In this document: piece by piece, positions 1 through 64,000 of the stretch
Numbering within the stretch: the stretch's first letter is position 1
Layout of the letters: every line of letters starts with the position of its first letter
Source: an uncultured virus (IMG/VR IMGVR_UViG_3300029705_006209)
Lineage: Duplodnaviria; Heunggongvirae; Uroviricota; Caudoviricetes
IMG/VR virus record: IMGVR_UViG_3300029705_006209
Reading direction: 5' to 3' (one strand)
Length of the DNA: 64,000 bases
Notes under the pieces: generated by a model
The model's input: the letters and a program-made list of their open reading frames with translations, nothing else
The model's database searches: none
Told to the model about the DNA's origin: nothing
Position numbers and translations under genes: made by a program

Positions 1-128
1 GAGTACGAGGAATTTGTTGTGGGATTAAACCCCTAAACATGACAAACTGAAAATGCAAAAAATAAGCCTGTTTTGTGGTTACATCACTATGAAGCAAGGC
101 GATATCATTTATACAAGAAGGAGAACGC

Positions 129-758
129 ATGGAAAAGGAAGTAATAAAGATAACCCTTACGGATGACAAAGCTTCGCTACTTAGCAGCAAGGTCGGCGGC
201 TCTTTTCTGTGGCCAGATGACAACCCACCCGGGATATTCCTTGCACAAATCAATCTTGCAGAGCTGCCACATACGGAAGAGCTTCCAGACAAGGGATGGC
301 TGCAATTCTTTGGTGCTGAGGAATGGCCCAAAGATGGTTATGTAATATACAGAGAATCTCTTTCGGGTATAGAAATGAAGAACACCGGGATAACAAGCGG
401 ATACGATAAAAACACGCCAGTTATTAAAGAGGCGGGCATGCACTTCGAGTATGGTAAAGAATCTTTGTCTTGCGCAGATTACAGATTTGATTCAGAAAAG
501 TATTCCGATGAAGAGATGGAAAAGCTCTGGGATACGAGAAGCGGGGATGGCAGCAAACTTTTAGGCTTTCCATATTTTTGCCAAGAAGACCCAAGAGGTA
601 TCGGCACGGAGAAATACGATACGCTGCTTTTTCAGCTCGACAGCGACTTCAAGCATGTAATGTGGGGCGACAGTGGTGTAGGTAATTACTTCATAAACAG
701 CGAAGCACTTAAGCGCAGAGACTTCTCAGATATACTGTTCTACTGGGATTGCATGTAA
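129..758 (+). CDS. YwqG/DUF1963 family protein
   Basis: SKVGG..WP, FLAQINLAELP, LLFQLDSD..VMWGDSG and C-terminal YWDC motifs; RBS present. Confidence 0.8.
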   Translation: MEKEVIKITLTDDKASLLSSKVGGSFLWPDDNPPGIFLAQINLAELPHTEELPDKGWLQFFGAEEWPKDGYVIYRESLSGIEMKNTGITSGYDKNTPVIKEAGMHFEYGKESLSCADYRFDSEKYSDEEMEKLWDTRSGDGSKLLGFPYFCQEDPRGIGTEKYDTLLFQLDSDFKHVMWGDSGVGNYFINSEALKRRDFSDILFYWDCM

Positions 759-771
759 GACGAAGGAGTTT

Positions 772-1080
772 ATGATGAAAACTATATTTCCTCAACACTA
801 TGGACGCGGGACCGAAACCGAACCTATCCCCGTATGTATGGACATCCCTGTAGAAGAGTTTAAGACTGCCTTCTACGAATACTATGTTAATCAAGAAGAC
901 GCGAACCCTGCTGTTACGGCGGACGATGTGCTGGAAATGATTCAGCCATGCACACTTGTTGTGGATCACGGCAAAATAGCACTTATATGCAACTGTGATT
1001 GGGATATTGAACATGGTATTGGCATAGTCATTTCTGAAAGGCCAGTAAGAGTTGTTGAAGACATAGGAGAAATCATATGA
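772..1080 (+). CDS. hypothetical protein
   Basis: AAGGAG RBS; CDWDIEHGIGI motif; follows the previous gene closely. Confidence 0.65.
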   Translation: MMKTIFPQHYGRGTETEPIPVCMDIPVEEFKTAFYEYYVNQEDANPAVTADDVLEMIQPCTLVVDHGKIALICNCDWDIEHGIGIVISERPVRVVEDIGEII

Positions 1081-1688
1081 CTCACTATACCGATTTTATT
1101 ATTTGTCCAGTTAGCAATCCCCTATATGTAGAAATCACTGCTGTTTCCAGCTCAAAGGAAGGCTGCCTCGCCGCACTTTTGAAATATATGCTCAAAGAAG
1201 GGATTGATATCCAGGTTTTAAAGAAAACCGCCCGGGGCAATTCACATGATGAGAACTGGCAAGATTTATATACCGTTGTTGGGGATGCACCATACTATGC
1301 CGACATTCTTGCTGATATTAAGGATCAAACAGGTGGGCTCTATGTAGATAAACCTATCATAGAAACAGTTGACGCACTTAATGATGATGCCATTACAAAA
1401 TGGGTGAAACCTTTTGAATATTATAGCGGTGAAGAAAAAGATCGATATATATATGCTGTAGTAAATGGCGAGAGATGCGTATATAGGATACGAGAAGCAT
1501 TTCCCGAATCTCCTACACTAAGCGCTTACCAGGAATGCTACAACTGGCGCCCAGAACTGAATATACGTGTTGTAATGGCGAAAAGACTGGAAAGTGAAAT
1601 GACTTTGGAAGAGCGTGCTAAATTAAAGCAACAAATAGTTCGAGAAACCGGAAGAAAGAGCGCAATCAAATCAAAGAAAGACATGTGA
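1077..1688 (+). CDS. hypothetical protein
   Basis: AGGAG RBS; ATGA overlap with the upstream gene. Confidence 0.65.
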   Translation: MTHYTDFIICPVSNPLYVEITAVSSSKEGCLAALLKYMLKEGIDIQVLKKTARGNSHDENWQDLYTVVGDAPYYADILADIKDQTGGLYVDKPIIETVDALNDDAITKWVKPFEYYSGEEKDRYIYAVVNGERCVYRIREAFPESPTLSAYQECYNWRPELNIRVVMAKRLESEMTLEERAKLKQQIVRETGRKSAIKSKKDM

Positions 1689-1691
1689 CAG

Positions 1692-1967
1692 GTGGCAGCT
1701 ATGGATAAATACGACGTATTTGCCTTTACAACAAAGAATAAAGGCCTTTCTGAAGCGGAATACCTTACGTGGCAGAAACTGTCTTACAGAGTCCTTAATT
1801 CGGCCAGAATGATGGGGCTGTCAGAAAGCGAGCTGACACAAAGAGTGTTCCGTTCAGCACTTGACGATCTTACTGCTTTTGAGGTTGCTCACAAACTGAG
1901 TTTTCTGTCTCTTGAAATGACTCTGAACGAGATAAACGCTCACGCAGCATGTCATAATATGCTTTAA
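1692..1967 (+). CDS. hypothetical protein overlapping the 3' end of the transposase
   Basis: Follows 3 nt after the previous stop; overlaps the opposite-strand transposase tail. Confidence 0.4.
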   Translation: MAAMDKYDVFAFTTKNKGLSEAEYLTWQKLSYRVLNSARMMGLSESELTQRVFRSALDDLTAFEVAHKLSFLSLEMTLNEINAHAACHNML

Positions 1968-3390
1968 GTCGGGCTTCTCGGGACTCGTAGAGCTTCCTGC
2001 TATCATAAGTTTCGCAGAACACTGTCATGCAGCCTACCATAAGAACGTAGTCTGGAACAGCAACCTTTGGTGGTTCGATCTTGCTTGAGGATGCAGATGA
2101 AACCATAGACATATATAAACCTTTGGCTCTCCTGGCGAGAAGAGATTCCTGAACTTCGCCGGTCTCCTTGTCAACATACACTGCTTCGCGGGGATTGAAC
2201 TTCTCCTGTGCAGGCGTATTCAGGGCAAGAAGGCAGCGTTCGCGGAGAACACCGAACCTATAGCCACGTCCGTTTTTCTCGATAGACTTGATGATATTGT
2301 TGACGGACTCTGTATACGCGTTGGTATATGGCGCAAGCCAGTAGTTGAGAATATCCTGCCGCCTTGAAGTCATAGTCTTACGCATAGCACTGAACTGTTC
2401 GTATTCAGGAATGAATTCAAGCCAGGCATCAAAAAGCTCTGTAGCTTCTTCATATGAATTGGCAACGAGATAGATGTCTCGGAACATCTCTTTGGTCATA
2501 TAGGCGTTGTAGAGCTCTTCAAACTCTTTGAACCAGTCATTGAGCTTGTTAAAACCCTTTTCAGACAAGTCTTCCCAGTTTGTCATGAACAGGTTCTTGG
2601 ACTGTTTGAAACGGCGGATATCCACGCCCTGCGCTCTGTATTTGTTCTGAAGAGCGATACGAACTCTGTTCAGGCAGGTGTTAACTTCCTGAACGGCATG
2701 GAACTTGTCTATGACAACAAGGGCTTCAGGCAGAATTTCCCTGACTGATGAAGCGTATGCCGGAGCGAAGTCCATAGTAGTGCAGCGACAGATATCCTTA
2801 TCCAGCGTTTTGAGATAAGCCTTGACTGTACGCTTCTTATTGTCCTTCTTCATGTCGAGAAGTCGCTGCTCCTTGATGTCTGTAAGGACAAGGCGATAGT
2901 GCTTATCTATGTGAGCTTCATCCATGCCGAGGACTTCAGGCGTGTAATCGTAGGTAAGTAGATGCTGGTTTGCTCGCGCATAGGCATTGAACGCAGCAGC
3001 AACGGTCTTAGGATCAATGGAATAGTCGGAAGCTATATGATTGAAGGTCTCGCGGCGGATACAGCGATCCACGAACTCTTTCTTAAGGCGGTTGGTAAGA
3101 GTCGTGTTCTTCTCGAAGAAAGTAAATCTGTCCGGGAATACATACTGACACTCAGGACATTTGTACCGCTGAACAGTAAGCTTGATATACACGAGCTTCC
3201 CTTCAGCCTTGATATCCTGAATGAGACATTCATACTTTGAATGTTTATGAGGCTTCAGCTCTTTCCCGCAATCAGGGTTCTCGCATCTGTGCGGGCGGGA
3301 GGCGGCTGTGGCTTCATAAATAATACTGCGACCGTCGAGGTCTTCGAGACGTTTGTTGATGGTTATTTCGTCAATACCGATGTCGTACAT
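1870..3390 (-). CDS. ISL3 family transposase with C-terminal extension
   Basis: N-terminal Zn finger (C..C..RYKCPEC), GMDE, TMDF, IDKFH, TNAYTESVNNIIK and GRGYRF motifs. Confidence 0.9.
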   Translation of the reverse strand: MYDIGIDEITINKRLEDLDGRSIIYEATAASRPHRCENPDCGKELKPHKHSKYECLIQDIKAEGKLVYIKLTVQRYKCPECQYVFPDRFTFFEKNTTLTNRLKKEFVDRCIRRETFNHIASDYSIDPKTVAAAFNAYARANQHLLTYDYTPEVLGMDEAHIDKHYRLVLTDIKEQRLLDMKKDNKKRTVKAYLKTLDKDICRCTTMDFAPAYASSVREILPEALVVIDKFHAVQEVNTCLNRVRIALQNKYRAQGVDIRRFKQSKNLFMTNWEDLSEKGFNKLNDWFKEFEELYNAYMTKEMFRDIYLVANSYEEATELFDAWLEFIPEYEQFSAMRKTMTSRRQDILNYWLAPYTNAYTESVNNIIKSIEKNGRGYRFGVLRERCLLALNTPAQEKFNPREAVYVDKETGEVQESLLARRAKGLYMSMVSSASSSKIEPPKVAVPDYVLMVGCMTVFCETYDSRKLYESREARLKAYYDMLRERLSRSESFQETENSVCEQPQKQ

Positions 3391-3501
3391 AATAGATCTC
3401 CTTCAAAGAAAATTATATACGATACCACAACAAACTCCTTTTGCAAAACAATGAAAAAGGGTTATTGGAATCTAAAAAACCACATCAGATTCCGCAAACC
3501 C

Positions 3502-3807
3502 GAGTTTTTCCCTGATCTCAGGAAACTCCATCAAAAGGTGACGTCCGCTAATGCCTTTGAGCCAGCGTGCTATATCCGTAACAGACAGCTTCGGCGGAGC
3601 TGAAACGAAGCAATGCACGTGATCCATCTCGCCGACCTTCACGCTGGCGATAGAAAACCCTTTATCTGTGGCCGCTTCATTCAGAAGTTCATACAGGCGA
3701 GCTGCTATCTCAGGCGTAAGGACCTTACGACGATACTTAGTGCACCAGATGATATGGTAGTTCAGATTGTAGACGCAAGTGCGACCGTGTATATACTTAT
3801 TATTCAT
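3502..3807 (-). pseudogene. tnpA: IS200/IS605 transposase TnpA, 3'-truncated by the ISL3 insertion
   Basis: YHIIWCTKYRRKVL and HUH motif DHVH. The sequence breaks after IREKL, so the C-terminal helix carrying the catalytic Tyr is absent. Confidence 0.85.
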
Positions 3808-3896
3808 ACATATAGTATAGCATAAAATGCGCATACATTTAACAATATCAACTGTAAGAAGGCATTACATATAGTATATCAATAAGCAATAAAAAA

Positions 3897-3946
3897 GGCG
3901 CTTTCATCTCCCACATAAATGAGGGAGAATTCCCGCACCTAATTCT
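3897..3946 (-). mobile_element. IS200/IS605-type subterminal hairpin end upstream of tnpA
   Basis: Minus strand GGTGCGGGAATTCTCCCTCATTTATGTGGGAGATGAAAGCGCC resembles the end hairpins of the IscB and TnpB elements in this window. Confidence 0.55.
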
Positions 3947-4366
3947 TAAACTCAAAGTCTTTTGATTCGTTTGTTTGTACACCTGTGGGTGTACTTTCTA
4001 AGCCCCTCGAAATTTTGTCGCTTAACTATACGTTAAATTAATATTTACAGCATAGTTGTGTCCGTGATATACTGTGCTTGTATGAAGAATGCTTATTTAC
4101 ATTCTTCGCCCCTTTTGAGACAATACTTCTTGGTAATTACAGGAGATATTTATGGCAGACAGCGCAAAAAAATAAGGAGCTTCTGATAAAAGCATATCGA
4201 AACCGTCTTAAAGCAGAGATGATCAGAATTATTGATATGTCTGGTAATCGCTACAGGGAAAATTGCGAATTGGCCTGCAGATAAAACAATCAGCGAAGTC
4301 AAAAACAAGATCGAAGCAGCTGGTTACGCTCTTATCCCTTAATTTCCCGCCATCACCGGCGGATAA

Positions 4367-4443
<77 letters not shown>

Positions 4444-4492
4444 AAAACGAATCAGTAATGAGGGGCCTCTCCCCTCTTCATCCGTCCCCGAA

Positions 4493-4850
4493 GTCAACCA
4501 CCCACCGCTTAGAGCTTTCAGCTCTAGAAGCGGGGGCTTGTGAAAGCCCAGTTGACTAGCCTAAGTTCTTTGAGAACTACGTTACGAAAGAATATCGATA
4601 TAAGGAATTCTCCCGCATAGCGGGTCCTTCCTTGTATCAAGTATAGGCACCGCGGGATGTAATACCTGGTCCCACGCACTGCGGTATGCGGTCAAACAGT
4701 TCGATATAAGGAATCCGTCGCTAATGCGACACCTTTTATCAAGTCTGACGGGTAGGAACAGCGCTGCATACAAAAACCTTTCGATAACATTGGCGAAGGT
4801 ATCTAACGGCTGCAGGCGCCGGCTTACAGCGTAAAGCCTGCAAAACTACG
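4493..4850 (+). ncRNA. omegaRNA scaffold of IscB copy 1, with two hairpin insertions
   Basis: Structured non-coding region upstream of iscB (GTCAAC..GTTGAC stem, ACATTGGCGAAGG), conserved with copy 2. 3' end approximate. Confidence 0.85.
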
Positions 4851-4866
4851 AAAGGAGCCCTGCCGA

Positions 4867-6135
4867 ATGGTATACGTGTTAAACAAGAACGGACAGCCTC
4901 TCATGCCTACTGTAAGGCATGGCAAGGTTCGTCGTTTACTGAAAGAGAATAAAGCAACAGTAATCAAGAGATGTCCGTTCACCATCAAGCTTGCTTACGA
5001 CACGCCTGACCTCGTTCAGAAAGTCAGCTTAGGCATAGACGCAGGTTCGAAGCATATTGGGCTGTCGGCAACTACCGAAACAAAAGAAATGTACGCTTCG
5101 GAGGTCGAGCTTCGCGATGACATAAGCAAGCTGCTGGAGGCAAGGCGTGAATATCGTCGCGCGAGAAGAAGCCGCAAAACAAGATATCGTAAGGCGCGTT
5201 TCGACAACAGAGTGCGGTCAAAACATAAAGGCTGGCTCGCACCGTCAGTCGAAGCGAAGATCGAGACGCACATTCGAGCAATCGAAGATGTCTGCAAAAT
5301 CCTTCCGGTCGATGACATCACCATCGAAGTCGCGGCATTCGACACGCAGAAAATGCAGGAACCCGAGGTAACTGGCGCCGAGTATCAGCAGGGCTCTTTA
5401 GCCGGATACACGATACGCGAGTACCTTGCGGAGAAGTTTGATCATAGATGCTGCTACTGCGGCAGGCCTCAGGGCAACGGCGTAAGGTTCGAAGTCGAAC
5501 ATCTCACTCCGAAGTCAAGAGGCGGCTCAAGCCGCGTCATCAATCTCGGCTGGTCATGCCACGAGTGCAACGAAGCAAAAGGTAATCTCACCTGCGAGGA
5601 ATTCGGTCATCCGGAAGTTCGCAAGGCTGCTGAAGCCGGCATGAAGCACGCCTCTCACATGAGTATCATGCGCTGGAAGTTGTACGAACGCCTCAAAGCG
5701 CTCTACGGCGACCGGCTTCATCTGACTTACGGTTCGACGACTTTATATCTTCGACATGAGGCAGGACTCGAAAAGAGCCACATAAACGATGCGCGCTGTA
5801 TTTCAGGCCATTCTGCTGCCGAGCCTGCCGAAGAATACTTCTACCGGAAGAAAGTGCGCCGCCACAACCGTCAGATACACAAGCTGACTATTCAGAAAGG
5901 CGGGATCCGAAAGCGCAACCAGGCACCTTACGAAGTTAAGGGCTTCAGGCTTTTCGACAAGGTAAAAGCTAAAGGCAGCATGTGGTACATCCACGGCAGA
6001 AGAGTAAAAGGCTCATTCGTACTCAAGACGCTAGGCGGAGAAAAGCTTGAGATCGCACCAAGTAAGATAACACTGATAGAGCACCAAAGTGCTTATGTAA
6101 CGGAGAGGAGGACGGCGCTCCTCCCCGCCCTGTAG
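4867..6135 (+). CDS. iscB: RNA-guided endonuclease IscB
   Basis: PLMP, GIDAG (RuvC-I), Arg-rich bridge helix RRARRSRKTRYR, EVAAFD, HNH (EHLTP..CHECN) and SHINDA. Confidence 0.95.
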   Translation: MVYVLNKNGQPLMPTVRHGKVRRLLKENKATVIKRCPFTIKLAYDTPDLVQKVSLGIDAGSKHIGLSATTETKEMYASEVELRDDISKLLEARREYRRARRSRKTRYRKARFDNRVRSKHKGWLAPSVEAKIETHIRAIEDVCKILPVDDITIEVAAFDTQKMQEPEVTGAEYQQGSLAGYTIREYLAEKFDHRCCYCGRPQGNGVRFEVEHLTPKSRGGSSRVINLGWSCHECNEAKGNLTCEEFGHPEVRKAAEAGMKHASHMSIMRWKLYERLKALYGDRLHLTYGSTTLYLRHEAGLEKSHINDARCISGHSAAEPAEEYFYRKKVRRHNRQIHKLTIQKGGIRKRNQAPYEVKGFRLFDKVKAKGSMWYIHGRRVKGSFVLKTLGGEKLEIAPSKITLIEHQSAYVTERRTALLPAL

Positions 6136-6191
6136 AGGGCGAGGTACCCGCTCCGATAATATTTGATGGACGGCAAACAAAAGAAAGCACA

Positions 6192-6650
6192 ATGATAAGA
6201 CGACAGATTTCAGAAGAAGAAATAAGAAAAGCAGCAGGCGGACGACCGTTTGTTTCGGCAAGTGAGCTTGTATCTATCGAGAGCGTATCGCCGTATGCCG
6301 CATCGCTGACAATACGTCGAGCCTCCTGGCTCACGGTCGGAAACCGAAAGCTGTCCCTTATTCCCCTCGTACATACAGAACTCAACTATATTCAGGAATT
6401 CAACGGCCCGTTTAACACGCTGCCGGGAGCGAAAAGTGTCATGACAAAATCAACGATCAAATCAGAACTGCTGAGATGGAACGAAGATCGCCCTTTCATG
6501 TCCATCACGGACGTGAGTAAGGCGTTGGGCTGCGGTGCCGACAATGCGCGGAAAATGCTGCAGGGCCTTTCCTATATAAAACTCGGCAAACGAAAAGCGT
6601 TTCTGGTAGATGATATTGCGGCAGCATTTGCAGACAGAAAACAGCAATGA
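6192..6650 (+). CDS. putative excisionase-like/HTH DNA-binding protein (may start at 6441)
   Basis: C-terminal half RPFMSITDVSKALG..FLVDDIA looks like an excisionase-type HTH. Confidence 0.45.
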   Translation: MIRRQISEEEIRKAAGGRPFVSASELVSIESVSPYAASLTIRRASWLTVGNRKLSLIPLVHTELNYIQEFNGPFNTLPGAKSVMTKSTIKSELLRWNEDRPFMSITDVSKALGCGADNARKMLQGLSYIKLGKRKAFLVDDIAAAFADRKQQ

Positions 6651-7417
6651 ATGTACCTAAATCAGCAGTAAGAGAATTGAAAAGCAGTCACCCGAGCGAC
6701 GAGATCCTTCTGGACAAAGACGCACTCGAAAGCCTCATGTCTTTCTATGATGTTGTGGTCGGGCAAAAAGATAACGGCATCTGCGACATCATTCTGTCTC
6801 AGACAGTCCCTATAAGAGACCTGCGGATCATTCTTGAAGAAGACCCGGAAACATACCGTTTCTGTGTGTTTGAGAATGCTCTCGACAACCTCGACGAGGC
6901 TCCTGATGGCAGGCCCCTTCTCGTCGCTGCGGTTCTGGAGGAAAGATCCGGAAAGCTTACGCTTCTTGGCGTTATCAAAGGCGAAGACAGCGCAACTATT
7001 TCCGATATGACCTTCGATACTTCGGGAAACGAGATCGGCCGCACCGACACTGCACGAGTCAGCGGACTCTGGCATATATGGTGCGCCGCAGAGTTTGCTC
7101 TTCTCCACCCTACTACCAAAACAGTCTTTGCGACCCCCGGCAAAAGGAAGGAATATTCGCGGGAAAAGGATGACAGCGGAAAAAGAAGACGCGTTGTCAG
7201 ATACATACGCCATCACGTCCTGAACGCATCTGATGTCAGACACCCGCTGCGGGAAGTCACGAGACATTGCCTTTGCTGGTATGTCATCGGTCACTGGAGG
7301 CATCTTTCTGACGGCAGAACAGTATATGTAAGAGGCCACTGGAAAGGAAAGCTCAGAGATCTGGAACGAAATCTTGACGACGGCAGGCACCGCGAAATCG
7401 TCCTGCCGGAGACGTAG
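6647..7417 (+). CDS. hypothetical phage-like protein
   Basis: ATGA overlap with the upstream gene; basic C-terminus with VIGHWR/VRGHWKG motifs. Confidence 0.65.
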   Translation: MNVPKSAVRELKSSHPSDEILLDKDALESLMSFYDVVVGQKDNGICDIILSQTVPIRDLRIILEEDPETYRFCVFENALDNLDEAPDGRPLLVAAVLEERSGKLTLLGVIKGEDSATISDMTFDTSGNEIGRTDTARVSGLWHIWCAAEFALLHPTTKTVFATPGKRKEYSREKDDSGKRRRVVRYIRHHVLNASDVRHPLREVTRHCLCWYVIGHWRHLSDGRTVYVRGHWKGKLRDLERNLDDGRHREIVLPET

Positions 7418-7463
7418 CCCCCACTCTCTTCCCTATCTCTTGGCGAAAACAAGGAGAAAAAAC

Positions 7464-8480
7464 ATGCCTAAAAGTAAACAAGTAATATCCATTGTCCTTT
7501 CACTATTAATGGTCTTCCCGTTATTTACGCCAGTAAACGCATATGCGAAGGATTCCGAACCGTCTCTTCCGGACCCAACGGTTGTGGTCTATAAGCTGAC
7601 AAGCACAAAGGCAACCATCGACGTATACGGTGTAAAATCCCGTTCTGTCGCAGACCGGATCGTTATCGATATCTACGAAAACAACAGGTTCTGTAAATCT
7701 GTGCCTGCTGCCGTTCAGGAGGATTCCCTTACAGAAATTGTCGTGGACGGGCTGAAGCCAAAAACGGACTACACCGCAAAAACACACTTCGAGAAAGGAC
7801 GCCTTTCTTCTTCGGAAAACACACAGAACTTCAGAACTCTTGCGCCTCCGCCTTCGACTGCCTTTTCCGGCAAGGAAGTGCAGCGTCTTCTGAAAAATCT
7901 GAAAAGAAACAAGTCGTTTGTCTTCAATTTTGAAGAACCTCTCGCTCATGAAGAGGCATATAAATGGGAAACCACTGTCACTAAAAATCTGGTGCAGTAT
8001 GAAAAATACGACATAAGTTATAAACGCAGCGGGGACATCGTGACCGGGATCGAATACAAATATGACAAGGCAAAAGCAGCAAAAGCCAGTAAACTCACGC
8101 CTCGCTTCAACAGCATACTGAAGGGTGCGAAAAAGAAAAAAGGCACCCGGGCAAAAGTCATATACGTAAACTCACGGATGTGCAAGCTGGCTTCCTATGA
8201 TTACAAAACAATCAGAAACAAAGATGCAGGTCTGCCCTATTCAAGAGATGCATTCTTTGCCTACGGCTTCTTCGTGAAAAAGAAAGCTGTTTGCTCGGGT
8301 TATGCTCAGGCATTCAGCGCTATCATGTATCAGCTTGGCATACCATGCACGGACGTTTCGTCTGGCGGCCATATATGGAATAAGGTAAAGATAGGAAATA
8401 CCTGGTATCACGTTGATGTTACATGGAACGACTGTCAAAAGAACAAAACCAAATATTTACTGAAAAGGACGCACCCTTAA
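7464..8480 (+). CDS. secreted fibronectin-III plus transglutaminase-like domain protein
   Basis: Signal peptide, GLKPKTDY (FN3), and VCSGYA..HIWN..YHVDVTWND catalytic triad pattern. Confidence 0.8.
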   Translation: MPKSKQVISIVLSLLMVFPLFTPVNAYAKDSEPSLPDPTVVVYKLTSTKATIDVYGVKSRSVADRIVIDIYENNRFCKSVPAAVQEDSLTEIVVDGLKPKTDYTAKTHFEKGRLSSSENTQNFRTLAPPPSTAFSGKEVQRLLKNLKRNKSFVFNFEEPLAHEEAYKWETTVTKNLVQYEKYDISYKRSGDIVTGIEYKYDKAKAAKASKLTPRFNSILKGAKKKKGTRAKVIYVNSRMCKLASYDYKTIRNKDAGLPYSRDAFFAYGFFVKKKAVCSGYAQAFSAIMYQLGIPCTDVSSGGHIWNKVKIGNTWYHVDVTWNDCQKNKTKYLLKRTHP

Positions 8481-8481
8481 A

Positions 8482-9111
8482 ATGATCAGATACAAACTTT
8501 ACAAAGACCCGTACGATACTGACGAGACTTTGTTCACGGGAAAACTGACCAGAGAGATCAAGCCGGGGCTGAGCATACTCGTCGGCTGTAACGGCTCCGG
8601 GAAGACAACAACGCTCCACTCGATAAAAGACGCATACGGCAGAAATCCGGCCTATAAGATATTTCACTGGGACGGAATGAGAGACAAAAGCTTCTCAAAG
8701 CAGCGATCCCTTGATCTGCAGAACTATGAGATACTTGCCTCCCTCGCCTTCTCTTCGGAGGGCGAAGAGATAAGCACGAATATCGGCCTTCTTGCAAGTG
8801 CGGTCGGCAATTTCGTTCGAAGGAACACAGATAAGGATGTCATCGTCCTCCTGGACGGACTCGACAGCGGATTATCTATCGACAACATAGTTAAGATCAA
8901 GGAATTCTTCAAGGATCTGCTGATCCCGGACATCGAAAAAAGCGGACACTCCTGCTATATCATCGCATCTGCCAACGAATACGAACTGGCCCGGGAAGAA
9001 ACCTGCATAGATGCCAGAAGCGGTAAAGAAATGACATTCAACAGCTATGAGGAATACCGAAAGTACATTCTGGATTCCAGAAAAAAGAAAGATGCACGAG
9101 TGAAATCCTAA
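8482..9111 (+). CDS. ABC/AAA-type ATPase
   Basis: Walker A GCNGSGKT, SEGE signature-like motif, Walker B VLLD. Confidence 0.75.
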   Translation: MIRYKLYKDPYDTDETLFTGKLTREIKPGLSILVGCNGSGKTTTLHSIKDAYGRNPAYKIFHWDGMRDKSFSKQRSLDLQNYEILASLAFSSEGEEISTNIGLLASAVGNFVRRNTDKDVIVLLDGLDSGLSIDNIVKIKEFFKDLLIPDIEKSGHSCYIIASANEYELAREETCIDARSGKEMTFNSYEEYRKYILDSRKKKDARVKS

Positions 9112-9131
9112 GCAGAAAAGCCGTGTTTTCC

Positions 9132-9173
9132 TTGTGTTCAGTACGCACCTATTGTATAATATAGGTACAAACC
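9132..9173 (+). promoter_or_regulatory. sigma70-type promoter with an ACCTAT-N8-ATAGGT palindrome over the -10
   Basis: TTGTGT-17-TATAAT; palindrome at 9147-9166. Confidence 0.6.
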
Positions 9174-9195
9174 TATGAAGTAGAAAGGAATTCCT

Positions 9196-9687
9196 ATGGA
9201 TCTGCTAAAAGAAGTAAAAAAGTTCGCAAAAAAGCAACTAGAAGAAGACGACTATGAAGGCGTCTCCTTCGAATTCGAAGGACAGTCGATCATCAATCCG
9301 TGGGTCGAAAACACGGCAAGATTTGACCTTTCAACAGAAGATGCCATCAAGTTCTACGGCACAGCTAACGTGATGTTCTTCATAGAGGAAGCCGTCAAGT
9401 CCATCCACTCGGAAGGAATATCCTTCCCTGATGAAGGGATTCTGATTGCAGAGATTGAGGGTGAACTCAGCGACCATGCTCAGATATGGATGCACGGAAT
9501 CGACGATTTTGCCGCCTGCTATCCTGAAGGCGACAGCTCTATCCGCGGTTCGCTTGAAGATATAGCGTGCGATGTCGACAGCTTTCTCAGCTATCAGAAA
9601 AAACACTACTGCATCAACCGCATCAAAGCGATGAATGAGTTTGTTTTCGAAGAAATCTTCAGTGATCTGAAACAGATTCTCGGCTGA
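9196..9687 (+). CDS. hypothetical protein
   Basis: GAAAGGA RBS and upstream promoter; acidic ORF. Confidence 0.7.
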   Translation: MDLLKEVKKFAKKQLEEDDYEGVSFEFEGQSIINPWVENTARFDLSTEDAIKFYGTANVMFFIEEAVKSIHSEGISFPDEGILIAEIEGELSDHAQIWMHGIDDFAACYPEGDSSIRGSLEDIACDVDSFLSYQKKHYCINRIKAMNEFVFEEIFSDLKQILG

Positions 9688-9898
9688 TGCGCTCGGCGTT
9701 TTTCACGGGAAGCGTTCCGACGCCCTTCCCTTTCGCAGACCATTGCGTGAAAGATGCCGAAAGATCAAGCTTGCAAGCGTCACAGTCTCTGACGCTGCAT
9801 ATATATATCCTTTCATTACTATATATTGATTTGAGGCCCACCCGGGGAGGCCTTGTATCCCCGGACCACACTGCAAAATATCAAAAGGAGAAAATACA

Positions 9899-10399
9899 AT
9901 GACCGAACACAATGAAAACGAATTGAAAGCTTTTGCCTCAGAATATTCAAAAAATGTTATGGAAAGTGAACTGTACCCTTCCGTTTCAGCCTTCATGGAC
10001 TTTGCAAGGATCCGCTGGACGCTTTCCATAAGTATTGGTGAACTTGACGAGGCTGTAGAAAATTATGATTTCGAAGAATGGCTGCTTGGAGGAAAGAACA
10101 AGGATATCGCACATGCAGAGATCTGTATCGGAAGAGCCGAAACGGCTATGAAAAAGCTAGAGGAACAGGCGTGGAAAAGAGTTTCCGATCTTACGCTTAA
10201 GCTTTCAGACGAGGAGATACTATCCATATTCAATGCGCCAATCAACTTCACAGACAGTTTCCTCAAAGAAGTATACGACTGCCTGTACGAACTGGGAGAA
10301 TTCCCCTACTGTATGCCGGATGCTTTCAAGCAGTACATAGAAGCCATCAATACAGTTATGGAAAAGCATGCCTCTATGCAGGAGCCTCAGGATGTGTAA
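9899..10399 (+). CDS. hypothetical protein
   Basis: AAGGAG RBS. Confidence 0.7.
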   Translation: MTEHNENELKAFASEYSKNVMESELYPSVSAFMDFARIRWTLSISIGELDEAVENYDFEEWLLGGKNKDIAHAEICIGRAETAMKKLEEQAWKRVSDLTLKLSDEEILSIFNAPINFTDSFLKEVYDCLYELGEFPYCMPDAFKQYIEAINTVMEKHASMQEPQDV

Positions 10400-10519
10400 G
10401 TCAACCCTCTTCAACCAGAATTGCTCAATGAGAAAAAGTGGTAGTGGATCAGCGTCGGGCTAATCGCTTCTTTGGTTCCTACACTGATAACAACGAATAT
10501 ACAAGAAAGGATCTTCTTT

Positions 10520-11467
10520 ATGAAACACGCTGTTACCAGATATCTGCACCTTTTCCTGGTGCTCGCATTAATGCTTTCGGTCTGCCTCTCTTCAGTACAG
10601 AGCGCAGATGCGAAATCCCCGAGTAAATATACCTGGTCTGAAAAGACCGCTCCCAACTATGTGGTCAGAGTCGGAAAAGCAAAGGTTTCCGGCAAGCCTA
10701 AAAAGGGAAAAATAAAATATGCAAAACTCGACAAGTACGGCAGGACAGGAAGAGCCGTCGGAAACATCACGTACAAAATGGTCAAGGCTTCCGCAGGCTG
10801 GCGTGAGGAATTCACTCCTGAGTGTGATCCTGCGGGTTGGGGCAAAAACAAAATCGTCGAGATCGAGTTACCTTCCGGAAAATACTACAGAGGTTATCTG
10901 TGGAACAGAAGCCACCTTATCGCCGACAGCCTCGGCGGACGGGCAACCAGAAGGAACCTCATCACCGGTACGCGAATGCAGAATGTAGGCGCAAATGACG
11001 GCAAGGGAGGAATGGCCTACGCTGAACGCAAATGTGTCAAGTTCCTCTACAAACATAAGAAAGCAAATATCTATTACTCGGCGACCCCTGTATATAAAGG
11101 AAATGAACTGGTCCCGAGATCCGTCATCGTCGATTTCAAGTCTTACGGAAAAGGCGGGACTGGCAGGGACAGACTCAACGAGCGCGTAATCGTGTATAAC
11201 GCCGCAAAGGGTTTCAATATCAACTACAAAACCGGCATGGACAAAGACGATTCGTCAGAAAGTTCGTCCGATGAAGAGGCTTCCCTTCCCCCTGGCCCGG
11301 CGGATACGGTATTCATAACCGGAAGCGGAACAAAATACCACCTCGACAAAAGCTGCTCGGGACTCTCGAATGCGAAATCAATATTTGAGACGACCAAAGC
11401 TTCTGCGGAAGCTGACGGAAAAACGCTCTGTGCAATTTGCGCACAGACGTACAACATAACAAACTAA
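10520..11467 (+). CDS. secreted DNA/RNA non-specific endonuclease (streptodornase/EndA-like) with C-terminal Cys/His metal-binding domain
   Basis: Signal peptide; LDKYGR, NRSHLIADSLGG, NLITGTRMQN and YKGNELVPR motifs; KYH..C..CAIC tail. Confidence 0.85.
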   Translation: MKHAVTRYLHLFLVLALMLSVCLSSVQSADAKSPSKYTWSEKTAPNYVVRVGKAKVSGKPKKGKIKYAKLDKYGRTGRAVGNITYKMVKASAGWREEFTPECDPAGWGKNKIVEIELPSGKYYRGYLWNRSHLIADSLGGRATRRNLITGTRMQNVGANDGKGGMAYAERKCVKFLYKHKKANIYYSATPVYKGNELVPRSVIVDFKSYGKGGTGRDRLNERVIVYNAAKGFNINYKTGMDKDDSSESSSDEEASLPPGPADTVFITGSGTKYHLDKSCSGLSNAKSIFETTKASAEADGKTLCAICAQTYNITN

Positions 11468-11547
11468 TGCCGGTCTTATCCCCTATTCTCGCAAAGGGGC
11501 AAAGCCGAAAAAAGAAACATCATATAAGTAAGAAAGGAAGATTTCTC

Positions 11548-12027
11548 GTGAAAAAGAAAGAGATGACACTCGACGATGCAGCACAGTTCATCGCCAACCA
11601 CCAACTCAACATCGACCCGGAGCATGATGACTCTGATGCGGCCGAGCAGGCTCGAGTTCTCGCATTCCAGGCTCTGCTTCGCGCATCCGAAACGATCCTC
11701 AGTATCCGCATGACATCTGATATTATGCACATCGATTTTGCAGAGAATATCGGGACCGTCATGAACAATGACGATGTTTCATCAGATATCAATGGACAGC
11801 GCTACTACAGCATTCATGCCCTCCTCCATGCCACAGGTGCTATCGCAAAAGAAATGGTCGATGACGGCTATGAGGTCGATCAGATCATGGGCTATATCTT
11901 GGATTCACTGAAGAATAGTCTGGAGTGTAATCTGGGCGTAAATCTCGAAATCGGCGAAATGGACGCTGCCTCTGTCGCTGAATTTCTCAGAAAAGAAAGC
12001 AGTAAAGACGAAAGCCTTCTTTCGTAG
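11548..12027 (+). CDS. hypothetical protein
   Basis: GAAAGGA RBS before GTG at 11548. Confidence 0.6.
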   Translation: MKKKEMTLDDAAQFIANHQLNIDPEHDDSDAAEQARVLAFQALLRASETILSIRMTSDIMHIDFAENIGTVMNNDDVSSDINGQRYYSIHALLHATGAIAKEMVDDGYEVDQIMGYILDSLKNSLECNLGVNLEIGEMDAASVAEFLRKESSKDESLLS

Positions 12028-12041
12028 CAAGGAGAATAATT

Positions 12042-12197
12042 ATGGCAATACTGTACATGCTCCAAAGCGAGATAAGCGGCGAAATATACGGCGTAACTGC
12101 CGATATATATAAGGCAGAACGACTGAAAGCGTCTCTTGAGAAAAGAGGCGAAAAAATCAGGATCGTCAATGTGAAGGATCTTGATCAGGAAGTATAA
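12042..12197 (+). CDS. small hypothetical protein (51 aa, not in the ORF track)
   Basis: AAGGAG RBS; MAILYMLQSEISGEIYGV..QEV*. Confidence 0.55.
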   Translation: MAILYMLQSEISGEIYGVTADIYKAERLKASLEKRGEKIRIVNVKDLDQEV

Positions 12198-12252
12198 GAG
12201 GAACCGGGCATTTTTCACGATGCCCCTCTCCTCCCCGGAAAGGAAATGTTTG

Positions 12253-12804
12253 ATGGATCAAATCGAAACAAGACTAAATTCTCCACATAAATATCTTGTC
12301 AACGCGGCCCAGCCCGGCGTTGCTTATCATGAAGATGCTTTTATGCATCAGGACGCCGATTTTACGGATGTACTCGGTTGCGGATCAAAAATGTATCTTT
12401 TTGAGGCCGGCGGGAGGAAGCTGACCGGGTTCGTTTTGGCACTTGTATACGCAGATTCGATCACAGAGGCAGAAAAATACATACAGGAAGAATTCGGCGA
12501 TAAGCTGAAGCGAGGCGCCCTGATAAGGTTTTCCAAGTCTCCCGAAGAACTCATTGACGAAAGGACTCCGGTTCCGGAGACCTCTAGGATGAGTGACTGG
12601 CGGCTGACTATGCGAACTTTTGACGGAACAAAAGTATGGCAGTGCTACCGGCTCCGAGACATATATTCCAAGTCTCCAGAAGACGACCGGCTGTACGATG
12701 CAGAAATCTTCCGTGACAAGAAAGAAGCCTCTGAAAGATGCAAGAGCCTCAATGCAAAACTGGTTTGCGGCTGGATGTCAGACGGGCATCCGCGAAACTG
12801 GTAG
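12253..12804 (+). CDS. hypothetical protein
   Basis: AAAGGA RBS before ATG 12253. Confidence 0.6.
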   Translation: MDQIETRLNSPHKYLVNAAQPGVAYHEDAFMHQDADFTDVLGCGSKMYLFEAGGRKLTGFVLALVYADSITEAEKYIQEEFGDKLKRGALIRFSKSPEELIDERTPVPETSRMSDWRLTMRTFDGTKVWQCYRLRDIYSKSPEDDRLYDAEIFRDKKEASERCKSLNAKLVCGWMSDGHPRNW

Positions 12805-12831
12805 GACGCATAAAGGAAGAAAGGAATTTAT

Positions 12832-13410
12832 ATGGATTACGACAGTTTCAAGATTAATTTTCTCGTAGAGCTCAGAAGAAGACTCGGCCCTGCTCTTGAT
12901 ATACATATTGAGGGCGCTACAGATAACCGGCCTGAAGGAATCACAATGATCCCGGAGCCCATGAAGGGACGCCCGTTTCCGATCGTCGGTCTTAAGGAGA
13001 TCTACGCGGATTTCAAGTCCCACGGCGAAAACATGGACTATATAGTACGCTCTGCTCTGCACGTATTTGCTTCTTTGTGGCAGCAGGCGCCGGAATACCC
13101 GGACTGTAAAGAAGGCGCTGACGACTCAACTGAACCGGATATGCACCTCAAGTGCATCGGTTCTCTCGGACCTATAGATATTTGGGAAGGCTCGTTCGAG
13201 GTCGCCGGCGATGTAAAAGAAGAGGTTTTATCGCTCATGCCGGAGCCGCCAAGAAGCAACGACGTATACCTCACCTACCTTCCAAACCCGGAATGGGGCG
13301 AAATGCAGCCGCTCTTCATGTGCAAAGCAGACAATAACGGTACCGTATACCTCTTTGCTGAAACCGACATTGTCAAAGAAGGGTTGCTCCACTACGAGCC
13401 ACTTCCTTAA
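12832..13410 (+). CDS. hypothetical protein
   Basis: GAAAGGA RBS. The N-terminus loosely resembles 20723..21265 (GITxIP, xPxxxxxxxY, CxxC-like end of domain). Confidence 0.65.
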   Translation: MDYDSFKINFLVELRRRLGPALDIHIEGATDNRPEGITMIPEPMKGRPFPIVGLKEIYADFKSHGENMDYIVRSALHVFASLWQQAPEYPDCKEGADDSTEPDMHLKCIGSLGPIDIWEGSFEVAGDVKEEVLSLMPEPPRSNDVYLTYLPNPEWGEMQPLFMCKADNNGTVYLFAETDIVKEGLLHYEPLP

Positions 13411-13455
13411 CCGTGAAATTGCATCAGCATAGTCAAAGACAAGGAACAGAAAAAC

Positions 13456-13686
13456 ATGGAAAATAAGAAGCCTAAAAAAAGAAGAAAAATAGACTACCAT
13501 CTCAAAGACCGGGCAAGCGACGACATCACCTTTTGCATGGCTGACTGCAGAACAGTATGTGCCAGAAAGCCCGTCAACATAAGATACAGAGAACATCCGC
13601 ACAGCTTTGCGGATTTCAGTAACACCTGCTCCTCATACAAGCCTTCGGTGCAGGCAGTGATCAATAACACTTCGAAAAAGAGCTGA
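13456..13686 (+). CDS. small Cys-containing hypothetical protein
   Basis: DDITFCMADC..CAR motif; RBS present. Confidence 0.55.
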   Translation: MENKKPKKRRKIDYHLKDRASDDITFCMADCRTVCARKPVNIRYREHPHSFADFSNTCSSYKPSVQAVINNTSKKS

Positions 13687-13702
13687 AAGAAAGGCTACAG
13701 TC

Positions 13703-14344
13703 ATGATTCCAAGCGAAACAATCAATAAATATATGGAAGAAAAAGATTTTGCCCGTCTCAGGGATGCGATCTTTGAAAATGCCGACGAGTATCTTCAGAT
13801 CAGGAATCTGGAAACCCCGTGCTATGCGACAGACATATCCCTCTCCCCCGTCGCAAAGATGATAGACATCTATTCGAATGCCTTTCCTGTCGAGTGCGGC
13901 TGGTCCGCCGAGGCGATGAAAGCAATTTTCTTCCTGGCTGAGGGTGATCGAACAAAAAACATAAGACGCGCCTTCGAAGAGCTTGAAAAGGCAGGATATG
14001 CAGAGAAGGTCTTCGCCGGAGATGCGAACGGAAAGTTTGCCAGATATAACGTTTACGAAGAATCGGTCACTCCCGAGGCAAGACGTTTCATCACAACCAA
14101 GACTGTCTGGGCCCTTGATGACGAGGACCTGTGGAATGAAGCGGTCGCGATGGCAGGTCGCGAGCTTACCCCGGATGAGGTTCTTGTGGTATTCAGAAGC
14201 GCCTACGGAGCTCTTCCCGAAAAGAACGCTTTCCGCATCGAAAAATGGGACCATGATGCATCTGTGTATAAAATCTGTGATGCAGAGCTTGCACGCAGAA
14301 GCGATGTATGCATTGCGGAGATAATATATCTCAGAAAGATGTAG
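13703..14344 (+). CDS. hypothetical protein
   Basis: GAAAGG RBS; co-oriented with neighbours. Confidence 0.65.
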   Translation: MIPSETINKYMEEKDFARLRDAIFENADEYLQIRNLETPCYATDISLSPVAKMIDIYSNAFPVECGWSAEAMKAIFFLAEGDRTKNIRRAFEELEKAGYAEKVFAGDANGKFARYNVYEESVTPEARRFITTKTVWALDDEDLWNEAVAMAGRELTPDEVLVVFRSAYGALPEKNAFRIEKWDHDASVYKICDAELARRSDVCIAEIIYLRKM

Positions 14345-14376
14345 AGACTCCGCCCCGCAGCCAATGCGGGATATAT

Positions 14377-14452
14377 GCTCTCATGGCTCAACAGGTAGAG
14401 CAGCTGATTCGTAATCAGCAGGTTGGCGGTTCGAGTCCGCCTGAGAGCTCCA
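14377..14452 (+). tRNA. tRNA-Thr (CGT)
   Basis: GCTCTCA/TGAGAGC acceptor stem, GCTGA-TTCGTAA-TCAGC anticodon arm, GGTTCGAGTCC T-arm, encoded CCA. Confidence 0.95.
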
Positions 14453-14478
14453 ATACAAACAACAAGGCATGTAAGATA

Positions 14479-15024
14479 ATGCACAATACAGTAGTTTTTC
14501 TCGACATAGACTTCGTACTCAACAACAGCAATACAAAAGAGCGCATAGGACGTTCCATAGGCATTGAGGACGAAAAAATACTTCTTCTCAAAGATATCGT
14601 TGCTCACCTCGAGGCAGATATCATTCTCACCTCATCATGGAGAGAATTCTGGAGCAAAGATCTTAATCCCTGCTCGGATACTCGACCACTTGGCTCCTCC
14701 CCTCTTGATCATGGCAGATATCTTAACGAAAAGCTTGCTGAGCACGGTCTCACAATAACGGATAAGACTCCGTCATACAGCTGGTTCGATCGAGCTTCGG
14801 AAGTCCGGGCATGGCTTGAAGAGCATCCTGAAGTAGACCGCTTTGTGATCCTCGATGACGAGGATTTCGGGTGGAAGAACTATAGTCTGGATAAGCACTG
14901 GATCTGCACGTTTGAAGCCGGTCCTATTGGCTATGACGGCGGGCTGACAAAAGAACATGTTGACTTCATTAAGACCCATACGGAGAAGTTTGCAGTAGAA
15001 CGTAACGATAATAGTTTACAGTAA
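14479..15024 (+). CDS. HAD-superfamily protein (Swiss-Army-Knife RNA-repair-like HAD)
   Basis: FLDIDFVLN, ILTSSWR and FVILDD motifs. Confidence 0.8.
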   Translation: MHNTVVFLDIDFVLNNSNTKERIGRSIGIEDEKILLLKDIVAHLEADIILTSSWREFWSKDLNPCSDTRPLGSSPLDHGRYLNEKLAEHGLTITDKTPSYSWFDRASEVRAWLEEHPEVDRFVILDDEDFGWKNYSLDKHWICTFEAGPIGYDGGLTKEHVDFIKTHTEKFAVERNDNSLQ

Positions 15025-15143
15025 AGAGATTTATTTCCAACGCTTCGGCGGCTCTGCCTTTTCTTTCGAACTATAGACACAATTAATTCTCAAAGAAAAA
15101 AAGATGCTCGCTCTATGCATGTTGCACAAAAGGGAGAAGTTCA

Positions 15144-15776
15144 ATGATCAGATTTCTATCAACCCAGTTCGCATTTACAGGCAATGAAATCAGCGAATCT
15201 GAAATTACCACAGAAGAAGCTTGTCGTATTTTGCACAGTTTACCAAGTCTGGAAAGATTAGGCACAATGATTGTTTGCGAATCGGACGAAGATAAAAAGC
15301 AGTTGCTCAAAACATATTACGATATTTACCATGACGGATTTAATGTTCAGCATCAGATTAGCGATGAAGAACAGATGGATTTGCACTTAGCATATCCCGC
15401 TACAACAGATGTTTATTATGTGGAGAATCTCTTCTTCCGTTTTGAGGCTGGCATAAGGGCTTTAGATCCTCGCTTTGCACGCGTTAATACTCATGAAACA
15501 TCTTTCACTTTTCAGATGTCTCCAATCATGGAGTGCACTGCTATTGATAACGCACCTAATGAGCAAACAAAAAACAAGATGCAATATCTGCAGCAATGCA
15601 TCATCTACAAACACGAGCAGCTTAATCATTTGTCCTATGAAGATGCTCAGAAATATATCGAACAAGTATGGCTTGCATATCAGGGTTTCTTCATCGATAG
15701 TCTTGATATTCCCGATATTGGCAAAATAATCGCCGTCAATAAAAACTATGATGTTCCTTGGTACGACAGGCTGTAG
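15144..15776 (+). CDS. hypothetical protein
   Basis: GGGAG RBS; visibly more AT-rich than neighbours. Confidence 0.65.
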   Translation: MIRFLSTQFAFTGNEISESEITTEEACRILHSLPSLERLGTMIVCESDEDKKQLLKTYYDIYHDGFNVQHQISDEEQMDLHLAYPATTDVYYVENLFFRFEAGIRALDPRFARVNTHETSFTFQMSPIMECTAIDNAPNEQTKNKMQYLQQCIIYKHEQLNHLSYEDAQKYIEQVWLAYQGFFIDSLDIPDIGKIIAVNKNYDVPWYDRL

Positions 15777-15927
15777 GAATTCTTTTGCATAAACATGCGG
15801 CTACTATATTCCGATCACATAGTTCACCGTGCTCCCCATGCCTAAAGGTAAAGACCGGGGGAAGCACATCAATCATTCGTAACGGGCTTATACCCCATGC
15901 TGTTATTTCGAGAGAGGGCTTTTATCG

Positions 15928-16137
15928 ATGCCAGATAATTACACGAAAATCCCAAAATACTGGGTGTTCGTAGTCTTTGAAGACGGCTACAGAATCAACA
16001 TTGCGATTGCCGACACAATATCTGCAAATTTCGCCAGAGATGCCTCGGCATACTGGAACAAGCATAATAATGGTCACGGCTTCGTCATTAAAGTCACTCT
16101 CGAGGATAGTAATCAGAGAGTTCTCATGGAATGGTGA
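15928..16137 (+). CDS. small hypothetical protein
   Basis: GAGGG RBS. Confidence 0.5.
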   Translation: MPDNYTKIPKYWVFVVFEDGYRINIAIADTISANFARDASAYWNKHNNGHGFVIKVTLEDSNQRVLMEW

Positions 16138-16173
16138 CAACCGTCATTCCCACTCAAGGAGGCGAGAAATAGT

Positions 16174-16527
16174 ATGCCAACAAAAGATATAAAATACTTA
16201 AAAAAAATATTAAAGCTGTACGGATTTCAGCCATTGGGGCCAGCAAGGTATTCTACCAGTCAGGGAATCTCTGTTGTAGAAGAAAACTTTCGTTTTGATC
16301 CGGCTTCACCCAATAAGATCGCATTTTCCCTTGCATACGAGGAGGATAATGCAACCAGCTTCGCGGAAAAGCTTGCCGCCTGCGCCTCTCGCAACAGAAA
16401 CTACATTGTTTATTACAAAATCGTTGATGAAGAGCGACAGGAAATGACCCGGCAGCTTTCAGAAGCATCTGAAGCTGTAACCGCAGCATGCGAAGGCCGC
16501 CCATTCCTTGTCCCCAACTCAAAATAG
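16174..16527 (+). CDS. hypothetical protein
   Basis: AAGGAGG RBS. Confidence 0.6.
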   Translation: MPTKDIKYLKKILKLYGFQPLGPARYSTSQGISVVEENFRFDPASPNKIAFSLAYEEDNATSFAEKLAACASRNRNYIVYYKIVDEERQEMTRQLSEASEAVTAACEGRPFLVPNSK

Positions 16528-16539
16528 AAGGAGATCAGC

Positions 16540-17298
16540 ATGACAGATATTCAGAAAGAATTGCAGCATGTATATGAGGCTGTTTCAAAAGAGTACACCG
16601 TTTTCGGTGTCTTCCTCTACGGAAGTCAGAACTATAACCTGGCTACTGAAGAAAGCGATATTGATACAAAAGCGATAATAATTCCGTCTCTTCACGATCT
16701 TATTTTTGAAAAGCCGGTAAGCAAGACTGTAGCTTTCGAGCACGGAGAATGCGACATAAAAGATATTCGCGAGATGATCTCGAACTACAAGAAGCAGAAC
16801 GTGAACTTCGTTGAAACGCTTTTCACGAAGCATTCAGTCGTATCTCCCCTTTTCTCCAACGAAGCTGCCGATCTTTTAGCCAGGCGGGAAAAAATCGTAC
16901 GCTATGACGAAAAGACAGCTCTTGCTTGTATGAACGGCCTTCTTCAGCAGTCAGTTAAAAGAATGCTGCACAGGACCGAGATCACAGCCGAAGATATCGA
17001 CAAATACGGCTATCACAGGAAAAGCCTCATGAATGCCTGCAAAATGGCCGACATGATAAACAAGTACACAAAAGGATATCTTTACAGAGACGTTCTTGAC
17101 TGCGGACATCTTGCCGCACTCAGAACAACCGCTTATTCAAAAGATGCTACGCTGAAGCTTGTCAAAAAGCTGAGCAACCACAGCGCGGAAACAACTATCT
17201 CTTATCTGAAAGAGGCAGCTCCAATCAAAGATGTGGAATTGGCTGACTGGCTCGATAAATGGACCTACGATATTATCAGGCGCAACATGCCGTTATAG
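16540..17298 (+). CDS. Pol-beta superfamily nucleotidyltransferase (phage-type)
   Basis: YGSQNYNL..ESDIDTK (GS..DxD) and QNVNFVETLF motifs. Confidence 0.8.
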   Translation: MTDIQKELQHVYEAVSKEYTVFGVFLYGSQNYNLATEESDIDTKAIIIPSLHDLIFEKPVSKTVAFEHGECDIKDIREMISNYKKQNVNFVETLFTKHSVVSPLFSNEAADLLARREKIVRYDEKTALACMNGLLQQSVKRMLHRTEITAEDIDKYGYHRKSLMNACKMADMINKYTKGYLYRDVLDCGHLAALRTTAYSKDATLKLVKKLSNHSAETTISYLKEAAPIKDVELADWLDKWTYDIIRRNMPL

Positions 17299-17308
17299 GA
17301 GAAGAATC

Positions 17309-17494
17309 ATGAACAACAACATTTTTATAGAAACCGATAACAACAATATCTGCGTATACAGAGACGGCGTGCTCCTCAACCGCAGGAGCGCAATTGACGC
17401 CCTCTTCAATCTTTACCACAAAGAGCCCGACAAGACCAGCGAAGGCGCACAGATCCTTTCCGGTCTGATAAGCGACCTCTATCGCGCTTCATAG
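17309..17494 (+). CDS. small hypothetical protein
   Basis: AGGAG RBS before ATG 17309. Confidence 0.5.
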   Translation: MNNNIFIETDNNNICVYRDGVLLNRRSAIDALFNLYHKEPDKTSEGAQILSGLISDLYRAS

Positions 17495-17559
17495 CAGATC
17501 TTGATAGCATCTGGAGTTATAGCCGGGTCTACTATCAAATAACTTTCTGGAGGTTCAAT

Positions 17560-17853
17560 ATGATATCGATAAGTAAAGAAGATTTTGGTACCCTCTGCAT
17601 CTGTGCAGTCAGGTACAGCATGGGACGCAGGACCTATATGCCGTCTATGGTACAGAACATAGTCAGAGAACATCTTTCGGATCTTTCCGAGAACGATATT
17701 AACGTTCTTCTGCAGGACAAGGCATTTCAGGCACGCATGGACATGTATGGTGATCCGTGCGACAAGGCTGACTGGCTGAAGTTCTGGGATGATGTTGAAA
17801 AATACGCAAGCACATTTTCAAACAAGGAGATAACAAAAGGGATTCAATTTTAG
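17560..17853 (+). CDS. hypothetical phage-like protein
   Basis: GGAGG RBS; CAVRYSMGRRTYMPS motif. Confidence 0.65.
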   Translation: MISISKEDFGTLCICAVRYSMGRRTYMPSMVQNIVREHLSDLSENDINVLLQDKAFQARMDMYGDPCDKADWLKFWDDVEKYASTFSNKEITKGIQF

Positions 17854-17896
17854 CAGCGGCAGCTGCGGCAAGCACATTCCGGGAAAGGAGACTTTT

Positions 17897-18709
17897 GTGG
17901 GTACAGGCAGCATAACGCATACCTCTGCATATAGTTTTAACAGAGCACAGCTCAGGCTGATTGCCATGTCGACCATGCTCATAGACCACATAGGTCTGCA
18001 TCTGGTCGGGAACGAGATAGTTTTCCGCACTATCGGACGCATAGCCTTCCCGGTCTATGCATTCCTTCTTGCCGATGGATTTATGCATGTGAAAGATGAA
18101 AAAGCACATGTTGGCAGACGCTTTCTGATCATGCTCACTCTTACGGCTATCTCCGAATTTGCCTATGATTTTGCAAGGTCCGGGCTCGATACGACGGCCT
18201 ATATGGACAAGCAAAGCGTTATGGCAGCGCTTACACTTGGTTATGCGGGCATGTATATAACAGACAGGCTTCTTGCCGAGGACAGCGTTTTGCCCCGTGC
18301 TTTCGGGGGAGCATCTGCAGCTGCGATCAGTCTCCTGCTCTGCTTCGCCTCGAAACTTATAGCAGCGGACTACGGATTTGCGGGACCGTTTTTCGTAATT
18401 GCTTCCTATTGGTATATCAGAATATTCCATATCAGTGCTGAAAACGAAAATAAGAGGCTGCTGTTTCTATATGGCATAGCCGCCTGCTATCTTGCATATC
18501 GCGTAGGAACGGGCATAGACCAAAATCTGTGGCAGACCTCCCCTGTTATGTGCATAGCCTTTTACTCGGGATATCTGTATGCCCCACCTATAATAACCGC
18601 TTATAACGGCAAAAGAGGATCTCACACGCGGGCGTTTAAAATGCTGTATACAGCATTTTATCCTGCACATCTTCTTCTCGTCGGTCTTCTTAAATTTTGG
18701 TTAGCGTGA
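17897..18709 (+). CDS. traX: TraX family membrane protein (pilin acetyltransferase-like)
   Basis: [35 protein letters not shown] and FYPAHLL motifs; multiple TM segments. Confidence 0.8.
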
Positions 18710-18764
18710 GAAGAATCGGCGATGCCGAATGATATACTTTGCAAGACAGATACAGGAGGTAAAA

Positions 18765-19085
18765 ATGATCGTAACAACAACACCCGGAATCGAAGGAATG
18801 ACAATCATAGAGTACCACGGGATCGTATTCGGAGAAGTGATCACCGGGATCAATATGATGAAGGACATCGGCGCCAACTTCAGAAATGTATTCGGTGGCA
18901 GAGCCGGCGGATACGAAAAAGAACTCAAAAAAGCCCGCGAAGATGCACTTTACGAAATGATGGACCGCGCGGGACAACTTGGTGCAAATGCCGTTGTAGG
19001 TGTTGATATCGATTACGAAGTGCTCGGTGTGGAAAACAATATGCTCATGGTGACCGCAAGCGGCACCGCTGTATACGTACAGTAG
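18765..19085 (+). CDS. YbjQ/UPF0145 family protein
   Basis: [30 protein letters not shown]. Confidence 0.9.
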
Positions 19086-19102
19086 CTTTCAGGAGGAACA
19101 TC

Positions 19103-20230
19103 ATGCCGGAAAAGAAGATCCGGAACACTACGGGCAAGCCCCAGAATGTTCTGGCAAAAGAAAACTCGATCAATCAGAAAATCGCAAAAGAACTTCTTCC
19201 GGTTCTCCCCTCTTTTGTTGCTGAATATGACATGTACCTCGCCGGTGAAGGCAGATCAGTAAAGACCAGACACGCATATCTCAGCGATCTCGTTCACTTC
19301 TTCGAATATATGACGCAGGACACCGGGCTTTCCGATGCTGCGATTCCCCGGGATATAACGTTATCCGAAATGGAAAAACTCACAGGGCGTGATGTGAATG
19401 CATATCTTAATTATGTGATGCGCTATGAGTCCCCTGACGGGGAGTCGATCATTGAAAACAAGAATGATTCAAGGGCCAGAAAAAGAAGTTCCATCGTCGG
19501 TCTTCTTAAGTATCTATACAGACAGGACCTGATCGAAAAAGACATCACCGGAAAGATAATGACGATCTCTGTCAAAGACTCCTCCAGGGCGGTCAAGGCT
19601 CTTCAGGAAGATGAAGTCGCAGAGCTTCTCCATATAGTAACTACCGGAGAAGGACTGTCGGATCACCAGAAGTTCTACTGGGAAAAGACAAGATACAGGG
19701 ATACACTGATCATTATCCTTTTCGTTGTAACCGGGCTCAGAGTGTCCGAGCTTCAGCAGCTCAACATAAGCTCATTTAACCTGAAGAGGGAAACATTTCT
19801 CATTTACAGGAAACGCGGCAAGGAGTCTGTCATGCCAATGAACAGAATCATTATAGACGCTTTCAATGAGTACATGCGTCTTGACAGAGGCTCTTGCATG
19901 GATGTTGCTCCTGGTCATGAGGATGCATTGTTCCTTTGCCTGACAGCCGAAAGGAAAAGTAAGAACAATAATAGACCGGAGTACGGCAGAAAAAGACTAT
20001 CTACAGAGCAGATACGTGCCCTGGTTCACAAATACACAGCTATGGTCATTGGCGATAAAAGAGGCTACTCCCCTCACAAACTCAGAGCTACAGCTGCTAC
20101 AACAGCAATAAACCGTGGCCACGATATTAGCCGCGTTGCAAACTTGCTGGATCACGACAGCGTTCAGACCACAAAGAGATACATTAAGCAAACTGAGGCT
20201 GACAAAAAGCGTGTGATCGATGATTTTTAG
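19103..20230 (+). CDS. tyrosine recombinase (XerC/XerS-like)
   Basis: SAM-like N-terminal domain; TGLRVSE, PHKLR, LLDH and TKRY place the R, HxxR, H and Y catalytic residues. Confidence 0.9.
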   Translation: MPEKKIRNTTGKPQNVLAKENSINQKIAKELLPVLPSFVAEYDMYLAGEGRSVKTRHAYLSDLVHFFEYMTQDTGLSDAAIPRDITLSEMEKLTGRDVNAYLNYVMRYESPDGESIIENKNDSRARKRSSIVGLLKYLYRQDLIEKDITGKIMTISVKDSSRAVKALQEDEVAELLHIVTTGEGLSDHQKFYWEKTRYRDTLIIILFVVTGLRVSELQQLNISSFNLKRETFLIYRKRGKESVMPMNRIIIDAFNEYMRLDRGSCMDVAPGHEDALFLCLTAERKSKNNNRPEYGRKRLSTEQIRALVHKYTAMVIGDKRGYSPHKLRATAATTAINRGHDISRVANLLDHDSVQTTKRYIKQTEADKKRVIDDF

Positions 20231-20275
20231 TGCCCCTCGCAACGTGTGGTGCCCACATTCGCGACACACGCTTTC

Positions 20276-20424
20276 AATCTCTACTGTGTGTAGATTCAAT
20301 CAGTACGAAAATCGTACGAACGAGTCCAAAGGTAATAATAATCTCTACTAAGTGTAGATATTTCGGCTTCAAGGTCGTGTCAGATACAGTCCAAAGGTAA
20401 TAATAATCTCTACTAAGCGTAGAT
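20276..20424 (+). CRISPR. orphan mini-array with type V-A (Cas12a-type) repeats: one 20-nt handle plus two 36-nt repeats
   Basis: GTCCAAAGGTAATAATAATCTCTACTAAG(T/C)GTAGAT at 20324-20359 and 20389-20424, plus AATCTCTACTGTGTGTAGAT at 20276-20295. Spacers are 28 and 29 nt. The TCTAC/GTAGA stem is intact in all three units. Confidence 0.85.
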
Positions 20425-20463
20425 AGTAAGCGCTGCAATGCCCTGGTACCTGTCAGAAGGGAC

Positions 20464-20504
20464 AAAAAAAGTGGCTTTCCCTTGACAGGAAAGACCACCT
20501 TTTT
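20464..20504. terminator. bidirectional intrinsic terminator
   Basis: A7-GTGGCTTTCC-loop-GGAAAGACCAC-C-T5. Confidence 0.8.
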
Positions 20505-20680
20505 CTTTATTGGACACGGGAGAATTGTCCGCGCAAAAACCTCCCAACTTAAAAAAGTTTTCACCAAAGTGAAGACTTTGCAAAGCTGAGAGGTTTGTGT
20601 TGCCAATCAAGTCTTTGCAAAAATTAAAAAGAGGGCAAATTGCTCTCTTCTTAATACGCAAAACTTAATAAGCTGCATTC

Positions 20681-20709
20681 ATATTATCCTTTTTAGAGGG
20701 GAGTGTCAA
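20681..20709 (-). promoter_or_regulatory. sigma70 promoter pointing toward the CRISPR array
   Basis: TTGACA-17-TAATAT on the minus strand. Confidence 0.65.
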
Positions 20710-20722
20710 GGTTGGAATGCAG

Positions 20723-21265
20723 CTACAGCTCTGAATGGTTCTTCTCCTCGCAACTCGGGCAGCGTTCCGGAGCGTTTTCCCACATCTCCATGAGCGTGTC
20801 TGCCACTTCTCGCGAAACATACTCTATCGCTTCGTCAACTGTTTCCACCCCCATCGGGTTTGCATAAAACATCCTGAAAAAACTGTTGATAGAAGCGACA
20901 GGATACAGGTCTCCCTCCTTGTCTTTCGGAATGATTGTAATGCCGTCCTTGAGGTATGCGTCCCCCTCCTCTTCATTGTCGGCCTCCTCAATGCGAACAT
21001 CCGCATCTTCGTCAACAAGATCAGAAACATAGTCTACTAGAACACTCTCAAATTCCATGAAAAGCTGTTCCTTTTCTGTTTTGAAGGAATCCAGCTGTCT
21101 GCTGACTTCCTCTTTGGATGAGCCGAAGCAGAGTGGTGCAAAGCCACCCAGTCCCGTTTTGCAGAGATGAACATTGGATTCACACATCTCGGTTAATGTT
21201 TCGATCTGATACTGCCTGAGATCCTCGTTATAGCAGCCAATCCATACAGGTGTTTCTTTCTTCAT
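20723..21265 (-). CDS. hypothetical protein
   Basis: GAAAGGA RBS; ATGA overlap with the HTH gene. Confidence 0.7.
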   Translation of the reverse strand: MKKETPVWIGCYNEDLRQYQIETLTEMCESNVHLCKTGLGGFAPLCFGSSKEEVSRQLDSFKTEKEQLFMEFESVLVDYVSDLVDEDADVRIEEADNEEEGDAYLKDGITIIPKDKEGDLYPVASINSFFRMFYANPMGVETVDEAIEYVSREVADTLMEMWENAPERCPSCEEKNHSEL

Positions 21266-21567
21266 TTTCTGTTCCTTTCTTCACTTGGCCCGTTATTTTC
21301 TGGCGGGCAAGTGTCTTTCCATAACTCTTTTGTTTCAAGATACTCTATGACTGTTTCTCCCTCGAGAAAATACAGGTACGGCTTTTCCAGTGCGTCTGCA
21401 AGAAGTCGCAGCTTGGTCAAACTGTCAACATCCTTGCCGCATTCTATCCTGCTGATCTGTGGCTGGTCCCACTGAAGCAGAGCTCCGAGTTCCGTCTGCG
21501 TATAGCCCTTTTCTTTACGTGCAGCTCTGACTCTGTCCCCGATTTCCCTCTCATTGTTTGTATACAT
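21262..21567 (-). CDS. XRE-family HTH regulator
   Basis: IGDRVRAARKEKGYTQTELG..ISRIECG. Confidence 0.85.
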   Translation of the reverse strand: MYTNNEREIGDRVRAARKEKGYTQTELGALLQWDQPQISRIECGKDVDSLTKLRLLADALEKPYLYFLEGETVIEYLETKELWKDTCPPENNGPSEERNRK

Positions 21568-21684
21568 GTCTTCGTTCTGTTCTTTCTTTTTCTACATATA
21601 GGCAATATGCCAAGAAGTACTGACATAGCTTACAGTAAAAGTCTAAATTATACCCGATGCTAATTCTATGCAAAAATCTGCATA

Positions 21685-22728
21685 TTATCCGACAATCTCT
21701 CTGACCGTTGCAATTGGGAGCACATTGAGATGTGCGAGATTGTTTCTTGCTGTTGCCATAAGTTTAAGCCTTTCGTATTCATCGTGCGGCACACGGAACA
21801 TCCCGCTGTAAGTCATGAACAGAAGCGCGCCAAGCTCAACATCGCTCGCGGTTACGTAATCGTCCCCGAGAGGATTCGAAAGCGGAAGCTGCTTCGTTAT
21901 CAGCTCCTCGTATTTCTCCACAAAAGAGCATCTGTATTGTTCAAGATACGGGAATATGCACTTAAGCTGAGCTTCCCAGACTTTGCGCTTCAGCGCCTCT
22001 TCATCATCGTCGCCCTTCCCGTAATGCTTCTTCGCAAAAGATACCGGATCTTCAAGAAACTCCCTGTAAATGTATATGGCAGTTTCCGCCTGCTCGGCAT
22101 TCCCACCGGTTATGCCTGACGCAAGCTCGGCAAGATAAGTCTTTATGATGCTCGGCTCGCATATGCCCGCTGCCTGTATTGCACAGTAGGCGTAGGTATC
22201 AAACGGCGATGAATAGTCCCTGTAGTCTATTACGCGAATGCCTTTTGTCACCTTCGGCTTTTCGTCTGCCTGAACAGTAAGCATAAATACCGCCGGAGCG
22301 ATGTTTCTGGAAACGAAGGATGCATATTCGGAAACAAACGACGTCCAGCCGGAGAGCTCTTCAGCGTTTTCGCTTTCCGTTCTCACGATAAAGCCTCTGC
22401 CGTGCATCACGGATGAAGAGGCTTCAGCAAGGAATCTGGATGCTGAGTAGCCCGGCTTTGGCCTGAATGAAGCCCTGAGCTCACGCCTGCAGTAGGTGTT
22501 AAGAAAGTAGTCTGAGACCTGTCCGGCAATATCGCCGAGAATGACTGTCTCCTGGCCTCCCAGTTCGGTTTCTACGCGATTTCTGAGTATTTCGAAGAAC
22601 TCTTCCTCAAACGGGATTTCTTTCGGCATAACCAAAATACAGCTCTTCTGAGCGGCCGCAGATTCCGCGGCCGCCCTTATGAACCTTGAAGGACCGGATA
22701 CTTCGGTCCACCATGCATTATCTTTCAT
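21685..22728 (-). CDS. hypothetical partner of the large ATPase
   Basis: Starts 13 nt downstream of the ATPase gene; C-terminal ARNNLAH (Rx4H, HEPN-like). Confidence 0.7.
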   Translation of the reverse strand: MKDNAWWTEVSGPSRFIRAAAESAAAQKSCILVMPKEIPFEEEFFEILRNRVETELGGQETVILGDIAGQVSDYFLNTYCRRELRASFRPKPGYSASRFLAEASSSVMHGRGFIVRTESENAEELSGWTSFVSEYASFVSRNIAPAVFMLTVQADEKPKVTKGIRVIDYRDYSSPFDTYAYCAIQAAGICEPSIIKTYLAELASGITGGNAEQAETAIYIYREFLEDPVSFAKKHYGKGDDDEEALKRKVWEAQLKCIFPYLEQYRCSFVEKYEELITKQLPLSNPLGDDYVTASDVELGALLFMTYSGMFRVPHDEYERLKLMATARNNLAHLNVLPIATVREIVG

Positions 22729-22741
22729 AACGCTCTATCTC

Positions 22742-25700
22742 CTATTCTGAGAACGAGAGGAGTTTTTCGTCCACCTCGTCCGATGTTCCCATCATTGTGA
22801 AGAAATTGTATCTTGAGAACAGGTATCTGTTCTCTGCTGTTACTCTGATGACGTTCAGCTCGCAGAGCTCGGTCATAAGAGCGTCCACCTGCTCCTTTGT
22901 CATACCGGAGATGCGCTTTGTATTCAGTTCCTTTGCGATCCTGAGAATGTCAGCGGCGGAATATCCGCCCTCTCTGTCATAATTTCTGTACAGGTACGCC
23001 AGGATAAGCGCGAGGATGTAGTAGTAGTCATCGTCACCTATGGTGAGCGTGATCATGAACTTCTCGCGGATCTGATTTCTGAAGTCAGACTCGGCAAGAA
23101 CTCTCTTGATGAGTTTCTCCTCGATCACGTACGGAGGTGTTGCCGCCTCATCGTAGTCCCCGTTGTTCTTTTTCAGCGCTTCGATAAGCTTAGCGCAGTA
23201 AAGCTGAACAAGGCCCGGGAAGCGGTTGGCCGTTGCGAGGATCATCGGAACGAGGTCCGAATCGTCCTCCGGAAATCTGAAGCCGAGGTAAAAAAGAGGC
23301 TGTTCGAGCAGCATTCTTGCTTCCTGAGCGCTGAATGGCTTTACAGTGAGGCTCTCAAGATGCGGAAGCACGCTGTTTCCGCTGGATGCAGCCTTGTTGA
23401 AGCGGATGACGTTTCTGAGTCCCGCTACAACGAACTTGAACCTGCCCGCATCCACGTTCATCTGGATGTCCTTAAGCGCATTGAACGGGCTGTAGCCTAC
23501 CTCTTCGCAGCTTTCGAGGAACCTGTCTGCCTCGTCAAGCATCAGAAGCAGATACCCGATCTTTTTCGACCCGTTAAGGGTGTTTCTGACTGCGCGCGCG
23601 ATCGCATCCCAGTTCGTCTCGTCAGAGACTGGCGCCTCGAGCACCTTCTCGTCATAGAGGGTCTGGGCGACCTTTCTTGCCGTATCCTTGTAATCAAGGT
23701 CTTTTATGTCGATAAGAACAGCCTTGTTCTTATCCGACTCACCGTTTATGTCCGTCTTGGCTTTTCTGAGAAGCGCCGACTTACCCAGCTGGCGGCCGCC
23801 GTATACTATGTTGACTCCCGCCGGGTCCTTTATCTTTTCGAGCTCGTCCTTCCTTCCGATGAACATCTCAGGAGCCATTACCTTTGAGCTCTCGTAGATA
23901 TAAGGCTGGAAGTAAGCAAACGGCATGACCGTCTCCATCAGCATACGTCCGATGTATGTCTCCGAGTAGTTATGGATCAGGTACATATAGAGCACTCTGT
24001 CGATCACAGCGAAGACTCGTGATGAGCCCTCTTCCTTGATCTTGCGTGCAAGACGCCTTCTCTCCGTCTCCGTGAGCGGATGGTCAAGGAATGCGATCGT
24101 GTGCCTGCCCTTGCCGTACTCGTTCATCTTTGCGATAAGCGCGTCCGCATTATGTGCTCCTGAAAGCCAGATAACGCGGAACCCTTCCCTTGCGCCCATA
24201 GAGCCGAAGGCGTATATCGGGTGGCCGTATGTCTTTTCGTCCTCATGAAGAGGCTTTTTGAGTCTTATGTTGAAGGTGTTGCCCGCAGTATCCGCAGGTG
24301 TGATCCTCTCGATATCCATTCCAAGAGCCGTAAGCATCACCTTGAGGCTCTCCGGAGTGACTGCCCTGCCCGGATTAGGCCAGCTGCTTTTGAGCGCGAG
24401 AGCGCCCTTCATATCTTTGGTTGAAAGCCCTTTTAGGTCGTTGGTCTTGACGCGGCTCGAAAGGGCCTGCCCGCTCGTGCCGGACATCTTATAGTAATAT
24501 GAATATTTTGACTGGAAGTCAGCGAGATAGTCCTCTTCGAACAGCTCCGTATCTGCCGGGATGTCTCCCGAAAGAAGGTTGTTGATCATATCCTCTGCTA
24601 CGAGGTAGTTCTGTCTCTCGAGGATCATCTGGTTGATCTTGCATATGTAATCGCTGTGATCGCGCTCGAGCGTATGGTCATGCTTGAGAAGGTCTGAAAG
24701 TTCGCGGAGAATGGACGCTCCGCGGCTTCCGGCATCGTGCTTTATCTGAGCTCTCAGTTCTTCGAGAAGGCTCTTGTAGAATCCGTAATTCCATGTTTCT
24801 TCAGCCCAGTTGTACCATTTGTCCGCCAGGCGGAGGATCCTGTCCTTTTTGTCCTCGGTGTCGTCCGTGTCGAGCTGTCCGTAGCTCTGCGCAAGCTCTA
24901 TGTCGCTTACAAAGTCCCTCTGTATGAATTCGAGCTGACCCGCTGCATATTTCTGTGCTTCAGCCATCGTGCTCAGTATTTCCGGGTCCTTCTTTCCTGA
25001 CTTCCTGATGTAGTCCGCAATGAGGCAGGCGGAGCCGTAATTGTCATCGCAGTAGTCACCCAGGTTCTCTTCCATCGTGCCGTTCTCATCAGCAGCGTGC
25101 TTTTCTATGAGAGCCATCATGTCCATTCCGTCTACTCCCGTTACGGCGCACTCCATATCAGGGAAGTAATCCTCGCCGAGAATGACGTAGTTCTTTTTCA
25201 GGAAATCTGCGTAGAAGTATTTCTGCACCGCAGGATCGAACGAGCCGTCCAGCTTGCTTCTGATCTCCCTGATCGTGCGGATAAGAACTACAAGGCCTGC
25301 TTTCGTCGAAACGTCTGATGTTTCAAGCTGCGCTTTCGAAGCTTCTGCTGCGGCATCGGCAAGGGATATCAGTCTGTCTCTGACTGCTGCATACGCTTCG
25401 TGCCCTTTATCTTTGTCATCACCGAGCGCTTCGTGGATCTCGATCCAGTTGCAGACCGCTGTAAGGGATTTGTATATATGTGACCTGAGGTTGCTTCTGA
25501 GGCTGCCCATAAGATCGGATGACTTCATCCTGAGCGCCACCTGCTCAAGAGCCTTGTCCCATTCTCTGTCAATGAAATCCTCTACTTTTCTCGGATCGAT
25601 GTTGTCAGCTGAGACAGACATTTCGTCCTTGATAAAGGAGCTTTCCATAAAGTCCTTAGCCAGTCCAACATAGCCGGTATCGTCCACCGATGCAGCCTTA

Positions 25701-28045
25701 ACATAGACGCCGAAATCTCCTTCCTTCGAGAAGATGTTGCGCCATGTTGCCTCGTAACGTCTGTTTATGATTTTGGAACGTGCTCTTTTCTGCCTTTCAA
25801 AGTCGTTCTCATAGCAGGATGCAGCTTCCGACTTGAGTGCTGTAAGATCCTTTTCAAGCGTTACCCTGTCATGGCTCCTGTAATCAGCATATCTGTCTAC
25901 CGGGAAACCGGTCTTTGATCTGAACGTTCTGAGATCATAGATAAGGTCGTTCAGAGCCTGGTTGTCTGAAAGCGCCGGATTGCCCTTGATCGAGTCGTGT
26001 ATCTGCTGAAGGCTGTAGTCGTAGCGCGACTGCCCTGCGAAGAAAAGTCTCAGTACGGATGAAGCCTGATAGTAATATTCGGACTCTCTGTCAAAATCCG
26101 TGAATGCGCTGAACAGGTTGTCTGATGTGTATGTGCAGTGGGCCGCCGGATCATTGACGGCATATGCCAGTTTGCTGTAGATGCTTTCCGTATCCGGGTA
26201 TTTTACCGATGCGGCTGCGGCATACGCGACAGCACAGTGCAGTTTCCCGTCTGCAGCAAATTTATCAACTGCAATTCCTATGCTCTCCTCAAGAGAGCCT
26301 GCAGCATAATCTTTTGCCGGAGTTGCCTTTGCGGCAGATGGCCTTTCCACCTTTTCAGGGGCCTCTGCTTTGGCTTTTGCTTTCACCGCCTTTGGTTTAG
26401 CCGTGCTTTTCCCTTTTACGGGCTTATCTGTCACCTTTGGTGCTTCTTTCTTTTCCGGCTCTTCGTCCTTGCCCGATCCCTTAGGATCAGTCAGCGATGC
26501 ATCTTCCCCCAATACATGCAGCTGGATGTCTGTCGTTTCAGAAATGACCAGTCCCTCCAGCATTTCCAGAACTACATTTGAAAAATCAACAGCATTTTCT
26601 TTTGTCAGTCCAAAGACATGGAGCTCGTCATACACCACCGGAGGCGTGGCGATGCTTTCGATTAGTGGGAGGAATGACTCCGTGTCCTCCGCATTATCAC
26701 ACAGACAGCCCGCAAAGAGCCTGTGCTTACCGTCACCGCATGCAGCAGAAGAAACAAAACCGCCTCCGTATATGTATCCCGTGACATCGGAATTTTCAGA
26801 GATATACTCGATCGACATGTTCTTCATAAGAATGTTAAGGTAAATCTTCGGATCATCATTCATGACCGGGATCGATATTCTTTTGTTGTGTGTACACTTT
26901 ATATAGTCACACGCATTTCTGCTTGAGAAAAGATCTGCACCTTTTTCCGTTACGCTGTAAAGCGTTGGGTAACCTTCGGCGGTTGCCTTTTGGATGTAGC
27001 CCTTTCTGAACAGAAGGTCGATGCACTCACTATAGCGGGATTCATCTATGCATGCTCTGAGTTTTTCGTTCGGTGTTTCGCGTAATGCTCCGCCGAAAGC
27101 AAGATCTCTCAGCGTCATGATGACGTCCACCCCGATAGGGCTGGATTTTATCATCTCTTTGAATTTCTTGACGCTGAAAGATTTTTTCGTCTGTGCCTCG
27201 GCGAATTCCCTTTCAACCTTTATGTCGCTCGTTTCGACCGGAGTATAGCCCGTTACCGCAAGGATGTCCGCATACGGACTCACGCCGGCTTCATCCTCCG
27301 GATCGTCTTCAAGCAATTCCGGAAAATCTACTCTTTCCTCTGGGAAAATTTCCGGTTCAGCATCAGACACAGCTTCTGTCTGTTCATCTTCTTCCTGCTG
27401 CTCGGCTTCTTCCGTTTCGCTTTCGGGCTCTGCTTCCTCGGATATTTCTTCCTTATCAGGCGCAACAGGCGAATCTTCTACTGTATACTCACCTGTAAAT
27501 GCAAGCGACAGGATCGACTCATCAAATTCATTCGCTATCCTGAGCATATACCCGGCTTTTTCTGCCGGCTTGCAGGAAAGAAGGTTTTTAAGATCCACAT
27601 ATTTCTGAAGAGAAGCCTCGCACTCTTCTGCGCTGAGACTTTCTATGTCCACAGCCAGAAGGTCTTTTTTAAGCTTCTCAAAAGTAGCAGCAATCGCTTT
27701 GTCATGAATATTAAGTCTTAAGATAAAATCCTTTGCCTCGATGTACTTGGTTTTATCGAGCATGCGTTCGATCCGGCACACCTCTTCATGAAAGTCATCG
27801 AACGTTTCAGGCAGTTCGTCGTGCCCGAATTCCCTATATGAAGCTTCACACTGCTTTCTCAGCGCCTTGACCGATGTGATCTTGTTTGAAGCTTCCGTAC
27901 ATTCCTCCGTTGTGAGGATGTATCCTTCACCCAGATTTTCTACGATCTGCTGCAGAGTATCGCAAAGGTCTTTTGACTCCTCGTGAAACCGCGAGACCCT
28001 GCTTTGCAGTTTTTCCAATAGTTCCAGTTTGTTCTTACTGCTCAT
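22742..28045 (-). CDS. very large (1767 aa) protein with C-terminal STAND-like P-loop ATPase
   Basis: FIGRKDEL..YGGRQLGKS (Walker A), LLMLDEAD (Walker B), FPGLVQ (GxP-like); long helical N-terminal region. Confidence 0.8.
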   Translation of the reverse strand: MSSKNKLELLEKLQSRVSRFHEESKDLCDTLQQIVENLGEGYILTTEECTEASNKITSVKALRKQCEASYREFGHDELPETFDDFHEEVCRIERMLDKTKYIEAKDFILRLNIHDKAIAATFEKLKKDLLAVDIESLSAEECEASLQKYVDLKNLLSCKPAEKAGYMLRIANEFDESILSLAFTGEYTVEDSPVAPDKEEISEEAEPESETEEAEQQEEDEQTEAVSDAEPEIFPEERVDFPELLEDDPEDEAGVSPYADILAVTGYTPVETSDIKVEREFAEAQTKKSFSVKKFKEMIKSSPIGVDVIMTLRDLAFGGALRETPNEKLRACIDESRYSECIDLLFRKGYIQKATAEGYPTLYSVTEKGADLFSSRNACDYIKCTHNKRISIPVMNDDPKIYLNILMKNMSIEYISENSDVTGYIYGGGFVSSAACGDGKHRLFAGCLCDNAEDTESFLPLIESIATPPVVYDELHVFGLTKENAVDFSNVVLEMLEGLVISETTDIQLHVLGEDASLTDPKGSGKDEEPEKKEAPKVTDKPVKGKSTAKPKAVKAKAKAEAPEKVERPSAAKATPAKDYAAGSLEESIGIAVDKFAADGKLHCAVAYAAAASVKYPDTESIYSKLAYAVNDPAAHCTYTSDNLFSAFTDFDRESEYYYQASSVLRLFFAGQSRYDYSLQQIHDSIKGNPALSDNQALNDLIYDLRTFRSKTGFPVDRYADYRSHDRVTLEKDLTALKSEAASCYENDFERQKRARSKIINRRYEATWRNIFSKEGDFGVYVKAASVDDTGYVGLAKDFMESSFIKDEMSVSADNIDPRKVEDFIDREWDKALEQVALRMKSSDLMGSLRSNLRSHIYKSLTAVCNWIEIHEALGDDKDKGHEAYAAVRDRLISLADAAAEASKAQLETSDVSTKAGLVVLIRTIREIRSKLDGSFDPAVQKYFYADFLKKNYVILGEDYFPDMECAVTGVDGMDMMALIEKHAADENGTMEENLGDYCDDNYGSACLIADYIRKSGKKDPEILSTMAEAQKYAAGQLEFIQRDFVSDIELAQSYGQLDTDDTEDKKDRILRLADKWYNWAEETWNYGFYKSLLEELRAQIKHDAGSRGASILRELSDLLKHDHTLERDHSDYICKINQMILERQNYLVAEDMINNLLSGDIPADTELFEEDYLADFQSKYSYYYKMSGTSGQALSSRVKTNDLKGLSTKDMKGALALKSSWPNPGRAVTPESLKVMLTALGMDIERITPADTAGNTFNIRLKKPLHEDEKTYGHPIYAFGSMGAREGFRVIWLSGAHNADALIAKMNEYGKGRHTIAFLDHPLTETERRRLARKIKEEGSSRVFAVIDRVLYMYLIHNYSETYIGRMLMETVMPFAYFQPYIYESSKVMAPEMFIGRKDELEKIKDPAGVNIVYGGRQLGKSALLRKAKTDINGESDKNKAVLIDIKDLDYKDTARKVAQTLYDEKVLEAPVSDETNWDAIARAVRNTLNGSKKIGYLLLMLDEADRFLESCEEVGYSPFNALKDIQMNVDAGRFKFVVAGLRNVIRFNKAASSGNSVLPHLESLTVKPFSAQEARMLLEQPLFYLGFRFPEDDSDLVPMILATANRFPGLVQLYCAKLIEALKKNNGDYDEAATPPYVIEEKLIKRVLAESDFRNQIREKFMITLTIGDDDYYYILALILAYLYRNYDREGGYSAADILRIAKELNTKRISGMTKEQVDALMTELCELNVIRVTAENRYLFSRYNFFTMMGTSDEVDEKLLSFSE

Positions 28046-28064
28046 AAACGACTCCTTTCAGAGA

Positions 28065-28508
28065 TCAGATATATATTATCCGGCACTTATTGCCGTATTC
28101 TTCAGCCAATTTGAAATTCTGTTTTGTTCCCGGCGACTTGCCGTCCCAGAAAGCGACACATCCGCGCTTCGGCATCTTTGCGATGTATTCGTGCATTTGC
28201 CGGTTTCTGATGTATCCCGCCTTCCGTCCGTATTTATCCCACTCGGCAGGAAAAATCTTTATCGGAAGACCCTTCTCCTTTGCGTATCTTTCCGCCATTG
28301 AATCTGCCCCGGCAGCTCCGCCACTGACGATAACTACATTGCTCTGGCGGCTCAGAAGCATATCCAGTCTGTCCCTGAAAAAATCATAATCGCAAAAGGA
28401 TCTGCTCCCTGCCACAAGACAGAAAAAAGCATCACAGAGACGCTCTTCGCATTCCTTGCAGTCGGGATACAGCGCATAATTCTGTTTTATCGGACAATAC
28501 TTAGCCAT
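28065..28508 (-). CDS. SLOG family protein (DUF2493/YspA-like)
   Basis: VAGSR, VSGGAAGAD, AGYIRNRQM and FWDGKSPGT motifs. Confidence 0.85.
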   Translation of the reverse strand: MAKYCPIKQNYALYPDCKECEERLCDAFFCLVAGSRSFCDYDFFRDRLDMLLSRQSNVVIVSGGAAGADSMAERYAKEKGLPIKIFPAEWDKYGRKAGYIRNRQMHEYIAKMPKRGCVAFWDGKSPGTKQNFKLAEEYGNKCRIIYI

Positions 28509-28691
28509 TGTTTTTTTAATACGTTATTGCGTTCCCTTTTCTGTTTTGATGACAACGCTACTTAAAGTAAAACAAATACACGAAGAGTGTCGGTGCGCAC
28601 CTATGCGCAAGTTCTTGGTTTTCTCTAATGCGCTCCTTAGTGTATTAGTCGTTAAGCACACGATCTACATCTAGAAATATTACAGACTCTT

Positions 28692-29012
28692 TCATAGAAC
28701 ACCTGCAATATGGTTCATGACTGAAGGCTCCGCAATTGTTATAAAACGATTTTTGCTGTGGTCATACTCAAAAAACCACCTGTCTCGCGGATACGAATAT
28801 AGACCCGGCAAGATCCGTTCAATGACGACATACCTGTAACAATGTTCTGCTATATCTGCACGATTTTCCTGAACCGCGTCAAATGCGATTTTCTTATCGT
28901 AATAGAATCCCATAAAAGCAGTTGCTCCGAAATCAGGGAACCCAGTATTATTAGCGTCAGTTTCGATCTTCTCCAAACAGGTAATGGCATATATTGGTGT
29001 GTTTTCAATCAT
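28692..29012 (-). CDS. hypothetical phage-like protein
   Basis: AAGGAG RBS; AT-rich ORF. Confidence 0.65.
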   Translation of the reverse strand: MIENTPIYAITCLEKIETDANNTGFPDFGATAFMGFYYDKKIAFDAVQENRADIAEHCYRYVVIERILPGLYSYPRDRWFFEYDHSKNRFITIAEPSVMNHIAGVL

Positions 29013-29131
29013 TGTTGCTCTCCTTGCTTTTGACGTCTTTAACGGAAGTGCCCCAATAGTATTGCTCTCTTTCGTAAAGATTTGTTTCCGGCCATTCCAT
29101 GATTTTCTCTATAAGTGAGGGAGCAAAACTC

Positions 29132-30037
29132 TTAATTAAGCTCCGGTGTGTTTGCTATATTGTCGCCGATTTTCTTGATCACAGCCTTCATTATCTTGCG
29201 TTGTACGCGTTCTTTTTCGCAGATATCAGTGATCGTTTCTTTATCTATCTCAAAGGAGACATCGGAGAGGAATTGTTCTACCATCCTGATCGAATCTGCT
29301 GTAGAAAAAGGCTTGATTTCGTGTGTTAATGAAAAGCGGCTTATGAAAGCGGGATCAAGCTTGTCGATCCTGTTTGACGCTCCTATAACAACTATGTCAT
29401 TTGGAAGAGAGTCGAACTCCTGCATCAGAGTTATGACGGTTCTGGATAGTTCTCCATCCGGGCCTGAATCGCCGCCTTTGCCTCTCTTCATTGCAATGCA
29501 GTCTACTTCATCAAGCATGAATACGCACTGCATCGATTTTACGAAGTTAAATATAAGGCTAAGATTGGCAGACGTTTTTCCCATCAGAGAGTCAACAAGC
29601 TGTGAAAAATTGACATAACAGAAGGGGATACCAAGTTTATATGCAACGTACTTTCCGAATTCTGTTTTGCCTGTTCCGGGCTCACCGTACAACATCGTAG
29701 CGTTCACATACGGAATTTGCAGTTCCATAAGCCTGTCGCTTACCAGCTTCATTTTCTCGATCTCTTTATATACGGCAGCCTCTTCTTCCGACAAAAAATA
29801 TCTACCCGCCTTAAATGTTTCCGATACATTCTCTGCGATCAGCTTTCCCTTAAGATTCATCGGAACCTCGAGGAGAACGGGTTCATTCTCGAGAATATGT
29901 TTGTAACGGTTAACGAAGTAGCGGTTTTTCTGAGTCGTATCCTCGGCAAGGCAGGCTCTTGCAGCGGCCTTAGCTTTCTGAAGATCATTCTGCGCTACTG
30001 CTGCGATCAATGATTGCTGATTTGTTGTTAATGCCAT
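29132..30037 (-). CDS. AAA+ ATPase
   Basis: YGEPGTGKT, MLDEVD, ASN..LDPAFISRF. Confidence 0.9.
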   Translation of the reverse strand: MALTTNQQSLIAAVAQNDLQKAKAAARACLAEDTTQKNRYFVNRYKHILENEPVLLEVPMNLKGKLIAENVSETFKAGRYFLSEEEAAVYKEIEKMKLVSDRLMELQIPYVNATMLYGEPGTGKTEFGKYVAYKLGIPFCYVNFSQLVDSLMGKTSANLSLIFNFVKSMQCVFMLDEVDCIAMKRGKGGDSGPDGELSRTVITLMQEFDSLPNDIVVIGASNRIDKLDPAFISRFSLTHEIKPFSTADSIRMVEQFLSDVSFEIDKETITDICEKERVQRKIMKAVIKKIGDNIANTPELN

Positions 30038-30521
30038 TTTGTTTCCTCTTGATGTTTTCTCTGTTTGCGGATCTGAGCATCATCAGGAGCATTTCTGATG
30101 CGGAGCGCTTTCTGATGATACGCCGGGCCTTTTTCACTGACATAAGCTTTGTATATGCGCCTCCGAGCATTTCTTCCGGGCAATATACGCCAACATGGAA
30201 AGGGATGTCCGTTCGCACTTCATCAAACACTGCTTTTGGCATGACATAGTAGTTGTAGTCGCCAAGCATGTTATGTCCGTGACCAGATCTGAAGTCTTCT
30301 ACGGACGACTTGACCTCGTAGCAATAGAAGTCCCCACGCTCGATACCGCCTGCTGTGTTGTTCACCGGGTCGAATCGCATATAGTCTACACGCACTGCAT
30401 GGCTAGTTGCGTAGTCGAACGTCACTTCCTTTGCCCAATATATGCGGGTATCTCCATTGCCGAGCAGGTCTTTTTCTACAAGGGCAGACAGCTGTTTTGT
30501 TGTTTCAGGCCTTGTTGCCAT
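29985..30521 (-). CDS. putative PD-(D/E)XK nuclease-fold protein
   Basis: EVT..RVDY..YEVKSSVEDF motif. Confidence 0.6.
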   Translation of the reverse strand: MATRPETTKQLSALVEKDLLGNGDTRIYWAKEVTFDYATSHAVRVDYMRFDPVNNTAGGIERGDFYCYEVKSSVEDFRSGHGHNMLGDYNYYVMPKAVFDEVRTDIPFHVGVYCPEEMLGGAYTKLMSVKKARRIIRKRSASEMLLMMLRSANRENIKRKQNGINNKSAIIDRSSSAE

Positions 30522-30669
30522 TATTCCTCTCCATATAAATCTTCTGTTTCAGCGGCAAATCTTCCCTTGACCTCAGCAAGATATTCCTCTGCATATCTGC
30601 AGAATCCGTCCTCGTCTGTTATCAGGCTAAGCACTTCCTCCCAGGTATCTGCATGCCCGAGGTGCCAGT

Positions 30670-30841
30670 GTCACCTTCTCGTAGATAAATCTACGAGCAT
30701 GGAGTCACGAAACAGCAACTGTCTCGTTATCCAATCTTACTCAGATACAACAGGCTTTTCGCAAGCTCCTCGGAGTCCTGCGCAGAGGCCCGCCAGTTAG
30801 AGAGCGGTTGCCAGGCGAGGTGATGGCCTGGCTTGTTATGT
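30670..30841 (-). ncRNA. TnpB omegaRNA/reRNA scaffold (5' end approximate)
   Basis: Hairpin-rich non-coding stretch between the tnpB stop and the right end. Confidence 0.65.
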
Positions 30842-32083
30842 TCATATCACTTTTGCAAGTATGTTGATCGCAGCATTCACATCTCGCGAATGCATAGTGC
30901 CGCAGACAGGGCATTCCCATTCACCAACGCCGAGAGGTATGTGCTCGTCTCCTGTCATCACATGACCGCAGGCAGAACATGTCTGTGTAGTGTACTGCGG
31001 CGGTACCTTGACATATACCTTGCCGTACATCTCGGCTTTGATGGCGATGAGCTGCATGAAGCGGCCCCATGAAACATCAGCAATAGCGAATGCAAGGCAA
31101 TGGTTCCCGAGAAGATTCGTCACCTTAAGGTCTTCCGAAACTATGAGGTCTTGGTTTTCGACCAGATGTTTCGCCTGTACATTAAGGTAGTCCTCTCTTG
31201 AACGGGCGACCTTGCGTTCAAGTCTTGCAGTTTTTAATCGCTGCTTCTGATAGTTTGAAGATCTGTAGACGCTTCGGCCTTCAGCCTCCGCACGGCACTT
31301 TCTGCGGGACAGCTTCTTCTGAGCTTTCGCGACATCGCTTTTGGCTTTTGCCGCAAAACACGGGTTGTCTACGACGTTGCCGTCCGAGTCGGAATACAGG
31401 TTCGTGAGATTGAGGTCGATCGCGGCAACGGCTCCGGTCTTCGGCATGGCATCGAAGAACGGCACGTCGCTGTGCAGCTGAAGGCTGCAGTAATAGTCAC
31501 CGCAGTTGTCGCGATATACTTTTATGCTGCCTATACGTGTGCCGGAGGTATGGTCCTCAAGGATACTGCGCATCTTATTCGAGCACTGGAATCTCACACT
31601 GCCGAGGACAGGCAGCTGTATATGCTTTCTGTCGATCAGTCTGACGTTCCCGTCGCTCAGATCGTTCGCGCCTTTCGGATAATGGGCGTTCGTCTGGTAG
31701 CTTTGCGAATAGCTTTTCTTTTTGAAAACGGGAACTCCGAATGAAGGGTTCCTGCGGAAGTTGTTCCACGCCGCACGGTACGCCCGGAACGCATTGTCAA
31801 AGGCGCATGAGTCGACTTCCTTCGAGGCAAGCCACGGCGCGGTCTGTTTGAATACGGTCTTGGACGAAAGTACATCGTTTACATATGACAGTCTGTCGGC
31901 TACCGGTTTACAATAGACCGTTACTTTTGACAGCAGATATTTCTCTCTGTTCAGCGTGACGAGTTTGTTGTACACAAAGCGGCGGACTCCGTCATTCACA
32001 GCTATGATGTGCTGCTGATGTTCGTCAGGACGGAGTCTCAATGTCATGCCTATATGATACTGCATCTCGTTACATGGTCTCAT
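30842..32083 (-). CDS. tnpB: RNA-guided endonuclease TnpB
   Basis: N-terminal HTH (RFVYN), PVFKKK, RuvC D/E/D (AIDLNL, SEDL, RDVNAAINI), Zn finger CSACG..CPVCG. Confidence 0.93.
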   Translation of the reverse strand: MRPCNEMQYHIGMTLRLRPDEHQQHIIAVNDGVRRFVYNKLVTLNREKYLLSKVTVYCKPVADRLSYVNDVLSSKTVFKQTAPWLASKEVDSCAFDNAFRAYRAAWNNFRRNPSFGVPVFKKKSYSQSYQTNAHYPKGANDLSDGNVRLIDRKHIQLPVLGSVRFQCSNKMRSILEDHTSGTRIGSIKVYRDNCGDYYCSLQLHSDVPFFDAMPKTGAVAAIDLNLTNLYSDSDGNVVDNPCFAAKAKSDVAKAQKKLSRRKCRAEAEGRSVYRSSNYQKQRLKTARLERKVARSREDYLNVQAKHLVENQDLIVSEDLKVTNLLGNHCLAFAIADVSWGRFMQLIAIKAEMYGKVYVKVPPQYTTQTCSACGHVMTGDEHIPLGVGEWECPVCGTMHSRDVNAAINILAKVI

Positions 32084-32262
32084 CAGTACGCCTTTGCCTG
32101 GTGTTCTATTTATTTGCGTATCGTCTCTTCGGAAATGTGGCCTATAGTCTCTACATAGTAGGAATGGTTCCATAGCTGGCCTTTCCACAGGTCGTAAAGG
32201 CGCATTCCTCTCGGCAATGGAATTACCGAGGATCCTGCGCGTCTATCCTGAAGACAATGTAC

Positions 32263-32571
32263 CTACGGCACCTGAATTTGTGTTCTGATTTCTTTAGCGG
32301 ATTTGCCCCAATAGTATTTCTGATTGGCATGCATGCTAATCTCAGGCCAACCGATACTGCTGCACCAAAGGCGGATATAGAATGCGCTGCCGGGGGCATC
32401 CGGATGGAACCGCATATCAGTTACGATTCCTCGGATTACTCTAGTGAAAGGGTACTTCTTTTCTTCTCCTTCCTTGACCGGGAAGAAGGCGTCGCCCTTT
32501 TTTCCTGAGTAGTTACCGCAAAGTATGTATACCGGCTTTTCCGGATCTATAGGATTTCCTTGAAAAGTCAT
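32263..32571 (-). CDS. hypothetical protein
   Basis: ATGA overlap with the upstream gene; RBS present. Confidence 0.5.
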   Translation of the reverse strand: MTFQGNPIDPEKPVYILCGNYSGKKGDAFFPVKEGEEKKYPFTRVIRGIVTDMRFHPDAPGSAFYIRLWCSSIGWPEISMHANQKYYWGKSAKEIRTQIQVP

Positions 32572-32786
32572 AATTCTTCTCCTGATGGCATTTCTACGAT
32601 AGGGCAGAAGTCCGGAAGTTCGATCTGCTCTAAAGCAGAATCCAGAAGCCTTTCTTCGTATGGAATAGTTGCGATTATCTCATTGAGAGCGTTGCACCAG
32701 AAGTTTCCGTTCTCGTAATAGTATCTGCCGAGAGGGCAATAAGCGCATTTTTCAGGTTTACTTAGATTCTTTATAATAATGCTCAT
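32568..32786 (-). CDS. small Cys-rich phage-like protein
   Basis: PEKCAYCPL..C..PDFCPI. Confidence 0.65.
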   Translation of the reverse strand: MSIIIKNLSKPEKCAYCPLGRYYYENGNFWCNALNEIIATIPYEERLLDSALEQIELPDFCPIVEMPSGEEL

Positions 32787-32789
32787 GAG

Positions 32790-33086
32790 TTATTCCTCTT
32801 CTACTTCTTTGATTCTCAGAATATAGCATTCTTTTCCAGGCTCGGCTCCCCATTCAGGCCTACCTTCACCAAAGCCGAGGGTGACGGTTGCAACTATTGA
32901 TGGGGAATCGCTGCTGTAGCCGTTTCTGAATCTGATCTTTCGCTCAGCATCATAGCCAATCAAACTGCCTTGCCAAAGGTTTTGGAAGCGTGTCTGATAG
33001 TACTTTGTAGCGCTTCGATATTCTTCTTTCTTCTCACCGGATACGATCATATCAAACCATTTTTTCTTGATCGGAAGTGTCAGCAT
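32790..33086 (-). CDS. ASCH domain protein
   Basis: LTLPIKKKWFDMIVSGEKKEEYR..FRNGYS. Confidence 0.8.
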   Translation of the reverse strand: MLTLPIKKKWFDMIVSGEKKEEYRSATKYYQTRFQNLWQGSLIGYDAERKIRFRNGYSSDSPSIVATVTLGFGEGRPEWGAEPGKECYILRIKEVEEE

Positions 33087-35293
33087 TTTTCAGACTCCTT
33101 TATGCTCTTGACGAACTGTTTAGTCCTGTATTCACTGAAGTTATGTATGTCGTTTTTCAGCATCCATTCGGAAAGCTTTACAGGCCATTCTTTGTCTTTC
33201 GCAATAGAAGGATCTATCTTTAATATCTGTGAAAAGGTTTCCTCTTCTCTGTTTTCAACAAACTCAAGAGCCTTCTTTATATACGGTATTACATGAGCAA
33301 AATCCACCGAACATCTTCCGATTCTAACTACACCGGATTTATTGTTGATAAGAACATATTTCAACCATACGCTGTTCATGAAAGTAAGGTTGATAAACTC
33401 ATCCTTATAGACCTCGAAATTCGCTCTGGCTTTACCGGTCCAGGAATTTGATTTAAGGAGTGATACATAGTATTTACTTCCTTCTGAACCCGGAACCATT
33501 TTGATGTTTGTGTACCTGTCTGCATAATAGCTTTCTACGAATTTCTGCCGGTATTCTTCATCAGATATGCGCCAGCCCGTGTTATTTGTTTCCGGTCCTT
33601 CATCAGATGTGTAGGTGTAGCTGTACTGTGCTATATGTTCCGTAAGATTGATAGGGTAGACCTCTTTATCTTTTGCTCTTACATCCCATGTCCTGTCAGC
33701 GTATCCTCGACCTCGATCATTCTTATGACCTTTTGAATTTGCCCAAAGAGAGGAAGTCATAAGGATATGATCGCCTTTTTTGACTGAAGCATTACACCTT
33801 TCTATCATCTCACCGAAAGTGCCGTAACGATTATCATCAAGCCAGCCATCGGCCATACTGAATATGACGTATTTGGAATCGGTCAGCTTTACTTTTTCCG
33901 GGAGCTTTATGAGTCCTCTGTCGAGCATTCCTTGAAGGAGAGTGAATACGTAGTACCTTCCGAGAGATTCCTTTACAGCTGTTTTCTGCAGATCCTTTAT
34001 TCGCTTCTCGTAGTCTTTATCCGACTCATATTTGTCTTTCATCAAAGCAGCAGCTTCACTTTCTTCTGCAACTCTGGACATAGGCTTGAGGAAGGCATCC
34101 TCCGAGAAATAGATCCTGTCATCGTCGGTCCATGTAAGATACAGGTTTTCACCGTCCCGTATAAGGATCGCGACCTTCCGGCCGTGGTATTTTTCATAGG
34201 TTTCGAGTATTCCCGGAAATTCTGTATTGTAATAGCCCTTATTGGTCTTGCTTACTCTTACGAGGACTATGCTGCGCTCTGCAGGAAGAAAAGCGTCTCT
34301 TACATCATCTCTGTTGATAAGAATGGACTCGAAATACTTTGCATCGCTAAAATCTACACCATAGAGGGATGCGATCTTGCCGAGTTCTTCGTCCAGGTAT
34401 CTCATCTTCTGATAAAAGACGATAGGAGAGTCGATCCTGCCTGCCCTTCCGGTCCTCAGCTGATTTATTTCCACTACTTCTCCTGTATAACAGCGAATGT
34501 TATATATCTCAGAATCAAGCCTGAAAACGGCATTTTCCATCTTTTCAAGTTCTGCTTCCATTTTGGACTTCCTGATCTCGAGTTCATCAAGCATAGAACG
34601 CTTTTTCTGCTCAAGTTCATTTGTCAGCCTGTCGATTTCTGCCTGAAGGTCCTTCAGCCCTTCAGCCTTTGAATCACGGACGTCCTGCATTGCTGACTCA
34701 ACAGTCAAAACAGCAGACCGGACATCGGATGTCCTAACCAGGACATCGTTATATGAAAGATCACCTGAAGAAACAAGGCCGGTATTGCCGTTCGCTTCAC
34801 CAAGAAGTGACTGACGCTGGCTGCCGGTAAGGGCAGAGTAGTCTGTATATTCTTCAATGTCGACATACTTCGAAGGAAGAAGCCAGAACGCATCCTTAGA
34901 CCCGGAAAGCGAAACGAGGACCACATCATCACGATCAAGATAGCATTTGAATGATGTTTTCATGGCTTCAGCTGCATCGATATCCAACGAAAAGGCTTCT
35001 GTAAAACTATCAGTTATGTTTTCCAGATCCTGCTCTGTTCCATGATTGATGAGTGGCCATTTGTTGTAATGCTTTGAAAACGTACGCTCATATGCAGCAC
35101 TATAAACAGCTCTATCTTCTTTAGATAAGAGCATGTATACGCTGTTGTAGTGCATTTGCCAAAAGCTGTTGGAAGAGTCGTGCATTTCACGGAAGATCAT
35201 GCCCGGAAGCTCAGTAAGAATAGCTTTTGTATCAAGCTTGCAGCGTCCGATTATTCGGATTTCAGTTTCCTTAGGGCTTTCCATTAAACTCAT
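33080..35293 (-). CDS. large hypothetical coiled-coil protein
   Basis: 737-aa ORF with AAGGAGG RBS; central heptad-rich segment. Confidence 0.75.
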   Translation of the reverse strand: MSLMESPKETEIRIIGRCKLDTKAILTELPGMIFREMHDSSNSFWQMHYNSVYMLLSKEDRAVYSAAYERTFSKHYNKWPLINHGTEQDLENITDSFTEAFSLDIDAAEAMKTSFKCYLDRDDVVLVSLSGSKDAFWLLPSKYVDIEEYTDYSALTGSQRQSLLGEANGNTGLVSSGDLSYNDVLVRTSDVRSAVLTVESAMQDVRDSKAEGLKDLQAEIDRLTNELEQKKRSMLDELEIRKSKMEAELEKMENAVFRLDSEIYNIRCYTGEVVEINQLRTGRAGRIDSPIVFYQKMRYLDEELGKIASLYGVDFSDAKYFESILINRDDVRDAFLPAERSIVLVRVSKTNKGYYNTEFPGILETYEKYHGRKVAILIRDGENLYLTWTDDDRIYFSEDAFLKPMSRVAEESEAAALMKDKYESDKDYEKRIKDLQKTAVKESLGRYYVFTLLQGMLDRGLIKLPEKVKLTDSKYVIFSMADGWLDDNRYGTFGEMIERCNASVKKGDHILMTSSLWANSKGHKNDRGRGYADRTWDVRAKDKEVYPINLTEHIAQYSYTYTSDEGPETNNTGWRISDEEYRQKFVESYYADRYTNIKMVPGSEGSKYYVSLLKSNSWTGKARANFEVYKDEFINLTFMNSVWLKYVLINNKSGVVRIGRCSVDFAHVIPYIKKALEFVENREEETFSQILKIDPSIAKDKEWPVKLSEWMLKNDIHNFSEYRTKQFVKSIKESEKC

Positions 35294-35305
35294 TATTTTG
35301 CCTCC

Positions 35306-35731
35306 TTACTCCCAACGCATTTGCCTTCTGTGCGAATAACACTCTTTCAGAAATTCCTTCAAGTACTCATAATCCTTGCCGTCAGAATTGGCACCGTATG
35401 TGAATATCCTGTCGCCAAAATCGATGTCCTTGATCAGGTCATAGATCTTTTTGCAGGTCTTATAACTGATCTTTCCGCTGCAATCACTTTGATACAGGAA
35501 GTCGAATATGTCCGCATCTTTTTCGTCAGGATCTAATTGGCTTATGAGAAGGTTAGAGATCTTGTCGTGTTCTTCAAACTGTCTTGGAGTATGACAATAT
35601 ATCAGATTTCCGTAATGCTCTCCGAATTCCTTATTGTAGGCGCTAGCAATGTTCTTTCGAAGCGAAAAGAACCCTCCGTAACCCAGAAAAAAGTCGTATT
35701 TAGAGTTGGCCGCTGTTATTGTTATTCCCAT
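35306..35731 (-). CDS. hypothetical phage-like protein
   Basis: GAGGGAG RBS; GYGGFFSLR and FLYQSDCSG motifs. Confidence 0.7.
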   Translation of the reverse strand: MGITITAANSKYDFFLGYGGFFSLRKNIASAYNKEFGEHYGNLIYCHTPRQFEEHDKISNLLISQLDPDEKDADIFDFLYQSDCSGKISYKTCKKIYDLIKDIDFGDRIFTYGANSDGKDYEYLKEFLKECYSHRRQMRWE

Positions 35732-36023
35732 TATCTCTCCCTCGAGGCGCGGTGGCATGTACGGCGTCTTCTGTTGCGAATATCGACCGGTCTTTCAGCC
35801 AAACGGCTTTTCTCACTATTTTGTCTGACAGTATTGGGTCGAAACCGCCGGGCTGAGCTATGTAACAAACATCAATACTGCCAAAGCCGATGGCTTTCTG
35901 AAGCAGCTTCTTTGCTTCTTTCTCGGACTTAGCTCCGACATAATATCGACCTTGCGTGCTGTGGTCAGCCCATATCGACCCGCCGCCATCAACAAGACAT
36001 ACATACGTGTTTATCTTACTCAT
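35700..36023 (-). CDS. hypothetical protein
   Basis: AAGGAG RBS. Confidence 0.6.
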   Translation of the reverse strand: MSKINTYVCLVDGGGSIWADHSTQGRYYVGAKSEKEAKKLLQKAIGFGSIDVCYIAQPGGFDPILSDKIVRKAVWLKDRSIFATEDAVHATAPRGRDNGNNNNSGQL

Positions 36024-36094
36024 CTGGCTTACTCCTTCTTATTCAGTTCACCACTGACGCCTTGTGATAAGCTCATGATTTTGCTCAAACATGT

Positions 36095-36649
36095 TCAGGC
36101 ATCCTTCCTGACCGGGGTGTCATCGTCTGCTCCTTTCATCCTTGCTCCGCAGTGCTCGCAGTAGTCTTTTCCTCTTTCAAGCGGATGTTCCCACGAGCCT
36201 TCCGTCCGGATCACATGACCGCATTCAGAGCACAGCCACTCATCCCCTTTGAGATGCTTCCACTCACCTTTCGGTCTGTCTGCTTTACCTTTTTCGTATC
36301 CGCTCTTGTACGCTGTGGAGTATACGCTTGATAGGTCAACGGCACTCGGTCTGTCTGCGAAAGGAGCGTTTTTTACGATTCCATAGGCTTCTCTTACACC
36401 GCACCATTTCGGGTCGTGCAGGCCGTTTTCGTCCAGCTCGGAATATTCTTCCAGCAAGTCTGAAAGTTCCGAGAGTATATATTCCTTAGCCTCTGATGTA
36501 TCAACAGACGGTACAGCCTTGATAGCGCTTACGTCGTCTATCCACTGACTCCTTTCGCCTATTGCGAATTCATCATCGTCTGTCCAGACGTAAGGTTCTT
36601 CTCCTAAAGCTTCTATCGCATCAGACCTTCTTATTAGATCCTCGCTCAT
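36095..36649 (-). CDS. phage-like Zn-ribbon protein
   Basis: DLIRRSDAI..GEW..CSECG..YCEHCGARM. Confidence 0.75.
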   Translation of the reverse strand: MSEDLIRRSDAIEALGEEPYVWTDDDEFAIGERSQWIDDVSAIKAVPSVDTSEAKEYILSELSDLLEEYSELDENGLHDPKWCGVREAYGIVKNAPFADRPSAVDLSSVYSTAYKSGYEKGKADRPKGEWKHLKGDEWLCSECGHVIRTEGSWEHPLERGKDYCEHCGARMKGADDDTPVRKDA

Positions 36650-36680
36650 CTTTGATGTCTCCTTCCCCGCCTATTCCGGT

Positions 36681-36824
36681 CTATTGTTTCCTGATCGTCT
36701 GTTCGTACAAACGGCGCCACTGTTTTGCCTGTTTTTCCGCTGCTACGGCTCTGTCAAGCAGGATGCACGAAACGAATACCTGCACCATCAATACAACCAC
36801 CAAAATGCAAATTACTACTCTCAT
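36681..36824 (-). CDS. small membrane peptide (47 aa, not in the ORF track)
   Basis: AAGGAGG RBS; MRVVICILVVVLMVQVFVSCILL hydrophobic N-terminus and basic tail. Confidence 0.65.
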   Translation of the reverse strand: MRVVICILVVVLMVQVFVSCILLDRAVAAEKQAKQWRRLYEQTIRKQ

Positions 36825-36874
36825 AACTTCCTCCTTTTCCGGCATCATCCCGGGCCCGGATTATGTCTATTTAC

Positions 36875-37013
36875 ACAAAAAGCCCGCCACCAATCCAAAA
36901 GCGGATTGACAGACGGGCTCGTCACACCATAATATATTAGATGCGATGAAGAGGGTCCCACGAGCCCGCTTCTTCTTCGGTCATCGCCTGTTGCCGCAGG
37001 CGGTGGCCGTTTT
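36875..37013. promoter_or_regulatory. structured leader/attenuator with embedded antisense promoter, copy A
   Basis: Homologous to 53744-53880; terminator hairpins on both strands; internal TTGACA. Confidence 0.7.
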
Positions 37014-37100
37014 GCATATTTGAATATTATCTGTTCGGTTTGTACCTATATAATACCATATATTCTCTCGGATAACAACAGCTAGAACTTCTTTCCTCGG

Positions 37101-39299
37101 TCAGTCAAACAAACTGATCTGAATGATCTTTCTCGCTCTTCCTGCAGCCGGAATTCTACCTCCCGGCGAACGATAGTCATCCTTTTGTTTTATATGGAAC
37201 TCCTTCACACGTCCGAAGCTGACTGCCGTTGCTCCCTTTGTAAGTCTCAGCACCTGTACTCCCTGTGTAGACTTCGTAGTCTTGACCGGGATCTTTTCGC
37301 TGCTGAACACGAGAAGCTTTCCATTTGATCCCTGCATAGCAAAGTCCTCGTCCTCGTCTATGATGCAGATTTTAAGAGCATCCGCTACACCACCGTAAGC
37401 ATTAAGAAGCTTTTTCCTGTTCTGCTTTGTCTCGTATGCGGAAAGCGGGAACTTGGCAACCTTGCCGTTGGCAAAGCCGATAAGTACATATTTGCCGGCG
37501 TCAGAGGTGCAAACATGAAGGATCTTCTCCCCCGCCTCAAACTCGCAGAGGTTGTTTATGTAGTCGGCTATATCTGAAGGCTTTGCATCCTTAAGTTCTG
37601 ACAGATTGACCTTGTAGATGGCCTGTCTGTCGGAGAAGACCAGAAGCTCCTTTGAGTTCATGCTGTCAAAAACGGATACGACTTCGTCGCCATCCTTGAA
37701 TTTGACTTCCGGATCATTCTTAAGAGATGTAAGTGCGACTTTCTTTACATAGCCTTCCTTTGTCACATAGACCTTAACCGGATAGTCAGGCTTCTCCTCT
37801 GCGGCAGCCGCAGTGAGTTCCCTGAACTCCGTTATTATTTCAGTCCTTCTTGGCTGTCCGTATTTCTTCTGTACCTCGCGAAGAGCAGCGATGATCAGTT
37901 TATCTATTTCTTTTTCGGAAGACAGCTTTTTCTCGATATCTGCAATCTCATCTTTACGCTGTTCGATCGCCTTTGTCTTGTTCAGGATGTAATCCTTGTT
38001 GAGGTTTCTGAGCTTGATCTCGGCAACATAAGTCGCCTGGGCCTCATCTATGTCAAACCCCTTCATAAGATTCGGAATGACATCCTCATCGAGCTTTGTC
38101 TTCCTTATTATTTTTATTGCCTTGTCTATGTCGAGCAGGACTTTCGCAAGACCTTCGAGCAAATGAAGATCTCTTGACTTCTTAGCGTGATCGAAGCGAA
38201 GCTCTCTCTCAATGCATCCTCTTCTCCATCTGATCCACTCATCAAGTATCTCATACACGCCGATTGCTTTCGGCCTGCCGTCAATAAGAACGGTCATATT
38301 ACAGGAATAGGTATCCTGCAGTTTTGTCATTCGGAAAAGCTTCAGCATGAGCTGGTCCGGGTCGATGCCGGTCTTGTAGTCTATTGCTATCCTGAAGCCG
38401 TGAAGACCTATCTCGTTTCTGACATCCTTGATGCCGTCTATCTTCTTTGCTTTTATGAGGGATATGATGCCCTCGATGATAGCCTCAGCCGTCGTTGTAT
38501 ATGGTATCTCATTTACTTCGATGATTCGGCTTTTGGTGTCCACCGTGTACTTGGCTCTCAAGGCTATCGAGCCTCGACCCGTCCTGTATATCTCGTCGAT
38601 CTCTCCGTTATTGAGAAGGATCATGCCTCCGGTAGTAAAGTCCGGTCCCGGCATGACTTCCCTAAGGTCTTTTCTCGGGTGCTGTATACGAGCGATAGTC
38701 GCATCGCAAAGCTCCGAAAGATTGAATGACGGAATGCTCGATGCCATTCCTACAGCAATGCCCTCGGTCGGATTCGCCAGGATGTTCGGGAATGTTACCG
38801 GAAGAAGCACAGGCTCTTTTCTTGTAGAGTCATAGTTATCTACGAAGTCGACTGTATCTTTTCTGATAGACTTGAAGAATTCTGATGCTACAGGCATCAG
38901 CTTCATCTCTGTGTATCTCGAGGCTGCGCATGCAACATCTCTGCTGTAATGTTTTCCGAAGTTCCCCTTTCCGTCGATCAGGGGCGCAAGCAGCGTCTCG
39001 TTATTCTGTGTCATTCTGACGGCTGTATCGTAATTCGCCTGATCGCCGTGCGGGTTAAGGAGCATCGCTCTGGATGCAACATTCGCGGACTTCGTTCTGG
39101 CTCCGGTCAGCAGTCCCATTTCATACATCGTGTACAGAACCTTTCTGTGCGACGGCTTGAGCCCGTCGATCTCCGGAATAGCTCTCGAAACGATGACCGA
39201 CATGGCATACGGCATGAAATTGCTTTCAAGTACCTCAGGCGCTGTCAGTTCCTGTATTCTTTCGATGATTGGTTTTTCTTCTTTTTTCTTTCGAGGCAT
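37101..39299 (-). CDS. type IIA topoisomerase subunit A (GyrA/ParC-like)
   Basis: RAIPEIDGLKPSHR, PHGD, SRYTE (catalytic Tyr), GIAVGMA, GPDF. Confidence 0.95.
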   Translation of the reverse strand: MPRKKKEEKPIIERIQELTAPEVLESNFMPYAMSVIVSRAIPEIDGLKPSHRKVLYTMYEMGLLTGARTKSANVASRAMLLNPHGDQANYDTAVRMTQNNETLLAPLIDGKGNFGKHYSRDVACAASRYTEMKLMPVASEFFKSIRKDTVDFVDNYDSTRKEPVLLPVTFPNILANPTEGIAVGMASSIPSFNLSELCDATIARIQHPRKDLREVMPGPDFTTGGMILLNNGEIDEIYRTGRGSIALRAKYTVDTKSRIIEVNEIPYTTTAEAIIEGIISLIKAKKIDGIKDVRNEIGLHGFRIAIDYKTGIDPDQLMLKLFRMTKLQDTYSCNMTVLIDGRPKAIGVYEILDEWIRWRRGCIERELRFDHAKKSRDLHLLEGLAKVLLDIDKAIKIIRKTKLDEDVIPNLMKGFDIDEAQATYVAEIKLRNLNKDYILNKTKAIEQRKDEIADIEKKLSSEKEIDKLIIAALREVQKKYGQPRRTEIITEFRELTAAAAEEKPDYPVKVYVTKEGYVKKVALTSLKNDPEVKFKDGDEVVSVFDSMNSKELLVFSDRQAIYKVNLSELKDAKPSDIADYINNLCEFEAGEKILHVCTSDAGKYVLIGFANGKVAKFPLSAYETKQNRKKLLNAYGGVADALKICIIDEDEDFAMQGSNGKLLVFSSEKIPVKTTKSTQGVQVLRLTKGATAVSFGRVKEFHIKQKDDYRSPGGRIPAAGRARKIIQISLFD

Positions 39300-39332
39300 C
39301 TTTTTCTCCTGCTTAGCAACATCATTGCGGAG

Positions 39333-39872
39333 CTACTTACAGCTGTCTGCAACAGCAATCTCACTTCTGAGCATGAGATTGTAAATATCCGGTTTCATGT
39401 AAGGCTTTTCTTTTATGGTCTTTTCTGCAAGCTCCAGAAGCATTTTAAGGTTTTCTCTTGCAACAGCGATATGTGCAGGAGCGGCATCTGGTCTCATTAT
39501 GCTCCACGCTACCCACTCGTCAAAATCTGCCTTAAAATCAGTAACGGCTTCTCTAAGCATTTTCTCCACGAATTTCTGATTTTCATAATATTCAGATTTG
39601 CGAACCTTAACTGGAACAAAATCATTAAGCTCTACACTTAAATCACCGCGCATTTTCTGTACGAAGGTATAAAAGCGATCCCCGATGAATGCCATCCCAG
39701 GGTCATTGCCTTCCCCATCGAACTGCACATTGAACGAAGGCTCTGTCGATTGCAGAAAATAAACGCACGCGCGGATGAACGTTCTCGGGACATCAGAAAA
39801 AAATGATATCTTTCCAATCTCGCGGCCATTGACCGTCCATACGGTATATCTGTCTTTTGGTGTTGAAAACAT
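39333..39872 (-). CDS. hypothetical protein
   Basis: GAAAGGA RBS. Confidence 0.65.
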   Translation of the reverse strand: MFSTPKDRYTVWTVNGREIGKISFFSDVPRTFIRACVYFLQSTEPSFNVQFDGEGNDPGMAFIGDRFYTFVQKMRGDLSVELNDFVPVKVRKSEYYENQKFVEKMLREAVTDFKADFDEWVAWSIMRPDAAPAHIAVARENLKMLLELAEKTIKEKPYMKPDIYNLMLRSEIAVADSCK

Positions 39873-39888
39873 ACTGTAATTCCTTTCT

Positions 39889-40644
39889 TTATTCTTTTCT
39901 TGCGTTAATGATGTCGTCGAAAAATCTGTCGACAGATTCCTGATGGATTCGGACAGCCCTTTCTACACTCTGCTCGCTTGGTGTTTTCACAATAAAGTAT
40001 TTCGACTCGTACTCCCCGACTATTACCTCCATCATGATCCTGGCAAATTCTTCAGTGTTATGGATTTCGAGCTCGTCATTCCATGCCTTGTTCACGTATT
40101 TGCGATATACTTCGCTGTCATACATTGTCAGGTATTTTTTGCAGCGGGGATCATGTTTGCCGTAATCGTTTTCTTCAAGCACCGCCCTGGCCTTATCAAT
40201 AAGCACGCGCATTTCATCAACCGTGTAAAAGTTACCCGCAATGCTGTGATGAGATGTTCTGTACTCTGTGCTGTAGATTCTGCTATAGCGTCTTCTCGGC
40301 TTAATGATTTCCTTCTCAAGACAATCGTGAAGGAACCCAAGAATCAGCAGATCCGCAATAAGGTCATATTCTTCATACTGAAGCATAGCGTTCCACATGC
40401 GGATAGTTGTTTCCTCGCCCTTCGTCATCTTATAAAGCGGTTCGCTTCCTACATAAGTGCGGGGTGTAAATACGCAATGAGTAGGAAAGTAACAGCCCTC
40501 CTGTCTGTACGGGTTTAAATTAATCGGCATGAAGGACGCGTCATACGGGCGTTCCTCAATCAGATCATTATTAATCGTAAATGTATCCGGAATTTTCTCC
40601 AGAACCAGCTTTTTCAGCTTTTCATACTCTTTATTGATGTCCAT
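39889..40644 (-). CDS. hypothetical protein; its ATG abuts the IscB element end
   Basis: The ORF begins at the ATGGA next to the element end; no native RBS is visible. Confidence 0.6.
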   Translation of the reverse strand: MDINKEYEKLKKLVLEKIPDTFTINNDLIEERPYDASFMPINLNPYRQEGCYFPTHCVFTPRTYVGSEPLYKMTKGEETTIRMWNAMLQYEEYDLIADLLILGFLHDCLEKEIIKPRRRYSRIYSTEYRTSHHSIAGNFYTVDEMRVLIDKARAVLEENDYGKHDPRCKKYLTMYDSEVYRKYVNKAWNDELEIHNTEEFARIMMEVIVGEYESKYFIVKTPSEQSVERAVRIHQESVDRFFDDIINARKE

Positions 40645-40674
40645 CAAATATTATAGGCGCGGGTACCTCGCCCT

Positions 40675-41943
40675 CTAAAGGGCGGGTAGGAGCGCCGTTC
40701 TCCTTTCTGTTATATAAGCACTTTGATGCCCTATTAGCGTTATCTTACTTGGTGCGATTTCAAGCTTTTCACCTTCAAGTGTTTTGAGTACGAATGAGCC
40801 TTTTACTCTTCTGCCGTGGATGTACCACATGCTGCCTTTAGCTTTTACCTTGTCGAAAAGCCTGAATCCCTTAACTTCGTAAGGTGCCTGGTTGCGCTTT
40901 CGGATCCCGCCTTTCTGAATAGTCAGCTTGTGTATCTGACGGTTGTGGCGGCGCACTTTCTTCCGGTAGAAGTATTCTTCGGCAGGCTCGGCAGCAGAAT
41001 GGCCTGAAATACAGCGCGCATCGTTTATGTGGCTCTTTTCGAGTCCTGCCTCATGTCGAAGATATAAAGTCGTCGATCCGTAAGTCAGATGAAGCCGTTC
41101 GCCGTAGATGGCTTTGAGGCGTTCGTACAGCGTCCAGCGCATGATGCTCATGTGAGCGGCATGTTTCATGCCGGCTTCAGCTTTTTTGCGTACTTCCGGA
41201 TGACCGAATTCCTCACAGGTGAGATTACCTTTTGCTTCGTTGCACTCGTGGCATGACCAGCCGAGGTTCGTGATGCGGTTCGATCCGCCTCTCGATTTTG
41301 GAGTAAAGTGTTCGACTTCGAAGCGGGCACCGTTACCTTGAGGCTTGCCGCAGTAGCAGCATTTGTGGTCGAACTTCTCCGCAAGGTATTCGCGAATCGT
41401 ATAACCCATGAGCGTGCCCTGCTGGTACTCAATGCCTGTTATCTCGGGATCCTGCATTTTCTGCGTGTCGAACGATGCGACTTCAACAGTGATATCTTTG
41501 ATCGGAAGTATGTTGCATACATTCTCGATAATGCGGACGTGCGTTCCGATCTTCGCCTCGACTGACGGTGCAAGCCATCCTTTGTGCTTTGACTTTACTC
41601 TGTTTTCGAAACGAGCTTTGCGATACCTTGTCTTGCGGTTTCTTCTCGAGCTGCGGTATTCACGCCTTGCTTCGAGGAGCTTGCTTATGTCATCGCGAAG
41701 CTCGACCTCCGAAGCGTACAATTCTTTCGTTTCGGTTGTAGCTGACAGACCGATATGTTTTGATCCGGCATCTACGCCGAGCGTGACTTCCTGAACGATG
41801 TCAGGCGTGTCGCAAGTTAGTTTGATGGTGAACGGACATCTTTTTACTACAATTGCTTTGTTTTCTTTCAGTAAACGACGAACCTTGCCATGCCTTACAG
41901 TAGGCATGAGAGGATGTCCGTCTTTGCTTATCACGTATACCAT
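40675..41943 (-). CDS. iscB: RNA-guided endonuclease IscB
   Basis: PLMP, GVDAG, bridge helix, HNH and SHINDA motifs; same length as copy 1. Confidence 0.95.
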   Translation of the reverse strand: MVYVISKDGHPLMPTVRHGKVRRLLKENKAIVVKRCPFTIKLTCDTPDIVQEVTLGVDAGSKHIGLSATTETKELYASEVELRDDISKLLEARREYRSSRRNRKTRYRKARFENRVKSKHKGWLAPSVEAKIGTHVRIIENVCNILPIKDITVEVASFDTQKMQDPEITGIEYQQGTLMGYTIREYLAEKFDHKCCYCGKPQGNGARFEVEHFTPKSRGGSNRITNLGWSCHECNEAKGNLTCEEFGHPEVRKKAEAGMKHAAHMSIMRWTLYERLKAIYGERLHLTYGSTTLYLRHEAGLEKSHINDARCISGHSAAEPAEEYFYRKKVRRHNRQIHKLTIQKGGIRKRNQAPYEVKGFRLFDKVKAKGSMWYIHGRRVKGSFVLKTLEGEKLEIAPSKITLIGHQSAYITERRTALLPAL

Positions 41944-41954
41944 AAGGCACGACT

Positions 41955-42227
41955 CCTTTCTGAATTTTTGTAAGTTTTATGCGGTAAGCCAGTACTTACG
42001 GACTGTAGTGATACCTTCGCCAATGTTATCGAGAGGTTTTGCGTATGCAATACTGTTCCTACCCGTCAGAACTGTTTAATCACATACCGTATTGCGAGGA
42101 GCTAGGTATTACACTCCAGGGTACCTATATATTCTCTCGTAACGTAGTCAGCTAAGACTTAGGCTAGTCAACCGGGCTTTCACAAGCCCCCGCTTCAAGG
42201 CGTTAGCCTAAGCGGTGGGTGGTTGAC
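41955..42227 (-). ncRNA. omegaRNA scaffold of IscB copy 2
   Basis: Aligns with the copy 1 scaffold minus its two insertions. Confidence 0.85.
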
Positions 42228-42362
42228 TGCTACTCCAAGTGGGATCATATAGTGCCCGCCCACCTTGAGTTCGACGTTTTCTCTGCTTCTGAGGTCAATC
42301 CAGTCGCCTTTTGTTGTCTTTTCGAGACGCGGATAGTCTTTGTCGAAATATCTTACTCTCAT
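42228..42362 (-). pseudogene. dut: dUTPase N-terminal fragment (45 codons)
   Basis: MRVRYF..KGDWIDLRS..IPLGVA is the start of trimeric dUTPases; it is cut at a codon boundary by the IscB element. Confidence 0.75.
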
Positions 42363-42396
42363 TATTTTTGCCTTTCTTCTTTTGATTCGCGAAACC

Positions 42397-43824
42397 TTAC
42401 GGTATATTTTTATCGTCACGCGCCGTTTCTCCGGCTGCGTTTTTCTGCGACATCATCTTTCTGTACCACTGATATGCTTCCTCGGCCCTTTCCTTGCGGC
42501 ATGAACAAAACATTCCTCCATCTGTATATCCCTCGTCCCTGCAAGCATTGCATAGATATGTTCTTGTAAGGTAGTCTTCCGGACGGCCCGACTCAACAAG
42601 AAGACGCTTCTTTTCTTTTTCCAGAAAGATTCTCTTATCGCGAAGCTTCTGCTTCTTTTCTTCTCTCCCCGGGCCTGGCTTCATACCGATTATTCCGCGG
42701 TTCAGTTCCATTTCGGCATCCAGAAGCTCCCTCATTCCCGGAATGCCGGCTTTTACTTCGTCGAGATGACTTGCCTGTTCCTGCTCATATTTTTCCTTGA
42801 TATATCCATAGTAGTCTTTAAGCACTTTTTCGCTTACCTTTGCTTCCGGCTTTTCCGGCTTATTCTCTTCTGTTTTTGAAGCAGGATTACCCGGATCCTG
42901 ATACAAAGGCGCTGATGTTGCTGCCGAACTTTCAGCGGTGATTCCGCCCCTTTTGAGCTCAATTTTCTTCAGTATCTTGGCAACAAAATTTAGTGATGGA
43001 TTTCTGAGCCCTGCAGTCGACCTGCATGCATCAAGAATGTCCTTGAGTGCGTATCCGTCCTCGTTCAGCCACTTGTCGATCATCTCCCTTTCAGCCGGCA
43101 TAGGTGCTCTGGTAAGACTCAACTCTCTGAAGATCTGCTTGTAGACTCCGTTCTTCAGATCATGTTCATCCATGAGTGATTTGGCCTGTTCAACGGTCTC
43201 GCACCCGGCTTCTTTCCAGTTGCGGGCAACCGTTGTTATATATCCCGCATTGCATTTTTCAATGCCAAGACTGGCAGAGTATTCTATGGCAAAATCAAGC
43301 ACATCCGGATCGATTCCGTAATCGATAATAGCTGCCTTAAATGATTCCGCCTCTTTTCTCGATATAGTCCTTCCCGTCTGGTTCTGATACTTCTCCAGAA
43401 TTCTTCTCAGATGATGATTGATCAGCTTTGAAGATGTATCATCTGACATGCCGTCGGTCGCCGCATCGCCGCTTGCAGCAGTTCCCTGCGGAGTATCCGA
43501 CGCCTTCCCGTAGAGCATATCTATCTGGCGGATAAACTCGATGCTGGCTTCTCCGAACTGCCCCGAATTTACGATCCTGACGAGTCCTTCTTTCTCCCAG
43601 TACTTCCATGCATCGAGAAGCTCCATTTCCGTCAGACCCAAAGTATGAGCCATCTGAACCGTGTCGATCTCCATATGGCACTGAGAGTACATCTGCCCGA
43701 AGATGAACACCTTAACGTAATTGCCCGGTGCTTTTGGCAGCATCTCGTTTATAAAGAAATTTTCGATTGTTGTTCCGTACAGAAATACATCCCTGCATTC
43801 TTCTGTTTTTATACGCATTTCCAA
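42397..43824 (-). CDS. DnaD-domain replication protein with C-terminal Zn-binding region
   Basis: TTIENFFINE..APGNYVKV, DnaD repeats (YITTVARNW, FVAKIL), and CNACRDEGY..CSC. Confidence 0.8.
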   Translation of the reverse strand: MEMRIKTEECRDVFLYGTTIENFFINEMLPKAPGNYVKVFIFGQMYSQCHMEIDTVQMAHTLGLTEMELLDAWKYWEKEGLVRIVNSGQFGEASIEFIRQIDMLYGKASDTPQGTAASGDAATDGMSDDTSSKLINHHLRRILEKYQNQTGRTISRKEAESFKAAIIDYGIDPDVLDFAIEYSASLGIEKCNAGYITTVARNWKEAGCETVEQAKSLMDEHDLKNGVYKQIFRELSLTRAPMPAEREMIDKWLNEDGYALKDILDACRSTAGLRNPSLNFVAKILKKIELKRGGITAESSAATSAPLYQDPGNPASKTEENKPEKPEAKVSEKVLKDYYGYIKEKYEQEQASHLDEVKAGIPGMRELLDAEMELNRGIIGMKPGPGREEKKQKLRDKRIFLEKEKKRLLVESGRPEDYLTRTYLCNACRDEGYTDGGMFCSCRKERAEEAYQWYRKMMSQKNAAGETARDDKNIP

Positions 43825-43902
43825 CGTCTCCCCGGAAGTGTGTTTTTTGATACGCTTAACCGATAAAATGTATTCGTATACTTGACGATAATTAATTACT
43901 GT

Positions 43903-45879
43903 TTAGCTTAGGTCGAGATCTTCCATGTTGTAGTCCGAAAAATGAGATTCGATGAATGCCTTGCGAGGCGCCACGTCCGTGCCCATGAACAGATCAAACG
44001 CAGATTCCATAGCCTCAGCCTCCGAATCGGTGATTCGGACGAGTTTTCTTGTTCCCGGAGTGATGAATCTCGCCATCATCTCAGCATCATTCTCTCCGAG
44101 TCCCTTCGAGCGCTGTATGGTAAGCTTCTTAGGGTCCTTCCCTGCTATCAGAGCATCTCTTTCCGCATCACTGAACGCGTACAGCGTTTCTACTTTCTTC
44201 CCCGTTCTATCTGTTATCTCGAACAGCGGAGTCATCGCGTAATAGAGATATCCCTTCTCGATGAGCTGTGGACACAGTCTGTGTATCATAGTAGTTACAA
44301 GACAGATGATATGCATTCCATCCACGTCCTGATCTGCCGTGATTATCACCTTATTGAACCTGAGCCTTGACTCATCAAACTGAGGTATGTCTTTTGGAAG
44401 CTTCTTGCCTCTTACTTCTACGCCGCAGCCAAGCACGCGGATAAGATCCATTATGATGTCTGATCCAAATACGCTCTGAAGCGATGCCTTCTGGATATTG
44501 AGGATCTTCCCTCTTATCGGCATAAGAGCCTGGTAGCCCGGGTCTCTTGCAGTAATAAGACTTCCGGCAGCAGAGTCGCCCTCCACGATGAAAAGCTCCC
44601 TCTTTTCCGGGTCCTTCTCCCTGCAGTCGACGAACTTCTTGACCTTGTTGGTAACGTCGACCTTCTCCATCAGCTTCTTCTTGACCGTGATGCGCTGAGT
44701 CTCTGACTGCTCGCGGCTTCTTTTATTTATAAGGACCTGCTCGATGACCTTGTCGGCTTCAGGCTTATGCTCGATGAACCACACCTGCATATTCGTCCTG
44801 ATGAGATCAGCGAGGAATTCCTGTATATACTTATTATTGATGGCCTTTTTCGTCTGATTCTCGTACGATGTCTGCGTCGAGAATGAATTCGTAACGAGAA
44901 TAAGGCTGTCCTGTATGTCCCCGAAGGTTACTTTGGCTTCCTTCGCCGTATACTTGCCTCTCGATTTGATTTCCTTGTCAAAGGCGGCGACCATAGCCTG
45001 CTTCACGGCTTTATCCGGAGATCCGCCGTGTTCAAGAAACGAGGAGTTGTGGAAATACTTCAATGTCTGCGTCTTGTTGCTGAAGCAGAATGCGATATCC
45101 GCCTTGACAGAGTATTCGTCTCTGTCTGCCCTGTCTCTGCCCTTGCCTTCGCCGGAGAAGATAAAAGGCGTCGTCATGGCTTCTTCATTTGCCAGTTCTT
45201 CGACATAGCCCTTGATGCCATCCGGGTAGATGTAGTCAAACGTCTCGCCTGACTCCTCGTCCGACAGTGTGAATCGTATGCCGGCATTGACGATGGCCTG
45301 CTGCTTGAGCATCTCCTGGATGCGATGAAGAGGAATATTCACATCAGTAAAAACTTCGTCGTCCGGCTTCCAGCGCTGGACTGTTCCCGTCTTACGTGAC
45401 TTGGTCTTGACTTTTTTGAGTTTGCCTTTCGCAACGCCCTTCTCATAGTGCATCGAATAATCATAGCCATCGCGAGTTGACGTTACATCAAACCACTCCG
45501 AGGCATACTGAGTTGCAGCAGAACCGAGTCCGTTAAGACCAAGAGAATAATCATAATTAGAATCAGAATATTTTCCGCCAGCGTAAAGTTCCTCAAAAAC
45601 GAGCTCGTGATTATAGCGCTTCTCCTTTTCATTCCAGTCCATCGGAATGCCACGTCCATAATCTCTGACCTGAATCGAGCCGTCCTTGAATCTGGATACC
45701 TCTATCTTCTTGCCGTGCCCGGACTTCGCCTCGTCAACGGAATTACTGATGATTTCAAATACGCCGTGAATGCAGCCTTCCAGATCATCAGATCCGAAGA
45801 TAACTCCCGGACGTTTTCTGACTCTATCTGCCCCCTTAAGTGCGGATATACTTGAATTATCGTATGCTTTCTTTGCCAC
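43903..45879 (-). CDS. type IIA topoisomerase subunit B (GyrB/ParE-like)
   Basis: EIISNSVDE, DYGRGIP, GLNGLG (GHKL ATPase), VEGDSA, PIRGKILN, DQDVDG (TOPRIM), KGLGE. Confidence 0.95.
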   Translation of the reverse strand: MAKKAYDNSSISALKGADRVRKRPGVIFGSDDLEGCIHGVFEIISNSVDEAKSGHGKKIEVSRFKDGSIQVRDYGRGIPMDWNEKEKRYNHELVFEELYAGGKYSDSNYDYSLGLNGLGSAATQYASEWFDVTSTRDGYDYSMHYEKGVAKGKLKKVKTKSRKTGTVQRWKPDDEVFTDVNIPLHRIQEMLKQQAIVNAGIRFTLSDEESGETFDYIYPDGIKGYVEELANEEAMTTPFIFSGEGKGRDRADRDEYSVKADIAFCFSNKTQTLKYFHNSSFLEHGGSPDKAVKQAMVAAFDKEIKSRGKYTAKEAKVTFGDIQDSLILVTNSFSTQTSYENQTKKAINNKYIQEFLADLIRTNMQVWFIEHKPEADKVIEQVLINKRSREQSETQRITVKKKLMEKVDVTNKVKKFVDCREKDPEKRELFIVEGDSAAGSLITARDPGYQALMPIRGKILNIQKASLQSVFGSDIIMDLIRVLGCGVEVRGKKLPKDIPQFDESRLRFNKVIITADQDVDGMHIICLVTTMIHRLCPQLIEKGYLYYAMTPLFEITDRTGKKVETLYAFSDAERDALIAGKDPKKLTIQRSKGLGENDAEMMARFITPGTRKLVRITDSEAEAMESAFDLFMGTDVAPRKAFIESHFSDYNMEDLDLS

Positions 45880-45888
45880 GTGCTTCTC

Positions 45889-46167
45889 CTATCTGTTGAC
45901 TGCGTCTTTCAGCCCTTTTCCGGCAGTGAATTTAACCCCTTTCTGAGCCGCAACCTCATGCGTCTCTTGCGGTCGCTTCGGGTTTCTGCCGATTCTTGCT
46001 TTTCTCTCCACGACTTCGAATTTACCGAAGCCGACAAGTTTTACACTGTCTCCAGCCACAAGCGCATCCTCAATTGCATCAAGTATTGCATCGACATATT
46101 TTTCTGCCGTCCTTTTATAATCATGCGTTTTTTCTGCGCATGCAGAGACCAATTCCCGTTTTGTCAT
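45889..46167 (-). CDS. hup: HU family DNA-binding protein
   Basis: MTKRELV..LVGFGKFEV..ARIGRNP..F.AGKGLKDAVN. Confidence 0.93.
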   Translation of the reverse strand: MTKRELVSACAEKTHDYKRTAEKYVDAILDAIEDALVAGDSVKLVGFGKFEVVERKARIGRNPKRPQETHEVAAQKGVKFTAGKGLKDAVNR

Positions 46168-46415
46168 TTTAACGCTCTCCTTTTTGTGAACTTATGTTTA
46201 TATTATATTCAAAAAGCATTGAAAAATCAAGCATTTGAGCTCCCAAATCGGCCAGCGTGATTTTCAATATTAATGCACTCCCTCGTCCCTTTGCCTGATT
46301 ATCTCCCCCGCTTGTGCGGGATAGATGATACCCTGTGGGCGCCGGGAAAGGTGCTTAAATACCAGTAGGTTTGCACCTATATATTATCATAGGTAGACTC
46401 CTATAAACAAGGCCT

Positions 46416-46853
46416 CTACTCAAGAAACATCTGGTAGCAAACATCCTTCTTGTACACGCCTTTAAAGCATATTTTCGTATACCCTGCGATAGCCTCTTTG
46501 ACCTCGCTCTCGAGCGGCATACGGTATTTCTCCTGTACCGTGCGCGGAAGTGCAGCCGGAACATACAACGCACCGGCAACGCCGCGAACCATTTTCTGCC
46601 CGCCGAAGACAGCTTCATTGATAAGAGATGCTAGAACCGATTCCAGCGGAGTCACACGGAGCGAGACTTCAAGATATCTCTCAAGCGGAATGCTAGGGGC
46701 CTCTTTGCGCCAGCGCCTTTCTATTTTTTTTGCCTTGCTTTCAGGTACCGCTGCGTACAGTCTTTTAAGGGCGTCCTCTCGGACCTCAAAATCCGAAAAG
46801 TACAGCCCGAGACCATAGATCATATTAGTTTCGCTTTTCATAAAAATCGCCAC
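46416..46853 (-). CDS. hypothetical protein overlapping the end of the ddmE-like gene
   Basis: AGGAG RBS; 29-nt overlap with the upstream gene. Confidence 0.6.
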   Translation of the reverse strand: MAIFMKSETNMIYGLGLYFSDFEVREDALKRLYAAVPESKAKKIERRWRKEAPSIPLERYLEVSLRVTPLESVLASLINEAVFGGQKMVRGVAGALYVPAALPRTVQEKYRMPLESEVKEAIAGYTKICFKGVYKKDVCYQMFLE

Positions 46854-48459
46854 TCCTCTGCACTTTCATCCATTCTTTCAAGTATTTGAAAGGATACGGA
46901 TATTTTGTAAATCTGTTGCCCGCATTTATATAAGTGACACATACATACGGAAGCAGCCACTCATAACTTTCAGGCGCTTTATACTCTATAAGTTCAATTA
47001 TCTTGTCGGCCTTTGCTATCTTTGGTTGCATTCCACTGCCTATTATTGAAGAGTAATAAAACTTGCGTCCTTTCTTTTCAAAAATGTGCGCATCAAGGAT
47101 GCCGCCCATAATATCGTTGCGGAATTCCTGTCCTCTGACTTTTCCCTCCTTTTCAGCGATCACGCTCCACGCTGTCTCTGATGGCAAAGGAGTCATATCT
47201 GTATCACGAAGCCCGATTACAGCACCATTTCTTAAGATGAAGAGGGATTCATTCGCAAACAAAACTTCTTCCGGAACCCATTCAGGCGGTAACAATGTAT
47301 CAAAAGAACCAAACTCAAGATATATGCCCGCCTTCTTAACGTAATGACACGTGCCCTCTTCCTTGAGAATGAAGACCGCCATATCATCGAGAGAATTCAT
47401 ATAACCAGAAAAGCTATCAATAGAGCCAGCTACATCCTGTTTTATAGCAAGCTCTGTGAGACACGCTCTGGCCAATGTCTTGAGCGTCAGCCCCCTTTTA
47501 CTGCCTCTTGCTTTTTCATATAACGGTCTTGTTAAGTGCTGGACATCAAGAGACGCCTCGTAAACATCTTCCCCTTCCTCATAACTGTCCTTCTCTTCCA
47601 CAAGCATTACCTTGCAATTGCCATTACACGGAATGCCGTACAATCCTGAGAATTCTGGAACATCTACAAGATCTGCACCAAGCTTAAAATGTTCATGAAT
47701 ATTAGCATCAAGCATGTCACGATACTTTGTCGCTCTTTCCCCCCTGAAAACAGCAACGTCTTTCAGAGAATCAAATGTGACCTTTACAAAGCCACCGAAT
47801 CGGCCATTAATCTTGTCAACGATTAGGCTGATTATTGCCACCCGCGACATGAGATAGCCTGTATCCGTTGAATCGAGGTATGCAAGCGAATCAGCCTTGT
47901 AGCCAGGAATACCCTTTCTAACGTAGCAGATCCCTTCCGCACGCTTCACCTTTTTCATTCTTCCTTTTTCGTACCTGTATATCGGAACACTTTTATGGTA
48001 ATCCGGGTCATATCTGACAAAGCGCGTCGAATGTACGGTCAGAACGTTGTCTCTGCTGACCCATATTTCGGGGATATCTACAACATCAAGCAGTTGCTCT
48101 CCTTTATAGAATAACGCGGGAGGAATATAGTAGTTCTTGCCTGAAAGGGTCGCAAAGCCAGCATCCCTGCAGACGGCATTGATCAGAAGCTTAAGAGGAA
48201 AATCCTGAGTTGCTGATATAGTAGAAAAAGAGATGTTTTTCGCTTCCAGCCTGTCTCGGATTTCGCGCTGATTATGTTTAGACATAATATAAAGGGATAT
48301 GTTGCCTTTGGTCCCCGTCCCGCATGAAGCCTCGAAATCATCGAGATCGTCAAGTCTGTTCCATAGCGTCTTATCAGCAGACACCTTGTAGACACAGTAT
48401 TCCTTAAAGAATTCCGGAGACACTTCCACCAAAAGCCTGTTAACACGGACCTCGTTCAT
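46825..48459 (-). CDS. putative DdmE-like Argonaute-related protein
   Basis: TAATG-coupled to the helicase-nuclease. Motifs TLSGKNY, VQHLT, ELAIKQD and C-terminal YPYPFKYLKEW resemble DdmE homologues as I recall them; no search run. Confidence 0.62.
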   Translation of the reverse strand: MNEVRVNRLLVEVSPEFFKEYCVYKVSADKTLWNRLDDLDDFEASCGTGTKGNISLYIMSKHNQREIRDRLEAKNISFSTISATQDFPLKLLINAVCRDAGFATLSGKNYYIPPALFYKGEQLLDVVDIPEIWVSRDNVLTVHSTRFVRYDPDYHKSVPIYRYEKGRMKKVKRAEGICYVRKGIPGYKADSLAYLDSTDTGYLMSRVAIISLIVDKINGRFGGFVKVTFDSLKDVAVFRGERATKYRDMLDANIHEHFKLGADLVDVPEFSGLYGIPCNGNCKVMLVEEKDSYEEGEDVYEASLDVQHLTRPLYEKARGSKRGLTLKTLARACLTELAIKQDVAGSIDSFSGYMNSLDDMAVFILKEEGTCHYVKKAGIYLEFGSFDTLLPPEWVPEEVLFANESLFILRNGAVIGLRDTDMTPLPSETAWSVIAEKEGKVRGQEFRNDIMGGILDAHIFEKKGRKFYYSSIIGSGMQPKIAKADKIIELIEYKAPESYEWLLPYVCVTYINAGNRFTKYPYPFKYLKEWMKVQRSGDFYEKRN

Positions 48460-51400
48460 TATCTCTCCCCCTCTTCATCTGTATATCCATAATTTGCAAT
48501 AGCATCCGGGTGCTCGCCTATGAATTCCGCGATTCGAACGAGCCTTTCATGAAGCACGATACCTTCTCTGGTTACAAGACCGCGCACAAAAAGTACTGGC
48601 CTTTCCCAGTCGTGTCCTTCCCTCAGCAAGTCACCCCTAATAGCCTTTGTCTCGCAGCCTCTGCGATCCCCGTCATCGATCATGTTGACGTAAATGGCGG
48701 CAGAAGCGTCCGTTCTGTCGAGTTTGAATGCTATATTGCGAAGATGCTTATCGGCATTGTATCCTGCCGGAGCAGCACCTGCAGGATATGCTTCCGGCGT
48801 AAGGTTCTTGGCATCAATCGGCATGTGATCACAGACAAAGTCGTACATTTCATAGATGTTTTCATTTCTGATAGATTCAATGCTGCAATTCGCAAGGAGA
48901 GCCTTAAGAGCCTCTTCTCCGAGCGCGCCCATATATATGTTAATCATAAGGCCCGGCGACATCACATATTCCCCTTCACCCCACTCTGTTTCATAGCCAT
49001 GTTTCTCAAAATAGCTACGGATTTGCGGAACGAGCATAAGCGTATCAAGATTAGTCGCCTCTGACGAAATCCGTCTGAATCCCTTCTTTTCAGAAAGTCT
49101 TATTTCTATGTTGCTCAGGTCAAATCTGTAATAAGCGTTATCGGTTTTAAGATAAAACGGCTTTATCCAAGAAAACTCGCCTTCAAAATCAGCTTCCTTC
49201 GCTATTGGATGCATGAGAACAAACAGGCGAAGGGCCTCATATCTGATAATCTTCTTCAGGTACCAGATATTGCCTGTTCCGATCTCCCCATAGTCGCGGT
49301 TGATGTGATTAAGCACCTCGGTAGCACGGTTACTGAGGTATATCTCCGTCCTGTCGTTTGCCGATCCGATACTGGTCGCCCGCGCCGCTATATCTTCAAG
49401 GAGCATTCTCGTATGAGGGTTGATGTTTTTCTTGCGCAAAAGATACTGTGATACGTAATCTGAACAAAGACGGTCTGCCAGGTCCTCATCATAAAGGTAA
49501 AAAACCTTCGGTCTTTTGTATGGTGAGCGCTCCCCTCGACCTGTAAGCTGTATGAGAATGGAAAGAACAGCAGCCTGATAAGAAGGCCACTTCTTCTGTT
49601 CTGCCGCAGATATGAAGCCACGGCTCATGCATTGATATATCAAGTCTCCTCGCTGAGAGTTGCTGATCTCGCCTTTCTGATAAAGCTCTTCAATTATGTA
49701 AAGCTGCTCTACAAGCACCTCCATCTTAAAGTCCTTCTTCAGATCCTGTGATGGAAATGTGTTTGTTATGTCTGGGAGATACATAAAGTCGATATCAACC
49801 TTTACCTGCCCCGGATATGTCCGTTTTTCATCCGCAACTTGCACGTATCTTCCTTCACTCATGTCAAGCGGGTAATTGAGATTCTGCCCTGTTCCTGCGC
49901 CCTGCGAAGTAGCAAAGAGGAATACCCTTTCCCCTTTTGACAGAAGCGACATTATCTCAGACCATATGGTCTCGAGCGTCTCGGCATTGGCAAACAGAAT
50001 ATTCACGGATGGGTCGATTGCATGAAGTATATCCAGGAACAAGACCTGGCGCGCATCACTCCCATCACTTAGTTTTTTCCCGTAGTCTTTTTGCGTAAGA
50101 GCAAAGCCCATCGTCTGTTTGTTTTCGGAATAAACGCTGAACGCTTGCACAATTTTAAGAAGCCTTTTGTTCTCATATTTAGGGTCCTTATCCTTGTCTG
50201 TAAACATCTCAGCAAGTCTGTTGCATCCGATAATAATATCCTCCGGAAGCTGGGACAGAGCGGACCCTAACGTAACCGCGAACGTCTGGAAATCAACACT
50301 CTCGATATTTTTGAAGCGCCCAAGCTGCACCTCATTGATCAGATCTTCATCCTCATCATCGGGAAGACAGACCGGGATGTTACAGCTCCTGATCCAGTCG
50401 TAATTATAATTGCCTATCACGCTATCCAGATCGGCAGTAGCGGACAGACCGATCACCAGACATTTATCCGCAATGGTCGCCAAAATCTCCTCCGGCGTTA
50501 TGTCTATATTTAAGGTGTCTATCGTATTCCTTTCAGAATCCCAATCCTTCAAACTCGGAATCGAAATGCTCATCCCGTTTGAATATATGGAGCTTACAGC
50601 AGGCATAATACCCCGCTCTACGGAACCCTTTTTGATTAATCTATCCGAGATGTAGTCGAATTCACTGCCGTTTTCTATGTTCAGCATATGAAGGTATGAT
50701 GCTATATTGCTCCTCTCATACGCGCTGTCATACGGGTGATTCCTTTTAAGCTTTAGAGGCTCCAGAAAATACGGAGCGCTGCTGATAAAATGTGTAATAT
50801 ATCCGGACAGCCCAGATGATGCATCTTTGAGCCATGTCCAGGCTTTCTCCTTGAGTTCATCACTGTCTTTCGCTCTTTTAAATTCCTCATTCGTTATGAG
50901 ATCAATAAAAGTTGAAGCGCCCCGGCTTTCAAAAGTAAGATTATCGTTAGTAAATCTGTTATACGGCACCTCCATTATTATGTGCCTTTTAGAAGAAACG
51001 GAATCGAGACACTTCTGAGAAAACTCTCTGAGAGTAGTCAATTCCCCAAATCTCTTCTCGTAACTCTCAAGAAGCTTGCGGGATGTCTCAAGGCGTTCAA
51101 GCATTTTCCTTTTCTTTTCCGGATCACGCTCTTTATCAATAACCGCTTGAAGCCGCTCTTTTGTAAAGTTTAATTTGATAAGAAGAGCAACTTTGAAATT
51201 ATTGTGCACTTGAGTTGTGAGAAGTTGGTCTCTGCAAGAAACTTTTGATTGGTCGATTTCATCAATAACAACAATTCCGCCTAATGAACGGATATGGTTA
51301 TAGAGATACGATGAATCGCCCATCATGTTGTCGCATTGCGAATTCTTCTTCGCTTCTGTTGCAAACACAATCGGATAGCGACCAAGTCGTGTCTTATTTA

Positions 51401-52127
51401 TGTTGATAAACGGATATACATCTGCTACCCATTTGTTGTCTGAGATAAACGCGTCTATTATCTCCTGCGAGTAACCGCCGTTTATCTTTTTCGTGCCGTT
51501 CTCAGAATAATTCTTCGCGTATTCTCGGAGTTCGTTCTTTACGAACAGGCGCATTTCACGCTCGGCGTCATACACTGCTTTTGTACGGAAATCCGCTTCT
51601 TCCGGATATACATTTTTCTTATATTTCTCCCACTCTTTTTTAAGCTTGTTGTAATATGAATCGAACAGCTTATAATCTTTGGCTCGCAGCTTACACTCAC
51701 GAAGACTCTTCCCCATCTTCTTTGAGAGAAATGGCTCCCATGCCTCTATATAGTTTTTTAAAGGAAGCACCGATTTTTTCAGGTCATTATATTCTTTTTT
51801 TGTCAAGTCGCCGTTCTCATGCATCTTATCTGCTTCTCTAAGGAGATTATCGATAGGCTCGCTGAGATTGTTTTTTCTCGCTGTTATGAACCACACGCGC
51901 ATTCCGTTAAGCCACATTCGAATGATAGCGTGAACCACACCATGAGATTTTCCGCTGCCTGTTGGCGGCGGAACCAAAAATATTCCTTCAGTCATCCTCC
52001 CAACAGCTTTAAGTATGATTTTGGTCTGGACGTTTTCATATTCTGCGATTTCGTCATATATCAAAGGCAGAGCCATCTGAAAAGACCCATCATCTGCTGT
52101 TGATAAACCTTTCTTTCTCTTTGCCAT
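48459..52127 (-). CDS. SF2 helicase-PD-(D/E)XK nuclease fusion, DdmD-like
   Basis: PTGSGKS, VIDEID, GLSATA, GTGQNL, QLTGRGER helicase motifs; C-terminal NIYMGALGE..EMYDF..IDAKN nuclease motif; 1222 aa. Confidence 0.78.
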   Translation of the reverse strand: MAKRKKGLSTADDGSFQMALPLIYDEIAEYENVQTKIILKAVGRMTEGIFLVPPPTGSGKSHGVVHAIIRMWLNGMRVWFITARKNNLSEPIDNLLREADKMHENGDLTKKEYNDLKKSVLPLKNYIEAWEPFLSKKMGKSLRECKLRAKDYKLFDSYYNKLKKEWEKYKKNVYPEEADFRTKAVYDAEREMRLFVKNELREYAKNYSENGTKKINGGYSQEIIDAFISDNKWVADVYPFININKTRLGRYPIVFATEAKKNSQCDNMMGDSSYLYNHIRSLGGIVVIDEIDQSKVSCRDQLLTTQVHNNFKVALLIKLNFTKERLQAVIDKERDPEKKRKMLERLETSRKLLESYEKRFGELTTLREFSQKCLDSVSSKRHIIMEVPYNRFTNDNLTFESRGASTFIDLITNEEFKRAKDSDELKEKAWTWLKDASSGLSGYITHFISSAPYFLEPLKLKRNHPYDSAYERSNIASYLHMLNIENGSEFDYISDRLIKKGSVERGIMPAVSSIYSNGMSISIPSLKDWDSERNTIDTLNIDITPEEILATIADKCLVIGLSATADLDSVIGNYNYDWIRSCNIPVCLPDDEDEDLINEVQLGRFKNIESVDFQTFAVTLGSALSQLPEDIIIGCNRLAEMFTDKDKDPKYENKRLLKIVQAFSVYSENKQTMGFALTQKDYGKKLSDGSDARQVLFLDILHAIDPSVNILFANAETLETIWSEIMSLLSKGERVFLFATSQGAGTGQNLNYPLDMSEGRYVQVADEKRTYPGQVKVDIDFMYLPDITNTFPSQDLKKDFKMEVLVEQLYIIEELYQKGEISNSQRGDLIYQCMSRGFISAAEQKKWPSYQAAVLSILIQLTGRGERSPYKRPKVFYLYDEDLADRLCSDYVSQYLLRKKNINPHTRMLLEDIAARATSIGSANDRTEIYLSNRATEVLNHINRDYGEIGTGNIWYLKKIIRYEALRLFVLMHPIAKEADFEGEFSWIKPFYLKTDNAYYRFDLSNIEIRLSEKKGFRRISSEATNLDTLMLVPQIRSYFEKHGYETEWGEGEYVMSPGLMINIYMGALGEEALKALLANCSIESIRNENIYEMYDFVCDHMPIDAKNLTPEAYPAGAAPAGYNADKHLRNIAFKLDRTDASAAIYVNMIDDGDRRGCETKAIRGDLLREGHDWERPVLFVRGLVTREGIVLHERLVRIAEFIGEHPDAIANYGYTDEEGER

Positions 52128-52236
52128 TTTGAAGCGCTGCTCCTTTCTTGTGATTCATTTCTGCTCTTTGCACTTCTCTTAAATCTCGAAATTAAGACTT
52201 AGCCTATATATTTCCTATTGATTGATTTCGCGCAAA

Positions 52237-53052
52237 TTATTGGCGTCTGCTTTTCTTTACGTATGAAAATCCCTCATACGGCATTCCGTTAGCTCTTTGA
52301 TCAGCGAAGATATCTGAATCATCCATAACCTTTACTCCGCCAAGAATCAATCGGTCATCTACAATTTCGCCCATGTCGATGCCCTTTTCGCGAGCTCTTT
52401 TCTGGCGGTTTTTGTCTTTTTCGTCAACAGCCGTATTTTGGGTGAATGGGTTCAGATACTCTATGCCCTGGTTCCGTAAGTCTCTTATTATTTCCCGCTG
52501 GTCCTCCATGCTCCGGTCATTAAAATAATGTTTGAATACATGGTTTACATAATTGCCATTGCGTATACGTATATCCGTAGCAAAGAACTGAATGCCGACA
52601 ACAACAACCGTATTGGAAATAGTCATGGCGTCTGTATACGGGTGTCCGTCATGCCTAACAACAGATATTTCAGGATCGATTCTGAAAAGGTCGCGATATA
52701 TGCCGTCGACCCAATGTCCGGGGCCGATGTTGTGAATCTCGAGTATTTCAGGAATTGGAGCTTCCTGTTGGAGACACCGGAAATGTCCATCTCTGGACAT
52801 TTTTACAAATGCATGCTCTTTTGATACTACGATTGCCTTCCGGTAAGACTGTGCATTTACTGCATACCAGTTGTTGTGGAAAAGCACATACGCCCATTTT
52901 TCTGGCTGCGGCACAACCGCCTTACACTCTTCCAGAGTTGGATAGCCGTCATCAAAAATATAATTGGCCACAAAATCCGTTCTCTTAACGAGTCCCCTTG
53001 CGGGATTCCTGACATCGTTCCAGATCACAGCCCGGCATCTGCATCCAAACAT
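52237..53052 (-). CDS. hypothetical protein
   Basis: GGAGGAG RBS; lies between the PIN gene and the ddmD-like gene. Confidence 0.7.
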   Translation of the reverse strand: MFGCRCRAVIWNDVRNPARGLVKRTDFVANYIFDDGYPTLEECKAVVPQPEKWAYVLFHNNWYAVNAQSYRKAIVVSKEHAFVKMSRDGHFRCLQQEAPIPEILEIHNIGPGHWVDGIYRDLFRIDPEISVVRHDGHPYTDAMTISNTVVVVGIQFFATDIRIRNGNYVNHVFKHYFNDRSMEDQREIIRDLRNQGIEYLNPFTQNTAVDEKDKNRQKRAREKGIDMGEIVDDRLILGGVKVMDDSDIFADQRANGMPYEGFSYVKKSRRQ

Positions 53053-53061
53053 TTTCTCCTC

Positions 53062-53607
53062 CTATTTCATAAACCTCTTCATCAATCTGACCGCCAACGG
53101 TGTACGTTCAGCTCTGATCTTTTCCGAAAAGAGCTGTTCGATCTGCTCATATATTTCTCTGCCGGCTTCTTCTCCGAAAGCCTGCTCAAAGTACAGTTTA
53201 AGAACATCAAGCCCGCAATCTCCTGAAAAACCGTGCCTTACGAGCGCATCGATCATAGATGTTTCAACATAAACGTCGCACAAAGGGAATCTCTGCTGGA
53301 GCTGCTTCCCGAATACTTCAAAGTGCTTGTCGGAGCTAATAAGGATTATCGCCTGCTTCTCACGCGCCTTAGCCTTGACCGCAGCATCCATAGCGATCGC
53401 GAAGTCCACTGCGTTATCTCCCTGCTGCACAAGATGGAACTTAACAGGCGCTCCGCTTCTGTGCTCGAGCTCTTCGCGGTTTTCCGGGCGTCTGTAGTAT
53501 TTGTCAGCAGAGCTGTAAAATACGTGTATCTGGTCGCTCTTTGTGAGCGCTTCAGCCCCAGTCGTTCGTGTTCCGTGGGTGTTATCACCGTCGATATATA
53601 TGAGCAT
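53062..53607 (-). CDS. PIN/NYN-domain protein
   Basis: IYIDGDN, NAVDFAI and ISSDKHF acidic active-site pattern. Confidence 0.8.
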   Translation of the reverse strand: MLIYIDGDNTHGTRTTGAEALTKSDQIHVFYSSADKYYRRPENREELEHRSGAPVKFHLVQQGDNAVDFAIAMDAAVKAKAREKQAIILISSDKHFEVFGKQLQQRFPLCDVYVETSMIDALVRHGFSGDCGLDVLKLYFEQAFGEEAGREIYEQIEQLFSEKIRAERTPLAVRLMKRFMK

Positions 53608-53743
53608 TTTGGTTTCCTTTCTTGAAGCAACAGGCGGCACAGGTGGTGAATACTTATGAAGATTGTTGCCTTTTGCTCTGCAAATCGATAACGTGTGATT
53701 GCGTGCCGCCTGCTGTCAGCATGTTTATTGCCGACTTTCGCAT

Positions 53744-53880
53744 ACAAAAAGCCCGCCGCCAATCCAAAACCGGATTGACACGCGGGCTCGCAACACCTTA
53801 AAATAATAATTGCGATGAAGAGGGTGCTTAGAGCCCGCTTCGTCCGGCTGTCACTTGCGCCAACAGGTGGCAGCCTTTTT
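53744..53880. promoter_or_regulatory. structured leader/attenuator with embedded antisense promoter, copy B
   Basis: Homologous to 36875-37013, with compensatory changes. Confidence 0.7.
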
Positions 53881-54056
53881 ATATTTTCATTGCGTGTATA
53901 TGTTAGCACAAAACCGTTGAAAAATCAAGGTTTTGGCGTCAACGCTCAGGTCAGTGTAGCCCCAACCAGGCCCATCTAAGTCGATCCCAGTCCATACCTG
54001 AAAAAATAATTTTCTGGAATTTCGAGCAACACCCGCCTAACTGGCGTACTTTAAAA

Positions 54057-55007
54057 TCACTTCTCCGTTTTCGCGTTGGTTCTTGCCGCCCACCTGGCGT
54101 TCATTTCTTCTTCCTCGCCTGCTTTCAGTCTCTGCTGCTCTTCGATGAAGTGCATAAAGTCTGGTGTATGAGGACATACCCCCACGACTTCCATACAGTA
54201 TGAAACGCCCCTGAGAACCCCTATCTCGTTTGCCAGATGAATAGGCACGCCCCCCTCATTCTCGAAGAATTCACAGTTTCTGAGTGTGCGAGCAAAGATA
54301 CCTGTTATGGTAGTATCAGCCGAGGACAGCGATGTACCAAAGGAAACTGGTTCCGCATCCTCTGAATCATAGTCCGAAGGCTCCTCGCCTATCAGCTCAT
54401 CTATTCCGTATTCGTAAAGAAGAGAGTTGAAATCGGATGCGCAATACTCAAGGGCCTCATCCCATCTGAAGTAGTTATCTTTAAGTCTCGCGATAAAATC
54501 GGTAATAAAATCTGCAAGACTCCCGGATTTCGGATCATACATCACGCCCACCTGAAAGAAAGGACTGCCATAGTGCTCAAAACCTGTGTAGAAGTCCACG
54601 GCAGTTCCTCCCTCGCCATCATCGTGCACTATTGTTCTTATAAGTGCTCTTGGGAAATCTGGAACCTGATGGTACTTCGCAAGACTCTCTATATTGCCGA
54701 CAGGAATGTACATGTCATACACCTGCCCCTTTATGAGATGAAATGGCTTGTCTTCCTCTCTCTCACGCGAGAAGGATCCCTTCTCCCCTGGTTCCCAGTC
54801 GTTTTTCTCAAACTCACTTTTTATCAGCGCCCTTTCGATCGCATCTAAGATCATCGGCATTGAATATGCCGGCGGCTGGCTTCTTCCCGTCTCCCAGTCA
54901 CGGTAAGTATTAGCCGGAATATCAAGCTTAACCGCAAACTTCTCTGCGGACAGCCCCGTTCTTTTTCTTTCTTTTTTCAGCTGTTCACTGAAAGTAATTT
55001 CAGACAT
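54057..55007 (-). CDS. XRE-HTH protein with unknown C-terminal domains
   Basis: FSEQLKKERKRTGLS..TYRDWETGRSQP; AAGGAGG RBS. Confidence 0.8.
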   Translation of the reverse strand: MSEITFSEQLKKERKRTGLSAEKFAVKLDIPANTYRDWETGRSQPPAYSMPMILDAIERALIKSEFEKNDWEPGEKGSFSREREEDKPFHLIKGQVYDMYIPVGNIESLAKYHQVPDFPRALIRTIVHDDGEGGTAVDFYTGFEHYGSPFFQVGVMYDPKSGSLADFITDFIARLKDNYFRWDEALEYCASDFNSLLYEYGIDELIGEEPSDYDSEDAEPVSFGTSLSSADTTITGIFARTLRNCEFFENEGGVPIHLANEIGVLRGVSYCMEVVGVCPHTPDFMHFIEEQQRLKAGEEEEMNARWAARTNAKTEK

Positions 55008-55215
55008 TTTCTCCTCCTTTTTGGCATAGTAAACTTCTCTCTTATAATATACACCGAATAACACATAAAATCAATATACATTACACCGAAAACCGTGGTA
55101 TGGACGGCTGCAGTATCTTTATTTTAACCACCCACACGTCACATCTGACGTCTTTACTACCCAGAAAATTCGTGTTATTGTTTGCTTATCCACATTAACA
55201 GAAAGGAAAACTCTA

Positions 55216-56280
55216 ATGCTATCCAAAGAAGACGACAAGATCATAAATACTTATGTTGATCCTGATAAATTCGACATCGAAGCTCTCCGAAGATATGTAA
55301 GCAGGCACGAGAATATCGAAGGAGATGTCTTTGCTGAATGCTGTCCTTCGGAGGCTGATGCAAACCCTTATCACTGGCCGGCATGCCTGCCGCTGAACAA
55401 TGAGTATCTGCCCGTCGACAGAGCTACCTTCATCCGCAGGATACCTTTCTACTTTTACACTCACCCCGAATACAATGTCTGGGGAAGTCTGTCATGGACT
55501 CTTTCATCGATAAAAAGCGAGCTTCTTGACCCGGCTGCAAGCCTTGCAGAAAAAACATCTCTGCTTGAAAAGGTTTATGGCGAACTTGAATTCATGTTCT
55601 ATGACAAGGGTTTCTCTCTTGAAGACATCTTCTCATATATCCCGAGCCAGTACGGTGTTGTAAGCGGCCCCTTCCTCTCCTGGGCGGAATACATTCATCT
55701 TTGTGATGAGCTTGGCTTGGATGACTACTTCCCTGAATCATTCATCTCATCATATAACCGGGCACTGGAAGCAGTAGGAAAAAGCCCTGTCATATATAAG
55801 ATAAATCCGGTGCTTACTTACTCATCAGAGTGCTTTTACCGCAGGGGGAGAGTCTTTACCTTCGAAGGGACATTCCCTGTAGATGAGAATGGCGATCCGG
55901 TGATCAGATGGACGAACCTCAGGATCGAAAATGCAGAAGAAATCTCCTGCACCACAAAGCAGTCACATGACGGCTCCCTGTTTGTAACAGTTACCCCCGA
56001 GACAATGATCGAAGCATGCGACATTTACGGTGATGATGCTAACGCTGTATATGTCCTTTATGCAGGCCCGAAACACCTTGATTTTGACAACACAGCACTA
56101 AGGCGCCTCAGGAAATCAAGAGGATATACCCAGAAAGAAGTGGCTGACGCAATAGGTGCTTCCGTCAGGACATATCAGAAATGGGAAAGCGGGGTCACCA
56201 CCCCTGACAGCAGATATATGCTGAGGCTTCTTAACTGGCTCGATATATCAGATCCGGTCCTGCTTTCAAGAGTGATCTGA
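55216..56280 (+). CDS. protein with C-terminal XRE-HTH domain
   Basis: LRRLRKSRGYTQKEVA..TYQKWESG. Confidence 0.8.
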   Translation: MLSKEDDKIINTYVDPDKFDIEALRRYVSRHENIEGDVFAECCPSEADANPYHWPACLPLNNEYLPVDRATFIRRIPFYFYTHPEYNVWGSLSWTLSSIKSELLDPAASLAEKTSLLEKVYGELEFMFYDKGFSLEDIFSYIPSQYGVVSGPFLSWAEYIHLCDELGLDDYFPESFISSYNRALEAVGKSPVIYKINPVLTYSSECFYRRGRVFTFEGTFPVDENGDPVIRWTNLRIENAEEISCTTKQSHDGSLFVTVTPETMIEACDIYGDDANAVYVLYAGPKHLDFDNTALRRLRKSRGYTQKEVADAIGASVRTYQKWESGVTTPDSRYMLRLLNWLDISDPVLLSRVI

Positions 56281-56291
56281 GAACAAAAAAA

Positions 56292-56332
56292 TTCCAACAT
56301 AGTCATCATCGTGCGAAATGACTATGTTGGAA
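56292..56332. terminator. intrinsic terminator between convergent genes
   Basis: Perfect 15-bp stem TTCCAACATAGTCAT/ATGACTATGTTGGAA. Confidence 0.7.
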
Positions 56333-56353
56333 CTCAAAATGACTATATTGAAC

Positions 56354-59300
56354 CTACTTGACGTTTCCTTCTCCAAGCAGCACAGTCATCTCATTTCTGA
56401 GATAATCATTTATGCGAACCCTGCATTCAGGAGCGGACACCCTGCATGTGCCGTCCGGAAGATACAAACGAATATCCGAATTGCCCGGAAACCGCTTTGC
56501 AACGCTGTCAATCAAAGAAAGAAGCATCGGCAGTCCACCGTATTCCTCGACGGCAGCTTCAGTAATTCGAAGCTTCAGTATGCGTTCAGAAGCATAGGCT
56601 TTCCTCGAGGTGCGAGGCTTAACGGTTTCGATCAGTTCCTGACTGTTTATGTCCATTATTTCTTCAAGAAGAAGCTCTGCGGAGCCTTCGTCCTTTTCGC
56701 TGACTTTTCCTCTGACTGCCACGATAGCATCTTCAGTTACGTAATTTCTGCGTTTTTCGTACAGCTTAGGAAAAACTATGCAGTCAACAGTTCCCACGTA
56801 ATCCTCAAGTGTAAACCTTGCCATTTCCTGCTGTTTCTTGGTAAATATGTGCCTTACGGAAGAAATAATGCCGGCAAGAACGACAACATCTCCGTCATGG
56901 AACCGCGCATTCGATATGACTGCCGTTTCCTCTGCGCCGTCAGCTGCGACATTGGCATTAACATCGGTAGTCACTGCGTCCGTAAGCCCTTTTATTACGG
57001 TCTCATACTCATCCAGCGGATGCCCCGTAAGATATGTGCCGAGCATTTCCTTTTCTTTTGCGAGTCTTATATTTTTCTCAAAGTTCCTGACGTTCGGTAA
57101 AGCATGTCTTTCCGGTTTCTCATCTTCAAACCCTTCCATCTGGAACAGGCTTATCTGATCTTTCGCCCGCGTCCTTGCCCTTTTCTGTGCCTGCTTTACG
57201 GCGTCCTCGCTTACAGCAAGAAGCTGCGCCCTGTTAGGATTTATGTCATCAAAGGCCCCGGATTCAACAAGAGATTCTATCGTTCGCTTGTTGAGTTCTT
57301 TCGCTTCGATATGATCGATGAAGTCGTAGAAGTCATCTCCATCACGGAAGTCTTTCCTTGCATCAAGAATAGCCCTGACGGGTCCTTCGCCAACATTCTT
57401 AACTCCGATAAGCCCGAATCTGATCCGTCCGTTTTCGGCTGTAAATTTTGCAGAACTCTTGAGAACTGATGGCGGATCAACCGGCACGCCCATATCCTTA
57501 GCATTCCTGACATATGAAGATATGAACTCTGCTTTTCCGGCCATGCTTGTCATAAGCGCCGCAAGAAACTCCGCCGGATAATGTGCCTTAAGATATGCTG
57601 TTTGATAAGAAATGACAGCATATGCGGCAGCGTGGCTTTTGTTGAAAGCATAAGCGGCAAAGGTCACCATGTCGTCAAATATGGCTTTAGCCGCCTCCTC
57701 GGATACTCCGTTTGCTATGCAGCCTGGTATTTCTACGTTGCCGTTATCATCTTTCTTGCCGTAGATGAAGTATTTCTTCTCCTCAAGCATTACCTGCGCC
57801 TTCTTTTTAGACATGGCACGGCGAACAAGATCCGAGCGTCCGAACGAATAGCCGCCGAGATCTCTTACTATGCTCATAACCTGTTCTTGGTATATTAAAC
57901 ACCCGTATGTTACATCAAGGATGTGTGAAAGCTGCGGATCTACATACTGTATGTTTTCCGGATGCCTCTTGTTTTCAAGGTACTTCGGGATAGAATCCAT
58001 CGGGCCCGGTCTGTAAAGGGCTATGCCCGCAATTATATCTTCGAAGCAGCTCGGCTTAAGCTGTTTCAGGAAGTCGGTCATTCCACCGCCCTCAAGCTGA
58101 AAAACGCCTGCGGTGTTACCTGAAGATATGAGCCGGTATACTGCCGGGTCGTCGAATCCGATCTTGTTCCAGTCTATTTCAACGCCGTGATTCTTTCGTA
58201 TCATCTGAAGGGCGTCTTCAATTACAGTAAGGTTTCTGAGCCCCAAAAAATCCATTTTCAGAAGTCCGAGCTCTTCGATTGTCGTCATGTTGAACTGTAC
58301 GGCAAGTCCCTTGTCCGACGCATAAAGCGGCACATAGTTCTCCAAAGGTTCTCTGGATATTACTACGCCCGCTGCGTGTTTTGACGCATTCCTCGGAAGG
58401 CCCTCAAGCATTCTCGATAAATCGATGACCTGTTTTACCAGAGGCTCCCTTTCATAGCGCTCTCTAAGCTCCGGATTGAGCTCTAGCGCCATGTCTATGG
58501 TCACGTCCTTGACGTTTGGAATCGCCTTTGCGATCTGATCTCCCTCCTGGTATGTCGCACCGAGAACTCTGGCAACATCCCGCACCACGGCCTTCGCCTT
58601 CAGCGTTGTGAACGTGATAATACCCGAAACTTTATCCTTGCCATACTTTTCCGTTACATAGTCGATGACTTCCTGACGTCTGTCGATGCAGAAGTCGACG
58701 TCTATATCCGGCATGCTGACACGCTCCGGGTTGAGGAACCTTTCGAATACGAGAGAATACCTGATCGGATCAAGCTCTGTTATAGCAAGGCAGTACGAAA
58801 CGATGCTTCCTGCAGCTGAGCCTCTGCCCGGACCGACCGGAATACCGTTGGTTTTAGCGTAGTTGATGAAGTCCCAGACAATAAGGAAATACTCCACAAA
58901 GCCCATGCTTTCGATCGTAGAAAGCTCTGTTTCAAGACGCTTTCTCAGGTCAGATGCCGGATCAAGGGCCTCTTTGCCGTATCGTCTTTCAAGACCGGCA
59001 TAGCAGAGTTTTCTCAGATATTCATCACATGTCATTCCTTCAGGCGGATCGTATTTTGGAAGACGGTAATTGCCGAACTCGAATTCGACATGGCATCTGT
59101 CCGCGATCTCCTGTGTTCTGTGGACCGCATCTGGTATGTCCGGGAAAAGCTCCAGCATCTCAGCTTCAGACTTGAGATAGAACTCATCATTCTCAAAGCG
59201 CATTCGGTTCTCATCAGTTACCTTCGCCTGAGTCTGGATACACATAAGAATATCCTGCGCCTTTGCATCGCTGCGTCTAAGATAATGCGCATCATTCGTG

Positions 59301-59905
59301 GCAACAAGCGGGACGTCTATATCAGCAGAGAGCCTCTTAAGTCCCTCGATAACCGGGACATCATCATCGAGATGATGATTCTGGATCTCGAGAAAGAAGT
59401 TTCCTTCCCCGAATATATTAAGAAGATCCAAAGCTTCGGCTTTTGCTTTACCGTAATCGCCATTAAGAAGATGGCGCTGTACATTACCGGCAAGACAGCC
59501 GGAAAGGCATATGAGCCCCTTGTGATACTTACTTAGGAGGTCCTTGTCTACACGAGGCTTGAAGTAAAAGCCGTCAGTATAACTCTCGGACACGATCTTT
59601 ACGAGATTGCTATAGCCTTCCTGTGTTTCGGCAAGCAAAATGAGATGCCCGGATTTCTTGTCCTCTGACGGCTCCCTGTCGTGCATCGTACGTGCAGCGG
59701 TATAGACCTCGCAGCCTATGACCGGGTGGATGCCTTCTTTCTTGCAGGCCTTATAAAAATCAACCACTCCGAACATTGTACCGTGATCCGTGATCGCACA
59801 CGCGGTCATGCCGAGCTCTTTTGCTCTTTTAGGGAGTTCCGAGATTCGACACATTCCATCGAGGAGGCTATATTCAGCGTGATTATGCAGGCTTGAGTAG
59901 CTCAT
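56354..59905 (-). CDS. dnaE: DNA polymerase III alpha subunit
   Basis: PHP domain (LHNH.EYSLLDG, ITDHG), GPGRGSAAGS, PDIDVDF, LLKMDFLGL, YAFNKSH, OB fold. Confidence 0.97.
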   Translation of the reverse strand: MSYSSLHNHAEYSLLDGMCRISELPKRAKELGMTACAITDHGTMFGVVDFYKACKKEGIHPVIGCEVYTAARTMHDREPSEDKKSGHLILLAETQEGYSNLVKIVSESYTDGFYFKPRVDKDLLSKYHKGLICLSGCLAGNVQRHLLNGDYGKAKAEALDLLNIFGEGNFFLEIQNHHLDDDVPVIEGLKRLSADIDVPLVATNDAHYLRRSDAKAQDILMCIQTQAKVTDENRMRFENDEFYLKSEAEMLELFPDIPDAVHRTQEIADRCHVEFEFGNYRLPKYDPPEGMTCDEYLRKLCYAGLERRYGKEALDPASDLRKRLETELSTIESMGFVEYFLIVWDFINYAKTNGIPVGPGRGSAAGSIVSYCLAITELDPIRYSLVFERFLNPERVSMPDIDVDFCIDRRQEVIDYVTEKYGKDKVSGIITFTTLKAKAVVRDVARVLGATYQEGDQIAKAIPNVKDVTIDMALELNPELRERYEREPLVKQVIDLSRMLEGLPRNASKHAAGVVISREPLENYVPLYASDKGLAVQFNMTTIEELGLLKMDFLGLRNLTVIEDALQMIRKNHGVEIDWNKIGFDDPAVYRLISSGNTAGVFQLEGGGMTDFLKQLKPSCFEDIIAGIALYRPGPMDSIPKYLENKRHPENIQYVDPQLSHILDVTYGCLIYQEQVMSIVRDLGGYSFGRSDLVRRAMSKKKAQVMLEEKKYFIYGKKDDNGNVEIPGCIANGVSEEAAKAIFDDMVTFAAYAFNKSHAAAYAVISYQTAYLKAHYPAEFLAALMTSMAGKAEFISSYVRNAKDMGVPVDPPSVLKSSAKFTAENGRIRFGLIGVKNVGEGPVRAILDARKDFRDGDDFYDFIDHIEAKELNKRTIESLVESGAFDDINPNRAQLLAVSEDAVKQAQKRARTRAKDQISLFQMEGFEDEKPERHALPNVRNFEKNIRLAKEKEMLGTYLTGHPLDEYETVIKGLTDAVTTDVNANVAADGAEETAVISNARFHDGDVVVLAGIISSVRHIFTKKQQEMARFTLEDYVGTVDCIVFPKLYEKRRNYVTEDAIVAVRGKVSEKDEGSAELLLEEIMDINSQELIETVKPRTSRKAYASERILKLRITEAAVEEYGGLPMLLSLIDSVAKRFPGNSDIRLYLPDGTCRVSAPECRVRINDYLRNEMTVLLGEGNVK

Positions 59906-59921
59906 TTCTCAACCTCTTCTC

Positions 59922-60569
59922 TTATTTTTCATCGCCTTCGGAAGGAACTTCCTCTACATCTACGCCTGGCTCTTCAGCATTTTCAGCTTCTTCAGCGGCC
60001 TTCTTTTCTTCTTCTTTCATGTATTTCTTTGCCTGTCTGTAAGTCATTTTGACGTAGTTTATGGTCTTGTCACCCTGCTTTACGCCTACCTTGACTGTTC
60101 CGCTGAGCCCCTGTGTAGCCGGCTTCATCGAAGTCAGCAGATATGCGCCGGTTGACTTAAGATACTCTTTTCCGTCCTTTCCCTGCAGCTGATCAAGTTC
60201 TTCCTTTGGTGCATCTTCAGCTACAGTGAAGAGAACTTTGAGGAGATTTCCCTCAGCTTTGACCTTCATAGTCGTATATTCAGTAACAGGCATGTTCGAA
60301 TACATTTCAGCGATGCCGTTATCTTCCATGTACTTCTCGATCGAAGCAGGCTTTGTAAAGTAGTCATAGCCATAGATAAATGCAAACATTCCCGCTATGA
60401 CTCCGAAAATCAGCACGGCCAGCAGGATATTGTTAGGTCTGCTCTTCTTATCTTCCACTTTGTTGGCGGCTTTGCGAGCTGCTTTTGCCTCGCGTCTTTC
60501 AGCTTTTTTATTCCTGTTGTTTTCAGTCGCTACACGTACATCCGACACTTTGTTGTTTTCGTTGCTCAT
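59922..60569 (-). CDS. single-pass membrane protein
   Basis: Basic N-terminus, one TM segment, acidic tail; AAGGAG RBS. Confidence 0.7.
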   Translation of the reverse strand: MSNENNKVSDVRVATENNRNKKAERREAKAARKAANKVEDKKSRPNNILLAVLIFGVIAGMFAFIYGYDYFTKPASIEKYMEDNGIAEMYSNMPVTEYTTMKVKAEGNLLKVLFTVAEDAPKEELDQLQGKDGKEYLKSTGAYLLTSMKPATQGLSGTVKVGVKQGDKTINYVKMTYRQAKKYMKEEEKKAAEEAENAEEPGVDVEEVPSEGDEK

Positions 60570-60586
60570 TTGTTGTCTCCTTTTAT

Positions 60587-60988
60587 CTATTCTCTGTTGT
60601 TTTTTCTGTTTTCCTTAAACATCTTGTCCAGCCATACATCGTTCTCGTCCCTATATGATGCAATATTCCCGGTAAAGGCATCTCCCGGCTCGGATATGTA
60701 CATTACGTGCTTCGAGCGGCTTTTTTTCAGTTCCGCAATTATCATCTTGCTCTTTCTGATAATAAAGACCAGAAAAACGAAAACTACTACGGCAAGGATT
60801 CCTTCCCATGCAGAAGAAACGATGTTGTGCAATACAGACTCTTTCATGCTCATCAGATGTCCGCTTTCACTTGCCGGATCTGTAAGCACATATGAGCCCA
60901 GATCGATCAGAGACGATCTGATTGTGGACACTACAGTAGATACGACAAATAAGATCACGCTTATTATTGCTACCAGCTTATTACTCAT
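60587..60988 (-). CDS. membrane protein
   Basis: Two hydrophobic segments. Confidence 0.6.
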   Translation of the reverse strand: MSNKLVAIISVILFVVSTVVSTIRSSLIDLGSYVLTDPASESGHLMSMKESVLHNIVSSAWEGILAVVVFVFLVFIIRKSKMIIAELKKSRSKHVMYISEPGDAFTGNIASYRDENDVWLDKMFKENRKNNRE

Positions 60989-61087
60989 AAAAACTCAGCC
61001 TCTCTTTTTGTTTGTCTGTAACCCGTCTATTTTTGGAGGTTTTTTGACTATTCCCCAAAAAATTTTTTTTGGTTACTCCCGTTCCTG

Positions 61088-63376
61088 TTATTTACGCTTT
61101 TTCGGAAACGTCATCTCAATTCGGGAATTTTTCTTATCCCAAGAAAGCATGGCGCTGTAATATTTCTGCCGCTTATCAGACCATAAGTCCTCTACATAGA
61201 TGCTGCGATCCGCCTTCTTGGCTTTCGAAAGGAGAATGGCCTTTTCTTCTTCCGTGAATGTATGCTTGTTGAAAGTCTCAGGGAACTCCCTCTCTCGCAC
61301 ATTCAGATGGAAGCCCCAGAATGTCTTTCCTTTATACTTCTGCTTCTGGAGGGAACCTTCCGCAGTATATGTATTCCCTTTAGAGGAAACTGCCTCGAAG
61401 CTGATCTCTTCGCCGGCGAGAAGCTTTGCGACCTCTTCATCGGTAAAGGTGTGTCCTCCCCACTCCTTGTTGAATACGACTTCCTCTCCCGTAGGAGCAT
61501 ATACCTGAGCCGTCGTCTTTTCTTTGGCGACATATTCTCCTGCTCCGCCTACTGCTGCCGAGTCCTTTGGGGCGATGCGGTTCTCGCTGATGATGCGTGC
61601 AATATCCGTTCTGTTGGCATTGAGCACGTCCATGATCCCGATGTTCCCACGGCCTACAGACTTAAGGTCACGGCCCATATCTGCCGTCATTCTTGCAGAG
61701 AAGTCGATCCCAAGAGCCTTCGTTGCCTCAACAAGAAAGCGTCCTCTCGGCTCTATATGATAGGCTTTCTTCGTAAGGCTGATATAGCCTTTGTCAGCAG
61801 CCTTTTCCAGAATATTGGCTCTTGTTGCGACCGTTCCGATCTCAAGGCCGGCAAGGATGTTTTTGTAATCCTCTTCATCTGTCGAGTCCTCTTTTCGGAA
61901 GGGATTTTCCATCCATTTACCGAGGGCTTCCACCGTATAGTGCTTCGGCGGCTTTGTCTCGGCTGATACGGCCTGGAAATCCGTTGTTACGATGTCCCCT
62001 ACGGAAACCTTAGGAAGGGTTCTTTCGTCGTCTTCCTCTTCACTGTCGTCCTTCTTCTGCTCTGCTTTCTTCTTCGGCTCGAAGCGCTGCCAGCCCTCCT
62101 GGACCAGAACCTCGCCCGACACCTTGAACTGCTCAAGAGGATTATCTATAACAACAGTAGTCTTGTTGTATATGCAAGGCTCTTTGCAGAAGACAGCCAT
62201 GAAGCGATAGAGAACAGTAAGGAAACAGTTTTTTTCTTCTTCCGTCAGATCGGATGAAGAGGGCCTTTTGCCTGTTACTGTGATAGCACTGTGCCCGTCT
62301 ATCTTTGAATCGTCAAAGATAGCTTTACTGTCCTTGAACTCCAGGTATCCATCCCGGTTGATCTTGCTGATAATGCCTTTGACGGCAGACTTTTCAGCTT
62401 CGGCAATATATTCGGTGTTTGTCCTCGGATAGCTTGTAAAGCCTTTTTCATAGAGACTCTGTGCCAGTGCAAGCGTCTTGTCCGGTTTGTACCCGTAGCG
62501 TTTCGACATGACAGCCTGCAGCGAAGTCTGAGAAAACAGCTTCGGTGCTTTCTTGGTCACCTTCTTTTCCTGTATATCGGAAACAACCGATTTACCCGCC
62601 TGCAGTCTTGCTGCCCAGTCCTCTGCTTTTGCCTTTTCGTTCTTATCGAATCGTTCCTTTGATGTCAGCTTGAAGCCGTTCTCCACATCGGATACGACCT
62701 TGAAGTACTCTTCTGGCACGAAAGCTTCTATTGCCGTGTCCCTGTTATAGATCTCTGTAACGATGGCACCGATTACACGCCCGATATTAAGAGCCGGACG
62801 CGCCTCCGTTTTGACCGTTGCATACTGGCTTAAGTTGATTCCATAATCCCAGTCAAAACACATTCTGGTCATGCCCTCGTTGAAAACGAGCTTATACTCC
62901 GAATTAGGCTTAGCGATGCGAAAAGCTTCAACGATAGCCTCGTCGGTAAGCGCCTTAAGCTGAGGTCTCATTACGGGTTTTGTGTTCCCGCATTCTCTGA
63001 GTACCAGATCGACAAGGATCTGCCCCTCTCTGTCCGGGTCGCCGCAGTGATATATCATGTCTACCGCAGGATCTTTTACCAGCTTCTTTATGGTGTTGAA
63101 GCGTTTCTTGGCATCATCTCTGATGCTGTACTCATACTTTTTCGGAAAGAACGGCAGATTCTCGATTCTCCACGAACCAAGATTTTCACGGCCCGGATAC
63201 TTTTCAGGCATTTTAAGCTCCAGAAGATGTCCGAACTGAGCCGTAGCTATGTAGTGCTCTGACTCGTTGTACTCTCCGTTATCTCTGCCTGCAAAATGCT
63301 CCCCTTGTGTTCCAAGAGCATGCATTATCGTTCGCATAAGGCTAGGTTTTTCCGCAATTACGAGCTTCTTTCCCAT
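61088..63376 (-). CDS. topB: type IA DNA topoisomerase (TopB-like)
   Basis: LVIAEKPS, GHLL, DPDREG, SYPRT (catalytic Tyr), IGTVATR; C-terminal HTFT.EE repeats. Confidence 0.92.
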   Translation of the reverse strand: MGKKLVIAEKPSLMRTIMHALGTQGEHFAGRDNGEYNESEHYIATAQFGHLLELKMPEKYPGRENLGSWRIENLPFFPKKYEYSIRDDAKKRFNTIKKLVKDPAVDMIYHCGDPDREGQILVDLVLRECGNTKPVMRPQLKALTDEAIVEAFRIAKPNSEYKLVFNEGMTRMCFDWDYGINLSQYATVKTEARPALNIGRVIGAIVTEIYNRDTAIEAFVPEEYFKVVSDVENGFKLTSKERFDKNEKAKAEDWAARLQAGKSVVSDIQEKKVTKKAPKLFSQTSLQAVMSKRYGYKPDKTLALAQSLYEKGFTSYPRTNTEYIAEAEKSAVKGIISKINRDGYLEFKDSKAIFDDSKIDGHSAITVTGKRPSSSDLTEEEKNCFLTVLYRFMAVFCKEPCIYNKTTVVIDNPLEQFKVSGEVLVQEGWQRFEPKKKAEQKKDDSEEEDDERTLPKVSVGDIVTTDFQAVSAETKPPKHYTVEALGKWMENPFRKEDSTDEEDYKNILAGLEIGTVATRANILEKAADKGYISLTKKAYHIEPRGRFLVEATKALGIDFSARMTADMGRDLKSVGRGNIGIMDVLNANRTDIARIISENRIAPKDSAAVGGAGEYVAKEKTTAQVYAPTGEEVVFNKEWGGHTFTDEEVAKLLAGEEISFEAVSSKGNTYTAEGSLQKQKYKGKTFWGFHLNVREREFPETFNKHTFTEEEKAILLSKAKKADRSIYVEDLWSDKRQKYYSAMLSWDKKNSRIEMTFPKKRK

Positions 63377-63383
63377 ATCAGCC

Positions 63384-63614
63384 TTAAGCCTCCTTTGTGA
63401 GGTCGATGATGTCGAACCCGAAGTCCATAGCATTAAGAAGCTTGATATACGTTCCGATTGTCGGATTACTTTTCCCGTTTTCGATGTAGCCTATCTGCTT
63501 ACGGCTTATATCTGCAAGATCACTGAGAGCGCGTATAGAGAGGCCTCTCTCTTCTCGGCATTCGCGAAGGCTCGCTCCGGCAATAATTGCCTCCAAATTT
63601 TTCTTTTCGATCAT
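63384..63614 (-). CDS. XRE-family HTH regulator
   Basis: LRECREERGLSIRALS..IENGKSNPT. Confidence 0.85.
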   Translation of the reverse strand: MIEKKNLEAIIAGASLRECREERGLSIRALSDLADISRKQIGYIENGKSNPTIGTYIKLLNAMDFGFDIIDLTKEA

Positions 63615-63654
63615 GTCGTGAATTCCTTTTCAGTTTTTTCTTCCGTTTCGCTGA

Positions 63655-63954
63655 TCACTTCCACTCTTCTGCAAAGCTGACTCTGTATTTTCTCATTATT
63701 GCTGCCGTGTACGGGAGCACGTCGTCGCGCTCCATTCCCGCAAATACGCTCTCTGCAAGCACATACTCGGCCGGATATCCGAAGTTCAGCTTATTTACGC
63801 ACCTCTCGCAGGCCTTTTCCAAAGCCTCCGTATCGGGCTCAACGCCGAGCTCTGTGCAAAGATCCTCTACATCTTTTTTGAACACGGCATTATGTGCACG
63901 TGCCCAGCGAGCTCTGATCTCGCGGTACGCATCAATTCTTTTTTCTTCTTCCAT
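63655..63954 (-). CDS. hypothetical protein
   Basis: GGGAG RBS; co-oriented with neighbours. Confidence 0.6.
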   Translation of the reverse strand: MEEEKRIDAYREIRARWARAHNAVFKKDVEDLCTELGVEPDTEALEKACERCVNKLNFGYPAEYVLAESVFAGMERDDVLPYTAAIMRKYRVSFAEEWK

Positions 63955-64000
63955 ATTTCTTCTCCCGTTTTATCTCTAATGTGCGATGCTCTTGCAGGCA

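Follow-up and report, generated by a model that had tools for sequence, protein, structure and literature searches.

Structure of the array

The window (the whole 64-kb stretch of DNA that was analysed) contains a tyrosine recombinase gene which is followed on the same strand by a short series of repeats (Table 1). The recombinase ORF has a Phage_integrase domain (Pfam, 9.7e-25) and a SAM-like N domain, and it matches an integrase family of PHROG (5.8e-28). The repeats behind it form a genuine V-A-type mini-array on a mobile element. The initial annotation described a bare handle 45 nt past the recombinase stop, two repeats of 36 nt, one spacer of 28 and one of 29 nt and a third unique segment; each of these was found in its place.

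Table 1. Features of the mini-array and its flanks in the 64-kb window.
Feature	Position	Strand	Details
Tyrosine recombinase gene	19103..20230	+	375 aa; co-oriented with the array; stop at 20230, 45 nt before handle 1
Gap between stop codon and first handle	20231..20275	+	45 nt; neither AT-rich nor repeat-like
Unit 1, bare 20-nt Cas12a 5' handle	20276..20295	+	AATCTCTACTGTGTGTAGAT; AATC-TCTAC-TGTGT-GTAGA-T
Spacer 1	20296..20323	+	28 nt; internal GTACGA/TCGTAC hairpin, seen in the RNA fold
Repeat 2	20324..20359	+	Full 36 nt, GTCCAAAGGTAATAATAATCTCTACTAAGTGTAGAT, which is GTCCAAAGGTAATAAT plus a handle with loop TAAGT
Spacer 2	20360..20388	+	29 nt; polymorphic, unrelated sequence in two other runs
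Repeat 3	20389..20424	+	Full 36 nt, loop TAAGC; one loop base apart from repeat 2
Trailing unique segment ("third guide" or trailer)	20425..20463	+	Follows the last repeat
Bidirectional intrinsic terminator	20464..20508	.	A-tract, 10-bp stem with one bulge (20471-20480 / 20488-20498), 7-nt loop, T-tract
Flanking module	20505..20653	.	Palindromic direct repeats of the CTTTGCAAAG type, two copies; another terminator-like hairpin at about 20626-20650

V-A arrays have repeats of about 36 nt, which lie 5' of the spacer and end in a TCTAC/loop/GTAGA hairpin (loop of 4-5 nt) plus U, and unique spacers of a typical length. There are two such repeats and one handle-only unit here, and the spacers, at 28 and 29 nt, are of that length. 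Neither the spacers nor the trailing segment recur in the window when up to 3 mismatches are allowed. The pattern TCTAC-N5-GTAGA occurs three times in 64 kb, always in the array (0.03 expected; none of 100 shuffles reached three). The three units are arranged in tandem at a spacing of 64-65 nt and include full repeats, so the locus is not a solitary repeat of the Racr kind. An Rfam search of 19000-22000 gave nothing below E 0.3.

It had been pointed out that the handles differ only in the loop, and this is the case: the loops are TGTGT, TAAGT and TAAGC, and the stems of all three are intact. In unit 1 the 16-nt 5' part of the repeat is absent, and the preceding 16 nt are unlike that part. Likeness to the repeat begins exactly at the base at which Cas12a cuts pre-crRNA.

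The array resembles canonical V-A arrays, for example that of LbCas12a, in its 36-nt repeat ending in a TCTAC-loop-GTAGAT hairpin, in its spacers of 28-29 nt, and in the direction of transcription, which here would go from repeat to spacer. The loop of repeat 2 (TAAGT) and its last 16 nt are those of the LbCas12a repeat. Unlike canonical arrays, it has neither an adjoining cas12a or cas4-cas1-cas2 nor a leader, its first repeat is a handle only, it has C and not U at handle position -16, and it is placed like a 3' UTR behind an unrelated gene. The claim that no AT-rich leader is present also holds: there is none upstream of the array. A complete V-A locus would have cas4, cas1 and cas2, a leader and an intact first repeat; no such genes are found in 51 ORFs, and the first repeat is without its 5' 16 nt.

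The flanking module to the right of the array is matched by contigs of run X24, which correspond only to 20505-20639 and 20606-20653. The likeness of the window to these contigs starts at 20505; the sequence to the left is unlike.

Genetic context

The window encodes DNA polymerase III alpha, GyrB- and GyrA-like subunits, a DnaB_2/DnaD-like protein and TraX (Pfam assignments). TnpB, two RRXRR-HNH proteins, an ISL3 transposase and many genes without known function are also encoded, together with a type IA topoisomerase (61088-63433), tRNA-Pro and tRNA-Thr. Judged by this gene content, the window looks like a piece of a large mobile replicon. Contigs in public assemblies that encode its proteins reach 91,379 and 127,773 nt; the element that carries the window clearly exceeds 64 kb. 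BLAST searches of 18000-23000 against phages and plasmids found no relative of the window, the sole match being a YbjQ-like gene of about 69% identity.

The array lies at the junction of a plus-strand and a minus-strand gene block, and the cumulative GC skew turns at the same place. An HTH gene and a small ORF of no known family adjoin it. A 180-aa neighbour protein has no AcrVA-like match (best E 0.13).

No cas12a adjoins the array, and the earlier statement that there is none in 64 kb was borne out: tblastn with a cognate-type Cas12a gave a best E of 5.3 in the window, and no Cas family was found among the 51 ORFs scanned, which cover small ORFs only partly. A 1222-aa ORF (48459-52127) was considered as a Cas12a and rejected; TIGR04330 is absent from it.

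A related conjugative-plasmid-like contig

One genome per species (185,579 species) was scanned for two adjacent handles of this variant. The paired handle proved rare: two loci were found, one in a Methanoplasma MAG and the other in an uncultured Clostridiales MAG, on a contig of 162,836 nt. Among 401 genomes of the family of the latter, this MAG alone has the handle.

Matches to the 162,836-nt contig are found for 17 of the 62 window ORFs, and the shared genes are 50-78% identical. Identity is 51% for a 1767-aa protein, 50% for its 347-aa neighbour, 65% for the recombinase (a 371-aa homologue) and 72% for the topoisomerase. On these matches the contig is a mosaic relative of the window. A gene inventory drawn from 68 of its 136 ORFs of at least 100 aa includes two T4SS coupling proteins, a TraG P-loop ATPase, Rep_3, ParA/ParB, SSB and a sortase with an adhesin; a 1754-aa cell-wall hydrolase, a type I R-M system and GmrSD are also encoded. 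With such an inventory the relative looks like a conjugative-plasmid-like element.

The relative has a mini-array of its own. This consists of four repeats with the same handle (…TAATCTCTACTA[G/T]GTGTAGAT) and a different 5' repeat part, and one of the repeats is split by an IS630-like element. The array is leaderless; it starts about 10 nt past the stop codon of a co-oriented topoisomerase gene. Further units occur on the contig, degenerate solitary ones among them. A handle-only unit with an expanded loop lies upstream of the topoisomerase gene, and a two-unit handle-only set lies behind a promoter-like site near the contig end.

The array of the window had been seen as tied to the recombinase. 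This does not extend to the relative, in which the 65%-identical homologue is followed by about 65 nt with a terminator and by no array; the array is about 9 kb away, behind the topoisomerase gene. The position of the array is thus not conserved between window and relative, and the link to the recombinase is incidental. Given this difference in position, and the IS element that interrupts a repeat in the relative, arrays of this kind may be dispensable.

Handle scans of larger collections gave no further example. Among 34 loci in IMG/VR, none is an array of this type; the single handle matches there are, judged from their flanks, mostly coding or chance sequence. In JGI metagenomes 15 loci were found, and none is a relative of the window. 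Thirteen are of the Methanoplasma type by their repeats, some of them handle-only mini-arrays, and two are short contigs with other repeats.

Spacer variation across metagenomes

The 4-kb stretch around the array is found in 24 run rows from 17 studies, or in 20 rows from 13 studies when four possible-source rows are removed. Identical or near-identical pieces come from animal faeces, manure and sheep gut. By this distribution the element is widespread. Four runs were compared in detail, and three of them (X8, X10 and X24) cover spacer 2. A contig of faecal run X8 is identical to the window over 20246-20528. In manure run X10, a contig over 20097-20345 has one difference; spacer 1 thus has at most one. 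A second X10 contig of 640 nt (20330-20969) has 14 substitutions, all within 20360-20386, inside spacer 2, and 3 gaps, which may lie inside or outside it; the repeats, the trailing segment and the downstream DNA are without substitutions. In run X24 a 92-nt contig over 20332-20425 has, between the repeats, a sequence unlike either of the others. Three alleles of spacer 2 are thus seen, one in each of the covering runs. The invariance of spacer 1 and of the trailing segment is that seen in X10, the one variant run covering them.

The initial annotation took the locus to be designed for exactly three guides. Such a design is at odds with a spacer 2 that is polymorphic between samples next to an invariant third segment; as the one varies and the other does not, the third segment behaves like an ordinary trailer. 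It would still load as a guide after the last handle. New spacers might enter only at a full repeat, in which case spacer 1, behind a handle-only unit, would be frozen; recombination between repeats might then delete older middle spacers. It should be noted that replacement of a middle spacer without local adaptation genes has no demonstrated mechanism.

Turnover of spacer 2 at fixed flanks fits a maintained array better than a relic. One suggestion is that orphan arrays on plasmids are remnants (Pinilla-Redondo et al., PMC9071438). A functionless leftover of a V-A array, retained by chance after loss or rearrangement, would account for the truncated first repeat and the absent leader, for the lack of a detected cas gene in 64 kb and of spacer targets, and for the different array position in the relative, with its IS insertion and degenerate solitary units. 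Such a leftover is nonetheless quite improbable here: the three handle stems are intact with all differences in the loop, the truncation of unit 1 falls exactly at the processing site, a single one of 36 nt distinguishes repeat 2 from repeat 3, and spacer 2 turns over while its flanks are identical across samples of several studies. Full repeats, array-like spacer lengths and spacer turnover together speak for a maintained cassette and against both a relic and a pure decoy.

The Cas12a of the relative

A full-length cas12a (TIGR04330, 1089 bits) lies on the contig of the relative, at about 50 kb from the array there. The protein it encodes occurs on 57 contigs in metagenomes. There are no other arrays within about ±12 kb of this gene, and a MAG-wide scan for the handle pattern gave further matches only in the relative's own array. 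Cas1, Cas2 and Cas4 have no match in the MAG, with positive controls. A search beyond the window for cas12a with matching repeats had been advised; the contig of the relative has both such a gene and the same handle. Since 50 kb separate gene and array on the contig of the relative, a 64-kb view cannot establish that the array of the window is an orphan. Among the listed members of ten Cas12a clusters of the clade described below, none has 91,379 or 127,773 nt as its longest contig. This hints that no cas12a lies near the array of the window; the hint is weak because only the longest contig is reported for each protein.

The relative's Cas12a is closest to the solved ReChb (959 bits) and LbCas12a (822 bits) proteins. 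Its RuvC-I motif reads GVSRGE, versus GIDRGE in LbCas12a; in the alignment, with numbering counted along the native-length chain, Ser stands at LbCas12a D832 and E925 is retained. A search of 5.8 billion protein clusters with this Cas12a gave 89 matches, of which the best 40 were aligned. Ser is present in 11 of 11 sequences (the query and its ten nearest representatives, 50-98% identical) and Asp in the next 30 of 30. Within the Ser clade S832, E925, D1163, K768 and K785 do not vary, and H759 hardly does. In LbCas12a H759, K768 and K785 are the pre-crRNA RNase residues, and the residues so numbered in the clade are assumed to be their equivalents. D832A is the standard engineered mutation that makes LbCas12a nuclease-dead. 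If the change from D to S is taken to be like D832A, Cas12a proteins of this clade would still make their own guides and would cut DNA poorly or not at all.

The handle variant AATCTCTAC had been suggested to set effector specificity. A cognate Cas12a accompanies it both on the contig of the relative, where the enzyme belongs to the Ser clade, and in archaeal loci of the Methanoplasma type, where it is a canonical GIDRGE protein. The C-bearing handle alone therefore does not mark the Ser clade. No Cas12a of the clade was found in IMG/VR. Phrase searches of the open-access literature for a natural inactive Cas12a gave only engineered or inhibited enzymes. A 2025 classification paper treats RuvC inactivation as recurrent in type V; its passage on the subject names V-C, V-M, V-O, V-P and possibly Cas12b3, and not V-A.

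Spacer targets and RNA anti-CRISPRs

The spacers had been proposed as a means of finding targets in phages, plasmids or hosts. None was found in plasmids, phages, IMG/VR, the relative or the relative's MAG. There is no match in 72,556 plasmid records and only one at chance level in 50,697 phage records (24 nt in a Rhizobium phage, E 0.5), which was rejected. Exact spacer 20-mers are absent from IMG/VR. When the spacers of window and relative were compared with both sequences, there was no match of at least 13 nt, and no PAM-flanked seed of at least 9 nt lies in either. The MAG of the relative has no spacer-length match elsewhere, outside the arrays. In the 700 nt upstream of the relative's cas12a there is no PAM-proximal spacer seed of at least 7 nt; the promoter of the true partner may differ. 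A 9-mer, AAAATCGTA, is common to spacer 1 of the window and a spacer of the relative. Its offsets differ and it lies away from the PAM-proximal end; it was set aside as chance.

RNA anti-CRISPRs are known which use Cas12a handles. The published V-A Cracr has a handle of 20 nt, which a spacer-like segment and a rho-independent terminator follow, is found on phages and 16 plasmids, sometimes arrayed, and redirects Cas12a to its own promoter via about 10 PAM-proximal matches (at least 9-10); the stacked Cracr arrays counted by Liu et al. belong to types I-C, I-E and I-F (10.1101/2024.10.29.618823). The sequence matched by a V-A Cracr is a cas12a promoter or a host CreR spacer and lies next to a TTTV PAM. 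The array of the window could similarly yield crRNA-like RNAs which titrate a rival or host Cas12a (Racr) or steer Cas12a to its own promoter (a V-A "Cracr array"), and so shield the element from the Cas12a of competitors such as the related plasmid. We consider this rather unlikely. Likeness to Cracr and Racr as described by Liu et al. and by Camara-Wilpert et al. 2023 (PMC10651486) lies in the 20-nt handle-only unit, the terminator-closed unit, the mobile carrier and the stacked layout. Unit 1, a bare handle, and unit 3, with its handle, invariant segment and terminator, both have the Cracr shape. The window is without an effector, the HTH gene and the small ORF adjoin the array, and handle-only units occur in the relative too, one set behind its own promoter-like site. 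Unlike Cracr and Racr, however, two units are full 36-nt repeats and one spacer is polymorphic; the spacers, at 28-29 nt, are like products of adaptation. PAM-proximal matches of even 7 nt are absent from the one cas12a promoter tested, that of the relative and the only cognate available, there is no PAM-flanked seed of the length given above in window or relative, and the 180-aa neighbour does not resemble an AcrVA.

It is very unlikely that one or more of the units are self-regulatory, that is, crRNA-like RNAs of the CreR or CreA kind whose partial matches would lead Cas12a to genes of the element or host and so repress these. V-A loci commonly have conserved standalone repeat-like units (about 56% of them; Shmakov et al., PMC10120712), and spacer 1 and the trailing segment are constant where spacer 2 varies. 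However, neither the 64-kb window nor the 163-kb relative has a PAM-flanked partial match, and the relative's MAG has no spacer-length match outside arrays.

Transcription and RNA fold

An intrinsic terminator had been assigned to the end of the array. Its hairpin is present in the centroid of the plus-strand RNA fold (20231-20515). The terminator scan calls the hairpin at 20464-20508 on the minus strand only, and the plus-strand terminator is a reading by eye: the stem is longer there (20471-20480 pairs with 20488-20498), contains a single bulged A and runs into C and TTTTT. Handles 2 and 3 form 5-bp hairpins. Handle 1 is sequestered in the MFE fold, in which its TGTGTG pairs with CACACG in the 20231-20275 gap.

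A promoter scan upstream of the array, the 45-nt gap included, found no convincing site. As there is no leader and no promoter of its own was found, the array would most likely be transcribed by read-through from the recombinase gene, and the transcript would end at the hairpin (20471-20508). No RNA dataset is listed among the runs with the array stretch. That X24 is RNA is a guess, and its 92-nt contig (repeat 2, alternative spacer, repeat 3) cannot demonstrate transcription.

Proposed function

Orphan arrays are relatively common on plasmids, and have been proposed either to use Cas proteins in trans or to be in decay (Pinilla-Redondo et al. 2022, PMC9071438). The spacers of viral mini-arrays are mostly directed at relatives of the carrier, and the type IV and V-M systems of plasmids act by binding (Koonin and Makarova 2024, PMC11656645). 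The array described here is like these orphan and mini-arrays in being short, on a mobile element and without cas genes nearby; it has been proposed that such arrays serve competition between elements through a Cas effector provided in trans (PMC9071438, PMC11656645). Unlike the spacers of viral mini-arrays, those of the window do not match related elements in the relative, plasmid, phage and IMG/VR searches.

Our tentative reading, to which we give a little less than an even chance, sees in the locus a functional guide cassette without a leader: read-through from the recombinase gene transcribes it, a Cas12a encoded elsewhere cuts out the guides, and they are used in conflict between elements, probably through binding and not cutting. 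The carrier is best read as a large plasmid-like element from Clostridia of ruminant or animal guts, and the cassette as incompetent for adaptation. By cleaving the transcript 5' of every AAUCUCUAC handle, Cas12a would release guides with spacer 1, with the variable spacer 2 and with the trailing segment. The effector could be encoded on the rest of the element, on a co-resident plasmid or by the host. The guides would direct binding, as silencing or as a roadblock, of rival mobile elements, comparable to the plasmid systems of types IV and V-M. That they probably direct binding follows from the sole bacterial genome found with the handle variant, which has a Ser-clade Cas12a and no cas1, cas2 or cas4. 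We infer each of these steps, from transcription and processing to the identity of the effector, its binding-only action and the kind of target.

Several observations count against the guide-cassette reading. No spacer target was found, and the link to an effector runs via a single relative whose shared genes are 50-78% identical. No promoter was identified, and the MFE fold sequesters handle 1. In archaeal loci the handle variant accompanies a canonical GIDRGE Cas12a, so that it does not identify the Ser clade.

The units need not all serve the same purpose. Because the first unit is handle-only and the last is closed by a terminator, and because the relative has handle-only units too, a mixed cassette of guide units and crRNA-like regulatory or anti-CRISPR units is possible.

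A more specific proposal, and an unlikely one, is that the element of the window supplies only guides, to a plasmid-borne Cas12a lineage that has lost the RuvC-I Asp and would act as a natural "dCas12a". This would be the V-A counterpart of types IV and V-M, with which conjugative elements of the ruminant gut silence each other. If so, some elements would carry only the cheap RNA half of the system, and handle-only units and arrays embedded in 3' UTRs would be the hallmark of a system free of adaptation.

Comparison with known systems and significance

The relative is like type IV and V-M (Cas12m) systems in its conjugative-plasmid carrier, its lack of an adaptation module and its changed RuvC site; competition between plasmids is presumed for those systems. 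It is unlike them in its effector. The Cas12a of the relative is full-size (a TIGR04330 equivalog) and has a substitution at one catalytic residue, whereas the effectors of V-M and type IV are, respectively, the miniature Cas12m and a multi-subunit complex. Binding-only action would in the case of this Cas12a be deduced from its sequence.

The array of the window by itself is a new example and not a new principle; orphan and mini-arrays and RNA anti-CRISPRs with Cas12a handles were already known. The Ser-for-Asp Cas12a clade, on conjugative plasmids without adaptation genes, had no natural counterpart in the phrase searches of open-access literature. If the link between array and effector is true, it would provide a natural full-size DNA-binding Cas12a together with its guide format, and a testable case of plasmids that share or steal an RNA-guided silencer. 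The middle spacer is swapped between samples though no adaptation genes are in view, and the guide cassettes, placed directly behind unrelated genes, are like natural 3'-UTR arrays.

Cas12a proteins with a substituted RuvC-I residue

The Cas12a encoded by the mosaic relative of the window (G001:C42, a 162,836-nt conjugative-plasmid-like contig from a Clostridiales MAG) belongs to a clade in which the catalytic aspartate of RuvC-I is replaced by serine. The replacement is found in all eleven members, which are 50-98% identical; the motif reads GVSRGE vs GIDRGE. The segment preceding RuvC-III is shortened, and the equivalents of E925 and D1163 are retained. One member of the clade is carried by 57 contigs, the longest of which is 172,729 nt.

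Mini-arrays and handle-only units

In the array of the relative, an IS630-like element has inserted into the loop of repeat 2, and is flanked by TACTAG on either side. The relative also has handle-only units: a two-unit set preceded by a promoter-like TTGTCA-17-TAAGAT, and a handle with an enlarged loop; for the first unit, no seed target was found.

Small mini-arrays, either handle-only or with short spacers, are also present in Methanoplasma-type Cas12a loci. All of their spacers are variants of one sequence, CAAGCAnGAnnnCGnGnGTT, and by coordinate arithmetic one array is encoded opposite to cas12a, ~1 kb upstream of that gene. They have the look of regulatory guides that form one related family.

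Lone AATCTCTACT-N4-GTAGAT handles occur on IMG/VR viral contigs (L001 621-640, L014, L006 and L031/L032). Their context is AT-rich and non-coding-looking; some directly follow promoter-like TTGAC motifs. These may be solitary repeat units directed against Cas12a using this handle variant.

Coordinates of features in the window, its relative and Methanoplasma-type loci (L035, L037 and L042 are separately numbered excerpts of G001:C42)
Feature	Location	Strand	Remark
cas12a of relative	L037:1501-5151 = G001:C42:146280-149930	(-)	Ser-clade member, alongside proteins P0001-P0010
Methanoplasma-type mini-array	L057 9174-9320	(+)	
Methanoplasma-type mini-array	L058 16150-16382	(-)	
Methanoplasma-type mini-array	L059 4166-4277	(-)	
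Methanoplasma-type mini-array	L036 20-97		
Two-unit handle-only set	G001:C42 about 161,700-161,800 (L042 about 7700-7800)	(-)	loops 6 nt and 14 nt
Enlarged-loop handle	G001:C42 91,974-92,014	(+)	loop enlarged by ~20 nt; upstream of topoisomerase gene
IS630-like element	L035 8743-9935 = G001:C42 about 94,553-95,745		DDE_3 transposase and HTH ORFs
Stretch 3' of array terminator	window 20505-20653		directly adjacent
Two-gene module	window 21685-28045	(-)	conserved
Two-gene module	L035 11876-18395	(+)	conserved
RRXRR-HNH endonuclease gene	window 4867-6135	(+)	
RRXRR-HNH endonuclease gene	window 40675-41943	(-)	
TnpB	window 30842-32188	(-)	OrfB_IS605 / Cas12f-like TNB
tRNA-Pro(GGG)	window 4367-4443		
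tRNA-Thr(CGT)	window 14377-14452		

Surroundings of the window array

The stretch following the array terminator contains two palindromic repeats of the CTTTGCAAAG type (20572-20584 and 20609-20621) and a second terminator-like hairpin. Contigs from one run (X24; depths 96 and 55, library type only guessed) match the window solely in this stretch; to its left, their sequence differs. Possibly, this stretch is a small module that is portable, or else a small RNA.

At about 18000-22000, a cumulative GC skew peak and a switch in gene orientation coincide with the array and the recombinase. This region resembles a replication terminus with an Xer-like resolvase site, and the recombinase may serve in dimer resolution instead of integration.

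The two-gene module common to the window and its relative encodes a 1767/1823-aa protein and a 347-aa protein, ~50% identical. Pfam, NCBIfam and PHROGs gave no family assignment for the module; the larger protein has only a weak AAA_22 match.

Follow-up and report, generated by a model that had tools for sequence, protein, structure and literature searches.

A probable two-gene DdmDE-type defence cassette with a compact, INS/DID-less DdmE-like Argonaute in a variable spot of large animal-gut elements

The stretch of 64,000 nucleotides of DNA analysed here (the window) very probably carries a two-gene defence cassette of the DdmDE type, in which the DdmE-like Argonaute lacks the INS/DID domain, and which sits in a variable spot of large elements, between flanking genes that are not parts of the system. 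The order of the two genes, D followed by E, is that of the DdmDE systems of Vibrio cholerae (VPI-2) and Lactobacillus casei, for which structures have been solved (8u3k, 9ezy, 9bgk, 9ixm, and 9iw3), whereas the carrier, a large element from animal-gut metagenomes, sets the pair apart from these characterised systems. The features discussed below are the following.

53744..53844, minus strand: repeated intergenic element of ~100 bases upstream of the PIN gene, in which a terminator-like hairpin and a T-run are found
53062-53640, minus strand: PIN/NYN ORF, 192 aa as the longest ORF
53062..53607, minus strand: gene with a PIN7/NYN domain (181 aa, start at ATG 53607), on the conserved upstream side of the cassette
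52237..53052, minus strand: 271-aa gene, conserved upstream flank of the cassette
46827..52270, minus strand: variable cassette, comprising ddmD and ddmE, the leader of 109 bases, and the final ~11 codons of the 271-aa gene
52128..52236, minus strand: spacer of 109 bases upstream of ddmD, within the cassette
48459..52127, minus strand: ddmD-like gene, 1222 aa, SF2 helicase with a C-terminal PD-(D/E)xK nuclease
46825..48459, minus strand: ddmE-like gene, 544 aa, compact INS/DID-less long-C-type Argonaute, predicted to be inactive
46416..46823, minus strand: 135-aa gene, downstream flank of the cassette, a shorter start of the 145-aa ORF
46416-46853, minus strand: 145-aa ORF, the longest-ORF form of the downstream flank gene

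The preliminary description of this DNA had recognised five co-oriented genes, and all five ORFs were recovered at the same positions on the minus strand when the ORFs of the window were checked. The most likely start of the 192-aa PIN ORF is the ATG at 53607, which lies behind an AAGGAAA ribosome-binding site, yields a protein of 181 aa, and agrees with the end of the gene as first described. This gene is separated from the 271-aa gene by 9 bases. The stop of the 1222-aa gene and the start of the 544-aa gene share one base in the TAATG at 48459, behind a GAGGGGGAG ribosome-binding site, so that the translational coupling of the two genes, as originally proposed, is plausible. The 145-aa ORF had been described as overlapping the 544-aa gene; the ORF is present, but the overlap is unnecessary, since an alternative ATG at 46823, two bases past the stop of the 544-aa gene, gives a protein of 135 aa.

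Given the 109-base gap at 52128-52236, the junction between the PIN/271-aa pair and the 1222-aa gene is not a tight one, and it is possible that this spacer holds the promoter and leader of ddmD itself. A consensus scan found neither a sigma-70-type promoter in the spacer nor a terminator there that would separate ddmD from the 271-aa gene, which means that the co-transcription of ddmDE with the PIN/271-aa pair is also possible. Between 45800 and 55400, 12 promoter-like sites were found, against 16.1 expected from shuffles, and these sites thus carry no weight, while 12 terminator-like sites were present where 8.0 would be expected. The repeated element upstream of the PIN gene, whose hairpin was read by eye, is 84% identical over 101 bases to positions 36875-36975, and 82 of its bases recur at a second place in the contigs of the relatives. 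This element is likely to represent the 5' limit of the transcription unit. A search of Rfam over 45000-56500 returned only two sub-threshold matches, at chance level.

This layout may also be read as an extended five-gene system, in which the PIN/NYN protein, as an RNase, and the 271-aa and 145-aa proteins would work with DdmDE in guide generation, an abortive response, or self-protection. The five genes are all co-oriented; 9 and 109 bases separate the first three, ddmD and ddmE overlap by one base, and the last gene follows after about 2 bases. No terminator-like site was reported among them, and the terminator-like hairpin precedes the PIN gene. The 271-aa family (seven homologues) and the compact DdmE and DdmD clades (three close homologues each) are also similarly rare. 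The comparison of contigs from related elements argues against this extended system, however, and makes it unlikely.

The comparison was based on four runs (X9, X12, X13, and X17), with ten runs with word shares of 0.08-0.14 being left out. In X12, X13, and X17, which come from three studies, contigs match the window at 43000-46733 or 43000-46826 and at 52271-53826, with approximately 92-98% identity, but not the block between. A 50-kb contig of X13 bridges both sides of the cassette with 7911 other bases, and this bridged joint is the only uncovered stretch in the three runs that was counted as evidence. At the downstream junction, a contig of X17 covers 46366-46826, differing at 36 positions and by 4 gaps, and its similarity to the window ends exactly at 46826, while X12 and X13 match the window up to 46733. 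In X9, the ddmDE block was found in identical pieces, and the block is identical in several runs. The GC content of the cassette is 0.437, compared with 0.49-0.51 in the flanking PIN, 135-aa, and gyrB-like genes, and its junctions have no flanking direct repeats longer than 8 bases. On this comparison of sequences, the large animal-gut elements of this family have a variable hotspot, of which the ddmDE cassette is a swappable occupant. The 7911-base replacement could itself be a diverged DdmDE.

The PIN, 271-aa, and 145-aa genes had been put forward as extra components of the system, a proposal that finds no support here, given that they are present without this DdmDE in X12, X13, and X17, where they flank other DNA. 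In these relatives, the PIN and 271-aa genes, which are covered by the contig pieces at 52271-53826, are about 98% identical to those of the window, while the 135-aa gene is more diverged, with about 86-92% identity. The replacement of the cassette in one contig and its GC content, below that of the PIN and 135-aa genes, also argue against a five-gene system. The same is true of the annotated plasmid DdmDE loci inspected (L001 and L002), both of which are plain two-gene operons with no PIN/NYN neighbours, and of the characterised systems of V. cholerae and L. casei, which work as two genes in the accessible parts of their descriptions. The PIN/NYN, 271-aa, and 135-aa genes are thus quite probably conserved flanks of the variable spot, rather than parts of the system. 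A bolder, and less likely, proposal is that the PIN/NYN and 271-aa genes form a fixed hotspot module, which serves whichever cassette is installed.

The flanking proteins themselves provide few matches. The PIN ORF was recognised by Pfam PIN7 (2.9e-8, 34.7 bits with a cut-off of 34) and NYN (6.3e-6, 27.2 bits with a cut-off of 24.2), both marginally. No family was found for either the 271-aa or the 135-aa protein in Pfam, PADLOC, and further family searches, and the ESM Atlas gave no usable match for either. The homologues of the 271-aa protein are 46-96% identical to it, and the protein at 96% (P0154) has a different C-terminal tail. A model of the 271-aa protein built by AF2 on 8 rows is poor (pLDDT 52.1), and its assignment to the PADLOC REase_II model was rejected, with a score of only 0.016 being treated as noise.

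Within the cassette, the 1222-aa protein was recovered by the PADLOC DdmD model (3.5e-25) and aligns, over residues 230-580 and 730-1098, with the DdmD chains of the solved V. cholerae structures (4.7e-22). By these profiles, it is a distant yet clear homologue of DdmD, which bears out its first description as a DdmD with an SF2 helicase and a PD-(D/E)XK nuclease. Its helicase motifs are GSGKS 57, DEID 289, SATA 562, and GRGERS 863, and the residues GSGKS 57-61, DEID 289-292, SAT 562-564, and Q860/G863/R864/R867 are invariant in a 17-row alignment (A6); the Pfam ResIII model gave a weak score (0.015). As in the characterised DdmD, the SF2 helicase is combined with a PD-(D/E)xK nuclease that retains all five active-site residues (E1071, E1093, D1096, D1105, and K1107), invariant in 17 of the 17 rows of A6. 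These residues correspond to E1059, E1082, D1085, D1100, and K1102 of V. cholerae, as named in the accessible part of 10.1101/2024.05.10.593530, with the first three being placed by alignment to the solved DdmD and the D-x-K pair (D1105/K1107) by motif. Unlike the characterised DdmD, the stretch 580-730, which holds the predicted interface with DdmE, shows no sequence alignment. The 1222-aa and 544-aa proteins each have three close homologues, which are of full length and 48-53% identical, and a tblastn search of plasmids with the 1222-aa protein gave only two weak matches, in Francisella and Nostoc.

The recognition of the 544-aa protein is less direct. On its own, in a single-sequence search and against family and PADLOC models, it had no match of any kind, and a 3-row profile of its closest relatives found no DdmE. 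A 4-sequence profile that includes the bridge protein P0004 matched the solved DdmE at 1.4e-17, while the 114-row family profile (A3) reached 1.3e-69 with L. casei and 2.3e-44 with V. cholerae. An HMM of 104 distant relatives, which leaves out both the clade of the window protein and P0004, recovered residues 2-251, 279-367, and 406-535 of the 544-aa protein (2.1e-50). The AF2 model of the protein has a pLDDT of 93.9 and a pTM of 0.92, and the six top-ranked Foldseek matches are without exception DdmE chains (1.2e-21 to 1.0e-13, TMq 0.59-0.74), with a TM of 0.70-0.74 in the best matches and an identity of 12-15% in the structural alignments. These chains are followed by TtAgo, PliAgo, KmAgo, and hAgo1 (1e-5 to 3e-7, with TtAgo at 3e-7), the TMq of the other long pAgos being about 0.4. 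Given that neither the single sequence nor the 3-row profile finds DdmE, the assignment depends on the intermediates and the predicted fold, by which the protein is a DdmE-family Argonaute, with a MID/PIWI fold and a small PAZ analogue. The preliminary description had left the MID/PIWI fold to be verified through AlphaFold and Foldseek, and the predicted structure has a DdmE/pAgo fold, with an intact MID pocket and solved DdmE chains as its top matches. It had also turned to PADLOC, which detects the DdmD of this pair, while its DdmE model is silent on the 544-aa protein.

As in the characterised DdmE, the predicted fold is N-L1-small PAZ analogue-L2-MID-PIWI, with a C-terminal PFKYLxE motif and all six residues of the 5'-phosphate/Mg pocket of the guide. 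These residues (Y293, Q307, E336, K340, K525, and E529) are conserved in 107, 112, 97, 114, 114, and 113 of the 114 rows, respectively. Their equivalents in V. cholerae, set by reading profile alignments and spacing, are Y363, Q376, E401, K405, K674, and E678, the residues listed in the accessible part of 10.1101/2024.05.10.593530. The only conserved acidic positions in residues 345-544 (the PIWI part) are D456 (84%) and E529 (99%), in the sequence alignment of the 114 rows alone. The DEDX set is not apparent here, as in the characterised DdmE, and the protein is predicted to be catalytically inactive. The ddmE gene lies directly downstream of ddmD, as in the two annotated plasmid loci.

Two other kinds of system may be compared with this pair. 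In ApsAB of Escherichia coli ST38, as described in the available text of PMC11096173, a helicase-nuclease of the ApsA/DdmD superfamily is likewise combined with an Argonaute-like sensor in an anti-plasmid system, and ApsA and DdmD form one broad family with intermediates. The window DdmD is only distantly related to that of V. cholerae, a further point in favour of an ApsAB-type system. The Argonaute partner matches the solved DdmE by both profile and fold, however, which renders an ApsAB-type system exceedingly improbable. The same text reports no sequence similarity between ApsB and DdmE, and ApsB, compared here by its description, is longer (residue N743 is cited) and unlike DdmE in sequence, whereas the window protein groups with DdmE. 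In the Long-B pAgo-nuclease and other systems of an inactive pAgo and an effector, an inactive guide-binding Argonaute likewise hands over to an effector nuclease, although the effector of the window is a translocating helicase-nuclease of the DdmD type, unlike that of the Long-B systems.

The DdmE of the window, with 544 aa, is shorter than the characterised proteins (687-715 aa), its INS/DID being absent and its MID segment some 22 aa shorter. The INS/DID domain, of about 70-75 aa, lies in PIWI, where both solved DdmEs have an insert of ~65-70 residues, and at the corresponding point in the 544-aa protein, between 430 and 447, there are 18 residues, compared with about 94 in the INS-bearing relatives (alignment A3). 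At 250-283, the MID segment has been cut down to 34 aa, where the median is 56, and there are further small deletions; the earlier suggestion of a compact DdmE-like variant is thus well founded. In the accessible part of Loeff et al., the INS/DID is called conserved in the long-C pAgos, and in that of Yang et al., it is named the DdmD-interacting domain. Among the relatives aligned here, from the best 150 of 730 family representatives, 71 of 114 are without it, so that the INS/DID is a mark of the characterised subgroup, and not of the whole homologous family. The INS-less DdmE-like proteins of about 570-640 aa (P0020, for example) resemble the window DdmE in this respect and are also missed by the DdmE model of PADLOC. 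Where the context of this ~600-aa class is known, a coupled DdmD-like gene lies upstream, as in the window; a 319-kb plasmid of Lactobacillus intestinalis, for example, encodes a 616-aa INS-less DdmE-like protein, annotated as hypothetical, adjoining a DdmD-like gene. The clade of the window protein (513-569 aa, 9 of the 114 rows) is 17-23% identical to this class, and is shorter due to its trimmed MID segment.

The predicted complex of DdmE with residues 520-960 of DdmD had a median score of 0.63 (runs of 0.63, 0.00, and 0.64, one of which is thus null), against 0.00 in the best of three controls, although similar complexes have already been solved, and the score may reflect this likeness only. 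Of 157 solved complexes, 116 reach this mark, as do 2 of 215 mismatched pairs; contact agreement among the runs was at least 0%, and the pLDDT of the partner was at least 68. The predicted interface joins residues 100-122, 165-166, 199-212, and 431-438 of DdmE to residues 620-653 and 686-703 of DdmD, and the docking would, as in the characterised systems, involve the HD2 hairpin of DdmD.

The absence of the INS/DID could signify an altered or lost coupling to DdmD. If this DdmE no longer recruits DdmD, the pair may be either a relic or repurposed for the DNA transactions of the element itself, with which the missing domain, the short MID segment (34 aa, against a median of 56), the null complex run, and the location of ddmDE among replication genes would be consistent. 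Decay or repurposing is very improbable, however, given that both ORFs are intact, all the catalytic and pocket residues tested are kept, the close homologues are full length (48-53% identity), and the block is identical in several runs. Two of the three complex predictions also reach the mark, while the controls remain at 0.00, and the INS-less form, being common to 71 of the 114 aligned relatives, does not follow a pattern of decay.

A DdmDE-type defence cassette is the preferred reading. In this system, the MID pocket of the 544-aa Argonaute is predicted to accommodate a short DNA guide with a 5' phosphate, and the protein would bind complementary DNA without cutting it. It would then dock the 1222-aa DdmD-like protein by the HD2 helical hairpin of the latter, which would be loaded on the displaced strand, translocate with ATP, and degrade the DNA through its PD-(D/E)xK nuclease. 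In the solved systems, half of the pocket that receives DdmD is formed by the INS/DID, and given its absence here, docking is predicted to occur through L1 and L2, the small PAZ analogue, and a short helix that remains where the INS would be inserted. The most likely benefit to the element would be that competing small plasmids, or invading DNA of other kinds, are removed.

The carrier had been described as a mobile replicon, which is plausible, given that the window encodes its own DnaE, type II topoisomerase subunits, DnaD-like loader, transposases, and integrase. The nearest relatives of its DnaE, with about 50% identity, are found in fecal 'Bacteriophage sp.' contigs and Clostridia plasmids, and the hosts of the element family are probably Clostridia-like. 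A chromosomal origin was considered, and is less favoured, due to the phage- and plasmid-like replication genes. No confirmed locus came out of scans of genome, metagenome, and viral contigs in which alignments A2 and A4, the 271-aa protein, and the 1222-aa protein served as queries, and neither the 544-aa protein and P0009 (tblastn) nor the window at 40000-64000 (megablast) had a match in plasmids or phages.

The swap of the cassette shows that this family of large mobile elements from animal guts has a variable hotspot, and cautions against reading co-oriented neighbours as components of a system. Current defence annotation also under-calls the DdmE family, given that the DdmE model of PADLOC misses not only the window protein, but all five of the other DdmE-like proteins tested outside the known DdmE matches. 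A more ambitious proposal, which falls somewhat short of an even chance, is that the INS/DID is an add-on of one subgroup, and that a large body of unannotated, tool-invisible DdmDE systems works without it, recruiting DdmD through L1, the PAZ analogue, L2, and the short helix at the insertion point. In this case, the 513-569-aa clade would represent the minimal known DNA-guided Argonaute sensor with a full N-to-PIWI architecture. For DdmDE, a plasmid-elimination system whose structures were solved recently, the published model of recruitment hinges on the INS/DID of DdmE, and an intact 544-aa DdmE without this domain offers both a direct test of the contacts needed for the hand-over to DdmD, and a smaller scaffold for engineering.

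The genes for the 1222-aa and 544-aa proteins form a genuine, intact, and highly diverged DdmDE-type two-gene cassette, in which a DdmD-like helicase-nuclease precedes a DdmE-like Argonaute. All five of the co-oriented genes reported in the preliminary description were found, as minus-strand ORFs:

53062-53640, minus strand: PIN/NYN ORF, 192 aa (likely start ATG 53607, giving 181 aa)
52237-53052, minus strand: 271-aa ORF
48459-52127, minus strand: DdmD-like ORF, 1222 aa
46825-48459, minus strand: DdmE-like ORF, 544 aa
46416-46853, minus strand: 145-aa ORF (probable start ATG 46823, giving 135 aa)

The most likely start of the PIN/NYN gene, ATG 53607, has the ribosome-binding site AAGGAAA ahead of it, and the 192-aa ORF narrowly passes the Pfam cut-offs for both PIN7 (34.7 bits vs. 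34) and NYN (27.2 vs. 24.2). The PIN and 271-aa genes are separated by 9 bases, and a gap of 109 bases lies between this pair and the 1222-aa gene, the stop of which shares one base with the start of the 544-aa gene (TAATG, with a purine-rich ribosome-binding site ahead). The 145-aa ORF is real, although its supposed overlap disappears if it begins, as it probably does, two bases past the 544-aa stop.

Searched as a single sequence, the 544-aa protein had no match among Pfam, PADLOC, NCBIfam, PHROGs, or PDB sequences, and a profile built from its three nearest relatives likewise found no DdmE. A word-indexed protein search returned four proteins, including the window's own sequence, two relatives at 53% and 48% identity, and P0004 (678 aa, 1.8e-6), which itself matches the PADLOC DdmE model at 1.1e-5. 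A profile that includes P0004 matches solved DdmE at 1.4e-17, and recovered 730 proteins at E <= 0.001 (510 at E <= 1e-10) in an exhaustive search of representatives, with lengths of approximately 510 to 745 aa. The family alignment (A3) contains 114 rows, comprising 111 of the best 150 of these 730 representatives together with the window protein, P0002, and P0003; the 39 omitted rows were mostly fragments or late-starting matches, with a few full-length sequences dropped by hand under no strict rule. The A3 profile matches the DdmE of L. casei at 1.3e-69 and that of V. cholerae at 2.3e-44. As a control for circularity, an HMM built from 104 A3 rows, excluding the window's clade and P0004, matched the 544-aa protein at 2.1e-50 (residues 2-251, 279-367, and 406-535). 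The MID/PIWI fold anticipated for this protein was borne out by the AlphaFold2 model derived from A3 (pLDDT 93.9, pTM 0.92), given that DdmE chains occupy ranks 1-6 in the Foldseek search of the PDB (1.2e-21 to 1.0e-13, TMq 0.59-0.74), followed by long pAgos such as TtAgo (~3e-7, TMq ~0.4).

The six residues with which V. cholerae DdmE binds the 5' end of the guide and its Mg2+, listed as Y363, K405, Q376, E401, K674, and E678 (10.1101/2024.05.10.593530), correspond to Y293, K340, Q307, E336, K525, and E529 of the 544-aa protein, which are kept in 107, 114, 112, 97, 114, and 113 of the 114 A3 rows, respectively. Judging by conservation, the protein apparently lacks a DEDX set, since D456 and E529 are the sole conserved acidic positions in its PIWI part.

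The characterised DdmE carries a domain inserted in PIWI, named INS by Loeff et al. and described as conserved in long-C pAgos (10.1101/2024.05.10.593530); Yang et al. call it DID, which they describe as a DdmD-interacting domain (10.1101/2024.07.20.604412). This insert, named as the DdmD-binding module in the structural literature, is absent from the 544-aa Argonaute. Both solved DdmEs have an insert of approximately 65-70 residues at the INS point of the profile, and INS-bearing relatives have about 94 residues at the insertion point, in contrast with 18 in the 544-aa protein. The insert is present in 43 of the 114 A3 rows (645-744 aa) and absent from 71 (513-669 aa), a split drawn from the best 150 of 730 representatives and thus biased toward the query. 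The MID segment of the window's clade is also short, at 34 aa vs. a median of 56, a length common to only nine of the 114 rows. The proposed compact DdmE variant was thus confirmed, and it represents the most compact form of the family seen among the matches listed. The PADLOC DdmE model matched the INS-bearing P0010, and found none of five DdmE-like proteins outside the known matches (P0005, P0009, P0020, and the L. intestinalis and Nostoc proteins of 616 and 710 aa). A non-exhaustive search of the DdmDE and long-C pAgo literature found no description of an INS-less DdmE.

The 1222-aa protein matches the PADLOC DdmD model (3.5e-25) and, in two stretches, solved V. cholerae DdmD chains (4.7e-22). 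Across a 17-row alignment with its homologues, three rows at 50-51% identity and the remainder at 17-20%, there is no variation in the residues of Walker A, DEID, SAT, and motif VI. E1071, E1093, D1096, D1105, and K1107 are equally invariant, and their V. cholerae counterparts are E1059, E1082, D1085, D1100, and K1102, given as nuclease residues by Loeff et al. (10.1101/2024.05.10.593530). Residues 580-730, which have no sequence alignment to the V. cholerae protein, should hold the DdmE-binding hairpin.

Docking without INS was modelled with the whole 544-aa protein and DdmD-like residues 520-960. The three runs scored 0.63, 0.00, and 0.64 (median 0.63; best of three controls, 0.00), against a mark attained by 116 of 157 solved complexes and two of 215 mismatched pairs, with contact agreement of at least 0% and partner pLDDT of at least 68. 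The confident predicted interface joins DdmD-like residues 620-653 and 686-703 with DdmE-like residues 100-122, 165-166, 199-212, and 431-438, the last being a short helix that remains, in the predicted complex, at the would-be INS insertion point. By mapping, the DdmD-like part would correspond to residues 603-633 of V. cholerae DdmD, its HD2 hairpin. The prediction supports DdmE-DdmD binding, although the pass may reflect likeness to the solved DdmDE complexes that already exist.

Similar pairs occur on two annotated plasmids:

NZ_CP072985.1, Lactobacillus intestinalis 319-kb plasmid, 3938-9185: DdmD-like and DdmE-like (616 aa)
NZ_CP117770.1, Nostoc 292-kb plasmid, 3961-9524: DdmD-like and DdmE-like (710 aa)

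Both are plain D-then-E pairs, annotated as hypothetical, and neither of these two loci has a PIN/NYN neighbour. PADLOC missed both L. intestinalis proteins and the Nostoc DdmE-like protein.

The window stretch was found in animal feces or gut metagenome runs (24 rows, 19 studies), nine of these rows with at least half of the sampled words. Contigs from four runs were compared with 43000-57000. The pieces of X9 that carry the DdmDE block are identical to the window. Contigs of X12, X13, and X17, from three studies, match 43000-46207 and 46366-46733 (X17 to 46826) and resume at 52271-53826, with 24-60 differences per matching piece and no match between the left and right parts. The PIN, 271-aa, and 135-aa genes therefore exist without this DdmDE, the first two ~98% identical and the third ~86-92%, and they flank a variable spot. 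The 50,018-base X13 contig joins 46733 to 52271 through 7911 other letters, a stretch that may encode a diverged DdmDE. On the right, the junction falls 11 codons short of the end of the 271-aa gene, and P0154, 96% identical to the 271-aa protein, differs exactly in the C-terminal tail past this point. The GC content of the cassette is 0.437, vs. 0.491 in the PIN gene, 0.507 in the 135-aa gene, and 0.485 in the gyrB-like gene. The PIN/271-aa pair and ddmDE could be co-transcribed from a promoter ahead of the PIN gene, since no predicted terminator separates ddmD from the 271-aa gene. The suggested extended five-gene system is not supported, given that the flanking genes occur apart from the DdmDE block and that the plasmid pairs lack PIN. 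A second variable spot lies at 53826-55146, where X12 and X17 have 1091-1102 other letters in place of the region with a 335-aa HTH gene (54057-55064), both sides being conserved.

Other products of the window include a DnaE-type polymerase, a type IA topoisomerase, type II topoisomerase subunits resembling GyrB and GyrA, and a DnaD-like loader, as well as a tyrosine recombinase, TraX, a TnpB, an ISL3 transposase, and a pair of RRXRR-HNH proteins. Its replication proteins have very high scores against phage protein families, and the closest DnaE relatives (~46-52% identity) come from Clostridia plasmids and from fecal contigs labelled 'Bacteriophage sp.'. The window plausibly belongs to a Clostridia-like host, as a large plasmid or a phage-like element.

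An intergenic repeat of ~100 bases occurs at 53744-53844 and 36875-36975 (84% identical, same orientation), and may serve both sites as a terminator or regulatory element. Read by eye on the minus strand, the copy ahead of the PIN gene has a long GC-rich hairpin and then a T-run, and the relatives' contigs have 82 of its bases at another site as well. On the plus strand, 53775-53875 contains a near-consensus promoter-like pair (TTGACA, 18-base spacer, TAAAAT; 11/12), with a 12-bp terminator-like hairpin ~40 bases beyond, antisense to the PIN leader; these could mark a small antisense RNA, for which Rfam gave no match. Gene orientation and AT skew switch at ~19100-20700, adjoining the tyrosine recombinase (19103-20230), with plus-strand genes before and minus-strand genes after, converging, which could represent a replication terminus or dif-like region.

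A 301-aa AAA ATPase (29132-30521, minus strand) matches PADLOC IetA (8e-46) and phrog_3757 (4.6e-63); an overlapping upstream 178-aa ORF matches phrog_2776, and no IetS-like protease was recognised. Two 422-aa paralogues (4867-6135, plus; 40675-41943, minus) have the RRXRR and HNH domains typical of IscB-like RNA-guided nucleases, and a TnpB-like gene (30842-32188) has OrfB_IS605 and Cas12f1-like TNB domains. For a 1767-aa ORF (22742-28045, minus strand), the only family match is a weak one to AAA_22 (residues 1408-1543); PHROG and PADLOC returned none.

The pair belongs to the known DdmDE type and represents an architectural variant of it without INS/DID.
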